Positions 1 through 64,000 of a DNA stretch of 64,000 bases are shown piece by piece. The notes below the pieces were generated by a model. That model made no database searches, was not told the DNA's origin, and worked only from the letters and a program-made list of their open reading frames with translations. The position numbers were made by a program, and so were the translations under genes. The DNA lies in contig OY762925.1 of the NCBI GenBank assembly GCA_963666625.1, forward strand, positions 3,541,748 to 3,605,747. Direction: 5' to 3'. Source of the stretch: Arenicellales bacterium. Its GTDB lineage: Bacteria; Pseudomonadota; Gammaproteobacteria; Arenicellales; JAJDZL01. How positions within the stretch are numbered: position 1 is the first letter of the stretch; the number at the start of each line of letters is the position of its first letter.

Positions 1-1
1 A

Positions 2-89
2 TAATCCGAAGTAGTGACTAATGCCAAGTTGCCTGAGAAGAACCGCTGATCTTCAGGGTTTTTCAAGCAATTCACTTGGCATTAATTTT
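2..89. repeat. RIT left terminal inverted repeat
   Basis: The reverse complement of 2-89 reads identically to 3627-3714 (checked base by base). It contains a nested 11-bp inverted sub-repeat, TAATGCCAAGT (19-29) / ACTTGGCATTA (74-84). Confidence 0.9.
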
Positions 90-136
90 AGTGTCCCGGT
101 CTGATAGAGTTCTCCTTTTTACATTGACAAAGGAGG

Positions 137-1702
137 ATGTCCATGACATTTGTTTCTCAGAGCGGATCTGGAAATTCAGATCTGCATTCTCAATTTGAGA
201 CTTTACTGAACGCATACAGTGAGTTCCTGCAACGCCGAGGGTTCCGCTGGACCGGGAAACACGTACCTTGCGCGTTGCATTTTCTGATCTGGCTGAAGAT
301 TTCTGATATCGCACTTGAAGTGATCGATGGTGCAGTCATACACAGATTCCTGCAACATGAGTGCGACTGTTGTAAAGCCGCGCCTCGTGCACAGGTCGCC
401 ACCTGGCTCAAGCGGCATTACAGCTGCCATCTGATGTGGTTTGTCCGCTTTCTTGAACAAGGCGGCATGGTCGACACGCCGGGTGAGTTGAAAGGCAACC
501 TTGAGATTGTGAACGGGTTTATCGCTCAGATGGAGGCTGACGGATATGCGTCGGCAACCATCAATGACTATCGTCAGGAAGCCTGCAAACTCATTGTCTG
601 GCTGCATTTGTTCCGAATTCGGCTTGGCGACCTGACCGCGGACTGTCTTGAACAGTTCCGGAACAGATCATTTGCCTGTTCAATACCGGGGGTGTATCTG
701 GAAAAACACTTTCGTACCGGGAAGTGCCGTTCCCGCTGGTATCTGAATAAATTCCTTTCGTATCTGAATGAACAGGGCAGGATCGCGCCTGTGCTGCCGG
801 CGACAGAAAGCCGGCCGCTGCCCGAAATACTGGAGAATTTCTGCTCATGGCTCAAGCTGCATCGCGGACTCACCGATGCCACCATCCGCCATTACGTCGC
901 AAGGATCATTCCGGTTGTAGACCTGCTGGGCGAGGATCCGGCGGCCTATGACACCTGCCTGATTCGCGATGCGTTCCGGCGGCGGATCGAAAACCGTTCA
1001 CGGTCTCATGCCCGAGGTGTTGCAACTTCAATGCGCATGTATTTGCGATTCTTGATCTTGCAGGGTGTCGTTCCGGTGTCACTGCTCGCCGCTGTACCGA
1101 CAGTTCCGCAGTGGCGGCTGTCCAACCTTCCACGTTCGATTGCGGACTGTGAAGTGGAAAGGACAATAGCATCCTGCAGCGGGCTCAATGCGAGTCTGCG
1201 TGATCGGGCGATTTTACTGCTGCTGGCGCGTTTGGCGTTGCGCGCCGGCGACATTGTGGCACTGCGGATCGGCGATATTGACTGGAACCGTGCTGAGATT
1301 CGTGTGACGGGGAAATCGAAACGCAGTGCTGCGCTGCCACTTCCCCAGGATGTCGGCGATGCGCTGTACGCCTATCTTGCAACCGTCAGACCGAAGCTTG
1401 ACTGCGACCGGGTGTTTGTCACATCGATCGCGCCTTATCGGCCATTTGCCGACTCCGGCACGGTCAGCAGAATTGTTCGGCGCGCCTTTGACCGCGCGCA
1501 GGTGACCACCCCGGCCGGGCGCGGCGCACATGTACTTCGACACAGTCGAGCGACCGGTCTGCTTCGGTCCGGGACCTCACTGAACCTGATCCAGTCATTG
1601 CTGCGCCATGAGTCGGCGGACACCACCATGATCTACGCGAAAACCGACTTGCCGATGCTTCTGGAAGTCGCCCAACCGTGGATCGGAGGGCTCGAACGAT
1701 GA
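137..1702 (+). CDS. ritA: Tyrosine recombinase, first gene of RIT trio (521 aa)
   Basis: C-terminal catalytic region shows the R...HxxR...Y pattern (LARLALRAGD, HVLRHSRATGLL, LLRHESADTTMIYAKT). Position and length fit the first RIT recombinase. Confidence 0.85.
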   Translation: MSMTFVSQSGSGNSDLHSQFETLLNAYSEFLQRRGFRWTGKHVPCALHFLIWLKISDIALEVIDGAVIHRFLQHECDCCKAAPRAQVATWLKRHYSCHLMWFVRFLEQGGMVDTPGELKGNLEIVNGFIAQMEADGYASATINDYRQEACKLIVWLHLFRIRLGDLTADCLEQFRNRSFACSIPGVYLEKHFRTGKCRSRWYLNKFLSYLNEQGRIAPVLPATESRPLPEILENFCSWLKLHRGLTDATIRHYVARIIPVVDLLGEDPAAYDTCLIRDAFRRRIENRSRSHARGVATSMRMYLRFLILQGVVPVSLLAAVPTVPQWRLSNLPRSIADCEVERTIASCSGLNASLRDRAILLLLARLALRAGDIVALRIGDIDWNRAEIRVTGKSKRSAALPLPQDVGDALYAYLATVRPKLDCDRVFVTSIAPYRPFADSGTVSRIVRRAFDRAQVTTPAGRGAHVLRHSRATGLLRSGTSLNLIQSLLRHESADTTMIYAKTDLPMLLEVAQPWIGGLER

Positions 1703-2637
1703 AAGCACTGATGAGCGACCATGTCGCACACTATGTTGCGATGAAGCAGACACTCGGCTATCGTTTCGAACTGAATGCGAGTGTGCTGCGGAGCTTTGCA
1801 AGGTTCGCACAGGCTCGGGACGAGGATTTCATACGTTCTCAAAGTGTGATTGAGTGGGCAGCTGGCACAGCGTCTGCACCGCAGTCTTTGCCGGCAAGAA
1901 AACTGCGCATTGTCTGCGCCTTCGCCAAGTGGATGAACGCCGGTGACAGCCGCCATGAGGTCCCGCCACAGGATCTTTTGGGGACCTCCACCTATCCCCG
2001 AAGACCGCCACACCTGATATCAACCGGCAACATCCGCAAACTCATGGATGCGGCGCTGGACCTGGGACCGGCCGGCTCTATTGCGCCGCTTGCCTGGCAC
2101 CATCTGATCGGGCTGGCTGCCACTACCGGCATACGCATCAGCGAGGCGCTGGCATTGACCCTGGACGATATCACTTCGGACGGGCTGATCATTCGCAATT
2201 CAAAGTTTGGCAAATCAAGATTGATCGCGCTGCATTCCAGCACCCGGGAGACGCTGAGCCGTTATCTTCAGGCAAGATGCAAGGAACCGACCGGCGATAG
2301 TCATCTGTTTGTGATCTCCACGGGCCGGCCACCTTCCATCCGTCATGCTCACGGAGTTTTCCGATTGCTGTCAGTGAGGATTGGAATCCGAAAAGCCGGT
2401 GCCCCCCGCGGACCCACCTTCCATTCACTGCGCCACCGATTTGCGGTCAAATCCCTGCAGGCGCTTGAGCCGGGAGCGGATGTCAGCCGTCACATGCTGG
2501 CACTTGCCACCTACCTCGGTCATGCAAGAGTATCCGATACCTATTGGTATCTGGAAGCGACACCGGCACTGCTTGGCGGCATCGCACAGGCAACCGAGCA
2601 GACACATCGCGATCGATGCGGAGGCGGCCATGACTGA
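1699..2637 (+). CDS. ritB: Tyrosine recombinase, second gene of RIT trio (312 aa)
   Basis: The ATG at 1699 overlaps the ritA stop (ATGA). Motifs: GIRISEALAL, HSLRHRFAV, YLGHARVSDTYWYL. The ORF-track start at 1678 lies further inside ritA. Confidence 0.85.
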   Translation: MKALMSDHVAHYVAMKQTLGYRFELNASVLRSFARFAQARDEDFIRSQSVIEWAAGTASAPQSLPARKLRIVCAFAKWMNAGDSRHEVPPQDLLGTSTYPRRPPHLISTGNIRKLMDAALDLGPAGSIAPLAWHHLIGLAATTGIRISEALALTLDDITSDGLIIRNSKFGKSRLIALHSSTRETLSRYLQARCKEPTGDSHLFVISTGRPPSIRHAHGVFRLLSVRIGIRKAGAPRGPTFHSLRHRFAVKSLQALEPGADVSRHMLALATYLGHARVSDTYWYLEATPALLGGIAQATEQTHRDRCGGGHD

Positions 2638-3622
2638 CCTCGCACCTCTTCTCAGTGCCTTTTTGCAGCAGTATCTGCCTGACACAAGGCATTTCAGCCG
2701 CCATACGGTGCAAAGCTATACCGATTGTTTCCGGTTGCTGGTACTGCATGTTTCCAAGCGTCAGAAAGTCCGTCCCTGCAAACTGAAGATCGAACACCTC
2801 TCGGCAACGGCGGTGATGGATTTCCTGGTGTCCCTGGAGACCGAGCGCGACAATGCGATCAGCACCCGCAACATCCGCCTGGCTGCGATCAGGTCGTTTT
2901 TCCGTTACTTGGAATATCGGGAGCCCGGCTGTCTTGAGATTGCCATGCAGATTCGGGCGATTCCGCAAAAGCGTACGAAAAAACCGCTGATTGACTGGCT
3001 GGATTCGCATGAAATGCAGGCTATTCTGGATGCGCCGAACACCGCTTCTGTGTCTGGTCTGCGCGACCGCGCCATGTTGCATCTATGTTATGCCGCCGCG
3101 CTGCGGGTTTCGGAACTGGTTTCGCTGAGAATGGATCATTTCCCAACTCCGCAGTTGGAAACCGTTCGCATTGCAGGCAAGGGAAGACGCGAACGGGAAC
3201 TGCCGCTGTGGAAGCAAACCCGGACCGCCTTGCAGGATTGGCTGCAGGTGCGCCCGGTGCCCAATCACAGTCATGTGTTTTTCAACGCCAGGGGAAAGAC
3301 CCTCAGCAGCGAGGGGTTCGCTTACATTCTCAAACAGCATGTTGCGACCGCAGCCCACAGTTGCCATTCCCTTGAGGACAAGCGGGTCACCCCGCATGTC
3401 CTGAGGCACGCCTCGGCAATGGCAGTGCTGCATTCGACCCGCGACATTCGCAAGGTGGCGCTATGGCTGGGACACTCGGATGTCAAGACAACTGAGACAT
3501 ACCTGAGAGCCAATCTGGTCGAAAAACAGGAAATCCTGTCGGCAACAACGCCACCGTCAATAAAACCCGGCTCTTTCAGAAGGTCTGGCGATAAGTTGAT
3601 GAGGATTTTGGGCGCTGAGTGA
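2630..3622 (+). CDS. ritC: Tyrosine recombinase, third gene of RIT trio (330 aa)
   Basis: The ATG at 2630 (MTDLAPLLSAF) overlaps the ritB stop by 8 nt. Motifs: ALRVSELVSL, HVLRHASAMAVL, WLGHSDVKTTETYLRA. The ORF-track N-terminal extension from 2381 overlaps ritB and was rejected. Confidence 0.85.
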   Translation: MTDLAPLLSAFLQQYLPDTRHFSRHTVQSYTDCFRLLVLHVSKRQKVRPCKLKIEHLSATAVMDFLVSLETERDNAISTRNIRLAAIRSFFRYLEYREPGCLEIAMQIRAIPQKRTKKPLIDWLDSHEMQAILDAPNTASVSGLRDRAMLHLCYAAALRVSELVSLRMDHFPTPQLETVRIAGKGRRERELPLWKQTRTALQDWLQVRPVPNHSHVFFNARGKTLSSEGFAYILKQHVATAAHSCHSLEDKRVTPHVLRHASAMAVLHSTRDIRKVALWLGHSDVKTTETYLRANLVEKQEILSATTPPSIKPGSFRRSGDKLMRILGAE

Positions 3623-3626
3623 CATA

Positions 3627-3714
3627 AAAATTAATGCCAAGTGAATTGCTTGAAAAACCCTGAAGATCAGCGGTTCTTCTCAGGCAACTTGGCATTAGTC
3701 ACTACTTCGGATTA
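3627..3714. repeat. RIT right terminal inverted repeat
   Basis: Perfect inverted copy of 2-89. It starts 5 nt after the ritC stop codon (3620-3622) and ends at the junction with the IS4-family transposase ORF. Confidence 0.9.
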
Positions 3715-4770
3715 CTGCGAAATAGTGTAGAGACTGGCCTCCAGATTCAGCCGTTTTCTGATGATTGCCAGCAGCACGTAGACTGAGACACCGATCCAGA
3801 TCTGGGTCTTGACAGCGTTCTCGCTGGTACCGTAGAACGACTGGATCCTCAGATGCTGCTTGATCCAGCGAAAAAACAGCTCCACCTGCCATCGGTTCTT
3901 GTACAGCTGCGCGATCGTCAGTGCCGGCAGGTAGGTGTTGTTGGTGAGAAAGATCAGGGTCTTGTCCCGCTCGCGGTCGATGAACTTGATGCGTCTGAGT
4001 TGATCCGGGTAGCGTTTTGCGCTTTTCTTGCCGGTCAGCACGCCGCGCTGATCATAGATCACCCCTTGTTCGCGGTCGTTTGCATGCGAGTAAAGCCGGT
4101 GGTACTTGGTGTTCGATTTGGCCCGTACCACAAAGTAGCTGCCAAGGCTGTGAAACGTGTGCAGCCGCCTGTAATCCACATAGGCGCGGTCCATCACGTA
4201 GATGGCACCGGGCTCCGGCAACAGCACATCGAGTATGTTCACGTCATTGAGCTTGGCATCGGTGATCTCGATAAACGACGGGATGTTGCCCTGCAGATCC
4301 AGCAGCGTATGCAGCTTGATGCCGGCCTTGGTTCTGCGGAACGGCGCCCAGTCAAACAGCGAAAGACAAAGATCAATGGTCGAGGAGTCCAGCGCATAGA
4401 CGGTCTCCTGAAGATCCAGCTCACTGTCTTCGGCACTGTAGAGCGGACGCGCCAGATCGATCAGGTGCTGGGCATGGTCGGCATGGATGCGCCAGTCGCG
4501 GTTCTCGTTAGCGTCAGCAAGCGTGCTCTTGGAGACGCCGCCGGTCAGACCGAGATGATACAGTTTCTCCTGATGTGCACGCAGACAGATGACAAGGTCG
4601 CGCAGACTGTCTCTTCGATTCAGCTGAGCGACCGCCATGGCCCGGTACTGTTGTGCGCACGAAAATGTTCTGATCCTGCGATCTCCCCGGTAGCGCGACA
4701 CACATCGGTGAAAGGTCTTCCACGGCAAATGAGCCATGATCTGAGAAAACACGAAATGCCCCTGATACAT
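3712..4770 (-). CDS. IS4-family DDE transposase (DUF4372-type N-terminus), apparently 3'-truncated at the RIT junction
   Basis: Start set at MYQGHFVFSQIMAHLPWKTF, the typical N-terminus of this transposase group. DDE-type core present (YVMDRAYVDY, NRWQVELFFRWIKQHL). The ORF ends ...SLYTISQ and its stop codon (3712-3714) lies in the last 3 nt of the RIT IR. Homologues as I recall them continue about 30-40 aa further. Confidence 0.75.
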   Translation of the reverse strand: MYQGHFVFSQIMAHLPWKTFHRCVSRYRGDRRIRTFSCAQQYRAMAVAQLNRRDSLRDLVICLRAHQEKLYHLGLTGGVSKSTLADANENRDWRIHADHAQHLIDLARPLYSAEDSELDLQETVYALDSSTIDLCLSLFDWAPFRRTKAGIKLHTLLDLQGNIPSFIEITDAKLNDVNILDVLLPEPGAIYVMDRAYVDYRRLHTFHSLGSYFVVRAKSNTKYHRLYSHANDREQGVIYDQRGVLTGKKSAKRYPDQLRRIKFIDRERDKTLIFLTNNTYLPALTIAQLYKNRWQVELFFRWIKQHLRIQSFYGTSENAVKTQIWIGVSVYVLLAIIRKRLNLEASLYTISQ

Positions 4771-5299
4771 AAGAGTATACTCCTGACTGATAACTGCTCT
4801 GTTCGGAAGGCTGTCGGATGCGACAGTTTCCGCTGAAGTCTCGGACACCCTCCAACAGGGCTTTATTTTAATGTTATCAATCAGATACAGGAACATTTTC
4901 TCTCGTTAACCGGACACCAGTGGGAAAATATATATTTCCCAGACACATCGGTGTTATTGATAATTTAATTATTATTAGTTTCTCAGTGTAAGGAGGCACG
5001 ACTTCCGGCACCTATCTATATGAAACGCGCGCCTTAGTGTCCTAAGACCATTTTGAGGTTGGGCTATGCGGTGATTATGGGTCGTTAAGGACTTGAACGT
5101 AATGTACGTCAAGGTATCTTCGATAAATTGGTGAATTCGATACGGAATCGGTTGACGTGCATAACTTGCAGTGAGAGTGTTCCGTGATTGATGTTGATAT
5201 TTATCGAACCCCATTCCGATAGACCGCATTCGAGACTGATATTGTTCTTACAGATCCGGATTGCTCCGGTACCCATTGCCCATCTCGAAGATAGACCGG

Positions 5300-6442
5300 C
5301 TAGGCGAAAGGAAGGGCTGAAACCTCACCTTCACGGGCAACACCATCCTTGCAGTGCACGATCACCGATTGCCCAACACTCCAGAATTCCCGGTCGATCA
5401 GTGACAGGCCGACATTTCGTTTCAAACGCGGTGACCAGATGGCACTCGTAATCTGACCGACCTGTCGGCCACCCGCATTGACCGGCCAAGGCTCAGCACA
5501 AGTTGGACAAGGGTCGCCATCGAAAAGGATACCGCGAATCTGGCGTTCTACACCTTTGTCAGACAGAATTTGCAAGGCGTCGCGACCGAGATAGTCGACC
5601 GCTCCGTTCAGGTTGCAGAACTTCCCCAATCCCATCTCGAATGGATTGTGCTCACGGGTTATTTCATTTCCGTATGACAAAAGCCCGCCCTCTATACGCT
5701 CAATCAGATTAGGGTAGCCAGGCGCTATGTCATAGGGTTGTCCAGCTTGCCAGACAGCATCCCAGAGAGTGGCACCCAAACGTCCACCGTTAAGGTAAAT
5801 TTCGAAACCATCCTGCTGGGAATACCCGGATCGCGCGATCAGTTGTCGCGTACCCGCAAAGTCGATCCAGCCGAACTTGAAGTTTCCAATTTCGCGTACA
5901 TCATCGCCAAACATTTCGCAAAGCAGAGCCTCGGATTTAGGGCCCTGCACAGCCAAAGGTGACACGTCGGGCTCGTCGACTGCGACATCAAAACCGCGTC
6001 CAAGCGCAAGCCCCTTGGCAAAAAGAAGCAAATCGGAGTCAGCGACAGACAGCCAGAATCGATCGTCTGCCAGTTTCAGTAGAACAGGGTCATTGATCAG
6101 ACCACCCGTTTCATCCGTGATCGGTATATAAAGACAATCGCCGGTTCTGGCACGTGAAATGTCGCGCGGGGTCATCCACTGGACCAGCCTCTCGGCATCG
6201 CGACCCGCGATCTGCACCTGACGCTGGCAGGCAACATCCCAGATCTGCACGTACTCGCGAAGATGCCAGTAATCCTCTTCAACCGGCCGACCATATGAGG
6301 TGGGCATGAGCATATGGTTGACCACGGAAAAGCTGGTGACACCGGCAGACTCGGCAGAGGCCGTATAAGGTGTACGGCGCAATCGGCGGGAAAATTTCAG
6401 CCTGTCAACCATGCTCGGTGGAACTCCACAGGGAGTAGCCAT
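5300..6442 (-). CDS. dmdA: GcvT-family aminomethyltransferase, DmdA-like (probable DMSP demethylase)
   Basis: Blocks recalled from DmdA proteins: VNHMLMPT, VQIWDVACQRQVQI, DEPDVSPLAVQGPKS, IARSGYSQQDGFEIY, NLIERIEGGLLSYGNEIT. An alternative start at 6412 (MVDRLKF) would overlap the upstream gene by only 8 nt. Confidence 0.55.
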   Translation of the reverse strand: MATPCGVPPSMVDRLKFSRRLRRTPYTASAESAGVTSFSVVNHMLMPTSYGRPVEEDYWHLREYVQIWDVACQRQVQIAGRDAERLVQWMTPRDISRARTGDCLYIPITDETGGLINDPVLLKLADDRFWLSVADSDLLLFAKGLALGRGFDVAVDEPDVSPLAVQGPKSEALLCEMFGDDVREIGNFKFGWIDFAGTRQLIARSGYSQQDGFEIYLNGGRLGATLWDAVWQAGQPYDIAPGYPNLIERIEGGLLSYGNEITREHNPFEMGLGKFCNLNGAVDYLGRDALQILSDKGVERQIRGILFDGDPCPTCAEPWPVNAGGRQVGQITSAIWSPRLKRNVGLSLIDREFWSVGQSVIVHCKDGVAREGEVSALPFA

Positions 6443-6755
6443 GAGGCGACAGGATCAGAGGAATGTGGTATTGCCCATCCGGATCGGGCATGGTGAAACG
6501 GACGACTATCTCATCTATGATGCGTGCGCCGTGTTTACCCGACACCTTGCCCTGCCAATAGGCACCGGTCTCAAAGACCAATTCGTAGCGAGATGTTGGA
6601 TCGGGCTCGATGACCTCCTGCACCAGGCGCCCGTCGTCGTCCATCTTTGTGTCGAATACGGTCAGCCCTGTTGCCAGATTGACAAGACGCACCGCGATGC
6701 CGCCTGCGTGGCTACCATCAACGCCACTGAGTGTATGGGAAGACACCGTTGCCAT
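6405..6755 (-). CDS. Transthyretin-like / 5-hydroxyisourate hydrolase family protein
   Basis: 116 aa. HTLSGVDGSHAGGIAV at the N-terminus and YHIPLILSPHGYS near the C-terminus fit the transthyretin/HIUase fold. The usual terminal YRGS tetrapeptide is absent. Confidence 0.6.
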   Translation of the reverse strand: MATVSSHTLSGVDGSHAGGIAVRLVNLATGLTVFDTKMDDDGRLVQEVIEPDPTSRYELVFETGAYWQGKVSGKHGARIIDEIVVRFTMPDPDGQYHIPLILSPHGYSLWSSTEHG

Positions 6756-8485
6756 TATTCAATCGATGCTTTATCGCGTTTGTCCGATGTTGCAGCGACA
6801 ATGGGAGAAATCACACCGCGGCATTTGACGTTCACACAGGCCGTTTTGCCTGATGCCATAGCGCGCTGTAACGCGGGGCGTAGTGCTGCACGTGTCTCCA
6901 CTAGTTCACCATGTCCGCCGAGCCCTTCGAACATGGTATGAAACGGGATATCGCGGAAGTCAGTCGCAAAGTGCCTGCTACTGTCGAAGAGGCGCTCCTG
7001 TTGCTGGCTGATGCAGTCGAGTCCGCCGTTGTTGTCAATGACTACGGTAATCGGCAACCCTTCCTGAAACGCAGTCTCAATTGACAGCCCGCCCGACAAA
7101 AATGCCCCGTCACCAGAGATCACTACGATGTTGCTATCCCGGTGTGTAGCTTTGGCTGCAATGCCGAAACTGACCCCGACTCCCAGCAGTGAATAGTTGC
7201 CGGGGTGCATTATCCCTCCCAGTTTCTGTCCGCGCCAGCCAGCCATGTTCACGGCGATCTCACTCCAGAAATGCGTATTGCCGCCGTCGAAGATCAACCA
7301 GTCGTCATCGCCCATTTCAGCCTGCACGTCGAGACCCAGCTGCAGGGGGTGCATATTTCCGCCTACCGCCTCATCCCGCGCTGTCTCCGCCGCTATATGC
7401 GCTTCCCACTCGGCAACCCATGCTGCGCGGCGTTCCTTATGAAGATCGAACCATGATTCCCAGGTTCGGCCGATACCGGAGAGCTCGTCCAGAAACGCGC
7501 CGGGGTCCGACAGCAGCACTTCATCCGCGGCATAGTTGTTGTCCAGTTCCTCGGACGAGCCGTTCACGCAAATCAGCGTGGTTTCCTTGCGAAAAAAAGG
7601 CGGATTGCCAAAGTTCATCTGGTTGTCGAGTCGCCCACCCACCATAATTACAACATCAGCCTCGTGGATGGCGGGTTTCGACGGATGGTACTGATGGAAA
7701 TCTGCAAGTCCCATGTAAGTCTCGCTTTCCTCGCCGAGAAGCTTGGTGTGGTAGGGTACATTGAAGATGGGCATGCGCAAGGTTTGCCCCATGGCTTCCA
7801 GCTTATCCTCAGCACCGGACCACCAGATTCCATGCCCGCCGATCACGATCGGACGTTCAGCCTTACGGATGATACCGAGCAGGCGAATAAGTTCGGATGG
7901 ATCAGGCCAGGCACGCGGGGTCAGACGCGCGTTACGAGTCCAAGGTCGTTCGTCGCAGCCCGCATCCATCTCAAAGGACGAAAACATGATATCAACCGGC
8001 AGGCTGATATGTACCGGACCCGGGTAGCCGGTAGTCGCCGCCTGCCATGCCCGGTCGACGAATTCTCTGATGCGCCCGCCATCAGTAATCTGAACGGAAT
8101 ACTTCACCAGCGGTGCAGCGATCGCCACGTCATCAATTTCCTTGAAGCCGCCCGCACCCTGACGCTTGAGTGTCGAGGAGCCGGTGACGAAGATCACCGG
8201 CGACCGTTCGCCACCTGCTTCAAGCATTGCAGGTACCGCATTTGCAAACCCCTCGGGCCCGACCAGGCAGACCGTAGGCTTGCGGGTTATTCGCGTGTAC
8301 CCGTCAGCCAAGTGTCCCGCGACCTGTTCGTGCGGACAGTTGATCACCGGTATCTGGCATTCCATGAACCCTTCGAGTGCCGGATTGCAGAAACCGCCTG
8401 CCAAGGTGAAAACGTGATCCACCCCCTTTTCCTTCAGCGCATAGGCCAACAAGGCACCACCGCGGATTCGTTTGTCCCGCATCAT
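6755..8485 (-). CDS. Thiamine-pyrophosphate-dependent enzyme (acetolactate synthase / oxalyl-CoA decarboxylase superfamily)
   Basis: 576 aa. N-terminal TPP pyrimidine-binding block (GVDHVFTLAGG, HEQVAGHLADGYTR) and C-terminal TPP-binding block (ISGDGAFLSGG...NNGG). Confidence 0.8.
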   Translation of the reverse strand: MMRDKRIRGGALLAYALKEKGVDHVFTLAGGFCNPALEGFMECQIPVINCPHEQVAGHLADGYTRITRKPTVCLVGPEGFANAVPAMLEAGGERSPVIFVTGSSTLKRQGAGGFKEIDDVAIAAPLVKYSVQITDGGRIREFVDRAWQAATTGYPGPVHISLPVDIMFSSFEMDAGCDERPWTRNARLTPRAWPDPSELIRLLGIIRKAERPIVIGGHGIWWSGAEDKLEAMGQTLRMPIFNVPYHTKLLGEESETYMGLADFHQYHPSKPAIHEADVVIMVGGRLDNQMNFGNPPFFRKETTLICVNGSSEELDNNYAADEVLLSDPGAFLDELSGIGRTWESWFDLHKERRAAWVAEWEAHIAAETARDEAVGGNMHPLQLGLDVQAEMGDDDWLIFDGGNTHFWSEIAVNMAGWRGQKLGGIMHPGNYSLLGVGVSFGIAAKATHRDSNIVVISGDGAFLSGGLSIETAFQEGLPITVVIDNNGGLDCISQQQERLFDSSRHFATDFRDIPFHTMFEGLGGHGELVETRAALRPALQRAMASGKTACVNVKCRGVISPIVAATSDKRDKASIE

Positions 8486-8503
8486 ATGGCGAATGTTCTC
8501 TCT

Positions 8504-9688
8504 TCAGTTTCTGGCCGCAATTTTCAGAGCCTGTGAAGGGTTTGATGTTCCATCGCCCGTCTCGTTGCCCGGTTCGAACAAAACGCCTGACCAGAGTCCC
8601 TCCACCGAGTTAACCCCAAGTTGTGCGATTGCGGTATCGATATCCTGCGCAAAACAATCCAGAAGCGTCGACAGACCGTTTTTTCCACCGGCTCCCAAGG
8701 CGAACAGAACCGGTCGTCCGAGCATGACGAAATCCGCACCGAGTGCCAGTGCCTTCACCACGTCCTCGCCGTTGCGAACACCGCTGTCAAACAACAGCGG
8801 CATGTCGGTACCAAGGGCTTCGCGAACCCGCGGCAGGAGATCGATGGCCGCTGGGACACTGTCCAGTTGCCGACCGCCATGACTTGAAACGTAGACGGCA
8901 TCGGCACCCGCGTCTCGGACACGAACCGCATCCCAAGCACAGGTGATTCCCTTGACAATGAGGTTTCCTTTCCATGTTCTTCGTAACTTATCTAGGAAAT
9001 CCCAATCCGCCCCTGCTCGGCTTGCGTCCCGAACGAAGTTATCGCCTTTACCAATGTTTTTAGGAGAAGGGACACCCGCCGCCAGAGTCGACAGGGACCA
9101 GCGTGGATGGGTCGCAAAATCAAGGAAAGATGTCAGGGTCAGTTTGAACGGAACATTGAATCCGTTTCGCTGATCGCGAACCCGCCGCGAAACCTGCGGA
9201 ACATCGACAGTCAGCACCAAGGTGTCGTAACCGGCATCACCCGCCCGGTCCACTGCTACCAGCGACGATTCTTCTGATTGTCCATAGTACAGTTGAAACC
9301 AGGCGCGGGACTCCGCCCACTCTCGCATGTCTTCAAGCGTGCTTGACGCAGCAGAAGAGACACACACCGGTATGGCAAGCCTCGCCGCCGTCTCGGCGAG
9401 GATGCGGTCTGCGCCCGGACAGACCAGATTACACATCCCCATGGGTGCAATTCCGAAGGGAACACCGAACTTCTGCCCCAGAATCTCTGTCGCGAGGCTT
9501 CGCGATGCGACATTCTCCATGACGCGCGGCTGTAGGCAAATTTCGTCAAACCGCGCTTCATTTCGCCTCTTTCCGACCTCTCGCCCTGCCGCGCCATCGA
9601 TGAAATCGAACACCAGGCGCGGCAACCGCCGTTTCGCCAATCGGCGCGCATCCTCAGTAGAAAACAATTTTGTCCTCGTCGACAGCAT
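8504..9688 (-). CDS. FMN-dependent alpha-hydroxy-acid oxidase/dehydrogenase (LldD / glycolate oxidase family)
   Basis: 394 aa. Family blocks PFGIAPMG, VLTVDVP, VSSHGGRQLD, DSGVRNGEDVVKALALGA. Confidence 0.8.
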   Translation of the reverse strand: MLSTRTKLFSTEDARRLAKRRLPRLVFDFIDGAAGREVGKRRNEARFDEICLQPRVMENVASRSLATEILGQKFGVPFGIAPMGMCNLVCPGADRILAETAARLAIPVCVSSAASSTLEDMREWAESRAWFQLYYGQSEESSLVAVDRAGDAGYDTLVLTVDVPQVSRRVRDQRNGFNVPFKLTLTSFLDFATHPRWSLSTLAAGVPSPKNIGKGDNFVRDASRAGADWDFLDKLRRTWKGNLIVKGITCAWDAVRVRDAGADAVYVSSHGGRQLDSVPAAIDLLPRVREALGTDMPLLFDSGVRNGEDVVKALALGADFVMLGRPVLFALGAGGKNGLSTLLDCFAQDIDTAIAQLGVNSVEGLWSGVLFEPGNETGDGTSNPSQALKIAARN

Positions 9689-9764
9689 CCAGTCTCCAGT
9701 TTCTTATGAGCTACAATTCCGGAAAACCATACAAAGAGGCTCTCCTACTACGACCAATCGAAAA

Positions 9765-10041
9765 CTACGCAGCACTGACTTGACGACGTGCTTGCGCGAG
9801 TTCATAACTTGCCTGAAGACGCATCCACTGATCAGCTGTACCCCAACCGATATTTTCCAATGCAATTGCCATTTTCGCTGAAATCCCAGCCTTACCATTT
9901 AAAAGACGTGATTAACGTCCCTCGCTCACAACCGAGACGTGATGCCGTCTCCGTTACACTCCACTCCGATTCGTTCATGTTTTCACGAATCAACTCACCA
10001 AGATGAGGCGGATTGAAAATCGGCTTTACTCGAATACTCAC
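9765..10041 (-). pseudogene. HigA/VapI-type XRE antitoxin gene with a frameshift
   Basis: GTG-started frame gives MSIRVKPIFNPPHLGELIRENMNESEWSVTETASRLGCERGTLI. It then shifts frame near 9905-9915 and continues RLLNGKAGISAKMAIALENIGWGTADQWMRLQASYELAQARRQVSAA. The span is 277 nt, not a multiple of 3. Confidence 0.6.
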
Positions 10042-10282
10042 GCCTATTCCTCCCAAAATACTTTATTGTACCGAGTGCTCAAAGCTCAATGACAATGTTT
10101 TAGTGGAGAATATCGGGGCAATTGCTACCGCTTGCCACCATTTGCAAGTTACTATCGTTTTGGGTTTTACCAATCACGAAATTGCAGTGAGTAAAAAGTC
10201 AGTAGTTGTACTACAAAGGAAATGAAACCAAATCCGAAACCCTTACCCATCAAAGGTAATTTCGTCGATTGGCCGGCATTTT

Positions 10283-10450
10283 TTACTGGTTCTGGAGGGT
10301 TTTGAGAATTTTTGTCCTCTTTTCGATTTCAATCATTTCGTTCAGTGTTTTACACACTTTCGAAGATTGAAATAGCTCATTCGCATCAACGTATTGTGAT
10401 CCTCTTGATGTGACATAGACTTTCGGCTTGTCGTCAGATATTTTTTTCAT
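10283..10450 (-). CDS. Small hypothetical protein (55 aa)
   Basis: ORF only (MKKISDDKPKVYVTSRGSQYVDANELF...). No recognisable motif. Start moved to the internal ATG. Confidence 0.25.
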   Translation of the reverse strand: MKKISDDKPKVYVTSRGSQYVDANELFQSSKVCKTLNEMIEIEKRTKILKTLQNQ

Positions 10451-10528
10451 TGAACCGCTTCTCGAGTAGTTAGTCAATTCTTGTACAATACAGATTCCTC
10501 GCCTACATCTCGTTGGTACCGCACTGTT

Positions 10529-10813
10529 TTACATAGCGATTCGCTCAAGAGGTCGGATGCCGCTAACATTGATACTTGCGTTCGCAACGTCATAGTTATT
10601 TTGTAAATTAAGCCAAAATTGAGGCGTCGATCCAAAAAAGCAGGACAGACGCAATGCTGTATCTACAGTAATCGGAGAAGTTTCCTTTACTAATCGTTCA
10701 ATACGACTACGCGGTACACCTATTCGTTTAGCAAGCTCGCCGGCACTCATCTGCAGCGGTATAAGAAATTCAAACTTCAAAATTTCGCCTGGATGACATG
10801 GTTGTTTTAGCAT
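10529..10813 (-). CDS. higA: HigA-family antitoxin (XRE-type HTH)
   Basis: MLKQPCHPGEILKFEFLIPLQMSAGELAKRIGVPRSRIERLV...FWLNLQNNYD is the typical HigA layout. It lies 16 nt downstream of the higB-like frame. The ORF-track TTG start at 10843 was rejected in favour of the ATG at 10813. Confidence 0.8.
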   Translation of the reverse strand: MLKQPCHPGEILKFEFLIPLQMSAGELAKRIGVPRSRIERLVKETSPITVDTALRLSCFFGSTPQFWLNLQNNYDVANASINVSGIRPLERIAM

Positions 10814-10829
10814 GACCAGAACGTCCTCC

Positions 10830-11078
10830 TCAGTGATAATCAATTATTTCAACATCCGTCGGTCCTTGATCTGTCCAAACAAAACAAATTCTCCACTGAT
10901 CATTAATGCGAATAGAGTATTGCTCTTTGCGATCTCCTTTCAACTTCTCAAGACGATTGCCAGGAATGACGCGAAGATCATCTAAAGAATGGGCTGAATT
11001 GAGCGCAGTTATTTTTCGTCTTGCATTTCTGAAGACTTCTATGGGGAATCCTTTCTTCGGATAACCTTCAAGTACGGA
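10830..11078 (-). pseudogene. higB: HigB (plasmid-maintenance-killer / RelE-superfamily) toxin gene lacking its 5' end and start codon
   Basis: Open frame ...[78 protein letters not shown]. It is bounded upstream by an in-frame TAA (11079-11081). There is no in-frame ATG or GTG, and about 8-10 N-terminal codons are missing. Confidence 0.65.
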
Positions 11079-11126
11079 TTAAATCAATCTGCCTTTTGTA
11101 GATCTTATCATTATCATCGCTTCAAT

Positions 11127-11145
11127 TGTATCATGTGATGATACA
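11127..11145. promoter_or_regulatory. Palindrome TGTATCAT-GTG-ATGATACA upstream of the higBA module (candidate operator)
   Basis: 8-bp perfect inverted arms with a 3-nt spacer, about 50 nt upstream of the higB-like frame. TA operators are typically palindromes in this position. Confidence 0.3.
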
Positions 11146-11265
11146 TGTTTGGCAAATTTCGTACGATGTTGTTGAATTGACTTTATTCATCAATGACCAA
11201 ATCCGACAATAGACAACGATAAACGATCAAGCCAGTTTTGAGAGGATGGGATACGAATGTGCGGA

Positions 11266-11490
11266 TCAATTTGTGCCTGCTACATCAAGCGTTTGGGCAA
11301 ACTGCTGCAGAAACACAACCGCAGGCTTCTCAACAGCCAGCACCATCATATGCGCGCCGCCTGACACCTGGAACACTTCCCCCGCTCCTATATTTCGTCC
11401 ATCTGTCGCTGGATGCGTCCGGGAGCCGAAAATTTTTCAATTTCGCAACGGCTGCTGTCAGGTCGACCACCGGACCCGGTCATTTTTCAC
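11266..11490 (-). pseudogene. Possible alpha/beta-hydrolase C-terminal gene fragment (frameshifted)
   Basis: Minus-strand frames read ...VVDLTAAVAKLK / KIFGSRTHPATDGRNIGAGEVFQVSGGAHMMVLAVEKPAVVFLQQFAQTL*. The GGAHMMVLAVEKP...FL block resembles the catalytic-His end of alpha/beta hydrolases. The patch is locally GC-rich within the AT-rich island. Confidence 0.3.
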
Positions 11491-11580
11491 ATTCTGATAT
11501 ATGATTATGGTAGTTTTCTGGCAGACACTGGATAGCCAGCATTGATGTATGCTGATCGCCTCAGGAATACTGAAGACTCT

Positions 11581-13065
11581 ATGGCAAAAACTTCCGAAAA
11601 TAACAAAGCTCCATTCTTATTGGAGCGCGTGATGAAGCTGATGGCAGGGACAGAGTGGCAAGAGCGTATGCAAAGCCACTTTTCGGAATTCTACATGCCT
11701 GCGGCGCGGCGCAACAAAATGACTGGCGTAGAATATTTGGTCAAAGCAGGGGTGGAACGATTGGCGTTCATTTCCCGATTTGTGCTTGACGACTTTATGA
11801 CACGCTGGTACGGCAAGAATGGGGAGTTGAATCTTGTTCACAACTTCATACGAAATATTTCTGGGATCGACAAGGATTTCCACCTTGCCCAAGAATTTGA
11901 GATATACGAATTGATAGCCGAATCCAGACCCACTATGTATGAAGTCGTTGATGTTACGCGGGGAGTGAGGACCGTATTGAGAGACATGATATACGGCGGC
12001 GAAGACATCGTTATCGAAGAAACTGTCACGCTCTCAGAAATGACTGAACTATGGCAATGTCTCGCTGGCAGAGCAGTTCTGCACGATGACGTGCCGTTCT
12101 TATCGCCGAACTTTCTACCTTTCGATCAACAAATGGCAGGCGATTTCTTGGACAAGCTTGAGAGGATCATTGAAGAAAAGCTAAATTCGGCCGGTGCTGA
12201 CGAAAAATCGGGAAATACAACCTCCCAAGTCACTCGGGAAGATATTCTTGCAGGTCTGCCAATGTCTCAGATGTTAGCGGATTCCTGGAATGCTGCGATA
12301 GACGAGCGTGGTGGAATGCGATTTGGACTGCCGCCTCCGACTCTGGGCACAGTAGAGGGAGGAATTGTTGAGATCTGTGAGGTCACGTTTCGCGCCAGTG
12401 ACGAACTTCAACGGATCGCCGAGAGACTCGACGCGATTCCATCGCTTTCGAGAATTACGGGTGAAGATCGCAAGTGGAATTGGAATTTACCCAGAGAGGG
12501 GTTGGCCGAATACTTGCAGGCCATAGTGGAGTCCGAGGATCACGAGTTGTCGGACGAACGATCCGAAGTTAACTCCAATCACGAGGAATGGCTCGGCATT
12601 GTCGAACTCAATCCCAGAACGCTCACGCTATGGGTTCCCTCGAAGCCAAGAGCCGAAGCCGGTGAAAAGCTTTTAATAAGCTGCCTGGGTGATCTGGTAA
12701 CAAATCCGATGCTGACCTACACGAATTCGCATGAAGAAACCAAAAAAATATTGGATTCGTTAAAGCCGGGGTTGAACGAACTTTCGATGCCGGAGATTTT
12801 CACAAGCATGCACGGCTATTTTCGCAACCTGTACTACGGCAGTGCGATCGACATCCCTTCACGAGAGTATGACGATATGACTCCGCGTGAAATGGCACTT
12901 TCGTCCCGTGAACGACGAAAGGCGCTCGAATGGCTGAAAATGCGCGAGTGTACGGACCGTGTTATCTGCCGAGAGCATGGGTTGGATTTGTATGATTTCA
13001 CTTGGATGTGGCAGGAATTGGGGTTTAGTACCAGCCAGAGCCACGCTGATGATTCTGAGCAATAG
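11581..13065 (+). CDS. Hypothetical protein (about 494 aa), no recognisable domain
   Basis: Long uninterrupted ORF with a coding-like composition. Start taken at MAKTSENNK (the ORF-track start is 11542). No motif I can assign. Confidence 0.5.
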   Translation: MAKTSENNKAPFLLERVMKLMAGTEWQERMQSHFSEFYMPAARRNKMTGVEYLVKAGVERLAFISRFVLDDFMTRWYGKNGELNLVHNFIRNISGIDKDFHLAQEFEIYELIAESRPTMYEVVDVTRGVRTVLRDMIYGGEDIVIEETVTLSEMTELWQCLAGRAVLHDDVPFLSPNFLPFDQQMAGDFLDKLERIIEEKLNSAGADEKSGNTTSQVTREDILAGLPMSQMLADSWNAAIDERGGMRFGLPPPTLGTVEGGIVEICEVTFRASDELQRIAERLDAIPSLSRITGEDRKWNWNLPREGLAEYLQAIVESEDHELSDERSEVNSNHEEWLGIVELNPRTLTLWVPSKPRAEAGEKLLISCLGDLVTNPMLTYTNSHEETKKILDSLKPGLNELSMPEIFTSMHGYFRNLYYGSAIDIPSREYDDMTPREMALSSRERRKALEWLKMRECTDRVICREHGLDLYDFTWMWQELGFSTSQSHADDSEQ

Positions 13066-13123
13066 GGCGGGTGCTGTATATCGATGAATTTCTATCAGAT
13101 CTGATTTTACGTCCGCAGTAAGA

Positions 13124-13423
13124 CTAAAACTGTTTGTGTGCCTTACAAATTAATCGTGGTGACCACTTTCTTAACTCATCGAGGAATTGTTCTCCATCCA
13201 CCATATTTTGAACTGCAATATCTTCATCAACCTGTGCTGCTCTCATCTGCAGTACTTGCAATTTCAAGTTCTCGAACCGTTCGTAGTCTTCCACCGAAAT
13301 TACAACAGCAACAGCTTTTCCGTACCTATTAAATTGAACAGGAGTGCGTTGTGCCTTCAGCAGCAATGTTCCGAAATTGGTTTTTGCCTCATTGGCACTC
13401 AATGTCTCATGCATATTCATCAA
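13124..13423 (-). CDS. Phd/YefM-family antitoxin (no adjacent toxin gene)
   Basis: N-terminus ETLSANEAKTNFGTLLLKAQRTPVQFNRYGKAVAVVISVEDYERFENL is the classical Phd/YefM fold signature. The gene downstream is convergent, so no cognate toxin is present. Confidence 0.7.
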   Translation of the reverse strand: MMNMHETLSANEAKTNFGTLLLKAQRTPVQFNRYGKAVAVVISVEDYERFENLKLQVLQMRAAQVDEDIAVQNMVDGEQFLDELRKWSPRLICKAHKQF

Positions 13424-13559
13424 CCCTCTTTAATCGTTCGATTTAATCGATTCGTTCAATATAAACGGTTCGATCTAATTTTGTAATTTGATTCACTTGA
13501 ATACGTATTCGAAGTCCATGAATGGGTCTTCGAAATAACATCAAATGTATGGCTTGAGA

Positions 13560-13912
13560 TGAAGCACAAAAATCGCACGATGGAAAAATCTTTGCTCAGT
13601 TTGGTAAAGCGCTACACCAGTTCTCGGATTCAACCGTACCTTAAGTCACTCATCCTGACATCGGCCAACTATAATTCGTCGCCAAATACTCAATCTACAC
13701 GATCGCCCGCCTCGAAAACACGCCCTCCGAAAGAATTACCGAAAGCGGTTCGACTACCTTTTGAGTTCACCTTGTTGGATACTGCAGCTCCGCCTCTATA
13801 CCAACAAATTTCAGCTAAATCAGTTCAACTCCATCAGCTCGGTTTGAGCAAGAATTCTATTGCCGCAAAGCTGAATGTCGATGAAAAGACCGTATCCAAA
13901 GCAATTCGGTGG
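13560..13912 (+). repeat. Junction module C: decayed serine-recombinase 3' end fused directly to the conserved HTH 'tail' (no ssrA mimic)
   Basis: 13640-13758 aligns by eye with 34240-34346 of the intact recombinase (for example CTCGAAAACACGCCCTCCGAAAGAATTACCGAAAGCGGTTCGACTAC). 13759-13912 encodes [51 protein letters not shown], 42/51 identical to the tail at 17246-17414. The 141-aa ORF 13559-13984 is a chimera of these remnants. Confidence 0.65.
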
Positions 13913-13953
13913 ATAAATGAAATCTGGTATCACTCTTTTAGTGACTATTGCAA

Positions 13954-14585
13954 CTACGCATCGATCTTCAGATGTTGCAGGTAGTCCACAAGCGAGTGAA
14001 TTTCTGTACTTGGGTTTGGGTTGTTTGTTTTCCTGCCATCGTCAATTGTTCGTTGGGCATTCGCTTTTGCGTCTTCCAGTCGGTCCTCAAGATCCTGAAA
14101 CACCCACCCTGCCCTTTTTTGTAGTTTGGAATATGTTTCTTCAAATCTCTTACGCAATTGTCGGCTGGACTTGCCTTACCTGATCTTGCGTATGGCTTGC
14201 GGGTGTAGCCGAAATGCAGAAGCAACCAAAATTCAAAGCACGGCCACGACCGTGCCAGTTTTAGTTTATTTGCCTTGGCGAATGCACAGGCTTCATCATA
14301 TGTTGCATGCTCATCTCTGTCAAAGACACAAAAGACGATGTCGAATTTCTCTCCGAGATTCAGTTCCCTCTTCTGAAGGTCAAGTGCTGCATTCACTACG
14401 GTAATCGGGGCCGACCCTTCATTGACTACCACTACATCAGCTACATTTAGTCTGTACCGATTCCTAATCTCGATGAAGTAATACGGCTCCGTCTTCGCAC
14501 CTTCGCAGACAATGAGAACGCGGTTGTAGGATTCGCGATTCAGTAATTTCTGTTTTGAGAACTTGCGCGGTTTCCGCCTGGCCAT
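13954..14585 (-). pseudogene. RloB-like protein gene (AbiLii-like), frameshifted
   Basis: N-terminal frame MARRKPRKFSKQ...VLIVCEGAKTEPYYF... carries the RloB signature. The conserved C-terminal part (VFQDLEDRLEDAKANAQRTIDDGRKTNNPNPSTEIHSLVDYLQHL) lies in another frame (ORF 13954-14157). The switch is near the A6-GGG run at about 14095-14125. Confidence 0.7.
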
Positions 14586-14595
14586 AGTGAATCCA

Positions 14596-15840
14596 CTAAA
14601 AGCGCTGTTCGAAGAACGGCAACGCTCCATACCTGCCGCTCAGGTATGACCGTTCAAGATTTTCCAGCCCCTTGCGAGGACTGAATTCCGCTAGCGGGAA
14701 CAAACGAGTCTCTTGTTTTTCGTTACGCTCACAGAACCAAATCTGATCGCGACGAAACACGGCTTGGTTCAGAATCGATGTATCGTGAGTCGTGAAGACC
14801 AGCTGAGCACCTCTTGCGTTTAGCCGAGGATCATGGAACTGATCGACCAAGTATCTGACCAGCGCAGGATGAAGACTGGCATGCAATTCATCGAAGACGA
14901 TCACGTTCCCATTCTTCAGGCTGTCAAGCCATGGACCAGCCAAAGCGAAGATTCGTTGTGTTCCGTCCGATTCATCTTCAAGTTGCAACTCACTCGGGGA
15001 ACTATTACCAGTATTGTGGCTCAGTCGCAGTTCGGGAAATTTCTTTCCAGCCATCATATCCTCTAGATATGGACTCAAATCCGGGTCCATGTCTGTTTGA
15101 AGTTGTCGCGGTTGAAATTCTTTCTCCACAACATGGATATCCGCAATGCCGAAATCGGCTACATTCAGAAAGTCAACAATCTCACGCTTGCGTTGGTCGC
15201 GGCACCAAGACATTGAATATGAGTTTATCCAGCCTTGAGTGTCGGTCACTTTCAACCTCTTCTTGAACCAATTGTAGATCGGTCGTAATTGTTCGCTGTT
15301 TAATGAAACTGCGGTTGACAGATACAGCGCATCGGGTCGGGTCGCGCGTTGCCAGACTTTCTTATCTCCTGTGAGGTTGGGACCAAAATCCCATGCATTC
15401 TCTGTGCGCTCAAACAAAACCTGGAGACGCCCGCGGGGCCAAGCGAAGAGCCACTCGTCAATTATTTGATGGCGAGTAGCTCTGAATCCATACTGGTACC
15501 TGACTCCTTCGGCAATACATAAGACTTCCAGCATTGTCGCCTCGTTCTCATTATTAGGGTCCAGACGAAATGGGGTCACCGGCAACTCAGCAAGGTGTTC
15601 AGTCGAGCGGGTGACAATGTATTTCATCGCACCCAACGCGTTGACCAAATTGCTCTTGCCAGCGGCGTTCGGTCCGTAAATGGCGATTGAGCGCACAAGC
15701 GGTTCATTGCGCACATTTCCCGAGAGTTCGGGCTTGACCAGGTGCGTGTCGCGCTGCTCGTTTCCGCGACCCGCAACCAGATTCAGCCGCGCCTCGTCGC
15801 GAATGGATTTGAAATTTTCGACCGTAAACTCTACAAGCAT
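14596..15840 (-). CDS. AAA-family ATPase (AAA_21 / RloA / AbiLi-like)
   Basis: Walker A YGPNAAGKSN, Walker B VIVFDELHASLHP, and C-terminal FTTHD block. It sits immediately upstream of the RloB-like gene (10-nt gap). Confidence 0.8.
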   Translation of the reverse strand: MLVEFTVENFKSIRDEARLNLVAGRGNEQRDTHLVKPELSGNVRNEPLVRSIAIYGPNAAGKSNLVNALGAMKYIVTRSTEHLAELPVTPFRLDPNNENEATMLEVLCIAEGVRYQYGFRATRHQIIDEWLFAWPRGRLQVLFERTENAWDFGPNLTGDKKVWQRATRPDALYLSTAVSLNSEQLRPIYNWFKKRLKVTDTQGWINSYSMSWCRDQRKREIVDFLNVADFGIADIHVVEKEFQPRQLQTDMDPDLSPYLEDMMAGKKFPELRLSHNTGNSSPSELQLEDESDGTQRIFALAGPWLDSLKNGNVIVFDELHASLHPALVRYLVDQFHDPRLNARGAQLVFTTHDTSILNQAVFRRDQIWFCERNEKQETRLFPLAEFSPRKGLENLERSYLSGRYGALPFFEQRF

Positions 15841-16084
15841 GTGAAAGTCAATCTAATGCATGATTTTGGCATTATATGACAAAACTTGATTCTAAATTCA
15901 ATTCAGTGCCAACAGGAAGCGGAAAACAACTACCTTTGTCGACCTGTCCAATAGATTCATCAATTTATGTCAATTACTATAATCTTTCACTATTCCAAAC
16001 ATCTAATCCGACCCTTAACTCTTTTGTAAGCGGGAGTTAGACTATGAACTATTGATGATGAATCGAAGACTTTTAGAGATAACC

Positions 16085-16200
16085 ACACCACTGACCGATT
16101 TGCTGAGTGCGGACAATGGTGCGGATTCCTACCTCTGGTGGACTTGGACGGTAAGAATCCGCACCGTCGCTAAAGTTCCGATTCAAGTTTATTTGCTTGA
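16085..16200 (+). repeat. Junction module D: short, degenerate recombinase-3'/ssrA-3'-end mimic
   Basis: TGGTGGACTTGGACGGTAAGAATCCGCACCGTC (16136-16168) resembles the antisense tmRNA 3' end (TGGTGGAGGTGGCGGGAATCGAACCCGCGTC). The preceding about 27 nt weakly resemble the recombinase 3' end. There is an 11-bp inverted repeat, GGTGCGGATTC (16118-16128) / GAATCCGCACC (16155-16165). Confidence 0.35.
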
Positions 16201-16218
16201 CTCATTTAGAATCCAAGT

Positions 16219-16641
16219 CTATGACTGATTGAACGGATTGACGATCGTAAGTTTTTCGATAATTTGACCGTCTTGTAAGTCTTCGCTGTAAAGGATTCTA
16301 CACTTGGCTTCAAGTGCAGCGGCCACAATTAGACTATCGTAAAACGAAAATCCGTAACGCCGCATAATTTCAAGCCCAAAGCGATAGTGTCGACCTGTCG
16401 GATTGACGGACCATAAAGGAACCAACACGTCTTCAAGAAATTGATGCGACTGTGCTGCTGTCGCACCTAACTTTCTCGTGATTACATTGATCGTCTCCTG
16501 AACAACCTGATAACTGATGTGCCCAATTCCTTCTCTCACTGCCGATTGAATCAAATCAACAGATCGTGTGCGTTTTTCACTATCTGTTTCATCAAATACG
16601 TATATGAATACATTTGAATCAATAAAGTACTTATCGTTCAT
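16219..16641 (-). CDS. vapC: PIN-domain ribonuclease toxin (VapC)
   Basis: 140 aa. YFIDSNVFIY (first acidic residue), SYQVVQE, FYDSLIVAAAL and YSEDLQDG fit the PIN acidic quartet. It overlaps the upstream antitoxin gene by 11 nt. Confidence 0.8.
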   Translation of the reverse strand: MNDKYFIDSNVFIYVFDETDSEKRTRSVDLIQSAVREGIGHISYQVVQETINVITRKLGATAAQSHQFLEDVLVPLWSVNPTGRHYRFGLEIMRRYGFSFYDSLIVAAALEAKCRILYSEDLQDGQIIEKLTIVNPFNQS

Positions 16642-16855
16642 TCATTTCTTCTCGAGAGAATTTACGGCCACCAGAAAAAATACTAGCTTGCAGTTCGCGA
16701 ATCGTTTCAATAGTTCGCTCACTTTTCTGTTCGCGCTGTACATAATTTTCCAACCACATTCGGAATTGTGCATTCAATGTCGTATTCTCAGTTGTTGCAC
16801 GTTGTCGCGCTTTTTCGATTAATTCAGCATCTGCACTAAGCGTTATGTTCTTCAT
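16631..16855 (-). CDS. vapB: VapB-type antitoxin (small DNA-binding protein)
   Basis: 74-aa ORF immediately upstream of, and overlapping, vapC (MKNITLSADAELIEKARQRATTENTTLNAQFRMWLENY). The assignment rests mainly on position and size. Confidence 0.6.
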   Translation of the reverse strand: MKNITLSADAELIEKARQRATTENTTLNAQFRMWLENYVQREQKSERTIETIRELQASIFSGGRKFSREEMNER

Positions 16856-16989
16856 TATTTCATCTCAAATTTAGTTACACGAAAATACTATACACTAATC
16901 TCGTGTTATTTTCACACGAAATTCATCGACATTTAGACTTTACCCTTCATCTTCTCTCGCTCAATTACTCGGACATAGTGTCGAGAATA

Positions 16990-17414
16990 GCACTCGCCGA
17001 ATTTTTGAAGATTACATTGTTAAAAAAATGTTGCGCAATCGAACGAAGTTCTCAGACATTTCGCAGACCCGATTGCATTCGAGGCGGTTTGGCGTGATAT
17101 CGGGAAGCCCTGATTCACCGCCCAAAGCTCGGTCAACGCAATTACCCTTTTCAAGAGCACACCCCTGAAAAAGATACGGAAGCGGTTTGACTAGATGGTG
17201 TTGGTGGACGTGGTCGCAACGTATTCGAACCCAGTCCGTACTGTATTTTGAGTTCACTTTGTTGGATACTACAACTCCGCCTCTCTACCAAGATATTTCA
17301 ACCAAATCTGTCCAACTTCATCAATTGGGCATGAGCAATAGATCAATTGCTACAAAATTAAAAGTTGATGAAAAGACTGTTTCAAAGGCAATTCGATGGG
17401 CAAAAGGACAATAA
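16990..17414 (+). repeat. Junction module B: decayed recombinase 3' end + decayed ssrA 3'-end copy + conserved HTH 'tail' ORF
   Basis: About 16990-17201 aligns with the last ~210 nt before ssrA in the intact recombinase, with 1-nt indels. 17202-17240 (TGGTGGACGTGGTCGCAACGTATTCGAACCCAGTCCGTA) mimics the antisense tmRNA 3' end. 17246-17414 encodes [55 protein letters not shown]. Confidence 0.7.
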
Positions 17415-17641
17415 AATTATTCTGCTATCCTGATTCTATGTTCCGAGACACAGCCAAACCATGTGGAAAAAGGAATAAATGGAAATCATGCTCGCGCTCA
17501 ATCAGTCAAGCAGAAATTGCTGTATATTACGGGTAAAGTAAACTAAAGATAAGTTGGTCATAACCTACTACAATATTAGTCTCCATAAGCTATCTACTAG
17601 CGTCATTTTCACTAATACGATTCGAACTGAAATACCCGTAC

Positions 17642-18250
17642 ATGGCCAGAAAAACATTTATTTCCTATAAGTATAGTGAATCTCAAAGTCTACGGGACGA
17701 TATCATTACCGCCCTTGGTGCAGATGCCACTTACTATCAAGGCGAAACCTCCAACTCACCAGACTTGACCGACGAATCAACTGAACTCATAAAGAAAAAT
17801 CTCACTGATATGATGTACGACACATCAGTCACTATAGTCATCGCTTCCCCCAATATAAAGAGAAGCAATTGGATTGACTGGGAAATAGAATATTGTCTGA
17901 AAGAATATAGCCGGAAAGGACGAACTTCAAAGACGAATGGTGTCGTAGGAGTAATTCAAAAACATAATGGCAGTTATGATTGGTTGGTAACCAAGTCAGT
18001 ACAGCCGGACGGGTGTACCTTGCGAACAATTGACTCTTCAATGCTGTATCCGATCATAACAAATAACCGCTATAAGCGAAATGGTCGCGGATACGCCTGC
18101 GATACCTGTAATTCACACGACCAGTTGGAAGGTTCGTACATCTCACTGATTGACCAGGAAGATTTTCTTGCGGATCCTGAGAAATATATTGAAAATGCCT
18201 ATCATAAGTCGGAAAATTCTGATCAGTTTGAACTTGTCAAGCAAAGGTAG
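17642..18250 (+). CDS. TIR-like protein, DUF1863/ThsB-type (202 aa)
   Basis: RKTFISYKYSESQSLRDDI at the N-terminus, TSVTIVIASPNIKRSNWIDWEIEY (conserved W..E block), then a Cys-containing C-terminal extension. Confidence 0.65.
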   Translation: MARKTFISYKYSESQSLRDDIITALGADATYYQGETSNSPDLTDESTELIKKNLTDMMYDTSVTIVIASPNIKRSNWIDWEIEYCLKEYSRKGRTSKTNGVVGVIQKHNGSYDWLVTKSVQPDGCTLRTIDSSMLYPIITNNRYKRNGRGYACDTCNSHDQLEGSYISLIDQEDFLADPEKYIENAYHKSENSDQFELVKQR

Positions 18251-18374
18251 TGACCACATGTTGTCGGCAACACTCCTCAATAACTCGATAATCGTCTATT
18301 TCCTAACTCGCTCAAAACTTGTCCTTGATTTCTTTCGTGCGGTGAATGAAACCGCTCCATTGTAGGAGACTATC

Positions 18375-19532
18375 TTGAGTACATATGAGTTCGCGATTCT
18401 TGGTTGGATATTTCCGCGAAAACGCGACTTAATCGTTAGTGCAATTGAAAAATCTGTGACTGACTTCGGGCTTGTTATTGGTCAGGACGTAATAATTCAT
18501 GATGCCAAAAGCGTGCTGGAACGAGACAAATCTGCTGCATTCGTAGCTGTCTATATTGGAGATTCCTGCCATTTTGATGCAGAAATAGTGGAACAGTTAT
18601 TGCAAGAGAGTGTCCCAATAATTCCAACCTTGGGGCCTAAAGACGATTTCAACACCCATATTCCCGAATTCTTACAAGTTCTGAACGTGCATCGCCGTAG
18701 ACACGACGACCCATCCATGACCGAGCTAACTTCTGCCATGCTCGAAGCCGTGGGATTGCTGCGCCGTCAACGACGGGTTTTCATAAGCTATCGCCGTGTC
18801 GAATCTCAAACCGCGGCATCACAGCTTCATGATTTGCTCAGCGCGCGAGGCTTTGATGTCTTTCTGGACACTCATGATATAAGGCCCGGGGACCCTTTCC
18901 AGGATATGTTGTGGCACCGTCTTTGCGATTCAGATGTGATGATTATGCTGGATACTCCAACCTATTTGGACAACAAGTGGACCCGGCAGGAATTTGCGCG
19001 TGCATTGACTAAGGAAATTCATATTCTTCGTGTGGTTTGGCCGGAACATCAGCCAAGCAGACTGACGGAACTAGCCAAAACTATATATCTGGACTCCAAT
19101 GATCTGGTGGGCGTAGGCGGTCCAATACGTACTCAAAAGGCCGACGAAATCGCTCTTTCTGTTGAGCGCCTTCGCAGTCGTAGCATCGCTTCTCGCTACT
19201 TGTTAATAACCGGTCGTCTACGCGCGGACGTACAAAAGTTTGGTGCCACCATCGAAGGCATAGGGGCTCACCGCGCAATTGTCGTCCGTCTACCTGATGA
19301 TCGTCGAATATGGGCATACCCTGTTATAGGCATTCCTACAGCCAAGAATCTGAACGACATTGAAGATAGTACGGCTCCCAACGTTGGGCAAGGCGAGTTG
19401 CCGGTGCTCCTCTATGACGATATCGGCATCGACAGAAGCTGGAGCAATCATCTAGACTGGCTAAATGAGAAAGTCAAAACAGTCGAAATGGTGAAGATTT
19501 CCGAAGCCGCATGGTCACTTGCGACTTGGTGA
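18375..19532 (+). CDS. Multidomain TIR-domain protein (385 aa; unknown N- and C-terminal domains)
   Basis: Central block RRVFISYRRVESQTAASQLHDLLSARGFDVFLDTHDIRPGDPFQDMLWHRLCDSDVMIMLDTPTYLDNKWTRQEFARAL is a classical bacterial TIR domain with a candidate catalytic Glu. The TTG start is preceded by AGGAG at 6-nt spacing. Confidence 0.8.
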   Translation: MSTYEFAILGWIFPRKRDLIVSAIEKSVTDFGLVIGQDVIIHDAKSVLERDKSAAFVAVYIGDSCHFDAEIVEQLLQESVPIIPTLGPKDDFNTHIPEFLQVLNVHRRRHDDPSMTELTSAMLEAVGLLRRQRRVFISYRRVESQTAASQLHDLLSARGFDVFLDTHDIRPGDPFQDMLWHRLCDSDVMIMLDTPTYLDNKWTRQEFARALTKEIHILRVVWPEHQPSRLTELAKTIYLDSNDLVGVGGPIRTQKADEIALSVERLRSRSIASRYLLITGRLRADVQKFGATIEGIGAHRAIVVRLPDDRRIWAYPVIGIPTAKNLNDIEDSTAPNVGQGELPVLLYDDIGIDRSWSNHLDWLNEKVKTVEMVKISEAAWSLATW

Positions 19533-19538
19533 GGCCAA

Positions 19539-20162
19539 ATGACAGAAGCGATATTTCTCTCAGCCAGTGTTCCCGACCCGAAACGCGGTCCCCAATACGC
19601 GGTAACAGCCGATACAGTCGCAATTTCTTCGGCGGTTTCTGCATTGGTGCACGTAATTCTGGGCCGCCGTATTCTTGTATGGGGAGGACATCCCGCAATT
19701 ACACCAATGATTTGGCTTATCGCGGAAAACATCGGTGTAGATTACGGAAGTTGGGTTCATCTATATCAATCCAAATACTTCTCTGATGAATTTCCCGAAG
19801 ATAATGAGCGTTTTCAGAATGTTACGTATACGAAAAATATTGAAAACGATCGTAACAAGAGTCTGCTTTCCATGAGAGAGCAGATGCTTTCCGCCCGTCC
19901 TTTCGCGGCCGCTGTATTCATTGGTGGTATGGATGGCATCCTTGAAGAATTTGAAATATTGCGCCGATTACAGCCTAATACTGACGTAGTTCCAGTCATT
20001 TCTACTGGTGGCGCTACAATTGAACTGGCGAAACGATTGCCGAATATCGATCCAGATCTCACAAATGACTTTGACTATATCTCTGTTTTCCATCGCCATT
20101 TGAAAATTTCTTTCAAAGAAGGTCGTTTCAATCGTCCGACTGATAAGCTCGATACGACGTAG
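19539..20162 (+). CDS. Stand-alone SLOG/LOG-like Rossmann-fold protein (207 aa)
   Basis: IFLSASVP (beta1), VWGGHPAITPMI, and FIGGMDGILEEFE (GGxxGxxEE, the LOG/SLOG nucleotide-binding signature). The start is 6 nt after the TIR gene stop, with GAGG overlapping that stop. Assignment is by motif only. Confidence 0.5.
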   Translation: MTEAIFLSASVPDPKRGPQYAVTADTVAISSAVSALVHVILGRRILVWGGHPAITPMIWLIAENIGVDYGSWVHLYQSKYFSDEFPEDNERFQNVTYTKNIENDRNKSLLSMREQMLSARPFAAAVFIGGMDGILEEFEILRRLQPNTDVVPVISTGGATIELAKRLPNIDPDLTNDFDYISVFHRHLKISFKEGRFNRPTDKLDTT

Positions 20163-20288
20163 AAGTGGCTGTTCCTACTACCGAACTCTGATACCTGTCA
20201 GGTATTCACCTTAATCTGCCAGCCAGCATCAAAAAATCGCTTATGCACAAGCACAGTAGCGTCTTCACTATCCCAGATTCACTACTAA

Positions 20289-20786
20289 CTAATGCTCATT
20301 TCTAATGGCTATAGCCTCTTCGACGGCATCTGACAAATAAGTTTGAATCCAATTGTATCGTTCTCGGCTGTTTCTGCCTTTGGGATCGTAGCATTTCACA
20401 ATAGACGACAACTTCTTCCCAGTATTCCCATAACCAATATTATCAAATGGATTCACACCTTTTTTCGATGTGTTTCCATAGCTGTTTTCGAGTCCATGGA
20501 TATGAATGCCAACCACACCCATCCCATCATCCCAGGATTTAATGATCTCGTAATTGATCCACTTCCTTCCAGCGGTTTCCGTTCCCACCAAAACCACAGT
20601 ACAGGACCGTCCATGTATTTGACCAGCAATCCACTTCTTGATCGCATTTTCACCGCCTTTGGTTATGCTCTCCCAGTCGTTGTCCGTTGCCGGACGATTG
20701 CCTTCTATCACACCAATATTACGCACTTGACTCACTCGCCAATTGTCCGGAGCATAGTGAAAGCTGTAAAACACTCTTCGCGCCAT
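20289..20786 (-). CDS. ThsB-like TIR-like protein (DUF1863 type, 165 aa)
   Basis: RRVFYSFHYAPDNWRVSQVRN, SCTVVLVGTETAGRKWINYEI, GVVGIHIHGL and KKGVNPFD parallel the layout I recall for Bacillus Thoeris ThsB. Confidence 0.75.
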   Translation of the reverse strand: MARRVFYSFHYAPDNWRVSQVRNIGVIEGNRPATDNDWESITKGGENAIKKWIAGQIHGRSCTVVLVGTETAGRKWINYEIIKSWDDGMGVVGIHIHGLENSYGNTSKKGVNPFDNIGYGNTGKKLSSIVKCYDPKGRNSRERYNWIQTYLSDAVEEAIAIRNEH

Positions 20787-20795
20787 TGTCCACCT

Positions 20796-21218
20796 CTACA
20801 TTGTTAGAATTCCTAATAGTACAAGAACAACTATCAACAGTGAGCCGTAAAATCTGTAAACTGACCATGACCACGCAATATCCCACACTGAGGCGACATT
20901 TTTTTCATGAGGCTCATAATCAAGCTCAAACTCCTTGACACCCTTTTTTCCCAACACTGCAGAATAAAGCTCAATATAGCATTTCTCTAAGTGAAGGTAT
21001 CTCGCGTCCATTATCCAAAAGGCGATCACAGGGACACATCCTCCTAACACTATAAGCCAGTGAGGATCATCTGACAATCCCGAAAACATGAATACCGCTG
21101 TGACTAAGGACACAGCCCATGTTTTCATTTGCATACTGTTGCTCGCCATACGTAAAACGACACCCTGAATCAATTTCAGATGCTCTAATGTCGCTTGCTT
21201 CTCGTTACTCATGTTCAC
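20796..21218 (-). CDS. Small membrane protein with three predicted TM helices (140 aa), candidate effector
   Basis: Hydrophobic segments WAVSLVTAVFMFSGL, WLIVLGGCVPVIAFWIM and FYGSLLIVVLVLLGILT. It sits 9 nt upstream of the ThsB-like gene, with an AGGTGG RBS between them. Confidence 0.6.
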   Translation of the reverse strand: MNMSNEKQATLEHLKLIQGVVLRMASNSMQMKTWAVSLVTAVFMFSGLSDDPHWLIVLGGCVPVIAFWIMDARYLHLEKCYIELYSAVLGKKGVKEFELDYEPHEKNVASVWDIAWSWSVYRFYGSLLIVVLVLLGILTM

Positions 21219-21659
21219 TACTTACTATTGAGCATCAGCACTATTAAAGGATAATTTGCACCCCAAAAAGACTCGGTCAAAAAACCTGTACAAATCACGA
21301 CGGTACAACTTGACCAACCCTCTTTTGTTGGAATTGCAATAATGATCCCGGTCAAATTCCGTACTTCAAAGCAAGTCTCCTTCCGAATGGACTACTTCAT
21401 CAACCAATTGTATCAGCACTAGTGGCATTGCATATCACTCAGAATCGTTATCGAACAGAAGGCATCAGCGAAGTATCCTGATTCCAGGAACAAGATGCTA
21501 TCCCATCCAAATTCACCTGAATTGTTAAAATAACCCGGTTATTGATAAATTTTTTGATAATCAAGCCACAATAGTTTGTTTCAAGCCGATGTTGGTTGCA
21601 AATTGAGCTAGTGAGTAGTAAAGAGTTAAGTGATTGACGCTCCACTGAAATTACATCAA

Positions 21660-22601
21660 ATGAGTAAAACAAATTTAACATTCGACCGGTGCGCATTGTG
21701 TGCTGAATCATCCGATTTGCAATCGAGCCACATAATCCCAAGTTTTGTCTTCAATTGGCTTAAAAATACCTCCGCGACAGGCCATTTCCGCTCATCCGAG
21801 AATCCCAATCTGCGTGTACAGGATGGCTTAAAGCCTCGAATGTTGTGTAAGGAGTGTGAACAACTGTTTTCGTCGTGGGAAAAGAAATTTTCCGAAATAT
21901 GCTTTGTTCCGCTCAATAGTGGAAACATTCGCAATATTTCCTATGGACCCTGGATGCTGAAATTCGCAACCTCGGTTTCTTGGAGAGTATTACGTTACTT
22001 TAAAGCTAATGGATACCTTACTGAGTATCCCGAACACATCAGCACTCGTATCAATCATACCCTTGACGAGTGGTATAGATTTCTTCTGGGCGATACGCCC
22101 AATCCAGGGAAACATGGGCAACACATGTTCTTGGGAGATGTTATCGCTGGCACGTCCATCGCAAATACACCGGCCAATATCAGTCGTTATCTTGTTCGAG
22201 CAATTGATTGTGATGTAGCCTTCACCCAAGATTCAGCAATTACCTATGCAAAGATGGGTAAATTTGTCTTATTCGGATTTATAAAGATACCGCATCCACG
22301 TCAATGGGAAGGAACAAAACTACACGTTCGAAAGGGGTCATTCGGCGAAAAGAATATAGAACTGCCCAGCACCGTTGGTGAATATTTATTTGATCGTGCT
22401 ATGCGGGCAGCGAACAGCAATTCGAAAATCTCGACACGACAACGAGCAAGGATATCGAAATCCTACAAGCAAAACCTCGACCGCGCGGTTCAAAGCGAAA
22501 CGTTACGTGCTTTACATCAAGATGTCCTTTTGTTTGGAAATAAAGCCTTTGAGATCACACAACCCGAATCGGGTGAACTGGAAATTAAGGAAATCATATA
22601 A
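21660..22601 (+). CDS. Cys-rich protein with N-terminal HNH-like/zinc-finger motif, unknown C-terminal domain (313 aa)
   Basis: CALCAESSDLQSSHIIPSFVF ... LCKECEQLFS gives a CxxC...H...CxxC spacing reminiscent of HNH nucleases. It ends 4 nt before the hsdM ATG. Start set at the ATG (MSKTNL) rather than the GTG at 21630. Confidence 0.45.
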   Translation: MSKTNLTFDRCALCAESSDLQSSHIIPSFVFNWLKNTSATGHFRSSENPNLRVQDGLKPRMLCKECEQLFSSWEKKFSEICFVPLNSGNIRNISYGPWMLKFATSVSWRVLRYFKANGYLTEYPEHISTRINHTLDEWYRFLLGDTPNPGKHGQHMFLGDVIAGTSIANTPANISRYLVRAIDCDVAFTQDSAITYAKMGKFVLFGFIKIPHPRQWEGTKLHVRKGSFGEKNIELPSTVGEYLFDRAMRAANSNSKISTRQRARISKSYKQNLDRAVQSETLRALHQDVLLFGNKAFEITQPESGELEIKEII

Positions 22602-22605
22602 CATT

Positions 22606-25080
22606 ATGGCCATCAAGAAATCCGACCTTTACTCATCCCTTTGGAAATCTTGCGATGAACTTCGCGGCGGAATGGACGCAAGTCAATATAAGGACTACGT
22701 CCTCTTTATGCTGTTCATCAAGTACATCACTGACAAGTACGGGGAAAACTTCGACTTCCCACCGGTTTTGATCCCCAAGGGTGCAAGTTTCACAGACATG
22801 CTTGAACTTCGTGGTAAAAGCGACATCGGTGACAAAATCAACACGCAAGTCATCGCGCCGCTTGTTCAGGCCAACACACACCTTGCGAACAGCGACTTTC
22901 CCGACTTCAATGATCCCAACAAACTCGGTCAGGGCAACGAGATGGTGGAGCGACTAACAAACCTAATCAACATCTTCGCTAACCCGCAACTGAATTTTTC
23001 ACAGAACCGCGCCGATCACGATGACATTTTGGGTGATGCCTATGAGTACCTAATCCAACACTTCGCCACCGAGAGTGGCAAGAGCAAAGGTCAGTTCTAC
23101 ACCCCTGCTGAGGTAAGTCGTGTTATCGCCAAGGTGATTGGAATCTCACCGCATAACACTAGAGCTTCCACAACTGCCTACGATCCTACCTGCGGGTCTG
23201 GTTCACTACTCCTCAAAGTTGCCGCCGAAGCAGATAAGCCAATTACACTTGAGGGCCAAGAGAAAGACGTTACAACAGCTGGCTTGGCGCGTATGAACAT
23301 GATACTCCACGGTTTTCCTACAGCGAGAATTCGGTCAGGTAACACGCTGTCAGCACCTAAATTCACGGATGGTGAGCAACTCAAAACCTATGACTACGTC
23401 GTCGCCAACCCACCTTTCTCCGATAAATCTTGGACAACCGGCCTTACACCGTCGATGGATCGCTATCAACGTTTTGTGTGGGGAGAACCGCCTGCGAAAA
23501 ATGGGGATTACGCGTATTTGCTACACATAATCCGCTCAATGAAGGGTACCGCAAAGGCCGCTTGTGTTTTGCCACATGGAGTGCTGTTTCGCGGTAATGC
23601 CGAAGCCCGGATTCGCGAACAACTGGTGCGATCTGGTAACCTAAAAGGGGTCATCGGACTACCCCAAAATCTCTTTTATGGGACAGGTATCCCCGCATGT
23701 ATCGTCGTGCTTGACAAGGAGAATGCCGCTGGACGTAAGGGTGTGTTTATGATCGACGCCTCAAGGGGATTCAGAAAGGATGGCCCGAAGAACCGACTGC
23801 GCGAACAGGACATCCACCTGATTGTCGATACGTTTACGCGGCAGGTTGACGTTCCGCGCTACGCCCGAATGGTGCCATTTGACGAGATTACGGACCCAAA
23901 GAATGACTTCAATCTTAATCTGCCGCGATACATCGACAGCACGGAGACTGAAGACTTGCACGATATTGATGGTCACATGCGAGGTGGTATCCCAGAGCGA
24001 GATGTGGATGCACTTAGTGTGTACTGGCAGGAGTTCCCCAGCATTAAGACACTCCTTTTCGAATCCGCTGGTCGTCCCGATTACGTACGATTGAGGCCAG
24101 AGCTTACCCAAGTGAAGCGTTTGATTCTTGATCACTCCGAGTTTCTTGCCTACAAGCAGGAAGTCGAGGCGACATTCTCCGACTGGCGAATGGATAGCAT
24201 GCCGTCGCTTGTAGGATTCGGCAAGGACAGTCACCCAAAAGAACTGATCAAGGCCATAGCAGAGAATCTGCTAATAGCGTTTCGCGAGACTTCGTTGCTG
24301 GACTCATACGACATCTACCAGCACCTGATGGACTACTGGACTGAGACGATGCAAGACGATGCGTACCTGATAGCTTCTGACGACTGGATAAATGGAGCTC
24401 AGCCGCGCGAGATTATTCGGGTGAAGGACAAGAACAACAAACTTACTTGGGCCGAAGCACATGATTTTCTGCAGGAGAAAAAACGCTTCAAGTCGGATCT
24501 AATTCCTGCACCGATATTGGTTGCCCGTTACTTTTTAACTGAACGCTCTACTCTTGATGCAATCGACAATCAACTCGATGTATTGGAGCAAGAGCTTGAG
24601 GAGATGCGTAAGGAAAACGATGGTCAAGATGAATTGCTAGTTGAGGTGATTGAGGGTGATAAGCAAAGAATCACAGCAAAGGCTGTGAACGCGCGGTTGA
24701 AAGAAATTGGTAGTGACTATATTTACGACGATGAACGCTCTTTGCTTGAGCGGTATGCGGATTTGCTAAAACAGCAGTCAGTTGCCAGGAAAAATCGAAA
24801 GGCGACACAGGAGGATTTAGACGAAAAGATCGATGCAAAATACCAAAATCTCACAGAAGCTGAGATCAAGACTCTGGTTGTTGATGACAAGTGGATGGCA
24901 CACCTCTTCGCCCGTGTGCAAGCCGAAATCGACAGAGTTTCGCAACTGCTCACTGGCAGAATTTGCCAACTGGCTGAACGTTACGATACACCGCTACCAG
25001 AACTGGAACACAGAGTCGCTAAAATTCGTTCCAAGGTTAGGAGTCACTTGAAAATGATTGGGCTGGCGTTGAGTGAATAA
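22606..25080 (+). CDS. hsdM: Type I restriction-modification system, methyltransferase subunit (long form, 824 aa)
   Basis: N-terminal HsdM block MAIKKSDLYSSLWKSCDELRG, SAM motif DPTCGSGSLL, catalytic VVANPPFS, and a long charged C-terminal extension. The ORF-track start at 22375 overlaps the upstream gene and was rejected. Confidence 0.9.
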   Translation: MAIKKSDLYSSLWKSCDELRGGMDASQYKDYVLFMLFIKYITDKYGENFDFPPVLIPKGASFTDMLELRGKSDIGDKINTQVIAPLVQANTHLANSDFPDFNDPNKLGQGNEMVERLTNLINIFANPQLNFSQNRADHDDILGDAYEYLIQHFATESGKSKGQFYTPAEVSRVIAKVIGISPHNTRASTTAYDPTCGSGSLLLKVAAEADKPITLEGQEKDVTTAGLARMNMILHGFPTARIRSGNTLSAPKFTDGEQLKTYDYVVANPPFSDKSWTTGLTPSMDRYQRFVWGEPPAKNGDYAYLLHIIRSMKGTAKAACVLPHGVLFRGNAEARIREQLVRSGNLKGVIGLPQNLFYGTGIPACIVVLDKENAAGRKGVFMIDASRGFRKDGPKNRLREQDIHLIVDTFTRQVDVPRYARMVPFDEITDPKNDFNLNLPRYIDSTETEDLHDIDGHMRGGIPERDVDALSVYWQEFPSIKTLLFESAGRPDYVRLRPELTQVKRLILDHSEFLAYKQEVEATFSDWRMDSMPSLVGFGKDSHPKELIKAIAENLLIAFRETSLLDSYDIYQHLMDYWTETMQDDAYLIASDDWINGAQPREIIRVKDKNNKLTWAEAHDFLQEKKRFKSDLIPAPILVARYFLTERSTLDAIDNQLDVLEQELEEMRKENDGQDELLVEVIEGDKQRITAKAVNARLKEIGSDYIYDDERSLLERYADLLKQQSVARKNRKATQEDLDEKIDAKYQNLTEAEIKTLVVDDKWMAHLFARVQAEIDRVSQLLTGRICQLAERYDTPLPELEHRVAKIRSKVRSHLKMIGLALSE

Positions 25081-25101
25081 CGAGACCTTACACAGGCAGT
25101 C

Positions 25102-26379
25102 ATGAAACAGATCTTTACTGACACGACCCAATCGCCGGAATTCAAGGGAGATTGGAAGGTAAAGCAGATACGAGAGTTTGCTTCATGCACAGCGGGAGGA
25201 ACGCCGAGTACATTAGTTCCTGAGTTTTGGGGCGGATCGATTCCGTGGATGAACTCTGGTGAGCTACACCAAAAGCAGGTCGACGAAGTTGACAATTACA
25301 TTACTGAAAATGGATTGTTGAACTCTAGTGCAAAATTGTTACCAACCGGTTGTGTGCTGATCGGTTTAGCCGGTCAAGGCCGAACACGCGGAACGGTGGC
25401 CATGAATCTAATTCCGCTTTGCACAAATCAGTCAATAGCTGCAATACTCCCCAACTCTAATTTCGTACCTGAATATCTGTATCACAATCTCCATAGCAGA
25501 TACACTGAACTAAGAGACCTTTCATCTGGTGGCGGTGGGCGGGGTGGTCTAAACTTGACGATTATCGGTTCAATTATGATTCCGTTTCCCAGCATCTCCG
25601 AGCAGCATGCCATCGCCACCGTCCTCTCTGACATAGATGCCGAAATTGCTATTCTTGAAGCCCAGCATAAGAAAATGCTGAATCTCAAAATGGCCGTCAT
25701 GCAACAACTCCTAACTGGCCAGACGCGCCTCCCGGGATTCTGTGACGAATGGAACATGACGCGGTTAGGGAACCATGTTACATTTCTGCGAAATGGCGTG
25801 AACTCGCGCGCAGAACTTCTCCTAGAAGGCCGAATTAAGTACCTACACTATGGTGATGTGCATGCCTCCAAAGATGTATACATTTCTACTGTTTCACTGC
25901 CATGCTTGCCTGATTTCAAAGCATCATCGCTCGACCGATTACAAGACGGAGATTTAATTTTTGCCGACGCATCCGAGGATATCTCTGGTGTGAGCAAGTC
26001 GGTAGAGGTGAGAGATGTAGGTAGTAATGAGCTTGTGTCAGGTTTGCACACGATCGCGGCAAGATTCGACAAGAATGTGCTCGCTAATGGTTTCAAAGGT
26101 TTTCTTCAGTTCTGCCCACCGTTCGTGAATCACCTTCGGCGCCTCGCTGCAGGGACTAAGGTATTCGCGACGAACCGTGCACACATCGCAGATGTAGAAC
26201 TGCCACTGCCCTCGATTCCCGAGCAAGTCGCGATCGCCACAGTCCTCTCCGATATGGAAGTTGAAATTGCCGCGCTTGAAGCCCGCCGCGAAAAGACTCA
26301 AAACCTCAAGCGTGCGATGATGCAGGAATTGCTCACCGGAAAAACGCGACTCGTTCTACCCGAGGTATCCCATGTCTGA
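25102..26379 (+). CDS. hsdS: Type I restriction-modification system, specificity subunit
   Basis: Two target-recognition halves, each followed by the conserved helix: SEQHAIATVLSDIDAEIAILEAQHKKMLNLKMAVMQQLLTGQTRL and PEQVAIATVLSDMEVEIAALEARREKTQNLKRAMMQELLTGKTRL. Confidence 0.9.
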   Translation: MKQIFTDTTQSPEFKGDWKVKQIREFASCTAGGTPSTLVPEFWGGSIPWMNSGELHQKQVDEVDNYITENGLLNSSAKLLPTGCVLIGLAGQGRTRGTVAMNLIPLCTNQSIAAILPNSNFVPEYLYHNLHSRYTELRDLSSGGGGRGGLNLTIIGSIMIPFPSISEQHAIATVLSDIDAEIAILEAQHKKMLNLKMAVMQQLLTGQTRLPGFCDEWNMTRLGNHVTFLRNGVNSRAELLLEGRIKYLHYGDVHASKDVYISTVSLPCLPDFKASSLDRLQDGDLIFADASEDISGVSKSVEVRDVGSNELVSGLHTIAARFDKNVLANGFKGFLQFCPPFVNHLRRLAAGTKVFATNRAHIADVELPLPSIPEQVAIATVLSDMEVEIAALEARREKTQNLKRAMMQELLTGKTRLVLPEVSHV

Positions 26380-29300
26380 ACAACCGCGTTCCGAACGCGA
26401 CACACAGAACCGTATCGTTGCTCTGTTCACCGATCCAACGCATCCAAATCATCTCGGCTACCACTACTTGGGAGACTGGAGTAACCGAGTAAACAATCGA
26501 GCTATCGAAAAGGGATTTTTGAGGGACAACCTCAAAACCCGCGGCTATTCCGAGTCCCAAATTTCCGCTGCCCTCCAAAAGCTCGAATCTGCGGCTGATT
26601 TGACTCACACTACGCTCTACCATGCGAATCTCCGTACCTACAAGCTTCTGCGTTATGGCGTTCCGGTGCAGACCGCTGCGGGACAGGCACATGAGACGGT
26701 GCATCTCGTGGATTGGGACCACCCCGAGAACAACGACTTTGCGCTGGCTGAAGAAGTGACGGTTAAAGAAGGCTACGAACGTCGACCCGACATAGTTTTG
26801 TATCTAAATGGTCTTGCAGTGGCCGTGATTGAGCTGAAACGCAGTTCGGTGGAGATCGGCGACGGAATCCTGCAACTCATTACCAATCAGGAAGATATCT
26901 TCAATGAGCCGTTCTTCAGCACAGTACAACTTCTCTTCGCAGGAAACGACTCACAGGGACTGCGCTACGGCACAACACGCACGCGAGAGCAATTCTTTGT
27001 GCGGTGGAAAAATTATGTACAGACTTTAGAAGAAGGGGTACTGCTTGATTTACCGCTGATCGAAATGTGCAACAAGGCCTGGATGCTCGACTTTATTCAA
27101 AACTTCATTGTGTTCGATGCTGGCCTTAAGAAGGTTCCGAGACCACATCAGTTCTTCGGTGTCAAGGCCGCACAAGCTCGCATCAAGAAGCGCGAAGGTG
27201 GAGTTATCTGGCACACACAAGGTAGTGGGAAAAGTATCGTAATGGTACTGCTTGCAAAGTGGTTACTTGAACATGATCCCGACGGTCGCGTCCTTGTTGT
27301 AACTGACCGCGACGAGTTGGACAGGCAAATTGAAGACGTGATGAAGAACGCCGAAGTGGTCAGCAAGGACACTATATCCCCGCGAGTCACGTCTCGGGCT
27401 CAGTTTATAGAATCTCTATCTGCGACATCTCCTCGACTTCTGTGCGCATTGGTCCACAAATTCGACACAACTGACCTTCACGGCGACCCACCGCCTATCT
27501 CAGGTAACTTCTACGTGTTTGTGGACGAATGCCATCGGACGCAAGGGGGCAACATGAACCGACAGATGAAGCGCTGGATGAAAGGGGCGATCTTCATCGG
27601 TTTCACTGCCACGCCCTTGCTTCGCGAGGACAGGCGGCTGACGCGAAGTGTATTTGGCACATACATACACACCTACAAGTTTCACGAGGGCGTTGCCGAT
27701 AACGTTATCCTAGACTTGAAGTACAGAGCGCGCAATGTACCGCAGCGCCTTACCTCGCAGGCCGACATTGACCAATGGTTCGAACAGAAGACTAAAGGCC
27801 TGAACAACTTCCAAAAGGCACTGATTAGGCAACGATGGGCGACGATGCGGGAGTTAATGAGTGCTGGCGAACGCAAGCAACGCATCATCGCCGATATCAT
27901 CCAAGACTTTAGTATCAAACCGCGGCTTAACAATGATCGGGGGACTGCTATCTTAGTCACTAGTTCAATTCACGATGCCTGTCACTATTATCGACTTTTC
28001 CAGAATACAAACTTCGGCTGCTACTGTGGAATCATTACGTCATACGAACCGAACCAAAACAAGATTTCCCGCGAACGAACTGACAGCGACGAGCGATACA
28101 AGTTCGAAACTTACACCCGCCACGTCTTGAGTGACCGCCAATCTACCGAGAAATATGAGGAGGAAACCAAGCGTCGTTTCATCGAAGAACCAGCGGAGAT
28201 GAAATTGCTGATTGTTGTAAGTAAGCTGCTGACTGGTTTCGATGCCCCGAGCTGTACATACATCTATCTCGACAACGAGTTGCACGACCATCATTTGTTT
28301 CAGGCTATCTGTCGTACAAACCGCCTTGATGGCGATGACAAGGAGTACGGCCACATTATCGACTATAAGGAACTGTTCAGTGAGGTGCAGGAAGCGATCG
28401 CCATCTATAACTCCGATGAACTGGACACTGATCCAGGTAGCGGTGGCAGTAACAATGTTTACATCAATGACTGGCTGGTTGAAAGTCGGAGAAAGCTGGA
28501 TGAAACACGGGAGGCACTCCACTACCTGTGTGAACCTGTTCAATTGCCCCGTGAAACGGAGCAGTACCTACACTATTTTTGTGGCGACGCTAGCGATCCA
28601 AATGCGCTGAATGAAACTGAAGTTTTACGAATTTCCCTCTACAAAGCTGTGGCAACCTACGTGAGAGCTTTCGCATCTATAGCGCAAGATCTGAAAGAGG
28701 CTGGATATTCAGATTCCGAGGCCACAAACATCCGGAAGGAAGTTGAGTTTTACAGCGAGATCCGATCGACTATCAAGATACACTCCGATGAGGAATTGGA
28801 CATTAAGCCATACGAAGCAGACATGCGCCATTTGCTCAACACATATGTCCAAGCGGACTCCTCCACCGTTTTGGGTGATCTGAACGATATGTCCTTAATT
28901 GAGGCAATAGTGAATACCGGCATCCATGATGCTGTCGCACGTAAACTCAACAAAAAAAGCAAATTGTCAAATAATGCAGTCGCGGAAGGAATTATTCACA
29001 ATGTCCGAAAGACCATTGTCCGAGATAAACTCACCGACCCCCAATTTTACAAGCAGATGTCGACACTGTTGGATGACCTAATCAAGCAAAGCCGTGAGGA
29101 TGCAGTTGCTTACGAGGAATTTCTCCGACAGGCCGATGCACTGGTGAATCGGATCGTCCACAAAAAGTCTGGCGATGGTGCACCAACCGTACTATTCGAC
29201 AGGCCCGAAGCGGCGGTAATTTACAACAACTTGCCGATGATTCTCAGCGATCAAGCTGCAGGGCCAGCCGCCGATAACGAGGACAAGTTCTTAAACTTGG

Positions 29301-29467
29301 CACTGCAGATTGATCGCGCTATGCGCGAACAGGCACCAGCAGGATGGAAAGGCGATCAGGCACGTGAATCCCAAGTATTAAGCGCACTGTATCCACTGAT
29401 GAACTCCAACCCAGAGCACACACGTGCATTGTTTGATCTTATCAAGAATCAGCGAGGCTACCAATAA
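26372..29467 (+). CDS. hsdR: Type I restriction endonuclease, R subunit (1031 aa)
   Basis: N-terminal nuclease-type block (RPDIVLYLNGLAVAVIELK), helicase motif I HTQGSGKS and motif II VFVDECHRTQ. It overlaps hsdS by 8 nt. Confidence 0.9.
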   Translation: MSEQPRSERDTQNRIVALFTDPTHPNHLGYHYLGDWSNRVNNRAIEKGFLRDNLKTRGYSESQISAALQKLESAADLTHTTLYHANLRTYKLLRYGVPVQTAAGQAHETVHLVDWDHPENNDFALAEEVTVKEGYERRPDIVLYLNGLAVAVIELKRSSVEIGDGILQLITNQEDIFNEPFFSTVQLLFAGNDSQGLRYGTTRTREQFFVRWKNYVQTLEEGVLLDLPLIEMCNKAWMLDFIQNFIVFDAGLKKVPRPHQFFGVKAAQARIKKREGGVIWHTQGSGKSIVMVLLAKWLLEHDPDGRVLVVTDRDELDRQIEDVMKNAEVVSKDTISPRVTSRAQFIESLSATSPRLLCALVHKFDTTDLHGDPPPISGNFYVFVDECHRTQGGNMNRQMKRWMKGAIFIGFTATPLLREDRRLTRSVFGTYIHTYKFHEGVADNVILDLKYRARNVPQRLTSQADIDQWFEQKTKGLNNFQKALIRQRWATMRELMSAGERKQRIIADIIQDFSIKPRLNNDRGTAILVTSSIHDACHYYRLFQNTNFGCYCGIITSYEPNQNKISRERTDSDERYKFETYTRHVLSDRQSTEKYEEETKRRFIEEPAEMKLLIVVSKLLTGFDAPSCTYIYLDNELHDHHLFQAICRTNRLDGDDKEYGHIIDYKELFSEVQEAIAIYNSDELDTDPGSGGSNNVYINDWLVESRRKLDETREALHYLCEPVQLPRETEQYLHYFCGDASDPNALNETEVLRISLYKAVATYVRAFASIAQDLKEAGYSDSEATNIRKEVEFYSEIRSTIKIHSDEELDIKPYEADMRHLLNTYVQADSSTVLGDLNDMSLIEAIVNTGIHDAVARKLNKKSKLSNNAVAEGIIHNVRKTIVRDKLTDPQFYKQMSTLLDDLIKQSREDAVAYEEFLRQADALVNRIVHKKSGDGAPTVLFDRPEAAVIYNNLPMILSDQAAGPAADNEDKFLNLALQIDRAMREQAPAGWKGDQARESQVLSALYPLMNSNPEHTRALFDLIKNQRGYQ

Positions 29468-29469
29468 AG

Positions 29470-30183
29470 ATGGAAACCATCCAACTCGGGGAAATTTCCA
29501 TCAATTTCACCCGCAAGAATGTCAAACATGTTCACCTATCAGTGTACCCTCCAAGCGGGCGCGTAACGCTTGTTGCGCCAAAAGGAACACGCAGTGAGGT
29601 AGCCCGAGCGTACGCAATCTCCAAGCTCGGATGGATCCGCAACCAGAACGCTAATATGAGGGGGCAGTTGCGCGAGACACCGCGCCAGTATGTCGAGCGT
29701 GAGAGCCACTACCTTTGGGGAAGACGATACTTGCTAACAGTTAGCGAGAAAGAAGCGAAACCAATCGTCCGCCTCAGTCACCGTACTATCATGCTCACCG
29801 TGCGTCCTGGAAGTAGTGATGCGAAACGTGCAACAGTTATACACGAATGGCACAAGTCACTTTTGCACGAAGCGATACCAGAACTAATCTTGCTGTGGGA
29901 GGCGAAAATCGGTGTAAATGTGGAAAACTACTTCCTGCGGCGCATGAAAACGAAGTGGGGTAGCTGTAATTACCGAACTCGTACCATAAGACTCAACACA
30001 GAACTTGTGAAGAAACCAAAGCACCTGCTTGAGTATATAGTAGCTCATGAAATGTTGCATCTAATTGAGCCTACGCACAGCAAGCGATTCTTTGCGCTGT
30101 TGAATGAACATTATCCGACTTGGCGTGAAGCTAAGGCAGAACTGAACGAGCTACCGCTATCTGCGGAGTCATGGAAAGTCTAA
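29470..30183 (+). CDS. YgjP-like (DUF45 / M48-type) zinc metallopeptidase
   Basis: HExxH motif in IVAHEMLHLIEPTHS, plus KTKWGSC. This family is commonly encoded next to type I R-M genes. It starts 2 nt after the hsdR stop. Confidence 0.75.
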   Translation: METIQLGEISINFTRKNVKHVHLSVYPPSGRVTLVAPKGTRSEVARAYAISKLGWIRNQNANMRGQLRETPRQYVERESHYLWGRRYLLTVSEKEAKPIVRLSHRTIMLTVRPGSSDAKRATVIHEWHKSLLHEAIPELILLWEAKIGVNVENYFLRRMKTKWGSCNYRTRTIRLNTELVKKPKHLLEYIVAHEMLHLIEPTHSKRFFALLNEHYPTWREAKAELNELPLSAESWKV

Positions 30184-30302
30184 ACAACCAATCTTGTCAC
30201 CAAATGCAGACACATTCTCGGCTCTGGCCCACAGCCGAGACTGAAATCGCAGCAATAGATATTTAAACCATAAAACAAGGCAAACAATAGTCCCTACTGT
30301 CC

Positions 30303-30884
30303 ATGAACAAAAACGAATTTACTTTAACTGAAGTCTCAAAACTGTTGCAAATTCCTCAGCATCGTTTAATCTACTTGTGTGAAGCAAAAGTTGTTATTCC
30401 CGATAGATCGGATGCAAAAGGACGCGGATCAAGCCGTCGATTTTCAGAAAGAAATTTGCTGGAGTTTTTAGTAGCACTAACGCTCAATGAGTTCCATACC
30501 CCTGCAAATGTTTCGGCAAAAATTGTATTCACCTTGAGACAATTTGCAAACGAAGTCGGAGAACTAGTACCAAACTTCAAATTTCCCTCGTCTTTGATGG
30601 ACAAGAATACACCGCAACTTAGCTTATTGATAACCAATGGTACTAGACTATTCTTCGTCCTAAACTTCGCTCAAGCACGACCAATAGTTTTGGGGGGTGT
30701 GGACCTAGATAAACGAACTCAAAAAATGCAGTTGGTTAATATTGAAGTCGCATTTGAAGGAAACGAAAATCACATCGATTTGGAAAGCTTGATAAATCGT
30801 ATATCCGGTAGCAACGCGTTTTTCTTACTCAATTTGACTCAAATGGCAATAGATCTGAAATCAATACTTAGCCCGGAAGACTGA
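30303..30884 (+). CDS. MerR/excisionase-type HTH protein with unknown C-terminal domain (193 aa)
   Basis: N-terminus FTLTEVSKLLQIPQHRLIYLCEAKVVIPD resembles a MerR-type/HTH_17 helix-turn-helix. The remainder is unassigned. Confidence 0.4.
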   Translation: MNKNEFTLTEVSKLLQIPQHRLIYLCEAKVVIPDRSDAKGRGSSRRFSERNLLEFLVALTLNEFHTPANVSAKIVFTLRQFANEVGELVPNFKFPSSLMDKNTPQLSLLITNGTRLFFVLNFAQARPIVLGGVDLDKRTQKMQLVNIEVAFEGNENHIDLESLINRISGSNAFFLLNLTQMAIDLKSILSPED

Positions 30885-31052
30885 ATTTTCCATTGACTGT
30901 CGTCATCCTTCACATTTCGTAATTGCACAACATTACATCAACGAAACAAGAAGTAAAATTTTGGTGTAGATTGATTCAATTTGGTGCACTAGCTGAAATG
31001 ACCAGTAACCAGATTTCTTTATTTACTGAAAACCACCGCACCAATTTACTCC

Positions 31053-31901
31053 ATGACATCTGACAATACTAAACCTATTACAGAATTGGGTAGTCTATCA
31101 AAGCCCGTAAATACCCTTATAAAGAAAGTTTCAAATGCGGCGGGCATTATTTACGAGCCTCACCACATAAAGCGAATAGCGAAAGCCCAAGCCAAGGCTG
31201 ACTTGATAAGCGCAAAGTCGAAGATTGCAATAACTGATTTACATCGCCGTGCCGCGGAAAGATGGTTGAATGAGGAAGCACAACGTCAGGCGAACATGGA
31301 AAACATACTTGTAAAGTCTTTACCTGAGATTGACGAATCAGCCACACCGGAAAATGTTGAAGACGATTGGATTACCAACTTTTTTGATAAATCCCGAATC
31401 GTTTCCGACGATCAAATGCAAAATTTATGGTCGCGAGTTCTCGCCGGTGAGGCAAACTCCCCTGGTAGTTACGCTAAACGCACCGTCAACTTTCTTTCGG
31501 ACATGGACAAATCTGATGCTGAACAGTTTGCAAAACTGTGTGGTTTCGTCTGGAATTTTGGTCACCTAGTTCTTTTGATTTTCGATTACCAAGAGGAAAT
31601 CTATCAACCAGATATCAATTTTGAAGTTTTGAATCACTTTGATAGTATCGGGTTAATTCAGTTCGATAATTTGTCGGGATTCGGATACAAACGAAATTTA
31701 AATCCTAAGAATTTTAAGGTTTTCTACTATGGAAGATCACTTGAGATTGTTGGTGGATTTGATTCGGATAAAGATCTTCCTCTTGGTTTTGCCCTACTCA
31801 CAGCCGTTGGTAGGGAACTTGCAAGAATTTGTGGTAGCAAACCTGTTGACGGATTTTGGGAGTACGTGAATGAACAATGGAAAGATTTCTTACTCGAATG
31901 A
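31053..31901 (+). CDS. DUF2806-like protein (282 aa)
   Basis: Block EDDWITNFFDKSRIVSDDQMQNLWSRVLAGEANSPGSYAKRTVNFLSDMDKSDAEQFAKLC matches my recollection of the DUF2806 signature. Function unknown. Confidence 0.45.
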   Translation: MTSDNTKPITELGSLSKPVNTLIKKVSNAAGIIYEPHHIKRIAKAQAKADLISAKSKIAITDLHRRAAERWLNEEAQRQANMENILVKSLPEIDESATPENVEDDWITNFFDKSRIVSDDQMQNLWSRVLAGEANSPGSYAKRTVNFLSDMDKSDAEQFAKLCGFVWNFGHLVLLIFDYQEEIYQPDINFEVLNHFDSIGLIQFDNLSGFGYKRNLNPKNFKVFYYGRSLEIVGGFDSDKDLPLGFALLTAVGRELARICGSKPVDGFWEYVNEQWKDFLLE

Positions 31902-32488
31902 ACAGAGTAACTCCCGAGATCCTAACTGACCAAAAGACGAAGTTTTAGTAATTTTCCACGTGTTTCAAATATCTGAACATGGCGAATACGAGTGAGTTGT
32001 AATTTTCGTGCCACTTTTACTAGTGATGCAATTCAGCCGGGACATGGTCCAGAATCTTCAACGCGAAAGCGACAAAAATTCAGAACACGGAACGGGGATA
32101 CCTGGCAGAGGAGAGGCAAAAGATGCTTATTATTTAGGACTGAGAACGAGGTCCTGAATTCATACCCCTTTCTCATAGAGGTTTCCATTCTACGAATCTT
32201 TCGGAGATTTGCAAAATTTGTGACAACCGCTTTCTATCGCTGAAAATATAAATCAAGCGAAACATCAACTTCTGATGACCATGTTGGCGATCGATTAGAA
32301 TCAATGATTCAGGTCCAGACAGACGCGATAATGCCCACAACACTCTCTCTTTTTTTAGACTATTTTTGAAACCAATATCTCGAGAACTCAATAAAAGAAT
32401 TTCCGAGATTCAGTCCAAATTTTTCACGTCAATTACTGTCATATTAACTAGAATTAGATCAAATTATTTTTGCATATTAGGTAGAATC

Positions 32489-32531
32489 GATCTATAATAA
32501 GAGTAATAGAATATTACTCTTATTATAGATC
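32489..32531. promoter_or_regulatory. Perfect 20-bp inverted repeat with 3-nt spacer upstream of the recombinase gene
   Basis: GATCTATAATAAGAGTAATA (32489-32508) - GAA - TATTACTCTTATTATAGATC (32512-32531). It ends 2 nt before a small GTG-started ORF that is coupled to the recombinase ATG. Confidence 0.5.
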
Positions 32532-32533
32532 TT

Positions 32534-32701
32534 GTGAACAAATTCAATACACAACTTCAGCACTCGGAAAATGCTGAACCCGAATATTCTTGTGAACTAC
32601 TTTTGTCATATCTTGCGAAAGAGATTGCAAAAGAGTACGTCAAGCGCCTAGAAAATAATCAATCACTCGAAGCTGAAAAACAACCAGAGGAAAATAAATA
32701 A
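32534..32701 (+). CDS. Small ORF (55 aa) translationally coupled to the serine recombinase gene
   Basis: GTG ... VNKFNTQLQHSENAEPEYSCELLLSYLAKEIAKEYVKRLENNQSLEAEKQPEENK*. Its TAA overlaps the recombinase ATG (TAATG at 32699-32703). It is below the ORF-track size cutoff and has no motif. Confidence 0.3.
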   Translation: MNKFNTQLQHSENAEPEYSCELLLSYLAKEIAKEYVKRLENNQSLEAEKQPEENK

Positions 32702-34389
32702 TGCTCGCTGCTGCTATATACGCCAGATACAGTTCAGAAAATCAACGTCCTGAGAGCATAGATGATCAAATTTCATCATGCAATCGATTTGCAGAAGCCA
32801 ATGGATTCAAGGTTCTCAAGAATCATATATATACAGACTACGCCCTATCTGGGTCCCGTAAAGACAGGGACGGACTCAATGCATTGATTGCCGCTTGCGA
32901 AAACAAGGAATTTGAAATAGTTCTAATAGATGATTTATCCAGATTGGCACGAGATAACTTTCTGATGCTTTCCGTCATCTCAAGTCTCCATTTTGAAGGA
33001 ATCAGAATCGTTTCGGTTTCTGATGGTCTCGACAGCAATGATGAGGAGTCAAAACTCGGAATCCAAATCCGAGGAATTTTCAATGAACTGCAACTCCAGG
33101 ATCTCAAGAAAAAAACGTTACGTGGCCTAATCGGTCAGAAACAGAGAGGATTTTCAGTAGGTGAAAGGACATTCGGCTATAAGTCCGTACCCTATGGAGA
33201 ATTCGTGATTGACAAGAAAGGAGTTCCCAGACCAGAAGGTCACAAACTTGAACTAGAACCAAGGGAAGCTTCGGTTGTTCAAAGAATTTTCAATTCATAT
33301 AACGATGGCTGTTCAATCAACGGCATAGCGAAGATGCTGAACGAAGAAGGAATTTTGGGACGAAACAATCAAAAATACAAATGGAGCAATAGCACAATCA
33401 GTCGAATTCTAGACAATGAAAAATATATCGGAAAGTGGGTTTGGAACAAAACCGAAAGCCGACGAGACCCAAGCACTGGGCGTAGAAAACGCTTTCCGAA
33501 GCCTGAATCAGAATGGATCACCAACTTTGATGAATCCCTAAGAATTATTCCGCAAAAATTATGGGAATCTGTTCGGAAACGAAGATCCGATTCGACAAAA
33601 GCCTGGCCAAAACACAAAGGCAAGAATGGCTTTCAAAAAAATCAAGGGAAACGTGGTGGAATTTACCCAACCCATATATTGTCTGGAATAATGACCTGCG
33701 CCAATTGTGGGTCTACTATTGGTCAGATCTCCGGAAAAGGAGGTGGATACTTCGGATGTCTTGGCGCAAAACGCGGTGCTTGTGACAGCAAAGTCCTCGT
33801 TCGGCGAAAACTTGTAGAGGATTTGGTTCTTGACGAAGTGAATAAACAACTCGCAACTCCAGAAAACTTCCAACTGGTTCTCAAAAAAGTGGAAACTGAA
33901 ATAAAAAAGTTGTGTTCGCATGTACCGGAACAAATTCGAACCAAAGAAATTGAATTGGTAAAGGAAGACCGTCGACTGGTGAATTTCATTGAATTCATTG
34001 CCGAGGGACGTAAAAGTAACGCATTGAGCAAAGCACTGGAAGAAACTGAAAATCGAGTCAATGCGCTCCAAACAGAACTAGACAGTTTGCGTAATGCCAG
34101 TGACAGACTTTTCGAAACTCCACCGATTGAATGGATTGAAGCGAAACTTGAAAGCACTAGAAGTTTGCTACAAAGAAACTTTGCCCAATCGAGTGAAGCA
34201 CTGAGACAATTCTTGGGTCCGATTTCACTTAAGGCGGTTTATCCTGATATCGGGAAACCCTATTTCATTGCCCAAAGCTCGATCGATACGATTGCTCTTC
34301 TCGAAAACACACCTTCCCAAAATGATGCGGAAGGTGGTTCGACTACGTTGCGTTGGTGGAGGTGGCGGGAATCGAACCCGCGTCCGTGA
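32701..34389 (+). CDS. Large serine recombinase (island integrase, 562 aa)
   Basis: Resolvase catalytic domain (AAIYARYSSENQ, DDLSRLARD), recombinase domain, zinc-ribbon CANCGSTIG...CLGAKRGACDSK, and a coiled-coil tail. The last 12 codons (LRWWRWRESNPRP*) are antisense to the tmRNA 3' end. Confidence 0.9.
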   Translation: MLAAAIYARYSSENQRPESIDDQISSCNRFAEANGFKVLKNHIYTDYALSGSRKDRDGLNALIAACENKEFEIVLIDDLSRLARDNFLMLSVISSLHFEGIRIVSVSDGLDSNDEESKLGIQIRGIFNELQLQDLKKKTLRGLIGQKQRGFSVGERTFGYKSVPYGEFVIDKKGVPRPEGHKLELEPREASVVQRIFNSYNDGCSINGIAKMLNEEGILGRNNQKYKWSNSTISRILDNEKYIGKWVWNKTESRRDPSTGRRKRFPKPESEWITNFDESLRIIPQKLWESVRKRRSDSTKAWPKHKGKNGFQKNQGKRGGIYPTHILSGIMTCANCGSTIGQISGKGGGYFGCLGAKRGACDSKVLVRRKLVEDLVLDEVNKQLATPENFQLVLKKVETEIKKLCSHVPEQIRTKEIELVKEDRRLVNFIEFIAEGRKSNALSKALEETENRVNALQTELDSLRNASDRLFETPPIEWIEAKLESTRSLLQRNFAQSSEALRQFLGPISLKAVYPDIGKPYFIAQSSIDTIALLENTPSQNDAEGGSTTLRWWRWRESNPRP

Positions 34390-34717
34390 GCCCTCTGCTC
34401 GCTGGCGACTACATGCTTAGTCTATCCGTAGTTCAACCACATTCGGCCCGGACAGACAATACTGAATGCGGCGGTCTCGCCTGCCGAAGCAGTTGATTTT
34501 ACATGCAGGCTTACGAGACAATCCCTGCACGCTAGTCTCAAATAATTGACCCTGATTCACACCTTTCAGACGAAATGATCACAGGGCTCAGCGGTCAAGC
34601 CGCCAAGGCGTAGTTGTCGTCGTTGGCAACTAATTTTTTGCAGACAGTTTTACGAGGCACCTGCACCTCGACATGCTCCAACGGTTTTGCGACCCGCGTC
34701 GAAACCGAGTCACCCCC
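34354..34717 (-). ncRNA. ssrA: tmRNA (SsrA), tag peptide ANDDNYALAA
   Basis: 5' GGGGGUGACUCGGUUUCGACG... pairs with 3' ...GCGGGUUCGAUUCCCGCCACCUCCACCA (acceptor stem with G3:U wobble; T-arm GCGGG/CCCGC). Tag ORF is GCC AAC GAC GAC AAC TAC GCC TTG GCG GCT TGA. Length 364 nt. Confidence 0.95.
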
Positions 34718-34840
34718 AATAGAATATTTCAATAGTCAGTATAGGGATATATTTCATTTTTGCAACATTCATCCACTCACTTAGGCAAAATAGCAGTCAA
34801 TGACAGCGATTTTGTTGCATACTTGCTTCATCAACCAGCT

Positions 34841-35320
34841 CTAATTGTAAGAAGAAGTGTCCCTAGCCTGATCGCGTTCGATATCCCGCGCCTTTATCGA
34901 CGCTCGCTTGTCGTACTGCTTCTTGCCTCTTGCCAGTGCAAATGCCAGCTTGACTTTACCGTTGCTCCAATAGAGCTGAGTCGGAATTATCGAATAGCCC
35001 TTACGCTCCACCGCGCCGATCAGTCGATTGATCTCCAGTCGATGCAGTAACAACTTGCGGTTTCGTGTCGGATTGGCTACTTCATGAGTGGAGGTGGACT
35101 TACCAGGCGAAACGTGCGCCCCGACAAGAAAAAGCTCACCGCCTTTCGCAGTGATATAGCTTTCTTTCAGATTCGCCCGATTCTCTCTCATACTCTTGAC
35201 TTCCCAGCCATTGAGAACGATGCCAGCCTCGTATCGGTCCTCCAGATGGTACTCGTACGACGCCTTCCTGTTGGTGGCGATGATGTGAGCGGATTCTTTG
35301 GAATTTTTCTTGCGCGCCAT
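34841..35320 (-). CDS. smpB: SsrA-binding protein
   Basis: 159 aa. IATNRKASYEYHLEDRYEAGIVLNGWEVKSMR and NPTRNRKLLLHRLEI blocks. It lies directly upstream of ssrA on the same strand. Confidence 0.95.
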   Translation of the reverse strand: MARKKNSKESAHIIATNRKASYEYHLEDRYEAGIVLNGWEVKSMRENRANLKESYITAKGGELFLVGAHVSPGKSTSTHEVANPTRNRKLLLHRLEINRLIGAVERKGYSIIPTQLYWSNGKVKLAFALARGKKQYDKRASIKARDIERDQARDTSSYN

Positions 35321-35334
35321 GACTGTATCCCTTG

Positions 35335-36357
35335 TCAGGAACGTCTTCTTCCCCCGCGTTTTCGACTCGACTTTTGTGGTGCGGTATCGAACACCTCCCC
35401 CAAAAGTTCTGTAACATCAGCTACTGTCGGCCGTATACCGGGCTGATATCTGTCGATGGCGTCTCGCATGCGTTTGACATGCTCTACGCGCGTTCCGCAG
35501 CAACCCCCGACGATCTTCGCTCCGGCATCACACGCAATTCTCGCATAGTCAGACATCTGCTTCGGTGAAGCGGTATATCTGATTCTTGTTCCCTCCCACA
35601 CCGGTATACCGCAGTTTGCTTTGGCAACATACACAAATCTCTCAGGCAAAGCTACAACCATTTCCATCGCGGCAGCCACCGTCTGTGCTGGACCTACACC
35701 ACAATTCGACCCGACAGCAAACGGTTGGCGAAATTCAAGCTGCGAACAAATCTCAGCGAACCGAGCTGGTGTGATCCCCATCATCGTACGTCCATTGGTA
35801 TCAAAACTTCCTGTACACGCGTACGGCAAATTCGTACAGCTTGCACCTTGCGCGGCTGCTGTCAGCTCCTCTTCCGAAGAAAGTGTCTCAATCCACAAGA
35901 GATCACAACCTGCGCGCTCGAGTGCCATTGCCTGCTCGGTGAACGCTTCAACCGCATCATCCATACCCAGAGTCCCCACCGGTTCGATCAATTCGCCCAG
36001 AGGCCCCATTGATCCCGCCACGAACACTTTTCGGTCCGCCTGGTCTGCAGCTCGTCCGGCAATTTCTGCCGCTTTTTCATTCAATTCTGATACCCGATGC
36101 TCGCTGGCGTGAAGTTTGAGACGCATCGCATTCGCTCCGAATGTATTGGTAAGAACCACATCGGAGCCTGCTTCTATAAAGCCGAAATTGAGTTGAAATA
36201 CTCGTTCGGGAAATTCGTCATTCCAAATTTCTGGCGCGTCTCCGGATACCAATCCCATATCAAACAGATTGGTACCCGTAGCTCCATCCATCAGGACAGG
36301 TCGCTCATCCAATACTTCTTCAAAAGAGCTGTTGCTAATTTTGACTTCCGTACTCAT
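35335..36357 (-). CDS. Homocysteine S-methyltransferase family protein (MetH N-terminal-domain / BHMT-like)
   Basis: LMDGATGTNL, SDVVLTNTFGAN, and C-terminal GGCCGT zinc-binding block. Start set at MSTEVKI; the ORF-track start is 36387. Confidence 0.75.
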   Translation of the reverse strand: MSTEVKISNSSFEEVLDERPVLMDGATGTNLFDMGLVSGDAPEIWNDEFPERVFQLNFGFIEAGSDVVLTNTFGANAMRLKLHASEHRVSELNEKAAEIAGRAADQADRKVFVAGSMGPLGELIEPVGTLGMDDAVEAFTEQAMALERAGCDLLWIETLSSEEELTAAAQGASCTNLPYACTGSFDTNGRTMMGITPARFAEICSQLEFRQPFAVGSNCGVGPAQTVAAAMEMVVALPERFVYVAKANCGIPVWEGTRIRYTASPKQMSDYARIACDAGAKIVGGCCGTRVEHVKRMRDAIDRYQPGIRPTVADVTELLGEVFDTAPQKSSRKRGGRRRS

Positions 36358-36533
36358 CTCAGCATCAATATTCCGACACCAGCGCAAGCCAGCGCCAAGT
36401 CTTACGTGAAAGAGTCCTCGACAATGAGTTGTCGATAACGCGGAGTATATAATCTAACCTCACATGTACATAATAATGTTGAATTGGCATGTCACGATAA
36501 TTTTTCGCGTTCTATTATCGAAGAAAAAATTTC

Positions 36534-36959
36534 ATGACTGAAATACTTTGCAAAATGAACAGAGCAACCAGGTTCATCCTGATGCTTGCCTGTCTTTCGT
36601 TTGCTCATACCCTTTCAGCCGAATCGAACAGTGAACTGGTTATGTTCGACGATGAATATTGCAGCTGGTGCAGGCAATGGGAGGAAGATATCGGGGTAAT
36701 CTATCATGTCACTCCGGAACATTGTCAGGCACCGCTGAAGAAAATCGAGATGGGTGATGCCCTGCCGGATTCGATTTCCCTCAAGGAGCCTGTCGTATAT
36801 ACACCCACGTTTGTCCTTTTCGTCCATGGAAAGGAGGTTGACCGCATAGTTGGCTACCCGGGTGAAGATTTTTTCTGGTCAATGCTGGGGGACATGATCA
36901 ATAAAGGCCTTCCAAAAAATATTCAAATCGAAAACGCCGACAGATGTAAAAATACCTAA
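36534..36959 (+). CDS. Secreted thioredoxin-fold protein with CxxC motif
   Basis: Signal-like N-terminus (MNRATRFILMLACLSFAHTLSA), then FDDEYCSWCRQWEEDIG and TPTFVLFVHGKEVDRIVGY, typical of thioredoxin-like proteins. Confidence 0.55.
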   Translation: MTEILCKMNRATRFILMLACLSFAHTLSAESNSELVMFDDEYCSWCRQWEEDIGVIYHVTPEHCQAPLKKIEMGDALPDSISLKEPVVYTPTFVLFVHGKEVDRIVGYPGEDFFWSMLGDMINKGLPKNIQIENADRCKNT

Positions 36960-37007
36960 TACCACCCTCCGACTGATCGCACAACTATCCTCATCCATCG
37001 CAACGAT

Positions 37008-37460
37008 ATGCCCAATGTTCGAAAATCGGCCATTGTAGGATTCACATGTGAACAGATGTATTCACTTGTAACCGATGTCAGATCATACCCACAATTTATC
37101 AACTCGTGTACTGGCAGCAAGGTCAATCAAGTTCACGAAGATGGCTATACAGCAACATTGGAATTCTCGTACTCGCGGGTAAAGAAAAAATTCACAACTC
37201 GAAATACGGCTGTTCCACATTCGGAAATTTCGATGTCTCTGGTTTCCGGACCATTCAAAGAACTGAACGGCCTCTGGAAATTCATTGAACTTGGAGAGAA
37301 CGCATGCAAGGTGGAATTCGAAATTACATACATCTTCAAGTCTTCTCTCATTGAAAAAGTCAGCGCACCTTTGATGAATCATATTTCAGAGACAATGGTC
37401 AGTTCGTTCTATGAAGAAGCGAAAAGAAAATACGGCGGACAACCGACAAATCAGAATTGA
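37008..37460 (+). CDS. ratA: SRPBCC-family protein RatA/PasT (COQ10-like)
   Basis: 150 aa. MYSLVTDVRSYPQFI and GPFKELNGLWKF blocks. Conserved gammaproteobacterial neighbourhood with rnfH and smpB-ssrA. Confidence 0.75.
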   Translation: MPNVRKSAIVGFTCEQMYSLVTDVRSYPQFINSCTGSKVNQVHEDGYTATLEFSYSRVKKKFTTRNTAVPHSEISMSLVSGPFKELNGLWKFIELGENACKVEFEITYIFKSSLIEKVSAPLMNHISETMVSSFYEEAKRKYGGQPTNQN

Positions 37461-37737
37461 GGTGGCTTTTGCCACCCCGACGCAGCAGAGAGTTGTCTGC
37501 CTTGATGTCAATGAGAAGACCACCGCCAGACAAGCAGTCAATCTCTCTGGGTTGGCGGATTTGTTTCCCGGATACGATCTTTCGAACGCGACAATCGGAG
37601 TATTCGGTAAGACGGTACCCGAAGACCACATTCTGGCTGAGCAGGACCGTGTGGAAATCTACCGGCCCTTGCACCAGTCGCCGACAGATGCCAGACGCAA
37701 AAGAGTCAAAGCCGCACAGAACAGAAAAAATCGATAG
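37411..37737 (+). CDS. rnfH: RnfH-family ubiquitin-like protein (RatB/YfjF)
   Basis: IRIEVAFATP...VGVFGK...QDRVEIYRPL...DARRKR matches the RnfH family. The ORF-track ATG overlaps ratA by 50 nt, so the true start is uncertain. Confidence 0.7.
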   Translation: MKKRKENTADNRQIRIEVAFATPTQQRVVCLDVNEKTTARQAVNLSGLADLFPGYDLSNATIGVFGKTVPEDHILAEQDRVEIYRPLHQSPTDARRKRVKAAQNRKNR

Positions 37738-37741
37738 TCGA

Positions 37742-39385
37742 TCATGATTCGCTATCCTGCTCCCTCGCGCGCAGCTCGTTTCGTTTTACTTTACCCGTTG
37801 TGGTCAATGGAAGATCGTCAATGTACTCGATGATTCTTGGATACTCGTATGCAGCAAGCTGTTTGCGTACGGAATTCCGAATGTTCTCGGTCAATTCTTC
37901 TGAAACCCGCTCACCCTGCTTGAGAACAACAAAAGCCTTGACAGCCTCCCCGCGCAATTCGTCCGGAACTCCGATCACCGCAACTTGCGCTATCGCTGGA
38001 TGCTTCAACAGACAGTCCTCAATTTCACCGGGACCGATCCGATATCCGGCACTTGAGATGACATCGTCCTTGCGGCCGACAAACCAGATATATCCATCTT
38101 CATCCCTGTAACCGGTGTCGCCCGTCACCCACCACTTGCCGACATATTTTTCCTGAGTGGCTGCCTCATTCTTCCAGTATCCGGTGACCATCACAGGATC
38201 ATCTCTGTTCGCAGCCAGTTCTCCGATCTCACCGACTTTGACGACGTTACCCTCCTCATCAATCGGCTCAACGGAATGACCTGGATAACTCTTTCCGATA
38301 GAGCCGGCACAGACAGGCATGATCTCAGCGCAGTTTCCACAGATGTAGTTGAACTCAGTCTGCGCCCACATCTCATTGATCTCGATACCAAACGCTTCCT
38401 GTCCCCAATAGTACAGCTCCGACCCCAACGACTCACCGGCCGACATGATCGATCGCATGTTGATGTCGTAACCCTCTCGCATGTCGGGCACTTGTCGCAA
38501 CATTTTCAAGGCTGTGGGAGGAATGAATGCATTTCGAACTTGATATTTCTCCAGCAGACGACATGATTTTTCCGGATCAAACTTTCCTCCGTCATACCCC
38601 AGTACCGGAACTGCGTAATACAGGGAAGGTATCAACGCATCAAGCAGACCGCCGGTCCAAGCCCAGTCAGCAGGTGTCCAGAATAGGTCTTCTTCCCGAG
38701 GAAAGAAATTGTGTGACATCTCAAAACCGGTGAGATTGCCGATCAGGCATCGATGCGGAGCAAGTGCGCCTTTCGGAGGACCTGTAGTACCGGACGTATA
38801 TACCAGATAAGCGGGATCTTCGGATTTCGTGTTTACCATCTCGAATTCATCGCTGGCTTTGTCCAGAGCTGACCAGAATCCACTGTCAGCATCACAATCT
38901 ATGATGGTTTCCAGTTCCGGCAACTGATCGCGTATGGATTCGAGAAGTTCAAGATGTTCGGTGTCTGTGATAACAACCTTCGTTCCACTGTTGTTCAACC
39001 GGTAACCCACTGCTTCCGGTCCGAACAGGACCGACAATGGCAATGCGATCGCGCCGAGTTTATAGATTCCCATGTGTGAGATCACAGTCTCCGGCCGTTG
39101 AGGGAGAATGATCCCCACCCTGTCGCCCTTTTCGACTCCGAGAACGCTCAACACGTTCGCCAGGCGATTGGATAGACGCTTGAGCTGGAGAAAAGAATAT
39201 CGGCTCTCCTTCCCAGCCCTATCCTCACAGTAAATGGCGATTCTGTCCCCGTCTGTTTCCGCGTGGCGGTCACAGGCAACATAGGCGATATTGAAATGCT
39301 CCGGGATATTCCACTTGAACCGCGCTCGAATGGCATCCCAATCACCCCATTCGGGACGAATCAGTCTTAAGTGATCAGTCTTCAT
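37742..39385 (-). CDS. AMP-forming acyl-CoA synthetase/ligase
   Basis: 547 aa. AMP-binding motifs LVYTSGTTGPPKG, WAQTE, GDTGYRDEDGYIWFVGRKDD and C-terminal TTTGKVKR. Confidence 0.85.
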   Translation of the reverse strand: MKTDHLRLIRPEWGDWDAIRARFKWNIPEHFNIAYVACDRHAETDGDRIAIYCEDRAGKESRYSFLQLKRLSNRLANVLSVLGVEKGDRVGIILPQRPETVISHMGIYKLGAIALPLSVLFGPEAVGYRLNNSGTKVVITDTEHLELLESIRDQLPELETIIDCDADSGFWSALDKASDEFEMVNTKSEDPAYLVYTSGTTGPPKGALAPHRCLIGNLTGFEMSHNFFPREEDLFWTPADWAWTGGLLDALIPSLYYAVPVLGYDGGKFDPEKSCRLLEKYQVRNAFIPPTALKMLRQVPDMREGYDINMRSIMSAGESLGSELYYWGQEAFGIEINEMWAQTEFNYICGNCAEIMPVCAGSIGKSYPGHSVEPIDEEGNVVKVGEIGELAANRDDPVMVTGYWKNEAATQEKYVGKWWVTGDTGYRDEDGYIWFVGRKDDVISSAGYRIGPGEIEDCLLKHPAIAQVAVIGVPDELRGEAVKAFVVLKQGERVSEELTENIRNSVRKQLAAYEYPRIIEYIDDLPLTTTGKVKRNELRAREQDSES

Positions 39386-40693
39386 CTACCAATACCGTAT
39401 AGCGGCAGAATACATCTGCTGCAAATCTTCATGTGAAACCTCACAAGGTGCATTGCCGAGCAACCGTTGTTGCATGTACGCACCATCCGCCAGATCAGGT
39501 ATATCGGAATTATCATAACCGACTTCCGATATTCCGTTTGGCATATCGGTCACTCTCATCATGTTCTCCAAATGTTCGGACAGCACTTCACCCGCCTCAA
39601 CGGGACTTGTATCGTCGATATCCGCACCGAGCAATTCGCCCGCCTCCAGATGCCTCCTGTGATTTGCAGATCCTGTGAATCGAAAGGCTGCGGGTGCGTT
39701 GACGATCACCGAAATTCCGTGGGGAACCAAGGGATGTCCCGACGGATAGCCATCCGGACAGAAGTCTCTCACCAGTCCTGCAACAGAATAGGACATTCCG
39801 TGTGGAATATGAACACCACTATTGCCGAATGCAATGCCCGCCAGGGTCGCCGCAAGCATCATTCCGTGACGTGCCTCGTTATCCTGATGGTCTTGTACTG
39901 CACGAACCAGGTACTCACCGGTAAGGCGCAGTGCCTCCCTGCACCCCATGTCACTGTATGGATTGGATCCCTGACTCAACGGACGCACACCGGATTCGGG
40001 ACACGGTCGCTGTGTATACGGCTTCGCTGTATAGGATTCAAGGGCATGACACAAAACATCAAATCCGCTTGCTGCAACCACATTGGCCGGCAATGATGCC
40101 GTTACCACTGGATCGATCACGGCTCTCGCCGGTTTCAGTCGAGCCGAGGCGATTCCTGTTTTAACCTGTTTCGAAAGAAGGTCGAAAACTGCGATTCCAG
40201 TGCATTCACTACCTGTTCCAGATGTCGTTGGACACGCAATATGAGGTTTCAACTCACCTGGAATCGGGATCCCCTCCCCCACAGGCGCATTCACATAATC
40301 CAAAAATTCTGCGGGATAGGTACTGTACAAATTGGCGGCTTTACAGGTATCGATAACAGATCCTCCACCGATTGACACAAACCCGTCAAAAGGTCCCTCC
40401 TCTGTCGCAAACCGCGCAGCTCCCAGAAACGACTGGTCGGTCGGTTCGACACTCACCTCATCATAAATCTCAAAGTCAATATGGGCTGCATGCAATAGCC
40501 GGATCGCGTTCTCTACAGGTTCCAGCTTCCTGACAATTGAATCCGTAAACAATGCAATCCTCGACAGGCCAAGGGTTCCGATTTCGAATGGAATTTCCTC
40601 CAGCGCACCCGGACCATACTTGATCGGGTTGAAATCCACCGTAAATATGGACTCGTTTCCCTCAATGAACTGATAGTGATGACAGCATCCCAT
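39386..40693 (-). CDS. Iron-containing alcohol dehydrogenase (hydroxyacid-oxoacid transhydrogenase-like)
   Basis: 435 aa. GGGSVIDTCKA, ACPTTSGTGSE, and His-rich metal site (HALES..., HIPHG). Confidence 0.8.
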   Translation of the reverse strand: MGCCHHYQFIEGNESIFTVDFNPIKYGPGALEEIPFEIGTLGLSRIALFTDSIVRKLEPVENAIRLLHAAHIDFEIYDEVSVEPTDQSFLGAARFATEEGPFDGFVSIGGGSVIDTCKAANLYSTYPAEFLDYVNAPVGEGIPIPGELKPHIACPTTSGTGSECTGIAVFDLLSKQVKTGIASARLKPARAVIDPVVTASLPANVVAASGFDVLCHALESYTAKPYTQRPCPESGVRPLSQGSNPYSDMGCREALRLTGEYLVRAVQDHQDNEARHGMMLAATLAGIAFGNSGVHIPHGMSYSVAGLVRDFCPDGYPSGHPLVPHGISVIVNAPAAFRFTGSANHRRHLEAGELLGADIDDTSPVEAGEVLSEHLENMMRVTDMPNGISEVGYDNSDIPDLADGAYMQQRLLGNAPCEVSHEDLQQMYSAAIRYW

Positions 40694-40736
40694 TCTTTTT
40701 GACTAGATTCCTGAATCGAAGTGTGTCGGTAGCAGG

Positions 40737-42023
40737 CTATTTCTGTGATATTGCTAGAGCCTGATCCAAATCCCAGAGAATGTCCTCAATCGTCTCAAGC
40801 CCAACCGAGATTCTGATCATGTTCGGTTGCACGCCAGCGGCAATCTGGGCTTCCTCGTCCAGCTGCCTGTGGGTCGTCGAGGCCGGATGTACAACCAGTG
40901 TCTTGGCATCCCCCAAATTGGCGAGATGACTCAGGAATTGTACCGACTCAATAAACTTGACACAGGCTTCATACCCACCCTTGATCCCAAAACTCAAGAT
41001 TCCGCTGGCTCCCTTGGGCAGGTATTTTTTAGCCAACTCGTAATATGGACTGGATTCGAGACCCGGATAATTCACCCATTCAACACTTTGATGATCTTCA
41101 AGAAATCGGGCGACCGCCATAGCATTAATGCAGTGCCGGTCCATACGTACTGGCAGAGTTTCAACGCCCTGCAGAAACAGAAAGGAGTTGAACGGACTGA
41201 GTGTCGGACCGAAAGTACGCAGAATCTCACAGCGCGCTTTCATCGTATAGCCAAAATCTCCGAAAGTTTCGTAGAAACGAATTCCGTGATACCCTTCAGA
41301 GGGATCCATCATCGTAGGAAATTTCCCGTTGTCCCAGGGGAATTTACCGGATTCCACCAGAACACCCCCGATCGAGGTGCCGTGACCACAGATGAACTTG
41401 GTTGCCGAATGTACTGTAATGTCTGCACCATGATCAAATGGACGGCAAAGATAAGGCGTGGCAACCGTATTGTCAACAATAAACGGGATGCCATTGGCTT
41501 TGGCAATTTCGGAAACCGTCTCGAAGTCCACGACATTGTTCGCCGGATTGCCTATGGACTCTGCGTAGAGGCACTTGGTCTGCGGCGTAATCGCCTTCTG
41601 GAAATTATCCGGGTCGTCAGCATCGACGAACTGAGCCTTGATCCCAAGCTTGCGAAAATTGAATGCAAACTGTGTGTGGGTTCCACCGTACAGTGTGTTG
41701 GAGGAGACAATCTCGTCACCCGCCTCCAAAATTGTCAATAACGCCACCATTTGCGCCGCCATGCCGGAGGATACCGCGACAGCAGCACGACCGTTTTCCA
41801 ATGCCGCCATACGTTGCTCGAATACGGCATTGGTGGGATTCATCAGCCGCGAATAGATATTGCCGAACGTCTGTAAATTGAAAAGACTGGCGGCGTGGTC
41901 GGCTGAATCAAAGACATACGCTGCAGTCTGATAGATCGGTGCAGCCCGTGAGCCGGTCACCGGATCAGGCAACTGACCCGCATGCAGGCACAATGTCTCA
42001 ATACCAAATTCCCGATCTTGCAT
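40737..42023 (-). CDS. metY: O-acetylhomoserine aminocarboxypropyltransferase (sulfhydrylase), PLP-dependent
   Basis: 428 aa. ETLCLHAG, IYSRLMNPT, HSATKFICGHGTSIGG (PLP lysine) and RISVGLE end block. Confidence 0.85.
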   Translation of the reverse strand: MQDREFGIETLCLHAGQLPDPVTGSRAAPIYQTAAYVFDSADHAASLFNLQTFGNIYSRLMNPTNAVFEQRMAALENGRAAVAVSSGMAAQMVALLTILEAGDEIVSSNTLYGGTHTQFAFNFRKLGIKAQFVDADDPDNFQKAITPQTKCLYAESIGNPANNVVDFETVSEIAKANGIPFIVDNTVATPYLCRPFDHGADITVHSATKFICGHGTSIGGVLVESGKFPWDNGKFPTMMDPSEGYHGIRFYETFGDFGYTMKARCEILRTFGPTLSPFNSFLFLQGVETLPVRMDRHCINAMAVARFLEDHQSVEWVNYPGLESSPYYELAKKYLPKGASGILSFGIKGGYEACVKFIESVQFLSHLANLGDAKTLVVHPASTTHRQLDEEAQIAAGVQPNMIRISVGLETIEDILWDLDQALAISQK

Positions 42024-42032
42024 GATTCTCCC

Positions 42033-42506
42033 TCACACGATCCAGCGTGGACGATCCGAGGAGATGATCTTTGTATCCACACCGATGAAATTCAGTCCGC
42101 CGAATAATCTTGCATGCTCGATCTTGACGCATCGGTTGGCCACAATGTCCAATCCCGCTTCAAACGCCAGTCTGGCTGCCTCCTCGTTATAGATACCCAG
42201 TTGCATCCATAGCACCTTGGCATTCACTGCGACTGCAGACCGGGCAATCGGCAATACAGCATCCGAACGTTGAAACACATCCACAATATCGATCGGTTCC
42301 GGAATGTCCTCGACTGACGCATAACACTTCTCGCCAAGAATCTCGTCGTAATTCGGATTGACCGGAATCACGCGATAGCCATACTCCTGCATATATTTGG
42401 CGGCAAAAAAACTCGGTCGATACCAGCGCGCCGACAACCCGACAACAGCAATGGTCTTGTTTTGGCTGAGAATTCTTCTCAGTGATTGAATATCGTCGTT
42501 CAGCAA
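42033..42506 (-). CDS. CoA-binding domain protein (YccU/YneT family)
   Basis: 157 aa. TIAVVGLS...YGYRVIPVNP...IDIVDVF pattern typical of small CoA-binding proteins. Confidence 0.7.
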   Translation of the reverse strand: MLNDDIQSLRRILSQNKTIAVVGLSARWYRPSFFAAKYMQEYGYRVIPVNPNYDEILGEKCYASVEDIPEPIDIVDVFQRSDAVLPIARSAVAVNAKVLWMQLGIYNEEAARLAFEAGLDIVANRCVKIEHARLFGGLNFIGVDTKIISSDRPRWIV

Positions 42507-42535
42507 GGCTGTATGATACCCGTTCGACAGTTCCG

Positions 42536-43138
42536 TCAGCTCATGTTACCCAATTGAAAAAATTCTCCACTGCTCCAGACACCGAATTCCCGACGGTTGT
42601 TTCGCTGACGCTCCTCACCAAGTTCAACCAGCTGGTAGTACACATTCCTCGCGATCAACCCGCGCAAGCCATCGCGAACCTCAATATAGGGTGAGGGTTC
42701 CCCGTCTTCGGCAATTTCCACCCAAATCGGGTGGTCGTGATCTGCGGGCACGACATCGTCGTTCTTGGTCCTGAAATACAGCACCTGTTCTTTCCCCGAT
42801 CCCTTCTCTTCGACTTGCACAACCACGAATGGTGCGTCTTCCACATCGATTCGAAGTTTTTCAACAGGAGTAACCAAATAGTGTTCGCCGTCGTCATCCT
42901 TGCGCAACACGGTGGAAAACAGGTTCACGAGTCGTTTTCGTCCGATCGGAGAACCCATGTAAAACCATGTTCCGTCTCGGGCAATTCGTATATCAATATC
43001 ACCACACAGTTCAGGATTCCATTTGTGCACCGGTGGCAGACTCTTGTCTGAAATCTGTGAAACGAGACTGAAAGGATCTGTAGTTGAACTAACCATCAGA
43101 GCCTCTCGGTACCGGTCGCGGTCGACCATCCTCGTCAA
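42536..43138 (-). CDS. DUF1285-family protein
   Basis: WNPELCGDIDIRIARDGTWFYMGSPIGRKRLVNLFSTVL...YLVTPVEKLRIDVEDAPF matches the DUF1285 pattern as I recall it. The start may be the internal ATG at 43096. Confidence 0.55.
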   Translation of the reverse strand: MTRMVDRDRYREALMVSSTTDPFSLVSQISDKSLPPVHKWNPELCGDIDIRIARDGTWFYMGSPIGRKRLVNLFSTVLRKDDDGEHYLVTPVEKLRIDVEDAPFVVVQVEEKGSGKEQVLYFRTKNDDVVPADHDHPIWVEIAEDGEPSPYIEVRDGLRGLIARNVYYQLVELGEERQRNNRREFGVWSSGEFFQLGNMS

Positions 43139-43484
43139 TGGCTACGAACGTGAACAGACCTTCGGTTACCTTCTCGTATTTTTCAGAATTCCTGCGTCGT
43201 ACCCAGGTTTCCACCATGACTGCGATGGATGTATTTCCAATTCTGACAGTCTCACAGTGACACGAAACAACATCACCGACATAGACTGGCAGGTGAAAGC
43301 TCATTCCATCGACAGCAACAGTTGCAACACGTCCTCTGGCTACCTCGTAGGCGTGAATACCACCTGCGATATCCATCTGCGACATGATCCAGCCTCCGAA
43401 AATGTCTCCACTTGGGTTGGCACTGGCTGGCATCGCGACAGTTCGAAGCGACGCAGGTTTCGTATTAGGTGGCGTAGCGTTCAA
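43089..43484 (-). CDS. Acyl-CoA thioesterase, hotdog fold (YciA-like)
   Basis: 131 aa. PASANPSGDIFGGWIMSQMDIAGG and ATVAVDGMSFHLPVYVGD blocks. Confidence 0.75.
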   Translation of the reverse strand: MNATPPNTKPASLRTVAMPASANPSGDIFGGWIMSQMDIAGGIHAYEVARGRVATVAVDGMSFHLPVYVGDVVSCHCETVRIGNTSIAVMVETWVRRRNSEKYEKVTEGLFTFVAIDEDGRPRPVPRGSDG

Positions 43485-43525
43485 TGGGGCTGGACAGATT
43501 CGACCTCAGCAACTCCGTCATGCTG

Positions 43526-44764
43526 TCAGTCGTAGGTTCGGGCATCCTCGATGACAATGCCATCGTTGGCCAACGCACCGGGTTCCTCAAGCACAACATC
43601 TGCCCGGAGTTTACAGACTTCCCTTGCACATGAGACAATCTTATCAGTCAGCCCGTCCGGTCGCTCGGTAACCTCGCAATGCAACACCATGTTGTCCTGG
43701 TGGTCCTCACTCGACACGACCAATCTGGCTTTCTCAACCTCGGAACACCGCTTCACGATCTGTGCGACCTGCGAAGGATGTACGAACATACCCCGCACTT
43801 TTGTTGTCTGGTCAGCGCGTCCCATCCAACCTTTTATTCGTGTATTGGTTCTCCCACAGGGGCTTTGACCCGACATGATCGCTGACATATCGCCGGTTCC
43901 GAACCGAACCAACGGATAGTCTGGATTGATGACCGTCACCACCACTTCACCGACATTTCCTTCGGGTACAGGATCACCGGTTCCCGGACGAACAATCTCA
44001 ACGATCACACCTTCATCCAGGATCAACCCTTCCATTGCATCAGATTCATAGGCAATCAGACCGACATCCGCAGTCGCGTACGCCTGTTTCACCGAAACTC
44101 CGTGTCCATCGAGTTCCGAACGAAGTGATGGCGGAAGCGCCTCACCTGACACCAGCCCGATCCTCAGTGATGAAACATCCGCACCGGATGAAGCGGCGGC
44201 TTCCAGAATAATTTTCAAGAAAGATGGCGTACCGGTATAACCCTGTGGTCTCAAACGCTCAATGGCCTGGACCTGCAACTCGGTCTGTCCCACACCTGCC
44301 GGGAACACCGCTCCCCCCAGGACACTGATGCCACTTTCCAGCATCGCACCCGCCGGAGAGAAGTGATAGGAAAACGTATTGTGTACGAGCATCCCTTTTC
44401 GGAACCCCGCAGCAAATAGTGCCCGCGACATTCGCCACGAGTCCTCACGGGTTGTCTCCGGCTCGAAAATCGGCCCCGGAGATGCAAATATCCTGACCAA
44501 AGAATCAGGGTCGAAAGCCGTCATGCCACCGAATGGCGGAGAATTCTTCTGCAATTCAGCTAGTTCTGACTTACGGACAACCGGTAATTGTGCAAGCGCT
44601 TCTCGAGAATCAATTGAATCGATTTCCACATCTTGCAGTTGCTGCTGCAAAAAAGATGAGCGTGCTGACGCTTGTTTCAAGTGCTTCGGAAGAGCGACGA
44701 ACAATTCACGTTCGCGAACTTCAGGATTACGGGTTTCCAGGGAGTCGTAAAATTCAGAAGTCAT
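43526..44764 (-). CDS. Phenylacetate-CoA ligase family protein (PaaK-like adenylate-forming enzyme)
   Basis: 412 aa. SGEALP..., RFGTGD, and C-terminal ACT-like tail. It lies at the end of a Liv-type ABC transporter cluster, a common arrangement. Confidence 0.65.
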   Translation of the reverse strand: MTSEFYDSLETRNPEVRERELFVALPKHLKQASARSSFLQQQLQDVEIDSIDSREALAQLPVVRKSELAELQKNSPPFGGMTAFDPDSLVRIFASPGPIFEPETTREDSWRMSRALFAAGFRKGMLVHNTFSYHFSPAGAMLESGISVLGGAVFPAGVGQTELQVQAIERLRPQGYTGTPSFLKIILEAAASSGADVSSLRIGLVSGEALPPSLRSELDGHGVSVKQAYATADVGLIAYESDAMEGLILDEGVIVEIVRPGTGDPVPEGNVGEVVVTVINPDYPLVRFGTGDMSAIMSGQSPCGRTNTRIKGWMGRADQTTKVRGMFVHPSQVAQIVKRCSEVEKARLVVSSEDHQDNMVLHCEVTERPDGLTDKIVSCAREVCKLRADVVLEEPGALANDGIVIEDARTYD

Positions 44765-44865
44765 AATCTACTCCCAACACAACAATTTTCAGGCAGGAAT
44801 CTTTGCCCAACACTGATTAACAAATACCAGGTTGAGACTGTAAACTGGCAAGTGGCAAATCCGTC

Positions 44866-45714
44866 CTATGTCAGCCAGCGTTTGCGTCGCCGATAGTGCT
44901 TGACATTACGGAAACTTCGTCGATTCTCGCCGCTTACCCCAAGGTAAAATTCTTTTACGTCCTCATTTTGCAACAAGTCAGAGGCTTCTCCGTCCATCAC
45001 GACGCGACCATTCTCCAGAATATATCCGTATTGAGAGTAGCGAAGCGCCATGTTGGTGTTCTGTTCAGCCAGCAGAATCGTCACTTGCTCATTTTCATTA
45101 AGCCGCTTGATAATTTCGAAAATTTCTTCGACTAGCGTCGGTGCCAGCCCCATCGATGGCTCATCCAGCAGAACCACTGAAGGTTTCGCCATCAGCGCAC
45201 GACCGACCGCGGTCATTTGCTGCTCACCACCGGATATATATCCAGCAACTCCGTTTCGTCTTTCCTTCAGTCTCGGAAAATAACTGTAAACCAATTCAAG
45301 ATCTGACTGAATGGCGGCACGCCCGTCTCTGCGGGTGTACGCGCCTGTCAGCAGATTCTCCTCAACAGTCAGATGTTCAAAACAATGCCGACCTTCCATG
45401 ACCTGGGTTACGCCGCGCACAACCAGGTCCGAGGGTGTAAGCGCGTCGACACGCTCACCACGGTAGATAATTGATCCCTTGGTGACCTCACCACGCTCGG
45501 CCCGCAATAAATTCGATATGGCCTTGAGCGTGGTTGTCTTTCCGGCACCATTGGCTCCGAGAAGGGCAATAATGCCCTTCTCGGGAACCTCTAGCGATAC
45601 GCCTTTCAGAACGAGAATAACCCGGTCGTAAATAACCTCAATGTTATTGACACTGATGATCGCCTCACCATTTAAGGCGGGTGTCTGGGTTGACTCATTC
45701 ATGTCAAGACTCAA
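44866..45714 (-). CDS. Branched-chain-amino-acid-type ABC transporter, ATP-binding protein (LivF-like)
   Basis: Walker A GANGAGKTT, signature SGGEQQM, Walker B VLLDEPS. Confidence 0.85.
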   Translation of the reverse strand: MSLDMNESTQTPALNGEAIISVNNIEVIYDRVILVLKGVSLEVPEKGIIALLGANGAGKTTTLKAISNLLRAERGEVTKGSIIYRGERVDALTPSDLVVRGVTQVMEGRHCFEHLTVEENLLTGAYTRRDGRAAIQSDLELVYSYFPRLKERRNGVAGYISGGEQQMTAVGRALMAKPSVVLLDEPSMGLAPTLVEEIFEIIKRLNENEQVTILLAEQNTNMALRYSQYGYILENGRVVMDGEASDLLQNEDVKEFYLGVSGENRRSFRNVKHYRRRKRWLT

Positions 45715-45732
45715 GTGACCGTGTGTGGCGGT

Positions 45733-47079
45733 TTAACCGCAGTCCGATCCCATGCTCATGCCGCTACGCGGGGTGATGCCTTTCTCCGACGCGTAGGCCA
45801 TTGAACTATCCATAATCATCGGGTCGACGAGGGATTTGTCGGTTTCGATCCAGTCGGTCACTTCAACCCACTTGGAACCATCCCAGCGGCTGAATTTCAC
45901 CGGACCGCCACCCTCATGATCGGCGCATGTGATTGTCAGTGGCGCCATCAGTCCATCCGCACCTAGCTCCTTGATCCGTTCCGCGCTGATGCTCAGGTTT
46001 TCAAGTCCCCATCGCATCTCTTCACCAGACAGTACTTTGCTACCGTATTTGCCCTGTGCAACTCGAATCGCCTCTACAGTCACAATTCCTGCCACTATGC
46101 CGCGGTTGTAGTAAATCGTCCCGACACGTTGTGGAGAAATGTTTCCTTGCGCCGCGCCGTGAACGACATCAAGAATGCTTTGGATAAGGGGGAAGTCCGC
46201 ACCGGATGGATGAAATCCAGCCGCAACGTATCCGACCGCTGCCTTACCAGCGGGAATCACATCTTCTTCCGCGCCACTCCACCAGACACCAACAATCTTG
46301 TCGGCCGGGAATCCAACTCTGGCTGCTTCTTTCAGCGCAGTCGGGTTCATGACGCCCCAACCTCTCAGGATCACCCAGTCGGGCTTGTAACGGCGGGCAA
46401 TGTCAAGCCACGCGGCTTTTTGATCAAGTCCCGGATGCGCCACTGGATAATGCTTCACTTCAAAGCCGTACTTTTCAGCTTGCACACCCAGAATCGGTAT
46501 GGTTTCCTTGCCGTAACTGCTTTCGTGGTGGAGATTGGCGATTTTCTTGCCCTTGAGAGCGTCCATTCCGCCTTCCTGCATCCCGATGTACTTGATCTTG
46601 GCAGTGTTCTGGCTCCAGTAATTGGTTATCAGCGGGAATACCCACGGAAAGACCTTACCATTTGTCGCGTCAGTTCTACCATAGCCCATTGAAATCAGAG
46701 GGATCTTGTCGGCAGTCGCCCGCTCAATCAAGCGATAGGTGATTCCAGTGCTGAGTGGATGTACGACAGTCGCACCATGCTCGCCCTTATTCTTCAGACG
46801 TTCGTAGCACTCAACACCCCGGTCTGAGTTGTATGCAGTCTCACATTCCTCCCAAACCAGTTTAACGCCATTGACTCCGCCTTCGGACAGATTCAAATAA
46901 GCCATGTAATCTTCAAACCCACCGAAGAAGCCAGAACCACCGGCAGCATAGGGCCCGGTTCGGTAGACAAGCGCTGGGACAAACTGTTCCATATCCTGAG
47001 CTTGCGAAACCGAAAATGGAAGCACGGCTACAATCGCCGCGACCCACGACAGCACTATGGTTTTTAGTTTCATTTTCAT
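45733..47079 (-). CDS. ABC transporter periplasmic substrate-binding protein (Leu/Ile/Val-binding family)
   Basis: Signal peptide MKMKLKTIVLSWVAAIVAVLPFSVSQA. Size and position within the Liv-type operon fit. Start moved to the internal ATG. Confidence 0.75.
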   Translation of the reverse strand: MKMKLKTIVLSWVAAIVAVLPFSVSQAQDMEQFVPALVYRTGPYAAGGSGFFGGFEDYMAYLNLSEGGVNGVKLVWEECETAYNSDRGVECYERLKNKGEHGATVVHPLSTGITYRLIERATADKIPLISMGYGRTDATNGKVFPWVFPLITNYWSQNTAKIKYIGMQEGGMDALKGKKIANLHHESSYGKETIPILGVQAEKYGFEVKHYPVAHPGLDQKAAWLDIARRYKPDWVILRGWGVMNPTALKEAARVGFPADKIVGVWWSGAEEDVIPAGKAAVGYVAAGFHPSGADFPLIQSILDVVHGAAQGNISPQRVGTIYYNRGIVAGIVTVEAIRVAQGKYGSKVLSGEEMRWGLENLSISAERIKELGADGLMAPLTITCADHEGGGPVKFSRWDGSKWVEVTDWIETDKSLVDPMIMDSSMAYASEKGITPRSGMSMGSDCG

Positions 47080-47191
47080 AGTAGTTACCTCCCACATGAG
47101 TGGAAATATTTAAGATTGAAAACAGATTTATATGTTAGCATTGGAATCTTGTGAATGTGATACGAATTGATTCTCGCACATTGACTATCAA

Positions 47192-48319
47192 TCAATAAGG
47201 GAACGGCCACTGACGAAGTTTTTCTTTGATGATCTGCCACATTCGCGCAAATCCAAGCGGTTCAACAGCCAGGAAGAATACAATCGTACCACCATAAACA
47301 ATCAGCTCGAGGTTAGCCAGTGCCGCACCGGACAGCGTTCCCTCGCCTAGGTTGGAGGCCACAATATTCAAAAACGGCGGCAACAGAACGATAAAGGCTG
47401 CTCCGAGAAAGGAACCCATGATTGAACCCAATCCGCCAATGATGATCATGAACAAAATCGTGAATGAACGAATCAGGTCAAACGCTTCGGTGTCTGCATT
47501 GCCCACATAAGTAAACACATACATGGCACCGGCCACACCGCAGTAAAACGAGCTGATTGCAAAAGCCAGAAGTTTTGTTCTCAGCGGACGGATTCCGATG
47601 ATTTCGGCAGCGATGTCAAAGTCGCGAATCGCCATCCACGCCCGACCTGTCATGCCGCGTACCAAGTTCTTGGCCAAAAGTGCCAGTACAACAACCACAG
47701 CCAATGTCAGCACGTATTTCGCCTCAGGTGTTGCATTCGGCCCGGAAACAACTACATCAATCGGCGCCAAAAATTCCAATGCTCGACCTTCACTGGCCAG
47801 CGCACCGAAAAATGTCTGCGTTGGTGCTGATGCAACACCCGCAGGATCGTAATTGGTAAACCAGCCAACATGGTCAAAAATCCAAATCAGAAAGAACTGT
47901 GAGGCAAGCGTTGCCACAGCCAGGTAAAATCCCTTGATTCGAAGTGACGGGATTCCAAACAGCACGCCTACCGCTGCTGCCATTAGGCCAGCCAATATAA
48001 AATCAATGACGATGGGAATTTCGGGAAGTCGCAAGACAAGGTTGTAGCAGCCAAATGCGCCGACTGCCATGAATCCACCTGTACCCAACGATACCTGGCC
48101 GGCATAGCCGGTCAGAAGATTCAGTCCCAGAGCGGCCAATCCAAATACCAGAAGCTGAGTCAATATCGGTCCCATCAGGTACTGACTGCCCGACAGAGGC
48201 GGCCAGATGAATGCAAACAGAAGTATGAGGATGACACCAATTCGATCATTGGTGATCGGGAATATCGCTTGGTCAGCGGAATAACTGGACTTGTACTGTC
48301 CTACTTCCCTATAAAACAT
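47192..48319 (-). CDS. Liv-type ABC transporter permease (LivM-like)
   Basis: 375 aa, polytopic hydrophobic protein within the Liv-type operon. Confidence 0.8.
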   Translation of the reverse strand: MFYREVGQYKSSYSADQAIFPITNDRIGVILILLFAFIWPPLSGSQYLMGPILTQLLVFGLAALGLNLLTGYAGQVSLGTGGFMAVGAFGCYNLVLRLPEIPIVIDFILAGLMAAAVGVLFGIPSLRIKGFYLAVATLASQFFLIWIFDHVGWFTNYDPAGVASAPTQTFFGALASEGRALEFLAPIDVVVSGPNATPEAKYVLTLAVVVVLALLAKNLVRGMTGRAWMAIRDFDIAAEIIGIRPLRTKLLAFAISSFYCGVAGAMYVFTYVGNADTEAFDLIRSFTILFMIIIGGLGSIMGSFLGAAFIVLLPPFLNIVASNLGEGTLSGAALANLELIVYGGTIVFFLAVEPLGFARMWQIIKEKLRQWPFPY

Positions 48320-48337
48320 CTGCTACGCCTCCGAATC

Positions 48338-49561
48338 CTAAACCCGTTCAATAATTTTTTCGCCGAACAGGCCCTGTGGACGGAACATCAGAAAGAACAT
48401 ACCCAGCATATAGGGAGTCCAGTTCTCCGTTCCACCTCCAAAAAAGGGCAGACCCACGAACACCTCAAACAGCTTTTCTGTAGCACCGACAATCAACCCT
48501 CCTACGATGGCACCGGGGATGGAGGTAAACCCACCGATGATGATGACCGGCAAAGCCTTGAACGCCAACAGCGAAATGCTGAATTGCACGCCGAGTTTCG
48601 ACCCCCACATGAGTCCGGCAACCAGTGCCACAATCCCGGCTGCCGCCCAGACCACCGCCCAAATGTTCTTCAGTGGAATACCAACGCTCAACGCCGCCTG
48701 GTGGTCGTCAGCCACCGCTCGCAACGCTCGACCAACTCTTGTCTTCTGGAAGAAAATAGCGAGCGCCGTAACCAAAACCGCTGCAATCAGTCCTGCGAAA
48801 AGGTCGAACTGACTAAAATAAACGCCATACAGTTCAAACGGCACATCAGGAATGCCGATATCGAGTGCGTGCACATCAGCATCCCAGACACCTTGCGCGA
48901 CTCCTTCAATGACATAGTTCAAGCCAATAGTGGCCATGAAAAGAATGATCGGTTCCTGATTGACCATGGGGCGAAGCACGACTCTCTCGATCGCCATCGC
49001 AAGACCAATCACCACAACGAGCGTGACTGCAAAAGCCCGATAAGTGACTGCTCCGTCGGTGATCAACGCAACAACGGCCAATCCCAGCAAGACACCAATT
49101 GCCCATTTAGGCGATTGGACCGCAGTGGTCAGCATCAGGAACAAAAGCATGGTGACGAATACGGCCCGCCACATGTTCTGTCCGCCATCTACGAAGAAAG
49201 CCAACACCAGCAGTACTACAGCTGCAATAAACAGCGGAACTCGTTTCAGGTATTTATCGGCAAACTCCTTGATGTTGCTTTCGCCCTTCTGCTGGGCTGC
49301 ATACAAGAAGTAAAGGACTGCTGATGCACCCGCAAGTCCAATCGCGAGCCAACCGGTCCACATCCAAAAGTCCCCAGCCACCTCCGTCAGAAGAACAAAG
49401 GTCAGTGCTCCGAACAGCACCAGAGCACCTTGGGCGAAATTGAATATCGAAGAGGCCTTGAAAATCAAAACCAAGCCGAGAGCGACCAGTGAATACATGA
49501 TTCCGGAGAGCAACCCGCCAACCAGAACTTCAACAAAAAATAAAAAATCGACTAATTCCAT
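48338..49561 (-). CDS. Liv-type ABC transporter permease (LivH-like, extended)
   Basis: 407 aa, polytopic hydrophobic protein. It is longer than typical LivH because of an internal hydrophobic insertion. Confidence 0.8.
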   Translation of the reverse strand: MELVDFLFFVEVLVGGLLSGIMYSLVALGLVLIFKASSIFNFAQGALVLFGALTFVLLTEVAGDFWMWTGWLAIGLAGASAVLYFLYAAQQKGESNIKEFADKYLKRVPLFIAAVVLLVLAFFVDGGQNMWRAVFVTMLLFLMLTTAVQSPKWAIGVLLGLAVVALITDGAVTYRAFAVTLVVVIGLAMAIERVVLRPMVNQEPIILFMATIGLNYVIEGVAQGVWDADVHALDIGIPDVPFELYGVYFSQFDLFAGLIAAVLVTALAIFFQKTRVGRALRAVADDHQAALSVGIPLKNIWAVVWAAAGIVALVAGLMWGSKLGVQFSISLLAFKALPVIIIGGFTSIPGAIVGGLIVGATEKLFEVFVGLPFFGGGTENWTPYMLGMFFLMFRPQGLFGEKIIERV

Positions 49562-49573
49562 ACTGACTCACAC

Positions 49574-50395
49574 TCAGTGTTCACCCAAATACGCGCGAAT
49601 GACATCCTTGTTGTTTCTAACGTCATCCGGCACCCCGTAGGCAATTCTCTCTCCATGGTCAAGGACCACAACATGATCGGAAATGTCCATCACCACACCC
49701 ATATCGTGCTCGATCAGCACGACAGTCGTGCCGAATTCATCATTGACATCGAGAACAAAACGGGCCATGTCTTCCTTTTCTTCAAGATTCATTCCCGCCA
49801 TCGGTTCATCCAGGAGAAGAATCTTGGGATCCATCGCGAGCGCACGTCCCAATTCGACTCTTTTTTGCAATCCGTATGGCAGTTTCCCGACCGGTGTCTT
49901 TCGGATGCTCTGAATCTCAAGAAAATCAATGATCTTTTCCACATACTCGCGCTGTTCGACTTCCTGCGCCAACGCTGGAAAGTAAAATGCCTCCTTGAGA
50001 AAATTGCTCTTCACCTTGACGATTCTTCCAGTCATGATATTGTCGAGGGTGGACATACCCTTGAACAACGCGATATTCTGGAACGTTCTTGCAAAACCCA
50101 TGCGAGCAACCTGCTCGGGACTTGCGTGTGTTCGGTCATTCCCCTGGAAGGAAATCGTACCCGCGTTAGCCTTGTAGAACCCGCTGATGACATTCAGCAT
50201 TGAAGTCTTGCCGGCACCGTTCGGACCGATTATCGAGAATATCTCACTTTCGAATATGGAAAACGACACATCCTGAAGCGCCTTGACACCACCGAAACTG
50301 ACAAAAATTCCCTCAACCTCAAGAATCAGCTTCGTAAATTCCCGAACGCGTTCGGTTTCGTACGTCTGAACGTCGGGTGTTGTCGTTGAATCCAT
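49574..50395 (-). CDS. Liv-type ABC transporter ATP-binding protein (LivG-like)
   Basis: Walker A GPNGAGKTS, signature LPYGLQKRVE, Walker B LLLDEPMAG. Confidence 0.85.
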   Translation of the reverse strand: MDSTTTPDVQTYETERVREFTKLILEVEGIFVSFGGVKALQDVSFSIFESEIFSIIGPNGAGKTSMLNVISGFYKANAGTISFQGNDRTHASPEQVARMGFARTFQNIALFKGMSTLDNIMTGRIVKVKSNFLKEAFYFPALAQEVEQREYVEKIIDFLEIQSIRKTPVGKLPYGLQKRVELGRALAMDPKILLLDEPMAGMNLEEKEDMARFVLDVNDEFGTTVVLIEHDMGVVMDISDHVVVLDHGERIAYGVPDDVRNNKDVIRAYLGEH

Positions 50396-50406
50396 AATTG
50401 AAACCG

Positions 50407-52356
50407 TCAGCTCGCCATTTTCATATGATCAAACGTTGAAACATCCTGAATTTCCAGGTCGGCGATCATCGTGCCCTTTCGACCATCCTCAAATGTGACA
50501 ACATTCTCGATGTGTCCGCGGCTCGAGTCTGAATACAGGGCTTCAATTAGACTGGTGAAACGCTCGTTAATGATTCTTCGACGGACTTTTCTGGTCCGAG
50601 TGAGTTCACCATCATCTGCGTCCAGCTCCTTGTGAAGGATCAGGAATCGTTTGATCTGTGACCCCGCAATTTCCGAATCAGCTGAAAGATCCTGATTGGT
50701 TTTCTCGATACACGTCCTGATCATTTCATAGACCTCAGGATTGGCAGCAAGTTCCTGATAGCTCGCGTACGCGACATTGTGTCTTTCAGCCCAGTTGCCG
50801 ACTGCTTCAAGATCAACATTGATGAACGCACTGACGTAATCCCTGCCGTCCCCGAACGTAACCGCTTCACGAATCTGAGGAAAGAACTTTAGCTTGTTCT
50901 CAAGAAATTTCGGCGCGAACAGGGTTCCGTCGTTCAATCGACCCACATCCTTGACTCGGTCAATGATCTTCAGATGACCGTCATCGTCAAAATAGCCGGC
51001 ATCACCGGTAAATACCCAACCGTCACCGGATCTGGTTGACAATGTGGCTTCCGGATTCTTGTAATAACTCTTGAACACACCCGGACTCTTGTACAGAATT
51101 TCCCCAGCATCGGAAATCTTGACATCGACTCCCGGGAACGGCGGGCCGCAAGTGTCCGGTTTGACCTTGTCGTCAGTCTGTACTGTGATATAGACAGAAG
51201 CTTCGGTCTGACCGTAAAGCTGCTTGATATTGATTCCCAAAGAGCGGAAAAACTCAAAGATTTCGGGGCCGATAGCCTCACCTGCGGTATAGGCAAGACG
51301 CATACGACTGAAGCCCATCGTATTCTTAAGAGGCCCATATACGACAACTTTGCCGATCAGATAGAGCAGCCGATCAAACGGATTTACGGAATGTCCTTCC
51401 AGAATGTTGACACCGCAACGTTTGGCCACACCCATGAAGTAATCGAACATCTTGCGTTTGATCCAGGTTGCGTCTTCCATGCGTACCAGCACGCTGGTCA
51501 GAATATTCTCAAAAATTCTCGGCGGACTGAAAAAATATGTCGGACCGATTTCCTGCATGTCATGCAAGACAGTCTCCCCGCTCTCAGGGCAACTCACGCA
51601 GAATCCAGCCACGTACGACTGGGCGTAGGAGAAGATATGATCTCCGACCCATGCCATCGGCAGATAAGCCAGACATTCTTCCTTTTCGGTCAATGAGTCG
51701 AATTCAATCGAATTGATCACCGTGGCCAGGATATTGTGGTAAGTCAGGATCACTCCTTTGGGAAAACCTGTCGTTCCCGATGTGTAGAGAATCACTGAAA
51801 TATCGGACTTGGAACCTTTGGTGATTTCGCTGTCAAGGTAACCAGGATTACCGGCATTGAACTTCACACCGTCTTCGATCAGAGAATCGTAGGTGTGCAG
51901 ATTTTTTGGTGTGTAGTGTGCAAGACCTCTCGGGTCATCGTAATAGATCTGTTCCAGTTTGGGGCACTTGGGAGCCAGCTCCAATACCTTGTCCACCTGT
52001 TCCTGGTCTTCAACCAGTGCGAATCGAACGTCAGCGTGATTGATGACGTATTCCATCTCCTGCACGACAGAGTCCTGATAGAGCGGAACCGGTATTCCCC
52101 CGAGACACTGAGCAGCGGCCATACCCCAATAGAGTCGAGGTCTGTTGTCGCCGACAATTGCGAGTTTGTCCCCGCGCCTGAATCCCGCCGCTGCAAGGCC
52201 ACAGGCCAAGTTTCGGACTTCGTCACATACCTGTGCCCAGTTCCAAGTCTGCCAGATTCCAAAATCTTTCTCCCGAATCGCCGGACTGTCTGGTGACAGA
52301 ACCTTCCGATTCATCAGCAGTTTCGGAAAAGTATCTAGTTTTGGGTCAATTTTCAT
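50407..52356 (-). CDS. Long-chain-fatty-acid-CoA ligase-like AMP-binding enzyme (649 aa)
   Basis: AMP-binding motifs ILYTSGTTGFPKG, YGQTE and TGDAGYFDDDGHLKIIDRVKD. It is the first gene of the Liv-type cluster. Confidence 0.8.
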   Translation of the reverse strand: MKIDPKLDTFPKLLMNRKVLSPDSPAIREKDFGIWQTWNWAQVCDEVRNLACGLAAAGFRRGDKLAIVGDNRPRLYWGMAAAQCLGGIPVPLYQDSVVQEMEYVINHADVRFALVEDQEQVDKVLELAPKCPKLEQIYYDDPRGLAHYTPKNLHTYDSLIEDGVKFNAGNPGYLDSEITKGSKSDISVILYTSGTTGFPKGVILTYHNILATVINSIEFDSLTEKEECLAYLPMAWVGDHIFSYAQSYVAGFCVSCPESGETVLHDMQEIGPTYFFSPPRIFENILTSVLVRMEDATWIKRKMFDYFMGVAKRCGVNILEGHSVNPFDRLLYLIGKVVVYGPLKNTMGFSRMRLAYTAGEAIGPEIFEFFRSLGINIKQLYGQTEASVYITVQTDDKVKPDTCGPPFPGVDVKISDAGEILYKSPGVFKSYYKNPEATLSTRSGDGWVFTGDAGYFDDDGHLKIIDRVKDVGRLNDGTLFAPKFLENKLKFFPQIREAVTFGDGRDYVSAFINVDLEAVGNWAERHNVAYASYQELAANPEVYEMIRTCIEKTNQDLSADSEIAGSQIKRFLILHKELDADDGELTRTRKVRRRIINERFTSLIEALYSDSSRGHIENVVTFEDGRKGTMIADLEIQDVSTFDHMKMAS

Positions 52357-52614
52357 TGCTTATTTTGAATTATCAACCTGCGTGGAGCTTATTCGGATTC
52401 GTTTTATGCTCAGCAGTTCAAAGCGAATAAATATACAGCAAATCGAAATCGTTTTTGAATTTTTGTGAAATATACAAAACATATATATGAATTGCTATAA
52501 GAATTACACCTTCGAACCACCCTTAAATTCTCGGAATTCAAATTGGAACGAGCGGAAATGTGAATTGGATAAGTCGGTGCAGTCGCTTTCAGATGTATGA
52601 GATCCTCTGACTCT

Positions 52615-53043
52615 TCACAACTCTCCCAGTTGTAGCCTGACCCGCTCCGCAACTGAACTAATCTCCTCCATATCGCCTGGCACGAGTTCCCAGTTGATCT
52701 TCAGGTCGTCCCCCATGGTTCGCGGAACGATGTGAACGTGGTAGTGCAGAACCGATTGCGCGGCACCCCTGCCATTGGCCTGGGTAATGCTGACTCCGTC
52801 CGGACTCAATGCGTTTTTGACTGCATATGCGACTTTTCTGACTGATGCCGCAACAAACCCCAATTGTTCATCCGGAACGTCAAAGAGATCGCGCCAATGT
52901 CCTTTCGGGATAACAAGCACATGCCCTGTTGACACCGGATTGATATCCATGAATGCCAGCACATGCTGGTTTTCATATACATTGATACTGGGAATCTCTC
53001 CCGCTACAATCTTGCAGAAAATACAATTTGCGTCTTCGACCAT
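52615..53043 (-). CDS. HIT-family (histidine triad) protein
   Basis: CIFCKI...and the histidine triad HYHVHIVPR. Confidence 0.85.
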   Translation of the reverse strand: MVEDANCIFCKIVAGEIPSINVYENQHVLAFMDINPVSTGHVLVIPKGHWRDLFDVPDEQLGFVAASVRKVAYAVKNALSPDGVSITQANGRGAAQSVLHYHVHIVPRTMGDDLKINWELVPGDMEEISSVAERVRLQLGEL

Positions 53044-53077
53044 ATCAACTTTCTCCTGTTATCTCGGCTTTAGCCAG

Positions 53078-54121
53078 TTACCGTTGCGGTTCGATGAACA
53101 TCGCATCACCATAACTGTAGAATCGAAAGCCATTGTCAATCGCATAGCGATAGGCGCTCTTCAATCTCTCGGTACCGCCGAACGCGCATACCAGCATCAT
53201 CAGAGTCGACCGCGGAAGGTGGAAATTGGTGATCAGCGCCTGTGTAACCCGAAAAATAAATCCCGGCTTGATGAAAATGTTGGTTTCCCCGTCAGACGGC
53301 CGGATATCGGAGTCAATCGCCGCAGCGGTTTCCAAAACGCGCATTGAAGTGGTTCCAACAGCGACTATGCGACCTCCCGTCGTTCGCGTCGCTCTGATCG
53401 CCTCGCTGGCTAATTCCGAAATTTCGTAGCGCTCACTGTGTAGTGTGTGCTTTGTCAAGTGGGCATCGCGAACCGGTGCGAAAGTACCGGCACCGACGTG
53501 CAGTGTCACGAACGCGGTATTGATCCCAACATGATGCAGTCTATCGATAAGTGCCTCGTCAAAATGCAATCCAGCGGTAGGGGCCGCAACCGATCCCGCA
53601 TGTCTGGCATAGACAGTCTGATATCTCGAGGTATCCTCAGAATCGGCAGGTCGTTCAATGTATGGAGGCAACGGCACGCTTCCCGAGTGCTCGATGACAT
53701 CCCTGATTTCAAACTCGTCGCTGACGGTGAGAACGAACAGGTCCCGAACCCGACCTCGAACAGTAAATCGAAAACGATCATCGACGATGACCGAACTACC
53801 TATCCTACAAGGTCGTCTCGATCCCATTTGTGCCCAGATGCAATGATCGCCAACGATTCTTTCGATCAGAATCTCGACCCGTCCGCCTGTAGTCTTGTAA
53901 CCCTCAAGCCTCGCCGGAATGACTTTGCTGTCGTTGCACACAAGAAGATCTCCCGGATACAGAACCTGCTCCAGTTGGGAAAACGCGATTTCCCGCTGAC
54001 TGTCATCCAGAACCAGCAGGCGACTTTCGGTACGATTGGCTGTCGGATTGTGGGCGATCCGGTCAGCCGGCAGATCGAAATCAAACTGGTCGGCAAGCAG
54101 ACTCTCCTGAAACTCCCCCAT
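53078..54121 (-). CDS. queA: S-adenosylmethionine:tRNA ribosyltransferase-isomerase
   Basis: 347 aa. FDFDLPADRIA, SRLLVL, PLPPYI, YQTVYA, VAAPTAGLHF, VTLHVGAGTF and the C-terminal FYSYGDAM block. Confidence 0.9.
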   Translation of the reverse strand: MGEFQESLLADQFDFDLPADRIAHNPTANRTESRLLVLDDSQREIAFSQLEQVLYPGDLLVCNDSKVIPARLEGYKTTGGRVEILIERIVGDHCIWAQMGSRRPCRIGSSVIVDDRFRFTVRGRVRDLFVLTVSDEFEIRDVIEHSGSVPLPPYIERPADSEDTSRYQTVYARHAGSVAAPTAGLHFDEALIDRLHHVGINTAFVTLHVGAGTFAPVRDAHLTKHTLHSERYEISELASEAIRATRTTGGRIVAVGTTSMRVLETAAAIDSDIRPSDGETNIFIKPGFIFRVTQALITNFHLPRSTLMMLVCAFGGTERLKSAYRYAIDNGFRFYSYGDAMFIEPQR

Positions 54122-54125
54122 CTAC

Positions 54126-54977
54126 TCAACCGCTTTGGATGGGACTGTCAGGATGCAAGGCCCATTCGGTCCATGAGCCGTCGTAGAGTCGCAGGTCTTC
54201 TTGACGCGACTGATGGATCGCCAACAGCAGGATTGCCGCAGTTACACCTGAGCCACAGGTTGTGACGATTGATTGTTCCGAGGTGACAGAAAGTGATCGC
54301 AGAATTTCAGCGATTTCGTCCGATGACTTCATGAAGCCATCTGAATCCACTACGTCACCATAGTACATGTTCAGACTTCCGGGAATATGTCCTCCTCGAA
54401 GCCCAGGACGCGGTTCGGGTTCGTTTCCACTAAAACGCCCATACGAGCGTGCATCCAGAATTGCCATGGATCGATCGTGCAGATTGGCAGCAAGCTCCTC
54501 TCTCAGAATGACAGAATCACCGGCGGGTGAACCTGAATATTCTGTGCGGTTTTCCTCAGTTGGTTGGTCGTCTGTCAGGCCACCTGCCCTCTTCCAAGCC
54601 AGGAGTCCACCATCCAGAACTCGCACACTCTGATGGCCGAATGAACGAAACATCCACCATGCCCGTGCGGAAGCGACGAACTTTGATCGATCATAGACAA
54701 TCACACAATCAGTCCCGCTGATACCAAGATTTCCTACGCACTCGGAAAAAGTTTCCAACGTGGGGAATGTGTGTGGCAGACCATCTCCAGATTCAGCGAT
54801 TGCATCGATGTCAAAATAAACCGAGCCCGGAATATGGTCCTCTTGATAGGCTTCATAGGCATTGCTCGGAACATTGGGCAGATACCAGGTGGCATCAGCG
54901 AATCGAACACCCGGTTCGCCAAATAGAGACAACGCTTCGTCCGCGCTGATTAAAGGGGTATCAGCCATATTGTTCAC
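54126..54977 (-). CDS. sseA: 3-mercaptopyruvate sulfurtransferase (tandem rhodanese)
   Basis: 283 aa. HIPGS in both rhodanese halves and the active-site loop TCGSGVTA. Confidence 0.8.
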   Translation of the reverse strand: MNNMADTPLISADEALSLFGEPGVRFADATWYLPNVPSNAYEAYQEDHIPGSVYFDIDAIAESGDGLPHTFPTLETFSECVGNLGISGTDCVIVYDRSKFVASARAWWMFRSFGHQSVRVLDGGLLAWKRAGGLTDDQPTEENRTEYSGSPAGDSVILREELAANLHDRSMAILDARSYGRFSGNEPEPRPGLRGGHIPGSLNMYYGDVVDSDGFMKSSDEIAEILRSLSVTSEQSIVTTCGSGVTAAILLLAIHQSRQEDLRLYDGSWTEWALHPDSPIQSG

Positions 54978-55008
54978 TCCTCAAATTGGTTTCAGTCAGA
55001 TTAATTTA

Positions 55009-56367
55009 TTATGTTACGCGACCTACACGAACTTCAATGCGTCGAAACCATAGTCCCAGGGTCAACCCTCGAATGACCATAAAGACCATCAGTGCGAGCC
55101 AGAGTCCATGATTGTCAAATGCCTTGGTTGTAAAGTGCGAAACCAAGAAAAATACCAGCATTGAAATGATCATGAAATTTCTCATTTCAGCTGTTCTCGT
55201 CATGCCAATATAAACACCATCATAGAGGAAAGGCCAAACACAGAAAAAAGGTGCAATGACAAGCCAGATCAGATACTCGTTCGCACCTTGACGCACTTCT
55301 TCGATTCCCGTAAGAAGTGATATGATGAGATTTCCACCGACCCAGTAGATCAGGCAGAATAACATAGCAACCAGTACTGACCAGACCAGCGTAACCGATA
55401 CGGTATTACGCAACCTCACCCGATCTCTTGCACCATACGCAGCACCGGCAAGCGCTTCTGCAGCATGAGCGAAACCGTCAAGGCCGAATGCCAAGAAGTG
55501 TAAAAGATGCAACAGAACTGCATTCGCGGCGAGAATGACATCTCCGCTACTTGAACTCTTCCACATGAAATAGATCCACACGACCTCCAGGCAGAGTGTT
55601 CTGATCATAATATTGATATTGACCTTTGACAGCTCAATCAACTTTTCTCTATCGAATATTCGATGCTCTTTGGGAATCTGAAGTGTGATACCCAAAACTC
55701 TTGCGCACACCACCAAGCCGACAACCGCAGTCAAAATCTCGCTGATCATGGTGGCGGCCGCCACACCGCGCACAGACCAGCCAAATCCGAGTACGAAAGT
55801 CAAGTCCAGTACGATATTCATGCCGTTCAGGAGCAGTTGCAGCAGTAAAGCGGTACGCATTCGCTGTAATCCGAACAGAACGCCGAGAATGACGAGATTG
55901 CACATCATGAACATCGCGCTCCAGATTCGGACACCGTAATATTCCAATGCGAATTTCTCGACTTCGATAGAAGCGTCGAAAAACCAGAACACAATGCTAC
56001 CAATCGGTATCTGCAATATGATCAGCATCCCGCCGAGTACCAAAGCAACTGAAAGTCCGCGAACGAAAGTTGCAGTCACTTCCGCATAATCATTGGATCC
56101 TACACTCTGCGCTACAAACCCTGTCGTTCCCATGCGAAGGAAACTGACCAGCCAAAATATCGAACTGAATACCAGTGCTCCGAGTGCGACCGCACCAATA
56201 TAGGCTGGGTTGGGAAGATGGCCTACTACAGCAGTATCGACAGCGCCTGCGAGCGGCAGACTCAGGTTGGCGATGATTACCGGCCAAGTCAGGCGCAAAA
56301 CTCTTTTGTGCAGAGGTCTGAGCCTCTTTTCGAAAATGGAATCCAACTTTGTAATCGACTCGATCAA
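55009..56367 (-). CDS. MATE-family efflux transporter
   Basis: 452 aa, about 12 hydrophobic segments. The N-terminal LTWPVIIANLSLPLAGAVDTAVVGHL block is typical of MATE/DinF proteins. Confidence 0.8.
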   Translation of the reverse strand: MIESITKLDSIFEKRLRPLHKRVLRLTWPVIIANLSLPLAGAVDTAVVGHLPNPAYIGAVALGALVFSSIFWLVSFLRMGTTGFVAQSVGSNDYAEVTATFVRGLSVALVLGGMLIILQIPIGSIVFWFFDASIEVEKFALEYYGVRIWSAMFMMCNLVILGVLFGLQRMRTALLLQLLLNGMNIVLDLTFVLGFGWSVRGVAAATMISEILTAVVGLVVCARVLGITLQIPKEHRIFDREKLIELSKVNINIMIRTLCLEVVWIYFMWKSSSSGDVILAANAVLLHLLHFLAFGLDGFAHAAEALAGAAYGARDRVRLRNTVSVTLVWSVLVAMLFCLIYWVGGNLIISLLTGIEEVRQGANEYLIWLVIAPFFCVWPFLYDGVYIGMTRTAEMRNFMIISMLVFFLVSHFTTKAFDNHGLWLALMVFMVIRGLTLGLWFRRIEVRVGRVT

Positions 56368-56456
56368 CTTTTCAGCTCACCACGAAAATCTCACACCCGC
56401 GCGAATACGAACGAAATTCAGTTGTTGTAAAATAGCCTGTCTCTAAGGGCACATCC

Positions 56457-56544
56457 GCCGGGATGGCGAAATTTGGCAGACGCGCCGGACTCAAAATCCG
56501 GTGGTGGAAACACCGTGAGAGTTCGAGTCTCTCTCCCGGCACCA
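56457..56544 (+). tRNA. tRNA-Leu (anticodon CAA), with encoded CCA
   Basis: Acceptor GCCGGGA/TCCCGGC, anticodon arm CCGGA-CTCAAAA-TCCGG, long variable arm (TGGTGGAAACACCGT), T-arm GAGAG-TTCGAGT-CTCTC, then ACCA. Confidence 0.9.
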
Positions 56545-57456
56545 ATTCTCTTTATTCATTAGTTAATCTTACTTCGCACACCACCGTCCTATCTGGTTAT
56601 ATTTTATTGATATTCAACAAGTTCTCGCCATTTCTTTTTCTTCTTCCATAGTATGGCTTACCGAGTGGAAGGTACAAATTATGTTTACATTATCAGACGG
56701 AGCATAATGGGATAACAGTACTTTCCGTCACAGACATCGACAACGGTGCAACCTCCCTCAGCTCGTTGGACGATAAACGTCTGTCCCATAGGACGATTTT
56801 TCGTCGATTCACACTCATGGTCAACCACCCGTAAGACAGCATCAAAAGTTCTTTACGATTAACGATCTGAAATCATAAGGTTCGGGCATTTTCGAGGTGA
56901 CTTGACAGCTCAATCTGAACCGCAATATGGGTAACGGGAAAACGTGCGATGAAGAAATTGTTGCAAAGCTGTCTGTAACTGGTGCCGACTTCGGAATTCG
57001 GTATAGATTGGTTGCATTTTCTCGGCTTAATTGATGATGCGAAACCCGCTGATCTTTGATCGACACACGATAGGTTCTTGTTTTGTGGCTCGCCCTCAAT
57101 TACATCAGACAAGACAGATGTCAGCCGACATTCGGATGTTGCATCGTTAATTATCGAATGAGCGTACAGCAACACGGATCGTTGTCCACGCACGACCTGT
57201 TACCTTATAGTCGGTCAGCGCTCTTTTCCGTCGAAGCCGCATAATCGACCTGCGATGCGAGTCAGCAAGTTGGTTGCGGGTAGGCATGAAGAGCGGATTC
57301 GTTGTTTGCCAGTCGGCTAATGCCTCTGGATTTCGAAAAGAATCGGTGTATGGCACTTGCAATCGAATAAAATGATCCTATCTTTTCTATTGGACAGGTA
57401 AATCTCATAAGCCGATGACAGGCACACAAATGACACATTCGAAATGGTGAGCAACT

Positions 57457-58137
57457 ATGGAAAGCGACAAGACGATACAGGACGAGATTAACGAATACCG
57501 GGCGCAGTTCGAAAAGAGCATGGCTTCGATTGCCGCCCATGAGGAAAAGGCTAAGGACGAGATGGCGGTATTACGCGCCCTGCACGCGGAGATTGCAGCG
57601 GAGCAGAAGGAGACAGCCAAGCAGCTGAAGAGGAACGCCAAGCAGCTGAGCGAATTGAACGGCAACTGGGGCAGGTTCGTGGAATCCTTGGTCGAGGGCG
57701 ACCTGGTTGGTTTGCTGAATAAGCGCGGGATCGAAGTCCATCGCTCCGCATGCCGTGTGGAAGCATCCTTTCCCCTCGACGACGGTACGCGCCGGCACAA
57801 GGAGTTCGATATCGTGGTGGCGAACGGTGAGGAAGTTGTTGTGGTGGAAGTCAAGACCACGCTGAGGCCGAACGATGTGAAAAAGTTTGTCGGTGCGATG
57901 AGGGATATTGCGAGGTACTTACCGGAATACAGTTCGAGAACGGTGTATGGTGCGATGGCGTATATCAGTTGCGGATCGGAGACTCACAAATACGCCGAGC
58001 GGCAGGGTCTGTATCTGATTCGGGCGACCGGCGACAGTGCCAGTATCGTGAATACGAGGCGATTCAGGCCGGTGTCGTTCACAACGGCATCGTTGCAACC
58101 ACCACAAAGCCATCTCAGGGCAGTACCTACTGGCTGA
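57457..58137 (+). CDS. Coiled-coil protein with C-terminal PD-(D/E)XK nuclease-like core
   Basis: The N-terminal about 70 aa are charged heptad-like (EEKAKDEMAVLRALHAEIAAEQKETAKQLKRNAKQL). HKEFDIVVANGEEVVVVEVKTTL then gives a D...E-x-K arrangement typical of restriction-endonuclease-fold proteins. Confidence 0.45.
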   Translation: MESDKTIQDEINEYRAQFEKSMASIAAHEEKAKDEMAVLRALHAEIAAEQKETAKQLKRNAKQLSELNGNWGRFVESLVEGDLVGLLNKRGIEVHRSACRVEASFPLDDGTRRHKEFDIVVANGEEVVVVEVKTTLRPNDVKKFVGAMRDIARYLPEYSSRTVYGAMAYISCGSETHKYAERQGLYLIRATGDSASIVNTRRFRPVSFTTASLQPPQSHLRAVPTG

Positions 58138-58362
58138 CCTTCCAGTGCCGGACGCGCCGGATTTACCGCACTTAGCTGCATACGTCGGTCAGAGGGAATC
58201 ACCGAGTGCCCCAGACACCGGTCCTACTGAACGAAATGCGACCCCTGACAGCCGACTGATCGAATCAATGCAATCGTCATTCTTGCAAAGGCGCGCGTTT
58301 TCACCCTACCAAAAAATACCGGCACGATCCATAGAAACGCGCCGGTACTATCAGTCTTTCGA

Positions 58363-58660
58363 CTATGATGGGAACGAATACGGCAACTTACGTGCTCGGA
58401 TAACTTCCCCTTCCGTAGTGTCAGTATACGGAATTTGATCGGAGCGAAACTTTGACATACTGGCAAAAATTTTCGCACTCCACGGATCGCTGGCAATCTG
58501 GTCAGCGATGATCTGACCAGCCGCATTACCAATGGCGATAAGCGCATCATCCGGAATGACCTTCACAACGACGCCTTCCTCATTAATCAGCTTTTGTAGA
58601 ATTGCGCCAGAGTAAGCAACGGGTTCTGAAAGTGCGAAATGATTTGCAAACTGTATGTGG
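58363..58660 (-). pseudogene. Displaced 3' fragment of a TRAP substrate-binding protein (dctP-like) gene
   Basis: The frame reads ...QFANHFALSEPVAYSGAILQKLINEEGVVVKVIPDDALIAIGNAAGQIIADQIASDPWSAKIFASMSKFRSDQIPYTDTTEGEVIRARKLPYSFPS*. The last 66 aa are 59/66 identical to the C-terminus of the intact DctP at 61226-62326. There is no N-terminal part. Confidence 0.75.
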
Positions 58661-58680
58661 TTGCTGAAGAAGATGCAACT

Positions 58681-59084
58681 TCATTCCAGGTTTTTGATGT
58701 TTCCTTCTTCAAATTTGTAAGTATGATGTTTGCCTTTTCTGTCAATTGACCGGTACGTATTCGGTCCAATTTGCCACAGGAGCGAACAGCCCCATTTTTT
58801 GCTTGTCACTTCAACCGTGCAAAACCCCTTCTCCTTGTCCACCTTCCATTTACCTTTGTAGGTCTTATTATCATACCAGATTATTCGCTTTTTCCCTTCG
58901 GGATAGTAGGCAAACCAGTTCGGGCCTACCGCAGTGTTGTTCGTGATTAAACTAGCTATTTGACTCGTCGTCAGTGGAACCGCACCGGCATCTACAGCAG
59001 CCTGTAAACTACCCCCCCCCCTGCATGCGCAGAGAATGTAGTCAGTATGATCGATATCAAGCAAACTATTGCAGATTTTCTCAT
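58681..59084 (-). pseudogene. Secreted small protein gene interrupted by a G10 homopolymer (phase-OFF as sequenced)
   Basis: ATG at 59084 with an AGGAG RBS encodes the signal peptide MRKSAIVCLISIILTTFSAHA. It then runs into G10 (C10 on the plus strand, 59012-59021) and stops after 9 more codons. The 120-aa mature domain (SLQAAVDAGAVPLTTSQ...WKVDKEKGFCTVEV...) is in the +1 frame. Confidence 0.6.
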
Positions 59085-59366
59085 TTTCGTACTCCTATAG
59101 TTGTTGTCAATATATGAACTGTCCTTTCATTTGGTGGTAGAGTGGAATTATATCAATCAGAGGGGTCTGTTCAATCCTTCAAAAAGCCGATAAACAGATC
59201 AAAATACTCTCAATAATCAGCCTTGGTGATGCGTTCCCTAGCGGATTCAGTTTTGGGGTGGATACCGAATATATTCCAAGAAATTTAGATAACTGAACTC
59301 AAATCCATTACAATCAAATCTTCGATGTATCGGTTTTTTTTCGTCCATTAGAAGGGGATTATTGCT

Positions 59367-60515
59367 ATGGAAACGATCACCAGGTTTCTTTCGTTTCTAA
59401 TTGTTGGAACGGTTCTTTTTTTCGGTACTGGCTTAGTGGGAAACGATAATTCATATGCAAGTCACGACAAGAATTTGAGCAAATCGGAACTGGACAAAAA
59501 ATTGCAAGTTCTTCTCTATGGAATTCACGAACGACTTGGAGCAGAAAAAATTCGTGCAGCGAAAAATCCCCGCAAACTTGCAACATCGATTGAAGAGCTT
59601 CCGAAAGCAGTCAGAAGTGAAATAAAAAAATCATCGCTACTCAGTATAGTCTACTACGACGGCAGTCAAATCACGCACGAATGGCGAAGGAATGACATAC
59701 CCAAGGACTACCCCGTGTATAGTGCTTCAATGTCCAAAAGCGTACTTTCGTATCTGATCGGAAAGGCATATTGTGACGGACGTATTGATTCACTGGAAGA
59801 TCCATTGATCAAGTACATTCCCGAGCTGAAGGATTCCTATTACGGTAAGGTAAAGATTATCGAATCATTGAACATGGCGGCAGGAGACGGCAAACTGTAT
59901 TCTGGCGATTCCGGCGGACTGGGTGGTGATTGGGGACTTTACGTACTCCCTTTATGGAACAAAGAGGCAAGTGTATTACAGGTTGTTAAAAAACTGGGAG
60001 ACCAAAAGCAGCCGAAAAAGAAAAAATTCAGATACACGAATGCGAACACCGATCTTCTAGGTATCGTTCTAGCCAGAGTATCTCCTGAGGGAATTGGAGA
60101 ATTCGCCGGTACCGCGCTTGCTGATGTAGCAGGAATGGAGCATCCCAGCGAATTTAAAACAGATATAGCCTCGAATATCATGGCTTTTGCGTACTACTAC
60201 GCGACACCAAAGGACTTGTTGCGCATTGGAATAAAAATCGCGGAAGATTTCAATTCAGACACTTGTATCGGTGAATATCTTCGCGAATCAGTTACTGAAT
60301 CCGTTCGAATCAATGACGACGAATGCAAAAGATATGGAAGAAAATTTTGGACTAAATGCGGTTCAAAGAAAAACGCTACTATTCGTATGAAAGGACACGG
60401 CGGCAAACGAATCATTATTCAACCTGAAACCAACCGCGTTCTGGTCATTCATGCCATGCGCAACGACTACGAGTTGTCAAGAGTATTCAAGTCAATTTTC
60501 AAAAAGAAAAAATAG
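59367..60515 (+). CDS. Beta-lactamase-family serine hydrolase (secreted)
   Basis: N-terminal hydrophobic signal, SxxK motif in YSASMSKSVLSYLIG, and YxN motif in FRYTNANTDLLG. Confidence 0.7.
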   Translation: METITRFLSFLIVGTVLFFGTGLVGNDNSYASHDKNLSKSELDKKLQVLLYGIHERLGAEKIRAAKNPRKLATSIEELPKAVRSEIKKSSLLSIVYYDGSQITHEWRRNDIPKDYPVYSASMSKSVLSYLIGKAYCDGRIDSLEDPLIKYIPELKDSYYGKVKIIESLNMAAGDGKLYSGDSGGLGGDWGLYVLPLWNKEASVLQVVKKLGDQKQPKKKKFRYTNANTDLLGIVLARVSPEGIGEFAGTALADVAGMEHPSEFKTDIASNIMAFAYYYATPKDLLRIGIKIAEDFNSDTCIGEYLRESVTESVRINDDECKRYGRKFWTKCGSKKNATIRMKGHGGKRIIIQPETNRVLVIHAMRNDYELSRVFKSIFKKKK

Positions 60516-61174
60516 CAAATCAAAAATTCGACGAGTGACATTCTGTTTTGTGTGCTGTCAATTTCTAGTTAAGCAATCTTTTCAGCGATAGAGAATTCAC
60601 ACTAGGCAATTGACCAGGAAAGGTTGACCATCCCATTCAAAAACCCTCTGAGCTCGATAAGCGCATAATAATAGCTATGAAAAATACAAGTGATACTGTT
60701 CCAGGATCGTTCGCTTGGCGTGTCTCAAACTATATCGCAGCGAACCAACCGGGGAGATAGCGGGTCGTATCGACATTTGGGACAGAATAGAAGTATTGTC
60801 TGCGTCGAAATATACTCGGCACTCCGCAAGATTAAGTCAAACCGGTAGATTAGCCAGATAAATACACCTCAAATTTGAATTACCAATTGGAACAGATGAA
60901 AATAAGGTAGCATTTCCCGTATTGAAAACATAACCCAGTGTAGATGGACTTAAGGGTCGGAAATTGCCAGAACCGAGATAGTTGTCGAATTCTGTCTGTC
61001 AGAGTGGCAGTTTACGTTCAGATTCAGTAAGTTTCCGCTTCTTAACGAGCCTTTACTGTTCAGCTAACCTTTCGATTTTTCGGATCGGTAGAGGAAATGA
61101 ACCGCCAAGTAAACCAATCACAACAATTGCCGGTATAGCATGATAAGTGGCACTACGTACAATGCTTGGTGCAC

Positions 61175-61207
61175 AAAAAAAACGGCACGGCTCGTAGAGC
61201 CGTGCCG
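61175..61207 (-). terminator. Rho-independent terminator of dctP
   Basis: 11-bp perfect stem CGGCACGGCTC / GAGCCGTGCCG with a 3-nt loop (61183-61207). On the minus strand it is followed by a T8 run (A8 at 61175-61182). It lies 19 nt past the dctP stop. Confidence 0.8.
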
Positions 61208-61225
61208 GAAATATTAGTCATTCGA

Positions 61226-62326
61226 CTATGACGGGAATTTATAAGGCAACTTACGTACGCGAATAATTTCCCCTTCCGTAGTATCGGTATATGGAATCTG
61301 CTCGGAACGGAACTTTGACATACTCGCAAAGATTTTCGCACTCCATGGATCATTGGCGATTTGATCGGCGATTATTTCACCAGCCGCATTTCCAATTGCG
61401 ATCATCGCGTCATCGGGGATGACTTTGACAATTACACCTTCCTCATTGATCAGCTTTTGAAGGATTGCACCAGAGTAAGCAACCGGTTCTGCAAGACCGA
61501 ATTGATTTGCAGAATACGCACACTGCCTGACTATTGCCTTCAGGTCGGCTGGCAGAGAATCCCATGCCACCGGATTGATAAACAGGTCGAGTCCAGTTGC
61601 CACTTCGTGGAATCCCGGTGTGTAGTAATATTTTCCGTAACGCCAGAATCCCATGGTTGCCTCACCGTAAGGACTGTTCCATTCGACCCAATCCACAGCT
61701 CCAGAGGCAAATGCTTGCGCAACTTCTGAGCCTGGAAGGTTTATCACGGTTGCACCAATTGCTGACATAGCCGCACCACCAAGTCCGGGCATACGCATTT
61801 TCAGCCCTTTAAAATCCTCGAGTGAATTCACTTCCTTTCGAGAATAACCGGGATGCTGCACACCGGTATTTCCGCAGATTAGGAATCGACAGCCAAACGC
61901 ATCTTGATAGAACTCATCACAGAGTTCTTCTCCTCCCCCAAAGCGAAGCCATGCATTGTATTCCTGTGCTAACAATCCAAATGGGAAATTACTCATTAAT
62001 TGCGAAGCGATCGCTTTCCCCTTCCAGTAATACGGGGCACCATGCCCCATCTCGACTGTTCCCGCGCTTACGGCATCAATCGACTCAAACGGCGGGACGA
62101 CTTCACCACCTGCAAATAACTTGATTTCGAGACGGCCGTTTGAACATGCCGTCACCTGATCGGCAAAATATTGAGCTGTCGTCCCGAGTCCTGGCAAGTT
62201 TCTCGACCAAGTAGTAATCAATCGCCACTGAAAGCGATCTTGGGAAATTGCCGGAGTTGCAAGTGCTGCAGACGCTACTCCCGTCGCCGCTGCTCCTGAT
62301 GTCTTGATGAAATCTCTTCTTTTCAT
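61226..62326 (-). CDS. dctP: TRAP transporter substrate-binding protein (DctP family) with Tat-type signal
   Basis: MKRRDFIKTSGAAATGVASAALATPA twin-arginine-like signal, 366 aa, adjacent to the TRAP large permease gene. Confidence 0.8.
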   Translation of the reverse strand: MKRRDFIKTSGAAATGVASAALATPAISQDRFQWRLITTWSRNLPGLGTTAQYFADQVTACSNGRLEIKLFAGGEVVPPFESIDAVSAGTVEMGHGAPYYWKGKAIASQLMSNFPFGLLAQEYNAWLRFGGGEELCDEFYQDAFGCRFLICGNTGVQHPGYSRKEVNSLEDFKGLKMRMPGLGGAAMSAIGATVINLPGSEVAQAFASGAVDWVEWNSPYGEATMGFWRYGKYYYTPGFHEVATGLDLFINPVAWDSLPADLKAIVRQCAYSANQFGLAEPVAYSGAILQKLINEEGVIVKVIPDDAMIAIGNAAGEIIADQIANDPWSAKIFASMSKFRSEQIPYTDTTEGEIIRVRKLPYKFPS

Positions 62327-62583
62327 ATCTAACTCCTTTGTCTAAGTAAATAATTTATTAATCGGTTCACTACTGAACATAATGAAGTGCGTGAACCCTT
62401 GTGTGATTTTTATCGACTACTCAATCTTAACTTATATATTATGAATATGCAAGATGAAAAAGACAGGCGTCAACTAGCGAAAGAAACCACTTGTTGTATT
62501 TGTTTGGAATCGACGAGAGAGGTGTGCTCCTCTCCCAATCCACAGTGCTCAGGACCTCTACTCATCGCAATTTCGTGAATTTC

Positions 62584-63981
62584 CTATCCGAAAAGTTGTT
62601 TCGGCAACCAAGTGGCCAACTGTGGAAAATAAGCCAGGACACACAGTGCGATAAGTTGCAGTACAACGAAAGGTATGACTCCCCGATAAATATCACCAGT
62701 CTTGATTCTCTTGGGTGCCACACCCCGCAAATAAAACAGTGCCCAACCAAATGGTGGTGTCATAAAGCTTGTCTGAAGGTTCAAACCGATCATGACACCA
62801 AGCCAAACCGGGTTGATATCCGTCTTGAGCAGTGCCGGTGCAAAGATCGGTACGACGATGAATACGATTTCGATAAATTCAAGGATGAATCCCAAAAGAA
62901 AAATCAGGATCATTACAAAAATCAAAGCCGTTATCGTACCGCCCGGTAACGAAAGAAGAAAGTGCTCGACAACTTCGTCACCGCCGAGTCCGCGGAATGT
63001 CAGCGAAAAAAGTGAAGCACCGATCAATATGCCAAATACCATGCACGAAATACGGGTTGTCGAACGAACTACCTCACCAAGAATTTTCCAGTTCAGCATC
63101 TTACGAGTCGCTGCGAGCAACATTGCGCCAACCGCACCGAATGAAGCTGCTTCTGTCGGTGTTGCCAGTCCGCCTAGAATGGAACCAAGAACTGCCAGGA
63201 TGAGAAACAACGGAGGGATAAGGACTTTGATAATCTGAGTTGTGAGGTGACTTCGATCCATGGTCGAGTCATAGTAAGCGGGTGAAGCAACAGGACGAAA
63301 CAAGGCAACGATCACTTGCCAACCAAAGTACAACCCCACCAGCATCAGCCCCGGTAAAACTGCTCCAGCAAACAGATCAATGACGGAGAATGGTTCGAAT
63401 AAGAAATTTCCGATAGATAGCTGCGCTTCGCTGTACATTCCTGCCAACACGTCACCGAGCAACACCAATACCACTGAAGGAGGAATGATTTGTCCGAGAG
63501 TTCCGGCCGCACAGATCGTCCCACATGCCAGTTTAGGATCGTAATTCGCCCGTAGCATCGTTGGCAGGCTGAGCAACCCCATGGTTACCACTGTAGCACC
63601 GACGATGCCGGTCGTGGCGGCGAGCAACATGCCGACGAACGTTACCGAAATACCAAGCCCACCGCGCAACTGTCCAAAACACTGTCCCATGGTTGTCAAA
63701 AGCTCTTCAGCGATTTTGGATTTTTCCAGCATTACACCCATGAAAACAAACAACGGGACTGCAACCAGGAGCTCATTGGTCATCACTCCGAAAAATCGCG
63801 AAGGAAGGGCGTTGAAAAACAGCATGTCGAAGACGCCCATGGATTGCCCGATCAGGGCAAAAACCACACCGACTCCTGCAAGTGTGAACGCAACCTGGTA
63901 CCCGACGAGCATTGCCCCGCAAATCGTTACGAGCATGATCATCGCAAGTATCTGGCCGCTATCCACCGTGTCCTCCTTCAA
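62584..63981 (-). CDS. dctM: TRAP transporter large permease (DctM family)
   Basis: About 450-aa polytopic membrane protein with a DctM-like N-terminus (MLVGYQVAFTLAGVGVVFALIG). The start is uncertain: TTG at 63981 or an internal ATG about 13-15 codons downstream. Confidence 0.8.
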   Translation of the reverse strand: MKEDTVDSGQILAMIMLVTICGAMLVGYQVAFTLAGVGVVFALIGQSMGVFDMLFFNALPSRFFGVMTNELLVAVPLFVFMGVMLEKSKIAEELLTTMGQCFGQLRGGLGISVTFVGMLLAATTGIVGATVVTMGLLSLPTMLRANYDPKLACGTICAAGTLGQIIPPSVVLVLLGDVLAGMYSEAQLSIGNFLFEPFSVIDLFAGAVLPGLMLVGLYFGWQVIVALFRPVASPAYYDSTMDRSHLTTQIIKVLIPPLFLILAVLGSILGGLATPTEAASFGAVGAMLLAATRKMLNWKILGEVVRSTTRISCMVFGILIGASLFSLTFRGLGGDEVVEHFLLSLPGGTITALIFVMILIFLLGFILEFIEIVFIVVPIFAPALLKTDINPVWLGVMIGLNLQTSFMTPPFGWALFYLRGVAPKRIKTGDIYRGVIPFVVLQLIALCVLAYFPQLATWLPKQLFG

Positions 63982-64000
63982 AATCTTCTCCGGTTTCCTC
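63959..64000 (-). CDS. TRAP small permease (DctQ-like), 3' end only (runs off window)
   Basis: The open minus-strand frame ends ...EETGEDFEGGHGG* and overlaps the dctM start. Assignment is by operon position only. Confidence 0.35.
   Translation of the reverse strand, partial: EETGEDFEGGHGG

Follow-up and report, generated by a model that had tools for sequence, protein, structure and literature searches.

Comparable stacks of islands beside the tmRNA gene are already known from Dehalococcoides, where genomic islands that are specific for ssrA and carry the serine recombinase DsiB have been described (McMurdie et al., 2011, PMC3146451), and it has been speculated by the same authors that dsiB is complete only on the circle or beside an island supplying "the requisite 3' gene fragment" (PMC3146451). 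For large serine recombinases (LSRs), a 5-bp offset of the zinc-ribbon motif, at positions 16–24 as opposed to 11–19, has been reported (PMC3783163). In this study, we analysed a 64,000-nt stretch of DNA, referred to here as the window, from an Arenicellales bacterium (GCA_963666625.1, contig OY762925.1, positions 3,541,748–3,605,747, forward strand), in which a stack of islands beside the tmRNA gene carries defence genes and an LSR gene spans the insertion site. Taking the explanation developed below as a whole, we consider it likely that the region from 13.5 to 34.4 kb consists of integrative islands arrayed in tandem and placed by an LSR family that targets the 3' end of ssrA; the array probably extends left to approximately 9.8 kb.

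The recombinase gene and its attachment site

The ssrA gene (34354–34717, reverse strand; tag ANDDNYALAA) was located with ARAGORN and Rfam (RF00023, 195.8 bits), and its 3' acceptor/T-arm forms the B' half of the attachment site. The LSR gene of the element that we call E1 (32701–34389, forward strand) encodes, in its integrated, short form, a protein of 562 aa that contains all standard LSR domains (Pfam Resolvase, Recombinase and Zn_ribbon_recom). Its ORF stops within ssrA, the final nine codons (RWRESNPRP and stop) being ssrA antisense, and 79 related genome loci were found. The attR site (34336–34378, forward strand) consists of a P arm with GGTTCGACT at 34336–34344 (positions 24–16), a central GA at 34359–34360 and a B' arm with AATCGAACC of the ssrA T-arm at 34370–34378 (positions 11–19). 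Of 44 junctions next to ssrA in which the P-arm motif could be located, 43 have this motif (GGTTCGAAT) at 24–16 together with the GA centre, and in 42 of them the ssrA motif TCGAACC starts at position 13.

The attP site of about 48 bp, GGTTCGACTACGTTGCGTTGGTG-GA-CGTGGTCGCAACGTATTCGAACC, lies inside the recombinase reading frame. Its P and P' arms, which encode ..GSTTLRWW and (W)TWSQRIRT, respectively, are inverted repeats with the dyad centre on the GA within TGGTGGA. The zinc-ribbon motif is found at 16–24 in both P and P' and at 11–19 in ssrA, an offset that, judged from the sequence, is canonical for LSRs. The P' arm is conserved at the DNA level in metagenome-assembled genomes (MAGs) assigned to many phyla, independently of the host ssrA sequence, and a search for its pattern gave a single match in the window and none in 100 shuffles. 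Homologous proteins end either in ..RWW followed by RRRESNPRP, reading into ssrA, or in ..RWW followed by T(R/W)(S/T)QRIRT and a helix-turn-helix (HTH); the conserved GSNSLRWW and WTRTQRIRT may reflect a constraint on the DNA site instead of a protein function.

A strain variant without E1

The preliminary description had proposed that related serine-recombinase elements accreted in tandem at ssrA, and that strains be compared for the presence or absence of individual segments. Such a comparison bears the proposal out. In the strain variant L114, whose ssrA is 100% identical to that of the window over 375 nt, the DNA matches window positions 7787–17213 at 99.3% identity and then runs directly into ssrA. 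This strain lacks exactly the 17,152 bp of E1 (17208–34359), and the recombinase stub of the older junction B is joined straight to ssrA at a precise junction, ..GGTTTGACTAGATGGTGTTGGTGGA followed by GGTGGCGGGAATCGAACC; no P' arm intervenes between the P arm of junction B and ssrA. A block of about 9 nt, GTTGGTGGA, is common to both ends of E1. The site that E1 has either entered or vacated has a P arm as its left half (a P–B' site). Canonical LSRs do not accept a site of this kind as a partner for attP, and our model leaves this pairing unexplained.

The same strain reveals the nature of a stretch at junction B that had been read as an "ssrA-3' mimic", a displaced ssrA end left over from integration. 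It is instead the P' half of the E1 attP, an inverted repeat of the P arm, which arrives with E1 and is missing where stub B abuts genuine ssrA. In the classical model of such islands, the element brings its own version of the ssrA 3' end, by which the gene is restored; the mimic would then be an old, mutated ssrA end and the coding tail described below the first or last gene of an element. Tyrosine-integrase islands at tRNA and tmRNA genes are reported to behave in this way (PMC4383910), 20-bp ssrA direct repeats flank the Dehalococcoides ssrA islands, and the mimic does resemble an ssrA end (TGGTGGA.GTGG...TCGAACC..GTCCGT). However, the L114 junction, with its normal ssrA and 99.3% identical flanks, contradicts this model, and the mimic differs from the ssrA end of that strain at many positions and by a 5-nt insertion. 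In addition, the P' core (CGCAA.G.ATTCGAACC) is kept in hosts of many assigned phyla whose ssrA ends differ, the P' arm repeats the P arm in inverted form with the LSR 5-bp offset, and only the approximately 9 nt mentioned are common to the two E1 ends. We therefore regard the classical model as very unlikely at this locus.

Older junctions and their cargo

Junction B (17184–17231, forward strand) is attP-like, as judged from its sequence, a pattern scan and the L114 comparison. It combines the decayed P arm of an older element (GGTTTGACT...) with the intact P' arm of E1 (17208–17231, with ATTCGAACC at 17223–17231), the former mimic, around a centre GA at 17207–17208. Stub B (17022–17207, forward strand) corresponds to approximately residues 492–553 of the recombinase and is frame-shifted by a 1-nt deletion, as seen by tblastn (residues 492–538 matching 17024–17164, E 4e-11), alignment and three-frame translation. 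Stub C (13561–13758, forward strand; residues 484–550), recognized by alignment and tblastn (13561–13761, E 1e-9), keeps the P-arm motif GGTTCGACT at 13747–13755; a deletion of about 50 nt took the inner P arm together with the centre and P' arm. This agrees with the earlier observation that copy C has no mimic, since in the alignment about 50 nt present in B are missing between GACTA and TTTTGAG. Tail C (13759–13921, forward strand; tblastn, tail HMM) retains the conserved HTH part and lacks the P' arm and attP core. That older recombinase genes had been reduced to att-proximal stubs was confirmed by tblastn for B and C, which keep only the last 150–200 nt or so.

Junction D (16079–16210, forward strand; tblastn, tail HMM, alignment and inverted-repeat search) comprises a 20-aa recombinase stub (..TTPLTDLLSADNGADSYLWW), an intact attP-like palindrome with 16-nt arms (16118–16133 and 16150–16165, 94% complementary; centre GA 16141–16142) and the first 25 or so codons of a tail (WWTWTVRIRTVAKVPIQVYLLDS; tail HMM match at 16136–16210, E 6e-5), which is cut by the 3' end of vapC. 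Positions 16079–16162 share 83.7% identity with the 3'-terminal parts of recombinase genes that are intact in two other loci (L008 and L084), and the arms belong to a second, D-type subfamily that is represented in these loci and in L006 and L004.

It could be argued that the junction similarities are chance or low-complexity matches, given that copy D is short and that its first tblastn E-values were weak (0.003). However, the pairwise alignments suggested in the preliminary description gave significant direct repeats of 159 nt at 79% in the tail (13759–13917 and 17246–17404) and of 142 nt at 73% in the recombinase 3' end (17022–17163 and 34172–34313), tail E-values within the window go down to 1e-44, the P'-arm pattern is absent from shuffles, and independent homologues occur in metagenomes and genomes. 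Chance can thus be practically dismissed, and the junction copies A, B, C and the weak D are all real where they had been placed. The number of elements had been given as at least three, possibly four. Several successive integrations are indeed evident, but the segments between junctions are not intact elements, because their end types mismatch (A-type versus D-type arms), and this mismatch implies more integration events than three or four.

The cargo had been named correctly as AbiL-like genes, vapBC and a TIR/restriction–modification set (Pfam, PADLOC). Between junctions C and D lie AbiLi (414 aa; PADLOC 1.7e-94) and AbiLii (220 aa; 8e-24) at 13968–15840 on the reverse strand, with the Pfam domains AAA_21 and RloB, and between D and B lie vapC (Pfam PIN domain, E 2e-13) and a small upstream partner (16219–16855, reverse strand). 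The cargo of E1 (17415–30302; Pfam, PADLOC) includes three ThsB-type TIR proteins, a SLOG protein, a PDC-M50A/B pair, a type I restriction–modification system (hsdM, hsdS, hsdR) and a YgjP-like peptidase.

The detached HTH tail

At its left end E1 carries a detached 3' part of its recombinase gene (17202–17414, forward strand), identified as such by being in frame with the TGG TGG of the recombinase and by fused homologues. The P'-arm codons are followed by approximately 20 linker codons and a three-helix HTH domain of about 45 aa, with a TAA at 17412–17414. In an AlphaFold2 model of the homologue P0009 the tail is predicted to form three helices (residues 219–266; 10-residue block means 93–96 from residue 221), and the attP-encoded stretch (residues 170–214) is predicted to be disordered (pLDDT <50). 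Tails B and C, earlier counted as 42/51 identical, are so by tblastn (82.35% over 51 aa). With dN/dS values of 0.07–0.32 (0.13 for B versus C), the tail is coding and under purifying selection.

A search of other genomes for the tail and the recombinase, as had been proposed, revealed a positional link: all 35 tail matches share the strand of the recombinase gene, and at about 25 loci the tail precedes the recombinase by no more than 10 kb. The reading of the tail as a marker of the distal end of every element is therefore well founded. It had further been suggested that the tail adjoins the recombinase gene across attP on the circle and may be an excision-dependent regulator or a directionality factor. 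The position holds, but the tail is more than adjacent, being in frame and without a conserved start codon, and a role as an excision directionality factor is unlikely because the domain is part of the enzyme only after excision.

The tail might instead be a separate small gene for an HTH protein (regulator or Xis-like factor), translated from its own start while integrated, its frame match with the recombinase being incidental. Gene callers predict ORFs of 60–130 aa at the tail, some copies have an in-frame ATG (for example L002 and L006, ..RTMSSLHF), and the short recombinase has all standard LSR domains. A tail profile matched 1135 clusters (E≤0.001) among 1.84 billion representative proteins; the best 150 matches are all of 59–296 aa with no long form, although clustering at 50% identity could hide long forms. 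We nevertheless consider an independent gene unlikely. The start codon is not conserved, and tail B has no Met before the HTH (linker QSVLYFEF), and the same is true of L004 and of the majority of GC-rich copies. In the inspected sequences of every subfamily, no stop interrupts the frame between the att core and the HTH, and the linker is of apparently constant length. Furthermore, long fused ORFs exist. A scan for the attP pattern gave 29 metagenome sites, 21 of which have an ORF piece of at least 73 codons past the P-arm start, enough to span the tail. Fused ORFs without interruption extend to 560 codons (L102, ended only by the contig end), 581 (L096), 544 (L108) and 417 (L088 and L110), the longest being ended by the contig end or lacking approximately the first 100 residues. 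An entire recombinase with tail (L003, residues 1–617) is encoded with two frameshifts on a 2x long-read contig, and residues 24–615 are encoded in L005 with one frame change near the tail; an intact start-to-stop long-form ORF was not recovered from any high-quality assembly. Given the fixed attP geometry, the in-frame fusion counts as one inherited family property and not as many independent observations.

According to another explanation, tail and stubs are inert relics of an ancestral long form, the short form alone works now, and conservation reflects recent common descent. The lack of recovered start-to-stop long forms would fit, as would the many truncated array tails (among them D in the window, L014, L026 and L097). 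However, dS between tails reaches at least 1 while dN/dS holds at 0.07–0.3, which is hard to square with neutrality, and the tail persists across subfamilies with recombinases only about 45–60% identical, in MAGs assigned to different phyla; we hold this explanation to be less probable still than an independent gene. The integrase design is repeated at tmRNA and tRNA genes in MAGs that have been placed in many phyla, and in the literature searched we found no description of the detached tail and its many-phyla spread.

Neighbours of the recombinase gene

A 55-aa ORF (32534–32701, forward strand; tblastn) abuts the recombinase start on the upstream side and has same-position matches in L006, L003, L009, L014 and L058. 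Before it, a perfect 20-nt inverted repeat, GATCTATAATAAGAGTAATA / TATTACTCTTATTATAGATC (32489–32531, repeat search), overlaps a TATAAT box; its core TATAATAAGAGT is kept in L006 and L003, and from its sequence it is a candidate promoter/operator for the small ORF and the recombinase. Further upstream, a 193-aa protein (30303–30884, forward strand) has a weak N-terminal match to the excisionase-type HTH_17 (Pfam, E 0.006); in over 50 loci, with assignments to many phyla, tblastn places it a short distance upstream of the recombinase. This conserved partner is a candidate regulator or directionality factor, and for the latter role a more conventional candidate than the tail.

Proposed mechanism

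The anatomy of the site, the continuity of the reading frame, the distal position of the tail and the purifying selection acting on it, and the presence/absence polymorphism of E1 are direct observations, and from them we propose the following. Crossover at the GA, 5–6 nt from the ssrA 3' end, would part the gene body, which stays beside ssrA and ends in RWRESNPRP, from the P' arm and HTH tail, which would be relocated to the far end of the element and replaced on the enzyme by nine ssrA-antisense codons. The long form, made up of recombinase, disordered linker and three-helix HTH, would be encoded only when P and P' are joined, on an excised circle or at an internal tandem junction, and the integrated element would encode the short form. 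Newer elements would enter from the ssrA side, so that internal junctions become attP-like, with an older P arm and a newer P' arm and tail; older recombinase genes, needed no longer, would then be deleted back to stubs. We infer that the long form is made and used after excision, and that loss of the tail on integration alters the activity or regulation of the enzyme, in which case the arrangement would constitute a self-limiting, state-sensing switch. On the other hand, the tail may be dispensable, as no domain that LSRs are known to need is missing from the short form. The excision factor would be the HTH_17-like neighbour and not the tail.

Comparison with known systems

As in Dehalococcoides, there are tandem islands downstream of ssrA, with integrase-less islands between repeats, and, as with dsiB, the LSR gene is at the ssrA-proximal edge with an ORF crossing the att site into ssrA or a neighbouring island; DsiB and the E1 recombinase are likened here by layout and description. 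The present locus differs in that no more than about 9 nt are in common and crossover would fall 5–6 nt from the 3' end, in the module of HTH_17-like protein, small ORF and recombinase, and in that the 3' fragment is a conserved HTH domain.

A change of the integrase C-terminus on integration, as in the E1 recombinase, also occurs in myxophage Mx8, in which attP reportedly lies in the 3' part of int and intP becomes intX on integration (work of Magrini, Youderian and colleagues, around 1999). The Mx8 integrase is a tyrosine recombinase with different targets, and we know of no detached folded domain described for it. In the SSV-type "suicidal" archaeal integrases, attP is likewise reported to lie within the integrase ORF, at a tRNA-gene-like sequence, and integration leaves one part of the gene at each end of the element (PMC7253208; PMC8371274). 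These are, however, tyrosine recombinases whose gene is itself disrupted by the split, whereas here a serine recombinase loses only a C-terminal accessory HTH, and the catalytic and known DNA-binding domains stay together.

To our knowledge, an attP inside the integrase ORF is undescribed for the model phage large serine integrases. With those of A118/LI, Bxb1 and phiC31 the E1 recombinase shares the domain set, an imperfectly palindromic attP of about 50 bp with a non-palindromic central dinucleotide, and the zinc-ribbon motif at 16–24 in attP half-sites and 11–19 in the attB half-site (Rutherford et al., 2013, PMC3783163). In contrast to the phage enzymes, its attP is embedded in coding sequence, its target is the conserved T-arm/acceptor end of tmRNA or tRNA genes, and integration took place at a site with a P arm as the other half, a pairing that canonical integrases reject.

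RESULTS

The element closest to ssrA, E1, occupies positions 17208-34359 (17,152 bp) and carries its own large serine recombinase (LSR) gene. A comparison of strains, as proposed in the preliminary description, showed that E1 is present in the window and absent, with an exact junction, from L114, a 45 kb contig (ENA ERZ21830300) located via the exact SmpB sequence of the window. The reverse complement of L114 corresponds to window positions 7787-17213 with 99.3% identity and then runs straight into ssrA (100% over 375 nt). Its junction reads GAAGCGGTTTGACTAGATGGTGTTGGTGGA followed directly by GGTGGCGGGAATCGAACCC, that is, the recombinase stub of junction B at the left end of E1 is joined to genuine ssrA, with neither E1 nor the stretch previously described as an ssrA 3′-end mimic. 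Both ends of E1 share GTTGGTGGA (9 nt), which includes the predicted crossover dinucleotide GA. As the L114 junction is precise, E1 is a discrete unit of insertion or excision, and the mimic moves together with it. The site that E1 occupies or vacates has as its left half a P arm (one of the two attP arms, P and P′) and not a host B arm. The presence or absence of E1 between strains is the sole trace of recombination seen, and recombination of attP with attB independently of host factors is predicted; a virgin attB in a close relative was not obtained, and the E1-free L114 still holds the older segments. The 99.3% identity to the left of ssrA includes a host-like FMN-dependent dehydrogenase gene (8504-9688), while to the right (34361-45284) identity is 94% and then 81-87%, with an identical SmpB protein. 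These identities suggest that recombination had its breakpoint at ssrA or close to it, or else that the left flank was itself acquired recently by transfer.

The E1 recombinase ORF (32701-34389, plus strand, 562 aa) lies directly downstream of the 3′ end of ssrA (34354-34717, minus strand, tag ANDDNYALAA), with smpB beyond (34841-35320, minus strand). It runs on into ssrA, and its final nine codons, RWRESNPRP and then a stop, are the antisense of the tmRNA acceptor and T-arm. The protein, for which an exact sequence look-up found nothing on record, matches the Pfam families Resolvase (PF00239, 5e-28), Recombinase (PF07508, 3e-25) and Zn_ribbon_recom (PF13408, 3e-8), in the order typical of LSRs: N-terminal resolvase catalytic domain, recombinase domain, zinc ribbon. 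To its left lie a conserved 55-aa ORF (32534-32701), DUF2806 and small ORFs, and the gene of a 193-aa protein whose N terminus is a weak HTH_17 (excisionase-type) match (30303-30884, plus strand). Going left from this gene, the cargo of E1 comprises a YgjP-like peptidase and a type I restriction-modification system and, farther left, a PDC-M50A/B pair, a SLOG protein and three ThsB-type TIR proteins, alongside which ThsA was not recognised in the window. Neighbouring genes at 20289-21218 (minus strand) correspond to PDC-M50A (2e-30) and PDC-M50B/ThsB (3e-66), a candidate defence pair. Left of E1 follow, among others, vapBC (16219-16855), AbiLi/AbiLii (13968-15840), a Phd/YefM-type antitoxin (13124-13423), a 507-aa ORF (11542-13065, plus strand; 506 aa in L114) and an HTH_3 antitoxin-like gene (10529-10843). 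The 507-aa ORF is flanked by toxin-antitoxin-like modules and has no family match in Pfam or PADLOC.

The attP of E1 was rebuilt by joining the left side of junction A, at ssrA, to the right side of junction B, and reads GGTTCGACTACGTTGCGT TGGTG-GA-CGTGG TCGCAACGTATTCGAACC. Its dyad centre is the GA within TGGTGGA, and the outer 18 nt of P and P′ are inverted repeats at 16 of 18 positions in an alignment made by eye, with no tool score. The site has the form of an LSR attP, an imperfect inverted repeat of about 50 bp around a non-palindromic 2-bp crossover; the crossover, bracketed to GTTGGTGGA by comparison with the E1-free strain, falls at GA, 5-6 nt from the ssrA 3′ end. In LSR sites the zinc-ribbon motif lies at positions 16-24 of the attP half-sites and 5 bp nearer the centre, at 11-19, in attB (Rutherford et al., 2013; PMC3783163). 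The 9 nt A(G/T)TCGAACC are found at positions 16-24 from the centre in both P and P′, and their counterpart in the ssrA T-arm, AATCGAACC, at 11-19, which is exactly this 5-bp offset.

This geometry was surveyed in 44 ssrA-adjacent junctions with a findable P-arm motif, from MAGs of many phyla and with the window included. The P motif GGTTCGAAT stands at positions 24-16, together with a central GA, in 43 of these, and the TCGAACC of ssrA starts at position 13 in 42 of the 44. At distal junctions the P′ arm (GTG GA C.CG..CGCAA.G.ATTCGAACC) is kept at the DNA level despite differing ssrA ends, in MAGs labelled Arenicellales, Solirubrobacterales, Acidobacteriota, Gemmatimonadaceae and others, and where a recombinase stub stands on the left, the stub side is an inverted repeat of the P′ arm. 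The stretch at junction B had been described as a mimic of the ssrA 3′ end, which it does resemble; the site geometry, the conservation of the P′ arm as DNA and the inverted repeat identify it as the P′ half of attP, and its likeness to ssrA follows from the need for one and the same protein domain to recognise the two. A displaced ssrA end was rejected on the basis of the P′ arm conservation, the attR geometry and the L114 comparison. With the stretch read as P′, the junction of the E1 circle would be expected to be GGTTCGACTACGTTGCGTTGGTG-GA-CGTGGTCGCAACGTATTCGAACC.

Beyond the att core lies the tail, a small HTH domain, which the preliminary description had placed downstream of the recombinase gene on a circular form. 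The placement stands, but the relation is more than adjacency, as the two share one reading frame across attP. At junction B the tail continues the frame of the TGG TGG codons that close the recombinase body. The C-termini of homologues are of two types: RWW is followed either by R(W/R)R(E/G)SNPRP, which is ssrA antisense (the integrated, short form), or by T(W/R)(S/T)QRIRT and then the same HTH tail in one frame (the tail-bearing, long form). A metagenome scan with a degenerate attP pattern gave 29 sites, and in 21 of them the ORF piece that spans the site continues for at least 73 codons past the start of the P arm, long enough for the tail. The fused ORF of L102 (560 codons, residues 65-617 of the reconstructed fusion) is cut by the contig end alone, and further uninterrupted fused ORFs comprise 581 (L096), 544 (L108) and 417 codons (L088 and L110). 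The entire recombinase and tail, residues 1-617, are found in L003 with two frameshifts on a contig labelled 2x, and residues 24-615 in L005 with one frame change near the tail on a contig labelled 4x. An intact start-to-stop long form was not recovered from a high-quality assembly, and the best 150 matches of the tail profile among 1.84 billion representative proteins were all short proteins. No terminal overlaps indicative of circular contigs were found in L001-L005, nor any meaningful ones in the longer attP-bearing metagenome contigs. Independent recombinase copies in L096, L108, L023, L074 and L053 are N-terminally truncated at about residues 95-120, with loss of the catalytic serine region.

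The in-frame continuity is counted here as one inherited design feature and not as many independent observations, and the conservation of the arm-encoded peptide may reflect a purely DNA-level constraint. Judged by its substitution pattern, the tail itself is under purifying selection: between junctions B and C, dN is 0.13 and dS 1.0 (ratio 0.13), and other pairs give ratios of 0.07-0.32. In the sequences that were inspected, an apparently constant distance separates the att core and the YQ motif of the tail across subfamilies, and there is no conserved tail start codon. In an AlphaFold2 model of the homologue P0009 (267 aa), a long helical coiled-coil region is accompanied by disorder (pLDDT below 50) at residues 170-214, exactly where attP is encoded, and by three helices at residues 219-266, with means of 93-96 per 10-residue block from residue 221. 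A Foldseek search of the whole C-terminal model against the PDB returned nothing significant; the tail superposes locally on DeoR and NarL DNA-binding domains with E-values that are not significant (DeoR match 7bhy, 42-44 aligned columns, rmsd 1.6-2.1). In Pfam, the tail has weak HTH matches alone (HTH_SB 3.5e-5, GerE, HTH_23, HTH_38).

The repeated junctions A-D noted in the preliminary description are borne out in full, including the direct repeats, the stubs, the tails and the copies C and D. The tail is directly repeated at 13759-13917 and 17246-17404 (159 nt, 79%), and the 42 of 51 residues said to be identical between copies B and C were recovered exactly (82.35% over 51 residues). The recombinase 3′ end is repeated at 17022-17163 and 34172-34313 (142 nt, 73%), and the translated sequences of 17024-17164 and 13561-13761 match recombinase residues 492-538 (E 4e-11) and 484-550 (1e-9), respectively. 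In the alignment, copy C indeed lacks about 50 nt between recombinase end and tail relative to copy B. The weak copy D is genuine: the tail HMM matches 16136-16210 (E 6e-5), and 16079-16162 has 83.7% identity to the 3′ ends of intact recombinase genes from two Arenicellales genomes.

Junction A is an attR (P-B′, where B′ is the ssrA half-site), and junction B is attP-like, consisting of a decayed A-type P arm together with the intact P′ arm and tail from E1. Junction D belongs to a second subfamily and has an intact palindrome (inverted repeat of 16 nt, arms 94% complementary) and a 20-aa stub, and its tail is cut by vapC after about 25 codons. Junction C has kept an A-type P motif and an A-type tail and has lost the core and the P′ arm. 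A programmed +1 frameshift was considered for junction C, where the recombinase frame stops at TTT TGA G on the junction and the tail lies in the +1 frame; it was rejected because C is a derivative with a deletion of about 50 nt and without att core, and intact junctions are directly in frame. The array contains two arm subfamilies, A-type (GGTTCGACT, peptide GSTTLRWW, arm motif GGTTCGA) and D-type (GGTGCGGATTC, peptide GADSYLWW, arm motif GGTGCGGAT), and hybrid D/A junctions occur in L006 and L004 too. Between B and D the segment is A-type at its right end and D-type at its left, and between D and C it is the other way round. With such mismatched ends neither segment is an intact element, which implies extra deletions, or integration events beyond the four visible junctions. 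Of the earlier proposal that at least three and possibly four elements integrated successively, the stacking of related elements at ssrA stands, but not the simple count. No further tail or P′ arm was found left of 13.5 kb in the window. Positions 9766-10039 resemble mobile DNA, with 85.8% identity to an HTH_3 gene beside a junction in L002 (L002 9403-9675), and the HTH_3-like gene in the window (9704-10056, minus strand) is broken into two short ORFs; this similarity hints that the array may reach at least to about 9.77 kb, beside the dehydrogenase gene.

The recombinase family was found at 79 genome loci, the MAGs concerned being assigned to ten or more phyla, and all 35 matches of the tail HMM in the fetched loci are on the recombinase strand. 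At more than 50 loci, with assignments to many phyla, the 193-aa HTH_17-like gene is found a short way upstream of the recombinase gene, and with the 55-aa ORF and the recombinase it forms a core module; a PDB sequence search with the 193-aa protein was empty. The smallest elements (L026 and L039, about 2.7 kb) consist of tail, HTH_17-like gene and recombinase, and in the larger elements examined (E1 and L006) the cargo lies between the tail and the HTH_17-like gene. At tRNA sites the recombinase ORF ends at the 3′ end of an opposite-strand tRNA gene, overlapping it in most loci; the targets are tRNA-Met (L007, L009, L058), tRNA-Ala (L016, L026, L027, L028, L047, L073, L080), tRNA-Glu (L035, L042, L051), tRNA-Val (L053) and tRNA-Ser (L081). 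The range of tRNA genes at which the recombinase ORFs end means that tDNAs in general are targets of the family, apparently recognised by way of the T-loop motif. Arenicellales MAGs contain the closest relatives, among them L006, with an 87% identical recombinase, the same tmRNA tag and synteny right of ssrA; the window itself probably derives from this order. In L024 a full-length recombinase (10001-11656) ends in RWWGCCNVLVRA and a stop codon 5.3 kb from ssrA (tmRNA 16996-17383), and other DNA seems to have been inserted between the two. Upstream of the 55-aa ORF and the recombinase gene of E1, a perfect 20-nt inverted repeat extends over a TATAAT box (32489-32531); L006 and L003 share its conserved core, TATAATAAGAGT, and this palindrome is possibly an operator.

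DISCUSSION

At the level of sequence, we show here that attP lies inside the recombinase ORF, that integration parts the recombinase body from the tail and that the internal junctions of the array are attP-like. Since the integrase gene contains attP, the enzyme is edited by the act of recombination. The long form would be made from the circle or, in an array, via the P arm of a neighbour, and the long and short forms would differ in function. It had been suggested, as a speculation, that the tail is an excision-dependent regulator or directionality factor; the tail is, however, joined to the enzyme only after excision. As a part of the enzyme it could not be made before excision, which argues against an excision factor. 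This is one of two reasons why we favour a self-limiting, state-sensing role for the tail, the other being the nature of the recombining sites. The HTH_17-like neighbour is a candidate for a conventional directionality factor or a regulator; the phiRv1 serine integrase reportedly uses a directionality factor of the Xis type.

Serine integrases are valued in genome engineering because site identity and a separate directionality factor set the direction of the reaction. When an element inserts beside a resident one, as seen for E1, P-P′ and P-B′ give P-P′ and P-B′. The substrate and product sites are of the same kinds, and therefore site identity alone cannot set direction. We put forward tentatively, and as somewhat less probable than its opposite, the idea that the structure of the recombinase gene senses the integration state: P-P′ alone would specify the HTH-bearing long form, and integration would truncate the enzyme and switch it off or redirect it. 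If so, directionality would be controlled independently of telling attP and attB from attL and attR, which may be needed precisely because substrates equal products in kind. A zinc ribbon that reads the near-universal T-loop motif would also account for shifts of target between tmRNA and several tRNA genes across many phyla, and the family would be a candidate broad-host integration tool. The family accretes islands at P-B′, a type of site that canonical integrases refuse. In the window the family bears defence systems, which makes it a vehicle for the turnover of defence islands as well. A difference in activity between the long and the short form would amount to a new and genetically hard-wired control of directionality.

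SSV-type archaeal integrases share an attP within the integrase ORF and the splitting of the gene upon integration, but they have a tyrosine recombinase fold, whereas the E1 enzyme has Pfam serine recombinase domains. Islander-type islands pair a tyrosine integrase with a direct repeat formed by the displaced 3′ fragment of their target gene; here, Pfam scans found no tyrosine integrase in the ORFs covered, and the mimic is the P′ arm and not a displaced fragment. In our literature searches we found no paper on an LSR attP within an ORF with the canonical motif offset or on a phylum-wide tDNA-targeting LSR family, and neither the HTH tail nor an LSR gene spanning attP was described beyond a speculation of 2011. 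This concerns the tandem ssrA islands of Dehalococcoides, where the gene of the serine recombinase, dsiB, overlaps the att site in every case; the suggestion was that dsiB may be whole only in the circular form or next to an island that supplies the missing 3′ fragment (McMurdie et al., 2011; PMC3146451). E1 resembles the DsiB system in its integration at ssrA, in the tandem islands and in the 3′ end of the recombinase ORF lying over the att site. The Dehalococcoides islands differ in having a 20-bp repeat and insertion in the T-loop, as compared with the 9-nt GTTGGTGGA and a crossover 5-6 nt from the ssrA 3′ end in E1. Their integration module also comprises six genes, among them that of a further, small serine recombinase (DsiA) and RecF-, ParB- and Mom-like genes, none of which was found in Pfam scans of the E1 genes, where the neighbours of the recombinase are the HTH_17-like protein and the 55-aa ORF. 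Should the long and short forms of the recombinase prove to differ in activity, the question raised in 2011 for the Dehalococcoides ssrA islands would be answered as well.

Follow-up and report, generated by a model that had tools for sequence, protein, structure and literature searches.

Two Thoeris-family modules, of the type III and type V kinds, probably stand tail to tail at the tmRNA gene of an Arenicellales bacterium

The five-gene cluster described here, located within a window of 64,000 nt (the whole stretch of DNA that was analysed), is probably composed of two Thoeris-family anti-phage modules, one of type III and one of the type V kind, which converge within a single 4-kb block at the tmRNA gene. 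Both modules are of kinds already described, and they meet tail to tail within a mobile island; the locus therefore adds an example rather than an architecture. Our observations cover the families to which the genes belong, their order, their conserved pairing and the intact catalytic glutamates of the TIR proteins. The initial annotation, made from the letters of the DNA and its reading frames, had termed the cluster Thoeris-like, which is borne out by matches to the ThcB4 and ThcA equivalog models and to the PADLOC candidate system PDC-M50. It had also considered the architecture undescribed, and this is not supported: the second and third genes are the thcB4 and thcA of type III, whilst the remaining pair corresponds to PDC-M50 and has a type V layout. 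As the Thoeris_III and PDC-M50 models account for the genes, the set is covered by existing system models, an outcome that the initial annotation had itself named as telling against its proposal.

All five tightly packed reading frames reported previously are present. Three lie on the forward strand, beginning with P1 (17642..18250), a ThsB-type TIR protein of 202 aa that occupies the slot upstream of thcB4 and is, by family assignment, an accessory sensor. It is followed by P2, or ThcB4 (18375..19532; 385 aa, TTG start), a TIR protein extended at both its N and C termini that represents a core gene of type III Thoeris, and, after a gap of 6 nt in the ORF list, by P3, or ThcA (19539..20162; 207 aa), a stand-alone SLOG protein that is the predicted signal reader and the named type III effector. 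On the reverse strand, P4 (20289..20786; 165 aa) is a ThsB TIR protein, and the predicted sensor and signal synthase partnered with P5, from which it is separated by 9 nt. P5 is a small membrane protein of the PDC-M50A family and a predicted, ThsF-like effector; it extends from 20796 to either an ATG at 21212 (138 aa) or a GTG at 21218 (140 aa), with the ATG taken as the start because it is favoured by homologues. Upstream of P5, on the same strand, is a promoter-like site (21251..21280; consensus scan only) comprising TTGACC, an 18-nt spacer and AATTAT, which is consistent with a separate P5-then-P4 unit convergent with P1–ThcB4–ThcA. Pfam and PADLOC scans confirm the domain content first proposed, with P1 and P4 as ThsB-type TIR proteins, a central TIR domain in P2 and a SLOG fold in P3; as anticipated, the same family scans detected neither SIR2 nor Macro domains, nor any nuclease or protease domain, across the five proteins. 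The family matches score well outside what chance would give.

The cluster resides in an AT-rich island, as had been suggested, with a GC content of 0.40–0.48 across the cluster stretch versus 0.52–0.59 in the core genome, and with ssrA next to it at 34354–34717. The five-gene block is bounded distally by a pseudo-attachment site (17000..17215, no strand assigned), a degenerate copy of the 3′ ends of the serine recombinase and of ssrA. Here a direct repeat at 17022–17163 matches 34172–34313 at 73 %, and the alignment continues into the 3′ end of the tmRNA. From 17203 onwards, the sequence is collinear with the related genome of locus L010. The source organism is marine and uncultured, and is probably a sponge symbiont of the Arenicellales.

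Based on family models, ThcB4 and ThcA are the core of a type III Thoeris system, with P1 as an accessory upstream TIR. ThcB4 matches the NCBIfam equivalog NF058526 (Thoeris_type3_ThcB4) over its full length, scoring 449.5 bits (cut-off, 220), and also matches PADLOC ThsB PDLC00434 (1.6e-83) and, over residues 135–240, Pfam TIR_2 (3e-18); its catalytic glutamate is visible in the motif 'TRQEF'. Papers citing the original description (van den Berg 2024, via bioRxiv 10.64898/2025.12.03.692087 and 10.1101/2024.10.24.620036) present type III as several TIR proteins with a SLOG effector, and state that anti-phage activity has been reported for it. The content of the type is taken here from these citing papers, from the prototype TIR domains in Table S1 of Yirmiya et al., and from NCBIfam and DefenseFinder model names. 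The prototype, as represented in these sources, is the P. aeruginosa L0872 system of ThcA and ThcB1–4 (van den Berg et al. 2024, Cell Host Microbe 32:1427), the 'TIR 4' domain of which maps to NF058526, the same model as ThcB4. NCBIfam has no ThcB1–3 models, and the DefenseFinder Thoeris_III model requires only ThcA and ThsB proteins.

ThcA exceeds the cut-off of its own NCBIfam equivalog, NF058525, by a wide margin (262.4 versus 110 bits), and matches Pfam PF18180 'SLOG cluster3' at 1.5e-77, whilst the STALD model reaches an E-value of only 0.023. Its AlphaFold2 model (pLDDT 88) adopts a SLOG fold, with the SLOG domain of E. coli ThsA (8wc0) as the top structural match, and the other closest solved folds being C. 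glutamicum LOG (5its), DprA and YpsA. The family has 3435 members, with a mean column identity of 75 % among 24 aligned; it corresponds to ThsD in the nomenclature of Yirmiya et al., and also occurs on plasmids. The presence of 5its amongst the top fold matches, along with a LOG-like 'GGMxGIxxE' motif that, read by eye, is conserved in the alignment, could be taken to indicate a housekeeping LOG-type nucleotide hydrolase that lies near TIR genes by chance. This is extremely improbable, and a housekeeping family for ThcA is effectively refuted, given that the Pfam match is to PF18180 and not to a LOG family, that the equivalog threshold is passed, and that the gene, found in a mobile island here and on plasmids elsewhere, follows a TIR gene, ThcB4, in every locus examined. 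The survey of TIR co-occurrence that had been proposed thus proved informative: ThcB4 directly precedes ThcA in 80/80 metagenomic ThcA loci with sequence at that position, and a ThsB-type TIR lies directly upstream of this pair in 39 of 48 non-redundant loci, whilst the accessory TIR set beside it varies between loci. The type III core revealed by this survey is therefore ThcB4–ThcA, accompanied by a variable accessory TIR set.

P1 matches Pfam ThsB_TIR (3e-11) and PADLOC ThsB PDLC00428 (9e-81), and has 9vyl_A, a 'cyclic ADP-D-ribose synthase TIR1', as a PDB relative (3.8e-19). In the alignment, the catalytic glutamate, E85 in the numbering of B. cereus ThsB, is kept. The family of P1 differs from TIR1–3 of the type III prototype; P1 resembles the TIR proteins of cluster 2742576382, labelled both type IX and 'DUF2270 - Type V' (Yirmiya Table S1). 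Elsewhere, P1-type TIRs lie upstream of ThcB4–ThcA (L005, L010 and L125) or are paired with a P5-type protein (L015 and L127–L131).

The reverse-strand genes form the second module. P4 matches Pfam ThsB_TIR (7e-27), PADLOC ThsB (5e-68) and PDC-M50B (2.8e-66), with 8wcf_A (2.5e-36) and ThsB 6lhy (1e-26) as PDB relatives, and its conserved catalytic glutamate is E80. Identity reaches 70 % with IMG gene 2700921483, listed as 'DUF2270 - Type V' (Yirmiya Table S1); with the type III prototype domains it is 41 % for TIR2 and 38 % for TIR3. TIR proteins of both the P1 and P4 types accompany P5-type proteins in some genomes, and ThcB4–ThcA in others.

P5 has no match in Pfam or NCBIfam, but is recognised by all four PADLOC PDC-M50A models (2e-30). 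The three hydrophobic helices originally proposed for it are largely reflected in the AlphaFold2 model (pLDDT 79.6), which has long helices at 2–45, 52–88 and 116–137, and in hydropathy, where two segments are strong (53–68 and 116–138) and one, at approximately 31–47, is moderate. Polar or charged residues occupy the superfamily positions that are invariant or conserved to 90 % or more (R21, K30, D69, E76 and R80), and on our reading of the model these residues appear to sit just outside the hydrophobic segments. The superfamily comprises 4302 representative clusters, and members are found on 146 plasmids, mostly of Klebsiella and Escherichia. Of 35 species-representative genomes, 24, one of them archaeal, have a ThsB-type TIR directly downstream of P5.

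With regard to the identity of this pair, P5 and P4 are adjacent on one strand and match PDC-M50A and PDC-M50B (PADLOC-DB v2.0.0), and on profile and neighbourhood evidence they probably form a two-gene system like type V. Type V Thoeris consists of ThsB and ThsF, a DUF2270 protein with three transmembrane segments (Yirmiya et al. 2025, bioRxiv 10.64898/2025.12.03.692087); the validated systems derive from Bacillus, with one using 3′cADPR and another giving no response to it (same source). On plasmids of Klebsiella and Priestia, genes of the P5 family, the products of which also match PDC-M50A, adjoin full-length homologues (39 and 49 % identity) of the validated type V TIR from B. thuringiensis. 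The evidence that P5 belongs with ThsF is indirect, because P5 fails PF10028 (DUF2270, renamed ThsF): P5 and 33 close homologues gave no match to this family even at E-values up to 10, sub-threshold matches occur in 9 of 75 superfamily members (best E-value 0.0013), and the family consensus reaches 0.64. This failure counts against the two-module reading, as does the position of P1 outside the prototype TIR1–3 families.

One might also ask whether these genes are decaying remnants that have lost their defence role, as with many degraded copies in sponge-symbiont genomes. Amongst relatives, the P5-adjacent TIR is often fragmented or IS-interrupted (L003, L011, L013–L015, L026, L031 and L041), no TIR partner of P5 could be detected at 11 of 35 loci, and ThcA is split in L001. 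We regard decay as very unlikely for the present locus, however, as all five frames are full length with end-to-end profile matches, the invariant residues and TIR catalytic glutamates are kept, and the closest relative, L010, is likewise intact in all five genes. As such, the locus shows two recently described types of Thoeris in clean, fully intact form, which helps annotation but holds no surprise.

Whether the two modules act separately or together is best approached via their distribution. No ThcA is found within 10 kb of 23 of 24 P5–TIR pairs, and no P5-like gene accompanies 44 of 48 non-redundant ThcA loci. Since either module is usually found alone, the option of two back-to-back mini-systems, one of those in the initial annotation, is the better reading. 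The other option, a split Thoeris with the SLOG protein as signal reader and the membrane protein as killer, is retained only as a minority reading. A rival along these lines would be one composite system with a shared TIR signal, read by both ThcA and P5, in which P5 kills at the membrane and P4 is the usual 'TIR2-like' type III sensor. The modules indeed adjoin more often than independence alone would suggest, being found side by side in several unrelated lineages. The five genes form a single collinear block in a related genome, at 81 % nucleotide identity; the juxtaposition recurs in two gene orders on further contigs (L001, L004, L005 and L006–L008); in L088 (of which L089 is a near-duplicate), L103 and L106, a distant P5-like protein (25–35 % identity) and its partner TIR are encoded convergently with ThcA; and L090 carries a P5-like gene just upstream of ThcB4 on the opposite strand. 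The exchange of partners by P1- and P4-type TIRs, described above, also favours a composite. Furthermore, among the 48 non-redundant ThcA loci, the P5–TIR pair is confined to those in which the usual TIR upstream of ThcB4 is absent (4/9 versus 0/39 loci; Fisher p = 6.5e-4), although available flanks differ between loci, which weakens the test. This complementarity does not bear directly on the present window, because P1 fills the slot upstream of ThcB4. Moreover, the units are convergent with apparently separate promoters (putative, from the consensus scan), either module is mostly found without the other, and defence genes cluster in islands with no need for joint function. We therefore judge a single composite system to be unlikely, and consider it similarly doubtful that the TIR linked to P5 also serves type III as a sensor, with ThcA and the membrane protein reading the same TIR-made signal.

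Returning to two separate modules, both are proposed to be TIR-signalling systems of the abortive-infection type. Upon phage infection, the TIR proteins would convert NAD+ into an ADP-ribose-derived signal. For the type III module, this would enter the SLOG pocket of ThcA and lead to growth arrest by an as yet undescribed activity. For the P5–P4 module, the signal is probably a cADPR isomer, in view of the 3′cADPR used by one validated type V system, and may bind between the protomers of an oligomeric P5 ring, leading to a breach of the membrane. In this scheme the signals, the P5 oligomer, the killing steps and any cross-talk of the two modules are inferred. The recurrent pairing of type III with a type V-like membrane effector, and with shared TIR families, raises the question of whether both effectors answer to the same molecule, and is of interest since the type III signal and killing mechanism are still uncharacterised. 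If coupling were true, type III, which has so far looked effector-less, would gain a membrane-disrupting arm, making it a dual-effector Thoeris.

Comparison with known systems places the locus as follows. Type I and type II do not fit, as the five proteins gave no SIR2 or Macro matches. The locus shares with type I (SIR2-SLOG ThsA plus ThsB) the combination of ThsB-type TIR sensors and a SLOG-fold reader, but ThcA is stand-alone, lacks the SIR2 NADase domain, and belongs to SLOG cluster 3 rather than STALD. With type IX it shares a SLOG reader with several TIRs, and P1 resembles a Paenibacillus macerans type IX candidate TIR; however, type IX fuses TIR and SLOG in the effector ThsJ, whilst here ThcB4 and ThcA are separate genes. 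The type III prototype, as far as the citing sources portray it, is matched by a SLOG-cluster-3 ThcA immediately after ThcB4 and by the lack of SIR2, Macro or protease domains. Extra ThsB-type TIRs also lie beside this core, with a less clear correspondence: where that prototype is listed with four TIR proteins, the present locus has a single same-strand upstream TIR of another family (P1), and its sole TIR2/TIR3-like protein (P4) is on the opposite strand, in the membrane-protein operon. That operon agrees with type V in being a two-gene unit of an approximately 140-aa, three-helix membrane protein and a ThsB TIR, and in the close identity of P4 to a listed type V TIR; it differs in that P5 falls short of PF10028, the Pfam family of ThsF. 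PDC-M50, to which P5 and P4 correspond as parts A and B, is a computational candidate with no function assigned, and we found no paper naming it; very probably, it and type V Thoeris are one and the same.

The ORF list returns exactly the five genes named in the initial annotation. Three lie on the plus strand, namely P1 (17642-18250, 202 aa), P2 (18375-19532, 385 aa, with a TTG start) and, after a gap of 6 nt, P3 (19539-20162, 207 aa). The other two, P4 (20289-20786, 165 aa) and P5 (20796-21218, 140 aa), are separated by 9 nt and sit on the minus strand; the homologues of P5 measure 138 aa, which favours the ATG at 21212 as its start. Pfam scanning upheld the earlier TIR and SLOG calls, with P1 and P4 matching ThsB_TIR (3e-11 and 7e-27, respectively), residues 135-240 of P2 matching TIR_2 (3e-18), and P3 matching PF18180 'SLOG cluster3' (1.5e-77). 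SIR2, Macro, nuclease and protease domains are, as had also been stated, absent from all five proteins. Alignment demonstrates that the catalytic glutamate of ThsB-type TIR proteins is retained in both P1 and P4. In P4 it is E80 and in P1 it falls within 'DWEIE', with the corresponding Glu of P2 in 'TRQEF'. No intrinsic terminator was found in the 126-nt gap between the convergent units, and neither the locus nor the ssrA flank yielded a megablast match in E. coli genomes; the window is not enterobacterial.

The initial interpretation of this cluster as Thoeris-like is right, as judged by equivalog matches for P2 and P3, and by PDC-M50 and ThsB matches for the P5-P4 pair. The accompanying suggestion that the architecture is undescribed finds no support, as type III models and PDC-M50, a PADLOC candidate defence system, already cover the gene set. 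Specifically, P2 matches the NCBIfam equivalog model 'Thoeris type III anti-phage system protein ThcB4' over its full length with 449.5 bits (cut-off 220), whilst P3 matches the corresponding ThcA model with 262.4 bits (cut-off 110). Type III Thoeris was reported by van den Berg et al. 2024, and TadIII-1 is its reported phage inhibitor; a literature search for 'ThcA' with Thoeris found no paper. For the Pseudomonas aeruginosa L0872 prototype, four TIR domains are given in Table S1 of Yirmiya et al. (2025, bioRxiv 10.64898/2025.12.03.692087), of which 'TIR 4' maps to the ThcB4 model and TIR1-3 have no corresponding NCBIfam model. The ThcA family comprises 3435 members, with a mean column identity of 75 % across 24 aligned sequences, and its invariant residues include a LOG-like 'GGMxGIxxE' motif and a 'WGGHPAITP' loop. 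Given the retention of these two elements, ThcA could act purely as a receptor or could be an enzyme that processes nucleotides. A profile search against PDB sequences returned nothing meaningful for ThcA, and hence no solved relative by sequence. Its AlphaFold2 model (pLDDT 88) finds its nearest fold in type I Thoeris, as the SLOG domain of E. coli ThsA, followed by LOG, MCP, DprA, TT1887 and YpsA, all SLOG-superfamily folds; a review describes the type III SLOG as distinct from the STALD-type SLOG of ThsA.

The survey of ThcA neighbours envisaged in the initial annotation was anchored on 80 metagenomic loci, onto which the window proteins and prototype TIR domains were mapped. The TIR gene ThcB4 lies directly upstream of ThcA at every locus with sequence available at that position. 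Within a non-redundant subset of 48 loci, each with at least 600 nt upstream, a ThsB-type TIR immediately precedes ThcB4 in 39, and is variously P4-like (42-49 % identity), TIR2-like or TIR3-like, with TIR1-like genes often found 3′ of ThcA. The DefenseFinder type III model likewise consists of Thoeris_III__ThcA and repeated ThsB_Global. From this survey, type III Thoeris is a fixed ThcB4-ThcA core accompanied by a variable set of accessory TIR proteins. In the window the slot before ThcB4 is filled by P1, and the same P1-ThcB4-ThcA trio recurs in L005, in the related Arenicellales assembly L010 and in a Deltaproteobacteria assembly (L125/L126), as well as in L004, where the order is kept and P1 is split by an insertion sequence.

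Several further loci harbour related arrangements. In L001 (14983-16450) and L004 (12381-16327), the first type III set is joined, at a distance of a few kb, by another SLOG gene and two additional TIR genes, indicating that Thoeris modules accumulate within one island. In Halomonas sp. HTNK1 (genes 2502675056-062; Yirmiya et al. Table S3), the DefenseFinder Thoeris_III call comprises ThcA and five ThsB proteins and omits the mid-cluster gene 2502675059, which could be an extra component, e.g. a P5-like protein. On the 14 kb Acidithiobacillus ferriphilus plasmid pGT2 (L134), the ThcA homologue at 4539-5405 is annotated as 288 aa, versus the usual 207-219 aa, and has a TIR gene and a 171-aa hypothetical gene convergent to it.

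With regard to its setting, the Thoeris block sits at the distal edge of a defence island inserted at the tmRNA gene ssrA (34354-34717), whose 3′ end is overlapped by a large serine recombinase gene (32701-34389). A copy of the recombinase 3′ end and the first bases of the tmRNA 3′ end is found just before P1 (17000-17215; about 73-75 % identity to 34150-34375), and a third, much weaker 'TGGTGGA..' copy is seen near 16150-16230. These copies look like tandem, successive insertions at ssrA. In L010 (8964-10005 compared) about 600 bp separate the five-gene block from the tmRNA gene, and comparison shows that a 13-kb segment (21.2-34.3 kb) was inserted between the block and ssrA in the window. 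This segment carries, besides the serine recombinase gene, type I restriction-modification genes hsdM/S/R (22606-29467), a YgjP-like metallopeptidase (29470-30183), a DUF2806 protein (31053-31901) and, between P5 and hsdM on the plus strand, a 323-aa ORF (21630-22601) with Cys-x2-Cys motifs. The last was considered as a sixth Thoeris component and rejected, having no Pfam or PADLOC match and no homologue in 134 related loci. On the other side of the block lie a 507-aa plus-strand ORF (11542-13065) with no Pfam or PADLOC match, a minus-strand AbiLi/AbiLii pair (13968-15840) of an AAA_21 ATPase and a RloB-like protein (PADLOC 1.7e-94 and 8e-24), and, from the reading of the sequence, a putative minus-strand VapBC-like PIN-toxin/antitoxin pair (16219-16855). 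A 159-nt direct repeat (13759-13917 versus 17246-17404, 79 % identity), one copy at the edge of each cargo segment, falls within two short ORFs encoding near-identical helix-turn-helix tails ('...LLDT..PPLYQ.IS.KSVQLHQLG...KTVSKAIRW'). These ORFs may be what is left of recombinases or regulators, marking where modules meet.

The small membrane protein P5 had been described as possessing three hydrophobic helices, and its AlphaFold2 model (pLDDT 79.6) indeed forms three long helices, although one of the three segments is only moderately hydrophobic, the other two being strongly so. The polar residues R21, K30, D69, E76 and R80 are conserved in the alignment and, in the model, sit just beyond the hydrophobic segments, consistent with a predicted cytoplasmic ligand site. 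Foldseek comparison of the model with the PDB retrieved generic helical bundles alone, every E-value exceeding 1. Neither P5 nor 33 close homologues have a Pfam match, and the close family of 154 members is without Pfam annotation or names. A SLATT identity was rejected, with SLATT_1 matched by 1 of 75 distant family members (E 0.054), as was the '3TM' effector category of Yirmiya et al. Table S1, because its TIRs fall in other clusters. Profile searching across 1.84 billion representative proteins returned a superfamily of 4302 clusters, nearly all 130-150 aa in length. Most of the species-representative genomes with a member of the close family are metagenome-assembled ones whose names suggest marine-sponge symbionts, and they span many phyla, including Arenicellales, Rhodobacterales, Binatia, Trueperaceae, Thermodesulfobacteriota and one Bathyarchaeota archaeon (L010-L044). 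The co-occurrence with TIR genes that was to be checked for the 140-aa protein was found here too, with a P4-type TIR directly 3′ of P5 in 24 of 35 representative loci. Several of the P5-linked TIR genes in these loci are fragmented or interrupted by insertion sequences; together with the range of phyla, this suggests broad horizontal spread followed by decay.

In PADLOC, P5 matches all four PDC-M50A models (best 2e-30), and P4 matches PDC-M50B (2.8e-66) as well as ThsB, so that the pair is already a listed candidate defence system; a literature search for 'PDC-M50' found no paper. Two TIR clusters in Yirmiya et al. Table S1 bear the label 'DUF2270 - Type V'. One, 2661146773, contains a TIR with 70 % identity to P4, whilst the other, 2742576382, holds P1-like TIRs; in L127-L131 a P5-family protein (hmmsearch E about 1e-45) is encoded immediately 5′ of a P1-like TIR, and L015 has the order P1, P5, P4. 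P5-superfamily genes, annotated 'hypothetical protein', are also present on 146 plasmids (40 from Klebsiella, 36 from Escherichia; 85 conjugative). On a Klebsiella plasmid (NZ_AP022022.1) and a Priestia megaterium plasmid (NZ_CP023318.1), the P5-family protein also matches PDC-M50A, and its gene adjoins one for a full-length homologue of the validated Bacillus thuringiensis type V TIR (39 and 49 % identity, respectively). The plasmid genes look like a type V-like Thoeris that has escaped annotation and is common on clinical plasmids.

How often the two units meet bears on whether the five genes form one composite, coupled system. The whole block is collinear with L010 at 81 % nucleotide identity, and juxtaposition of type III genes with a P5-TIR pair is seen again, in two gene orders, on other contigs (L001, L004, L005, L006-L008); nevertheless, in representative genomes ThcA is absent from the 10 kb around 23 of the 24 P5-TIR pairs, 44 of the 48 non-redundant ThcA loci lack a P5-like gene, and in L002 the pair stands on its own between transposases. 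More distant P5-like proteins (25-35 % identity) with a TIR are convergent to ThcA in L088, L103 and L106 (L089 being a near-duplicate of L088), and in L090 a P5-like gene is just upstream of ThcB4 on the opposite strand. Such genes occur in 4 of 9 ThcA loci without the usual upstream TIR versus 0 of 39 with it (Fisher p = 6.5e-4, with flank lengths unequal and loci not phylogenetically independent); in the window, however, that slot is occupied. TIR families are common to both effector contexts, and there is published precedent both for two effectors within one Thoeris operon and for synergy between co-operonic signalling systems. Against this, the two units are convergent, a sequence scan places a promoter-like site upstream of P5, and islands gather defence genes anyway. 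Coupling of all five genes is accordingly regarded as rather unlikely. The recurrent, apparently complementary association of the type III core and a module resembling type V is one modest new lead.

Of a possible mechanism, the analysis establishes the families to which the proteins belong, the conserved pairing of their genes, the intactness of the catalytic residues, the SLOG fold of ThcA and the three-helix membrane protein P5; the TIR/NAD+ signalling model itself is drawn from Thoeris biology as set out by Ofir 2021 and subsequent studies. The TIR proteins would sense infection and then turn NAD+ into an ADP-ribose derivative. This signal would be bound by ThcA in its SLOG pocket, and signal binding would lead P5 to oligomerise and disrupt the membrane.

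Amongst known systems, the closest comparison for the P5-P4 pair is type V Thoeris, which consists of a TIR and ThsF, a three-TM protein annotated DUF2270. The signal of one validated type V system is 3′cADPR, and AlphaFold3 predicts a ring-shaped ThsF oligomer with charged pockets between protomers; the validated ThsF proteins are IMG 2624526260 and 2506742001. The P5-P4 pair is linked to type V by the Table S1 label on the P4-like TIR, by the P5-family neighbours of identically labelled P1-like TIRs, by the Klebsiella and Priestia plasmid neighbourhoods and by the weak PF10028 matches. P5 resembles ThsF in being a predicted three-helix membrane protein, but differs in that DUF2270 matches for 75 distant relatives and the family consensus (E 0.64) all fall below the Pfam threshold, even though this family (PF10028) is the commonest weak Pfam match (9 of 75 members). 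Since no P5-family member reaches that threshold, P5 is not filed as a proven ThsF, and the P5-P4 pair is termed 'type V-like / PDC-M50'.

Follow-up and report, generated by a model that had tools for sequence, protein, structure and literature searches.

Two adjacent forward-strand genes in a 64,000-nucleotide stretch of an Arenicellales bacterium genome (the window, whose positions we use throughout) are almost certainly thcB4 and thcA, the two hallmark genes of type III Thoeris, an anti-phage system. Both genes are already named and curated in NCBIfam, and the pair is no new entity. Type III identity together with a mechanism in which a signal from short TIR proteins is received by ThcA and activates ThcB4 is probably the best explanation of the locus as a whole. 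The mechanism on its own is plausible, although we place it slightly short of an even chance.

Identity and coupling of thcB4 and thcA

The thcB4 gene (18375..19532, + strand), assigned from NCBIfam, PADLOC and homologues, encodes a TIR protein of 385 amino acids with three domains. ThcB4 scores 449.5 bits against the NCBIfam equivalog NF058526 (Thoeris_type3_ThcB4; cut-off 220), with residues 4-380 aligned to model positions 1-375 of 375, and it matches PADLOC PDLC00434 across its full length. The second gene, thcA (19539..20162, + strand; NCBIfam, Pfam and Foldseek), encodes a free-standing SLOG cluster 3 protein of 207 amino acids, the predicted receptor of a TIR-made signal. It scores 262.4 bits against NF058525 (Thoeris_type3_ThcA; cut-off 110) over model positions 1-184 of 184.

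The type III system of P. aeruginosa L0872 is said to go back to the work of van den Berg et al. in 2024. One comparison locus, L081, lies on a contig that encodes the published L0872 type III TIR1, TIR2 and TIR3 at 96, 89 and 93% identity, respectively. The next gene there (g4) encodes a 379-residue ThcB4 homologue (BLASTP, residues 1-385 against 1-376, E=1e-73, 33% identical) that carries the published 'TIR 4' fragment. It is followed, with an ATGA overlap, by a gene for a 192-residue PF18180 protein that is 51% identical to ThcA of the window. Thus, the type III assignment follows from two equivalog scores well over their cut-offs and from the gene content of L081. We considered that the locus might not belong to type III, given that ThcB4 is only 27% identical to the published TIR1, and dropped this reading; TIR1 is a separate gene of 165 amino acids, and the counterpart of ThcB4 is 'TIR 4'. 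The locus annotation should therefore read type III Thoeris, with a ThsB-like TIR, ThcB4 and ThcA. With PADLOC 2023 the locus would yield nothing but orphan 'ThsB' calls, and generic names persist in RefSeq records.

The TTG at 18375 is the earliest possible start within the thcB4 open reading frame. On reading of the sequence, it is preceded at a distance of 6 nt by the ribosome-binding site AGGAG (18364..18368, + strand), and it is backed by homologues that open with MS.YE.AILG and by the NCBIfam model, whose alignment begins at residue 4. The thcB4 stop codon TGA (19530-19532) is overlapped by GAGG at 19531-19534, and the thcA ATG at 19539 lies 6 nt past the stop (coupling junction, 19530..19541, + strand). 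The TTG start, the AGGAG and the overlap of the stop codon with GAGG had been read by the first-pass annotation, a model's reading of the letters, and they agree with the sequence. The pair is not a chance reading, since we found 3435 homologues of the SLOG protein and 1949 of the TIR protein.

The same annotation proposed that the genes form a 1:1 producer-reader pair, a proposal that would fall if they were not co-conserved in other genomes. They are co-conserved. Of 80 genome loci, 77 have thcB4 as the gene immediately before thcA, and the spacer is between -4 and +5 nt in 76 of the 77 other loci where it could be measured (6 nt in the window). In these other loci, the final thcB4 codons TGG GAG G supply the Shine-Dalgarno sequence. 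The two proteins also co-evolve, as their pairwise identities correlate with r=0.86 (Mantel 0/999), against about 0.57 for the upstream short TIR protein, and mean identity is 64-65% for ThcB4 and ThcA and 44% for the short TIR. In at least four lineages, a ThcB4-like protein and a cluster 3 SLOG domain are fused in one chain (P0419, P0422, P0461, L086 and L088); a tblastn search of plasmids returned only split pairs. Thus the tight, co-conserved coupling stands and is joined by natural fusions, but the pair is not self-contained. Every complete locus has further short TIR genes, and no complete thcB4-thcA locus was found without one. One apparent stand-alone SLOG locus (L003) was rejected because a decayed 3' remnant of thcB4 is present, and another (L059) is frameshifted and decayed.

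Domains of ThcB4 and the SLOG fold of ThcA

The AF2 model of whole ThcB4 has a pLDDT of 88.2 and a pTM of 0.85, and all three regions of the protein are detectable in more than 70 homologues. The TIR domain (residues 133-240; 18771..19094, + strand) matches Pfam TIR_2 over residues 135-240 (E=3e-18), and Foldseek matched it to the TIR domain of RPS4 (TM 0.61). W202, T203 and E206 do not vary among 46 sequences, and the motif W202-x3-E206 aligns with the WxxxE of AbTir (7uxr) and with SARM1; judged from these alignments, the TIR catalytic motif is intact. This is the TIR core with flanking regions that had been noticed at first pass, and the flanks, left unassigned then, are conserved and are folded domains in the AF2 model.

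The N-terminal domain (residues 1-125; 18375..18749, + strand) is predicted to be a four-stranded alpha/beta domain (AF2 pLDDT about 90; elements E4-10, H14-29, E39-42, E55-61, H69-77 and E81-86). It is the least conserved region of the protein, with a mean identity of 45%, and has no Pfam or PDB match. By eye, one of its motifs resembles SLOG (AAFxAxYFGG...PIIPTV compared with AAVFIGGM...VVPVVSTGG), and a Pseudomonas-type ThcB4 gave one weak LD_cluster3 match (E=0.24).

The C-terminal region (residues 251-385; 19125..19529, + strand) consists, in the AF2 model, of a long helix (253-288) and a small alpha/beta domain. It is rich in invariant polar and aromatic residues, including R267, R274, R283, Y347, D348, H359, W362 and W380, and its domain has no similarity to TIR, SLOG, Pfam or PDB sequences. 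In the natural fusions the SLOG domain comes directly after this region, which probably faces ThcA. Both outer domains are thus modelled with a confident fold that matches nothing known. The N-terminal domain was also examined as a degenerate SLOG or TIR domain, and this was rejected (hhalign E=0.078, probability <1%); none of 46 ThcB4 family members matches a SLOG Pfam model. Foldseek matches of full-length ThcB4 beyond TIR domains (NMDA-receptor ATD, LacI, EngA) have TM of about 0.2, reflect a generic two-lobe alpha/beta shape and were discarded as meaningless.

ThcA has a SLOG fold, as had been recognized from the sequence at first pass. It matches Pfam PF18180 (LD_cluster3, SLOG cluster 3) over model positions 1-170 of 170 (E=1.5e-77, 259.6 bits, cut-off 25), and its nearest solved structure by Foldseek E-value is the SLOG domain of BcThsA with 3'cADPR bound (7uxs, E=5.8e-5). 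The protein is strongly conserved across phyla (60-85% identity). The idea that a SLOG domain without a fused effector is unusual is not borne out in this family; nearly all of 1222 family representatives are stand-alone proteins of 190-225 amino acids. Our literature search found no mention of PF18180 or LD_cluster3.

The invariant residues R113, G133 and E137 of ThcA align with R371, G399 and E403 of ThsA, which bind diphosphate and ribose. This alignment is weak by itself (hhalign E=0.07), ThsA K388 has no counterpart, and the residue matching comes from a local alignment around the R...GG...G..E region only, global hhalign being unusable. By TM-score, LOG enzymes resemble ThcA at least as closely (0.56 for 5its and 5zbl) as ThsA does (0.51). 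R113 and E137 form an invariant pair 24 residues apart, and a GG-x-x-G-x-x-x-E loop is present. No match to the Pfam LOG family (Lysine_decarbox) was obtained at E<=0.1, only LD_cluster3 and a weak STALD match (E=0.023, 14.6 bits, below the cut-off of 24). Where the LOG family has PGGxGTxxE and GGGxxGLM, ThcA has the variants IGGMxGIxEE and WGGHPAITPM.

Short TIR genes and the defence island

The gene 124 nt upstream of thcB4 on the same strand, outside the interval covered at first pass, encodes ThsB202, a short ThsB-type TIR protein of 202 amino acids (17642..18250, + strand; Pfam ThsB_TIR E=3e-11; PADLOC ThsB PDLC00428 E=8.6e-81). Compared with 2639430606, a type IX ThsB of P. macerans 8244, it shows 63% identity (E=3e-54) to the TIR domain, and it occupies the same position at three other loci (L001, L002 and L028). 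We consider ThsB202 a candidate phage sensor and signal producer. The interval between its gene and thcB4 contains no terminator-like site, and a scan for promoters and terminators found no signal exceeding that of shuffled sequence by which ThsB202, thcB4 and thcA could be decisively separated or joined.

Convergent with thcA are two genes (20289..21218, - strand) that PADLOC recognizes as the candidate system PDC-M50. They encode ThsB165, a ThsB-type TIR protein of 165 amino acids (20289-20786, - strand; PDC-M50B, E=2.8e-66), and TM140, a membrane protein of 140 amino acids (20796-21218, - strand; PDC-M50A, E=2e-30). The two probably make up a module of their own, a TIR with a membrane effector, which is often found alongside type III. 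Of 80 genome loci, 10 have a TM140 homologue at most 7 kb from thcB4-thcA, and L081, of P. aeruginosa type, has one immediately downstream. ThsB165 is 41-43% identical to TIR2 and TIR3 of the type III prototype, and neither short TIR of the window is orthologous to TIR1-3. Since all three TIR proteins in the window retain W-x3-E, sequence cannot separate the TIR that would produce a signal from the one that would consume NAD+.

Across more than 150 loci, thcB4-thcA is flanked by one to four short TIR genes that belong to at least seven families and vary in order. Loci with three genes (short TIR, ThcB4, ThcA) outnumber those with the five of the prototype. For the type III short TIRs, NCBIfam offers no dedicated models. 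Members of the same short-TIR families also accompany other Thoeris effectors. A TIR1-like protein adjoins a SIR2-STALD ThsA at another locus, and the family of the validated B. cereus VD021 type IX ThsB is found beside ThcA in L081 and L032. In the window, thcB4, thcA and ThsB202 lie within a defence island of low GC content that spans about 24 kb and adjoins the tmRNA gene.

Proposed mechanism and comparison with known systems

An invariant, co-evolving and sometimes fused ThcB4-ThcA pair resembles the effector side of a Thoeris system, and the swappable short TIRs resemble the sensor side. In the mechanism we favour, interchangeable short TIRs would sense phage and, on infection, convert NAD+ to an ADP-ribose-derived signal, which the SLOG pocket of ThcA would take up. 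Translational coupling could fix the proportion of ThcA to ThcB4, and the two would form a complex, with the N- and C-terminal domains of ThcB4 as scaffold or docking surfaces. Signal binding would turn on the ThcB4 TIR NADase, and depletion of NAD+ would abort the infection. On this view, ThcB4 and ThcA would do with two chains what ThsA (SIR2-SLOG) and fused TIR-SLOG effectors do with one.

Type IX Thoeris (Yirmiya et al. 2025, preprint) consists of ThsB and the effector ThsJ, whose annotation reads 'TIR and SLOG'. The type IX ThsB of B. cereus VD021 makes 3'cADPR upon infection. Addition of 3'cADPR gave no toxicity with the fused type IX effector, so the relay from the short TIRs may be incomplete. 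We tentatively propose that ThcB4 and ThcA form a two-chain, signal-gated TIR-SLOG effector, that type III (split) and type IX (fused) are one system fed by interchangeable arrays of sensor TIRs, and that the N- and C-terminal domains of ThcB4 are a new scaffold coupling a SLOG receptor to a TIR NADase. If true, this would merge two Thoeris types and would add an example of a TIR domain acting as signal-activated executioner, not as signal maker. The residues open to mutation are E206 of ThcB4 and R113 and E137 of ThcA.

It is unlikely that ThcA is instead a LOG-like N-glycosidase, acting either as the true effector, which would deplete AMP, other nucleotides or an NAD-derived metabolite, or as a converter of the TIR product to an active or toxic molecule, with ThcB4 supplying or presenting the substrate. 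The equal or higher TM-scores of the LOG phosphoribohydrolases, its next-best structural matches, speak for an enzyme, as does the invariant R113/E137 pair with its glycine loop, which we take to resemble the catalytic R/E dyad and PGGxGTxxE motif of LOG. Type VIII Thoeris uses a nucleotide hydrolase effector ('CMP hydrolase'), and the published classification, as relayed by secondary sources that describe type III signalling as uncharacterised, names the SLOG protein the effector. Cleavage of ribosyl N-glycosidic bonds in ADPR derivatives is also a function that Aravind and colleagues predict for some SLOG domains. However, the best Foldseek E-value belongs to the non-catalytic SLOG sensor of ThsA and the Pfam LOG model is not matched. 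The same R, E and G residues bind ligand in ThsA, and are therefore no sign of catalysis. An enzymatic ThcA would also not explain why its coupling to a TIR protein with three domains is obligate.

The model proposed at first pass makes ThcB4 the phage sensor and signal producer through its N- and C-terminal domains and ThcA its dedicated 1:1 reader; the short TIRs would then be accessory or part of other systems. The tight coupling and the fusions would suit it, the two extra conserved domains could sense phage, and the TIR domain retains the Trp and Glu needed for ADPR cyclisation in AbTir. The extra TIR nearest to the pair is, at some loci, part of a recognisably different module (TIR-Nmad2-MazG_C-UDG in L050 and L055, type I Thoeris in L032). 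Nevertheless, this model leaves the system without a recognisable effector, and Thoeris sensors are normally variable and multi-copy, whereas ThcB4 is constant. The additional TIR gene in every complete locus and the description of the validated prototype with four TIRs also count against it, and we regard it as distinctly improbable. Least probable, and very much so, is that ThcA acts as a buffer or regulator, a stoichiometric signal sponge or an inhibitor that silences ThcB4 or the TIR array below a threshold, while ThcB4 or a separate effector such as TM140 kills the cell. ThcA has no effector domain and TM140 homologues occur near the pair, immediately downstream in L081, but most loci lack the TM140 family, and TM140 has its own TIR partner in PDC-M50. 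The high identity of ThcA across phyla and its fusion to ThcB4 are more in keeping with a central component of signalling than with an accessory damper.

The locus can be set beside four known systems. Phage resistance by type III Thoeris is, in secondary citations, reported for the P. aeruginosa prototype only. The window shares with this prototype both hallmark proteins, their order, the coupled junction, adjacent short TIRs and a defence island setting. Upstream of the pair, the prototype has TIR1-3, all of them short TIRs, whereas the window has a single one of another family (ThsB202, PDLC00428); it contains no TIR1 orthologue. LOG (Lonely Guy) phosphoribohydrolases have the same SLOG/Rossmannoid fold as ThcA (TM 0.56 to the C. 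glutamicum LOG) and likewise keep an Arg/Glu pair and a glycine-rich loop. ThcA differs from them in its GGMxGIxEE motif, which replaces PGGxGTxxE, in the missing Pfam LOG-family match, and in its context of defence and TIR genes rather than metabolism.

Like type I Thoeris (ThsB plus the SIR2-SLOG protein ThsA), the window combines variable TIR sensors with a constant SLOG-containing partner, the two types have short-TIR families in common, and the nearest solved structure to ThcA is the 3'cADPR-bound SLOG of ThsA. In contrast to type I, the window pair has no SIR2 domain (no SIR2_2 or PADLOC ThsA match), and its SLOG domain is of LD_cluster3, not STALD, and is free-standing and coupled to a three-domain TIR protein. 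Type IX has the same content as the window, a TIR, a SLOG and a separate ThsB. Three ThsB families are common to type IX and type III loci, among them that of ThsB202 and the P. macerans ThsB, which are 63% identical. ThsJ, compared here by annotation only, is a single polypeptide, whereas the window encodes two open reading frames with a stop codon between them.

Gene pair and its assignment to type III Thoeris

The 385-aa TIR protein ThcB4 and the 207-aa SLOG protein ThcA are encoded by open reading frames at 18375-19532 and 19539-20162 on the forward strand, as read from the sequence. The thcB4 gene begins with TTG at 18375, the earliest start available in the ORF, and has AGGAG (18364-18368) 6 nt ahead of it. 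This start is backed by homologues that open MS.YE.AILG and by an NCBIfam model alignment from residue 4. The thcB4 stop codon (TGA, 19530-19532) is overlapped by GAGG (19531-19534), and the ATG of thcA lies 6 nt past the stop. The sequence thus confirms the TTG start, its ribosome-binding site and the stop overlap reported in the first-pass annotation. The SLOG assignment made there also holds; the whole of ThcA matches PF18180 ('SLOG cluster3'; Pfam, E=1.5e-77). Residues 135-240 of ThcB4 match TIR_2 (Pfam, E=3e-18).

Based on three independent lines of evidence, thcB4 and thcA are almost certainly the core genes of the type III Thoeris system, which is already named and curated but which the first-pass annotation did not recognise. 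Both proteins align over the full length of NCBIfam equivalog models (June 2026 release) and exceed their cut-offs: ThcB4 scores 449.5 bits against 'Thoeris type III anti-phage system protein ThcB4' (cut-off 220) and ThcA 262.4 bits against type III Thoeris 'ThcA' (cut-off 110). The full-length PADLOC (2023) model PDLC00434 matches ThcB4 (E=1.6e-83) and is filed there as 'ThsB'; that release has no model for ThcA.

Type III Thoeris is described in a 2025 preprint (10.64898/2025.12.03.692087), the first report being that of van den Berg et al. 2024. Table S1 of the preprint lists P. aeruginosa L0872 with four TIR domains and the effector class 'SLOG - Type III' (10.64898/2025.12.03.692087). A search with the published TIR1 fragment of the prototype recovered a contig, L081, that encodes TIR1, TIR2 and TIR3 in order (96, 89 and 93% identity to the published ones). 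These are followed by a 379-aa TIR_2 protein, which contains the published 'TIR 4' fragment and aligns end to end with the window ThcB4 (E=1e-73). The last of the five is a 192-aa PF18180 protein, 51% identical to the window ThcA, and its gene overlaps that of the 379-aa protein by ATGA.

Conservation, coupling and fusion

With each species represented by a single genome, we identified ThcA relatives in 344 genomes and inspected 80 loci. In 77 of these, thcA is immediately preceded by a thcB4 gene encoding all three domains; the exceptions are two contig ends and a decayed locus (L003), where a stop-ridden 3' remnant of thcB4 (6840-7000) precedes an intact thcA. Both genes are frameshifted at another decayed locus (L059, 5846-7660). 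The distance from thcB4 stop to thcA start is -4 to +5 nt in 76/77 loci, and in the commonest junction, TGG GAG Gnn TGA nn ATG, the Shine-Dalgarno consists of the last ThcB4 codons. Pairwise identities of ThcB4 and ThcA (mean 64-65%) are strongly correlated (r=0.86; Mantel 0/999), whereas the upstream short TIR averages 44% identity, correlates more weakly (r about 0.57) and comprises at least two families. The tight coupling and co-conservation proposed at first reading therefore stand.

A profile search run exhaustively against 1.84 billion representatives yielded 1222 SLOG3 (SLOG cluster 3) proteins, nearly all standing alone at 190-225 aa. Three representatives (P0419, P0422 and P0461) are single chains that run from a ThcB4-like N-domain through TIR and C-domain into SLOG3. 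Among 81 further metagenomic loci the pair is split in 71, fused in 4 and truncated in 6, and both forms are present among closely related human-gut lineages. Hexapeptide-repeat sequences accompany some fusions: an LbH, acetyltransferase-like gene lies just upstream of a fused ThcB4-ThcA on a gut metagenome contig (L085, 4110-4613), and in another lineage such a domain is fused N-terminally to a chain of this type (P0422, residues 1-165). The TIR partner of the hexapeptide-associated fusion is a 480-660 aa protein. The pair is likewise carried by 29 plasmids, mostly conjugative, and among 5426 complete E. coli genomes it is present in 4.

Short TIR genes and the surrounding defence cluster

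A 202-aa ThsB-type TIR, ThsB202, is encoded 124 nt upstream of thcB4 on the same, forward strand (17642-18250; PADLOC PDLC00428, E=8.6e-81), and a scan of that gap found no terminator-like site. This gene lies outside the interval considered in the first-pass annotation, whose self-contained pair missed a dependence on further TIR genes, present at every complete locus. Loci without an adjacent upstream short TIR have one downstream or convergent instead. In L034 and L042 the extra TIR is a TIR_2 protein of 320 aa, and in L050 and L055 it is a ThsB; L032 carries a TIR-like gene and an entire type I Thoeris. The metagenomic pairs are surrounded by one to four short TIRs of at least seven families, in variable order. 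These families are common to other Thoeris types: a TIR1-like protein adjoins a SIR2-STALD ThsA, and ThsB202 has 63% identity to a type IX ThsB from P. macerans. In L081 and L032, the gene that immediately follows thcA is 36-38% identical to the validated type IX ThsB of B. cereus VD021, which produces 3'cADPR upon infection. A recurring four-gene cluster (ThsB-type TIR, Nmad2, MazG_C, UDG-like) adjoins Thoeris genes of type III or type I in several genomes (L050, 2777-5706; L055, 7830-12556; L083/L084, 2906-5798), with a SLOG(cluster 2)-patatin protein close by in L055.

Downstream of thcA and convergent to it is the PADLOC candidate system PDC-M50 (20289-21218, reverse strand), comprising a 165-aa ThsB-type TIR and a 140-aa membrane protein, TM140, with no match in Pfam or NCBIfam. 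In 10/80 genome loci a member of the TM140 family lies no more than 7 kb from thcB4-thcA, and the family partners with differing TIR families, including that of B. cereus VD021 ThsB; similar pairs occur elsewhere (L081, 3918-5105; L143, 2905-3977). TM140 may be a Thoeris-like membrane effector. The window-type five-gene block (ThsB202, ThcB4, ThcA and the convergent PDC-M50 TIR) recurs in L001, L002 and L028, although no TM140 homologue was detectable in L028. As these MAGs are labelled Arenicellales, Rhodobacteraceae and Deltaproteobacteria, the block ThsB202-ThcB4-ThcA-PDC-M50 appears to have moved horizontally as a unit. The window itself probably derives from an Arenicellales-like gammaproteobacterium.

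The GC content is 40-48% across ~10 to 34 kb, versus ~55% in the left flank. This region holds AbiLi/AbiLii (AAA_21 plus RloB; 13968-15840, reverse strand), a PIN toxin, a Phd/YefM antitoxin and type I restriction-modification genes M, S and R, with a YgjP-like metallopeptidase gene directly 3' of hsdR (22375-30183, forward strand). A large serine recombinase gene (32701-34389, forward strand) runs into the tmRNA gene (34354-34717, reverse strand). Given the low GC, the defence genes and the recombinase abutting the tmRNA gene, the defence cluster as a whole resembles an island that integrated at ssrA. Direct repeat copies of 159 nt (79% identity; 13759-13917 and 17246-17404) lie within two helix-turn-helix gene fragments that bracket the AbiL and PIN/VapBC-like (16219-16855) genes and possibly mark the edges of an inserted module. 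Two sizeable forward-strand ORFs inside the island, of 507 aa (11542-13065) and 323 aa (21630-22601), have no match in Pfam, PADLOC or NCBIfam; the latter overlaps the annotated start (22375) of the hsdM-like ORF.

Proposed mechanism and relation to known Thoeris types

ThcB4-ThcA behaves like the effector side of a Thoeris system: it is constant, its two parts co-evolve, and they are joined by translational coupling and at times by fusion. The multi-copy short TIRs, which are variable and common to Thoeris types, behave like ThsB sensors. We infer that phage would be sensed by the short TIRs, yielding an ADPR-derived signal that would be received in the SLOG pocket of ThcA; the TIR domain of ThcB4 would then be switched on as an NADase, with its N and C domains as scaffold. 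We favour this route as a whole, but tentatively, and a caution comes from the type IX system, with its fused TIR and SLOG effector, in which toxicity is not triggered by 3'cADPR. The producer-reader pair of the first-pass annotation would accord with the tight junction, but is quite improbable given the additional TIR genes.

The ThcA model has a SLOG fold (pLDDT 75.7), and its top Foldseek match is the 3'cADPR-bound SLOG domain of BcThsA (E=5.8e-5). LOG enzymes come next, with equal or higher TM-scores. In a local profile alignment, the invariant ThcA residues R113, G133 and E137 correspond to R371, G399 and E403 of the type I effector ThsA, which bind the diphosphate and distal ribose of 3'cADPR; ThsA K388 sits in an insertion absent from ThcA. 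The three residues are generic features of SLOG nucleotide pockets and therefore do not tell a sensor from a LOG-like enzyme. That ThcA is such an enzyme, acting as effector or signal processor, is unlikely. The ThcB4 model is confident (pLDDT 88.2, pTM 0.85), with a four-stranded alpha/beta N-domain (1-125), the TIR domain (133-238), a small alpha/beta C-domain and, ahead of the latter, a long helix (253-288). Genuine relatives by structure or sequence (RPS4, SARM1, AbTir) were found for the TIR domain only; neither the N nor the C region has a match in Pfam or PDB sequences, and they do not match one another. W202-x3-E206 of ThcB4 is invariant and aligns with WxxxE, the catalytic motif of AbTir and SARM1. 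It is very improbable that ThcA is a buffer or regulator and that killing is done by another component.

The window locus is an instance of the already named, curated type III Thoeris; its interest lies in the mechanism and in a testable model from comparative data. The hallmark proteins of the P. aeruginosa prototype and their arrangement are both found in the window, which differs in that only one short TIR is adjacent, and that one is of another family; the three-gene form (short TIR, ThcB4, ThcA) is the common one among genome loci. The locus is not type I, because SIR2 is absent and the SLOG is of a type other than STALD. Nor is it type IX as defined, since that effector combines TIR and SLOG in one protein, whereas ThcB4 and ThcA are separate. 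Types III and IX may nonetheless be a single system in a split and a fused form, because they share ThsB families and natural ThcB4-ThcA fusions exist.
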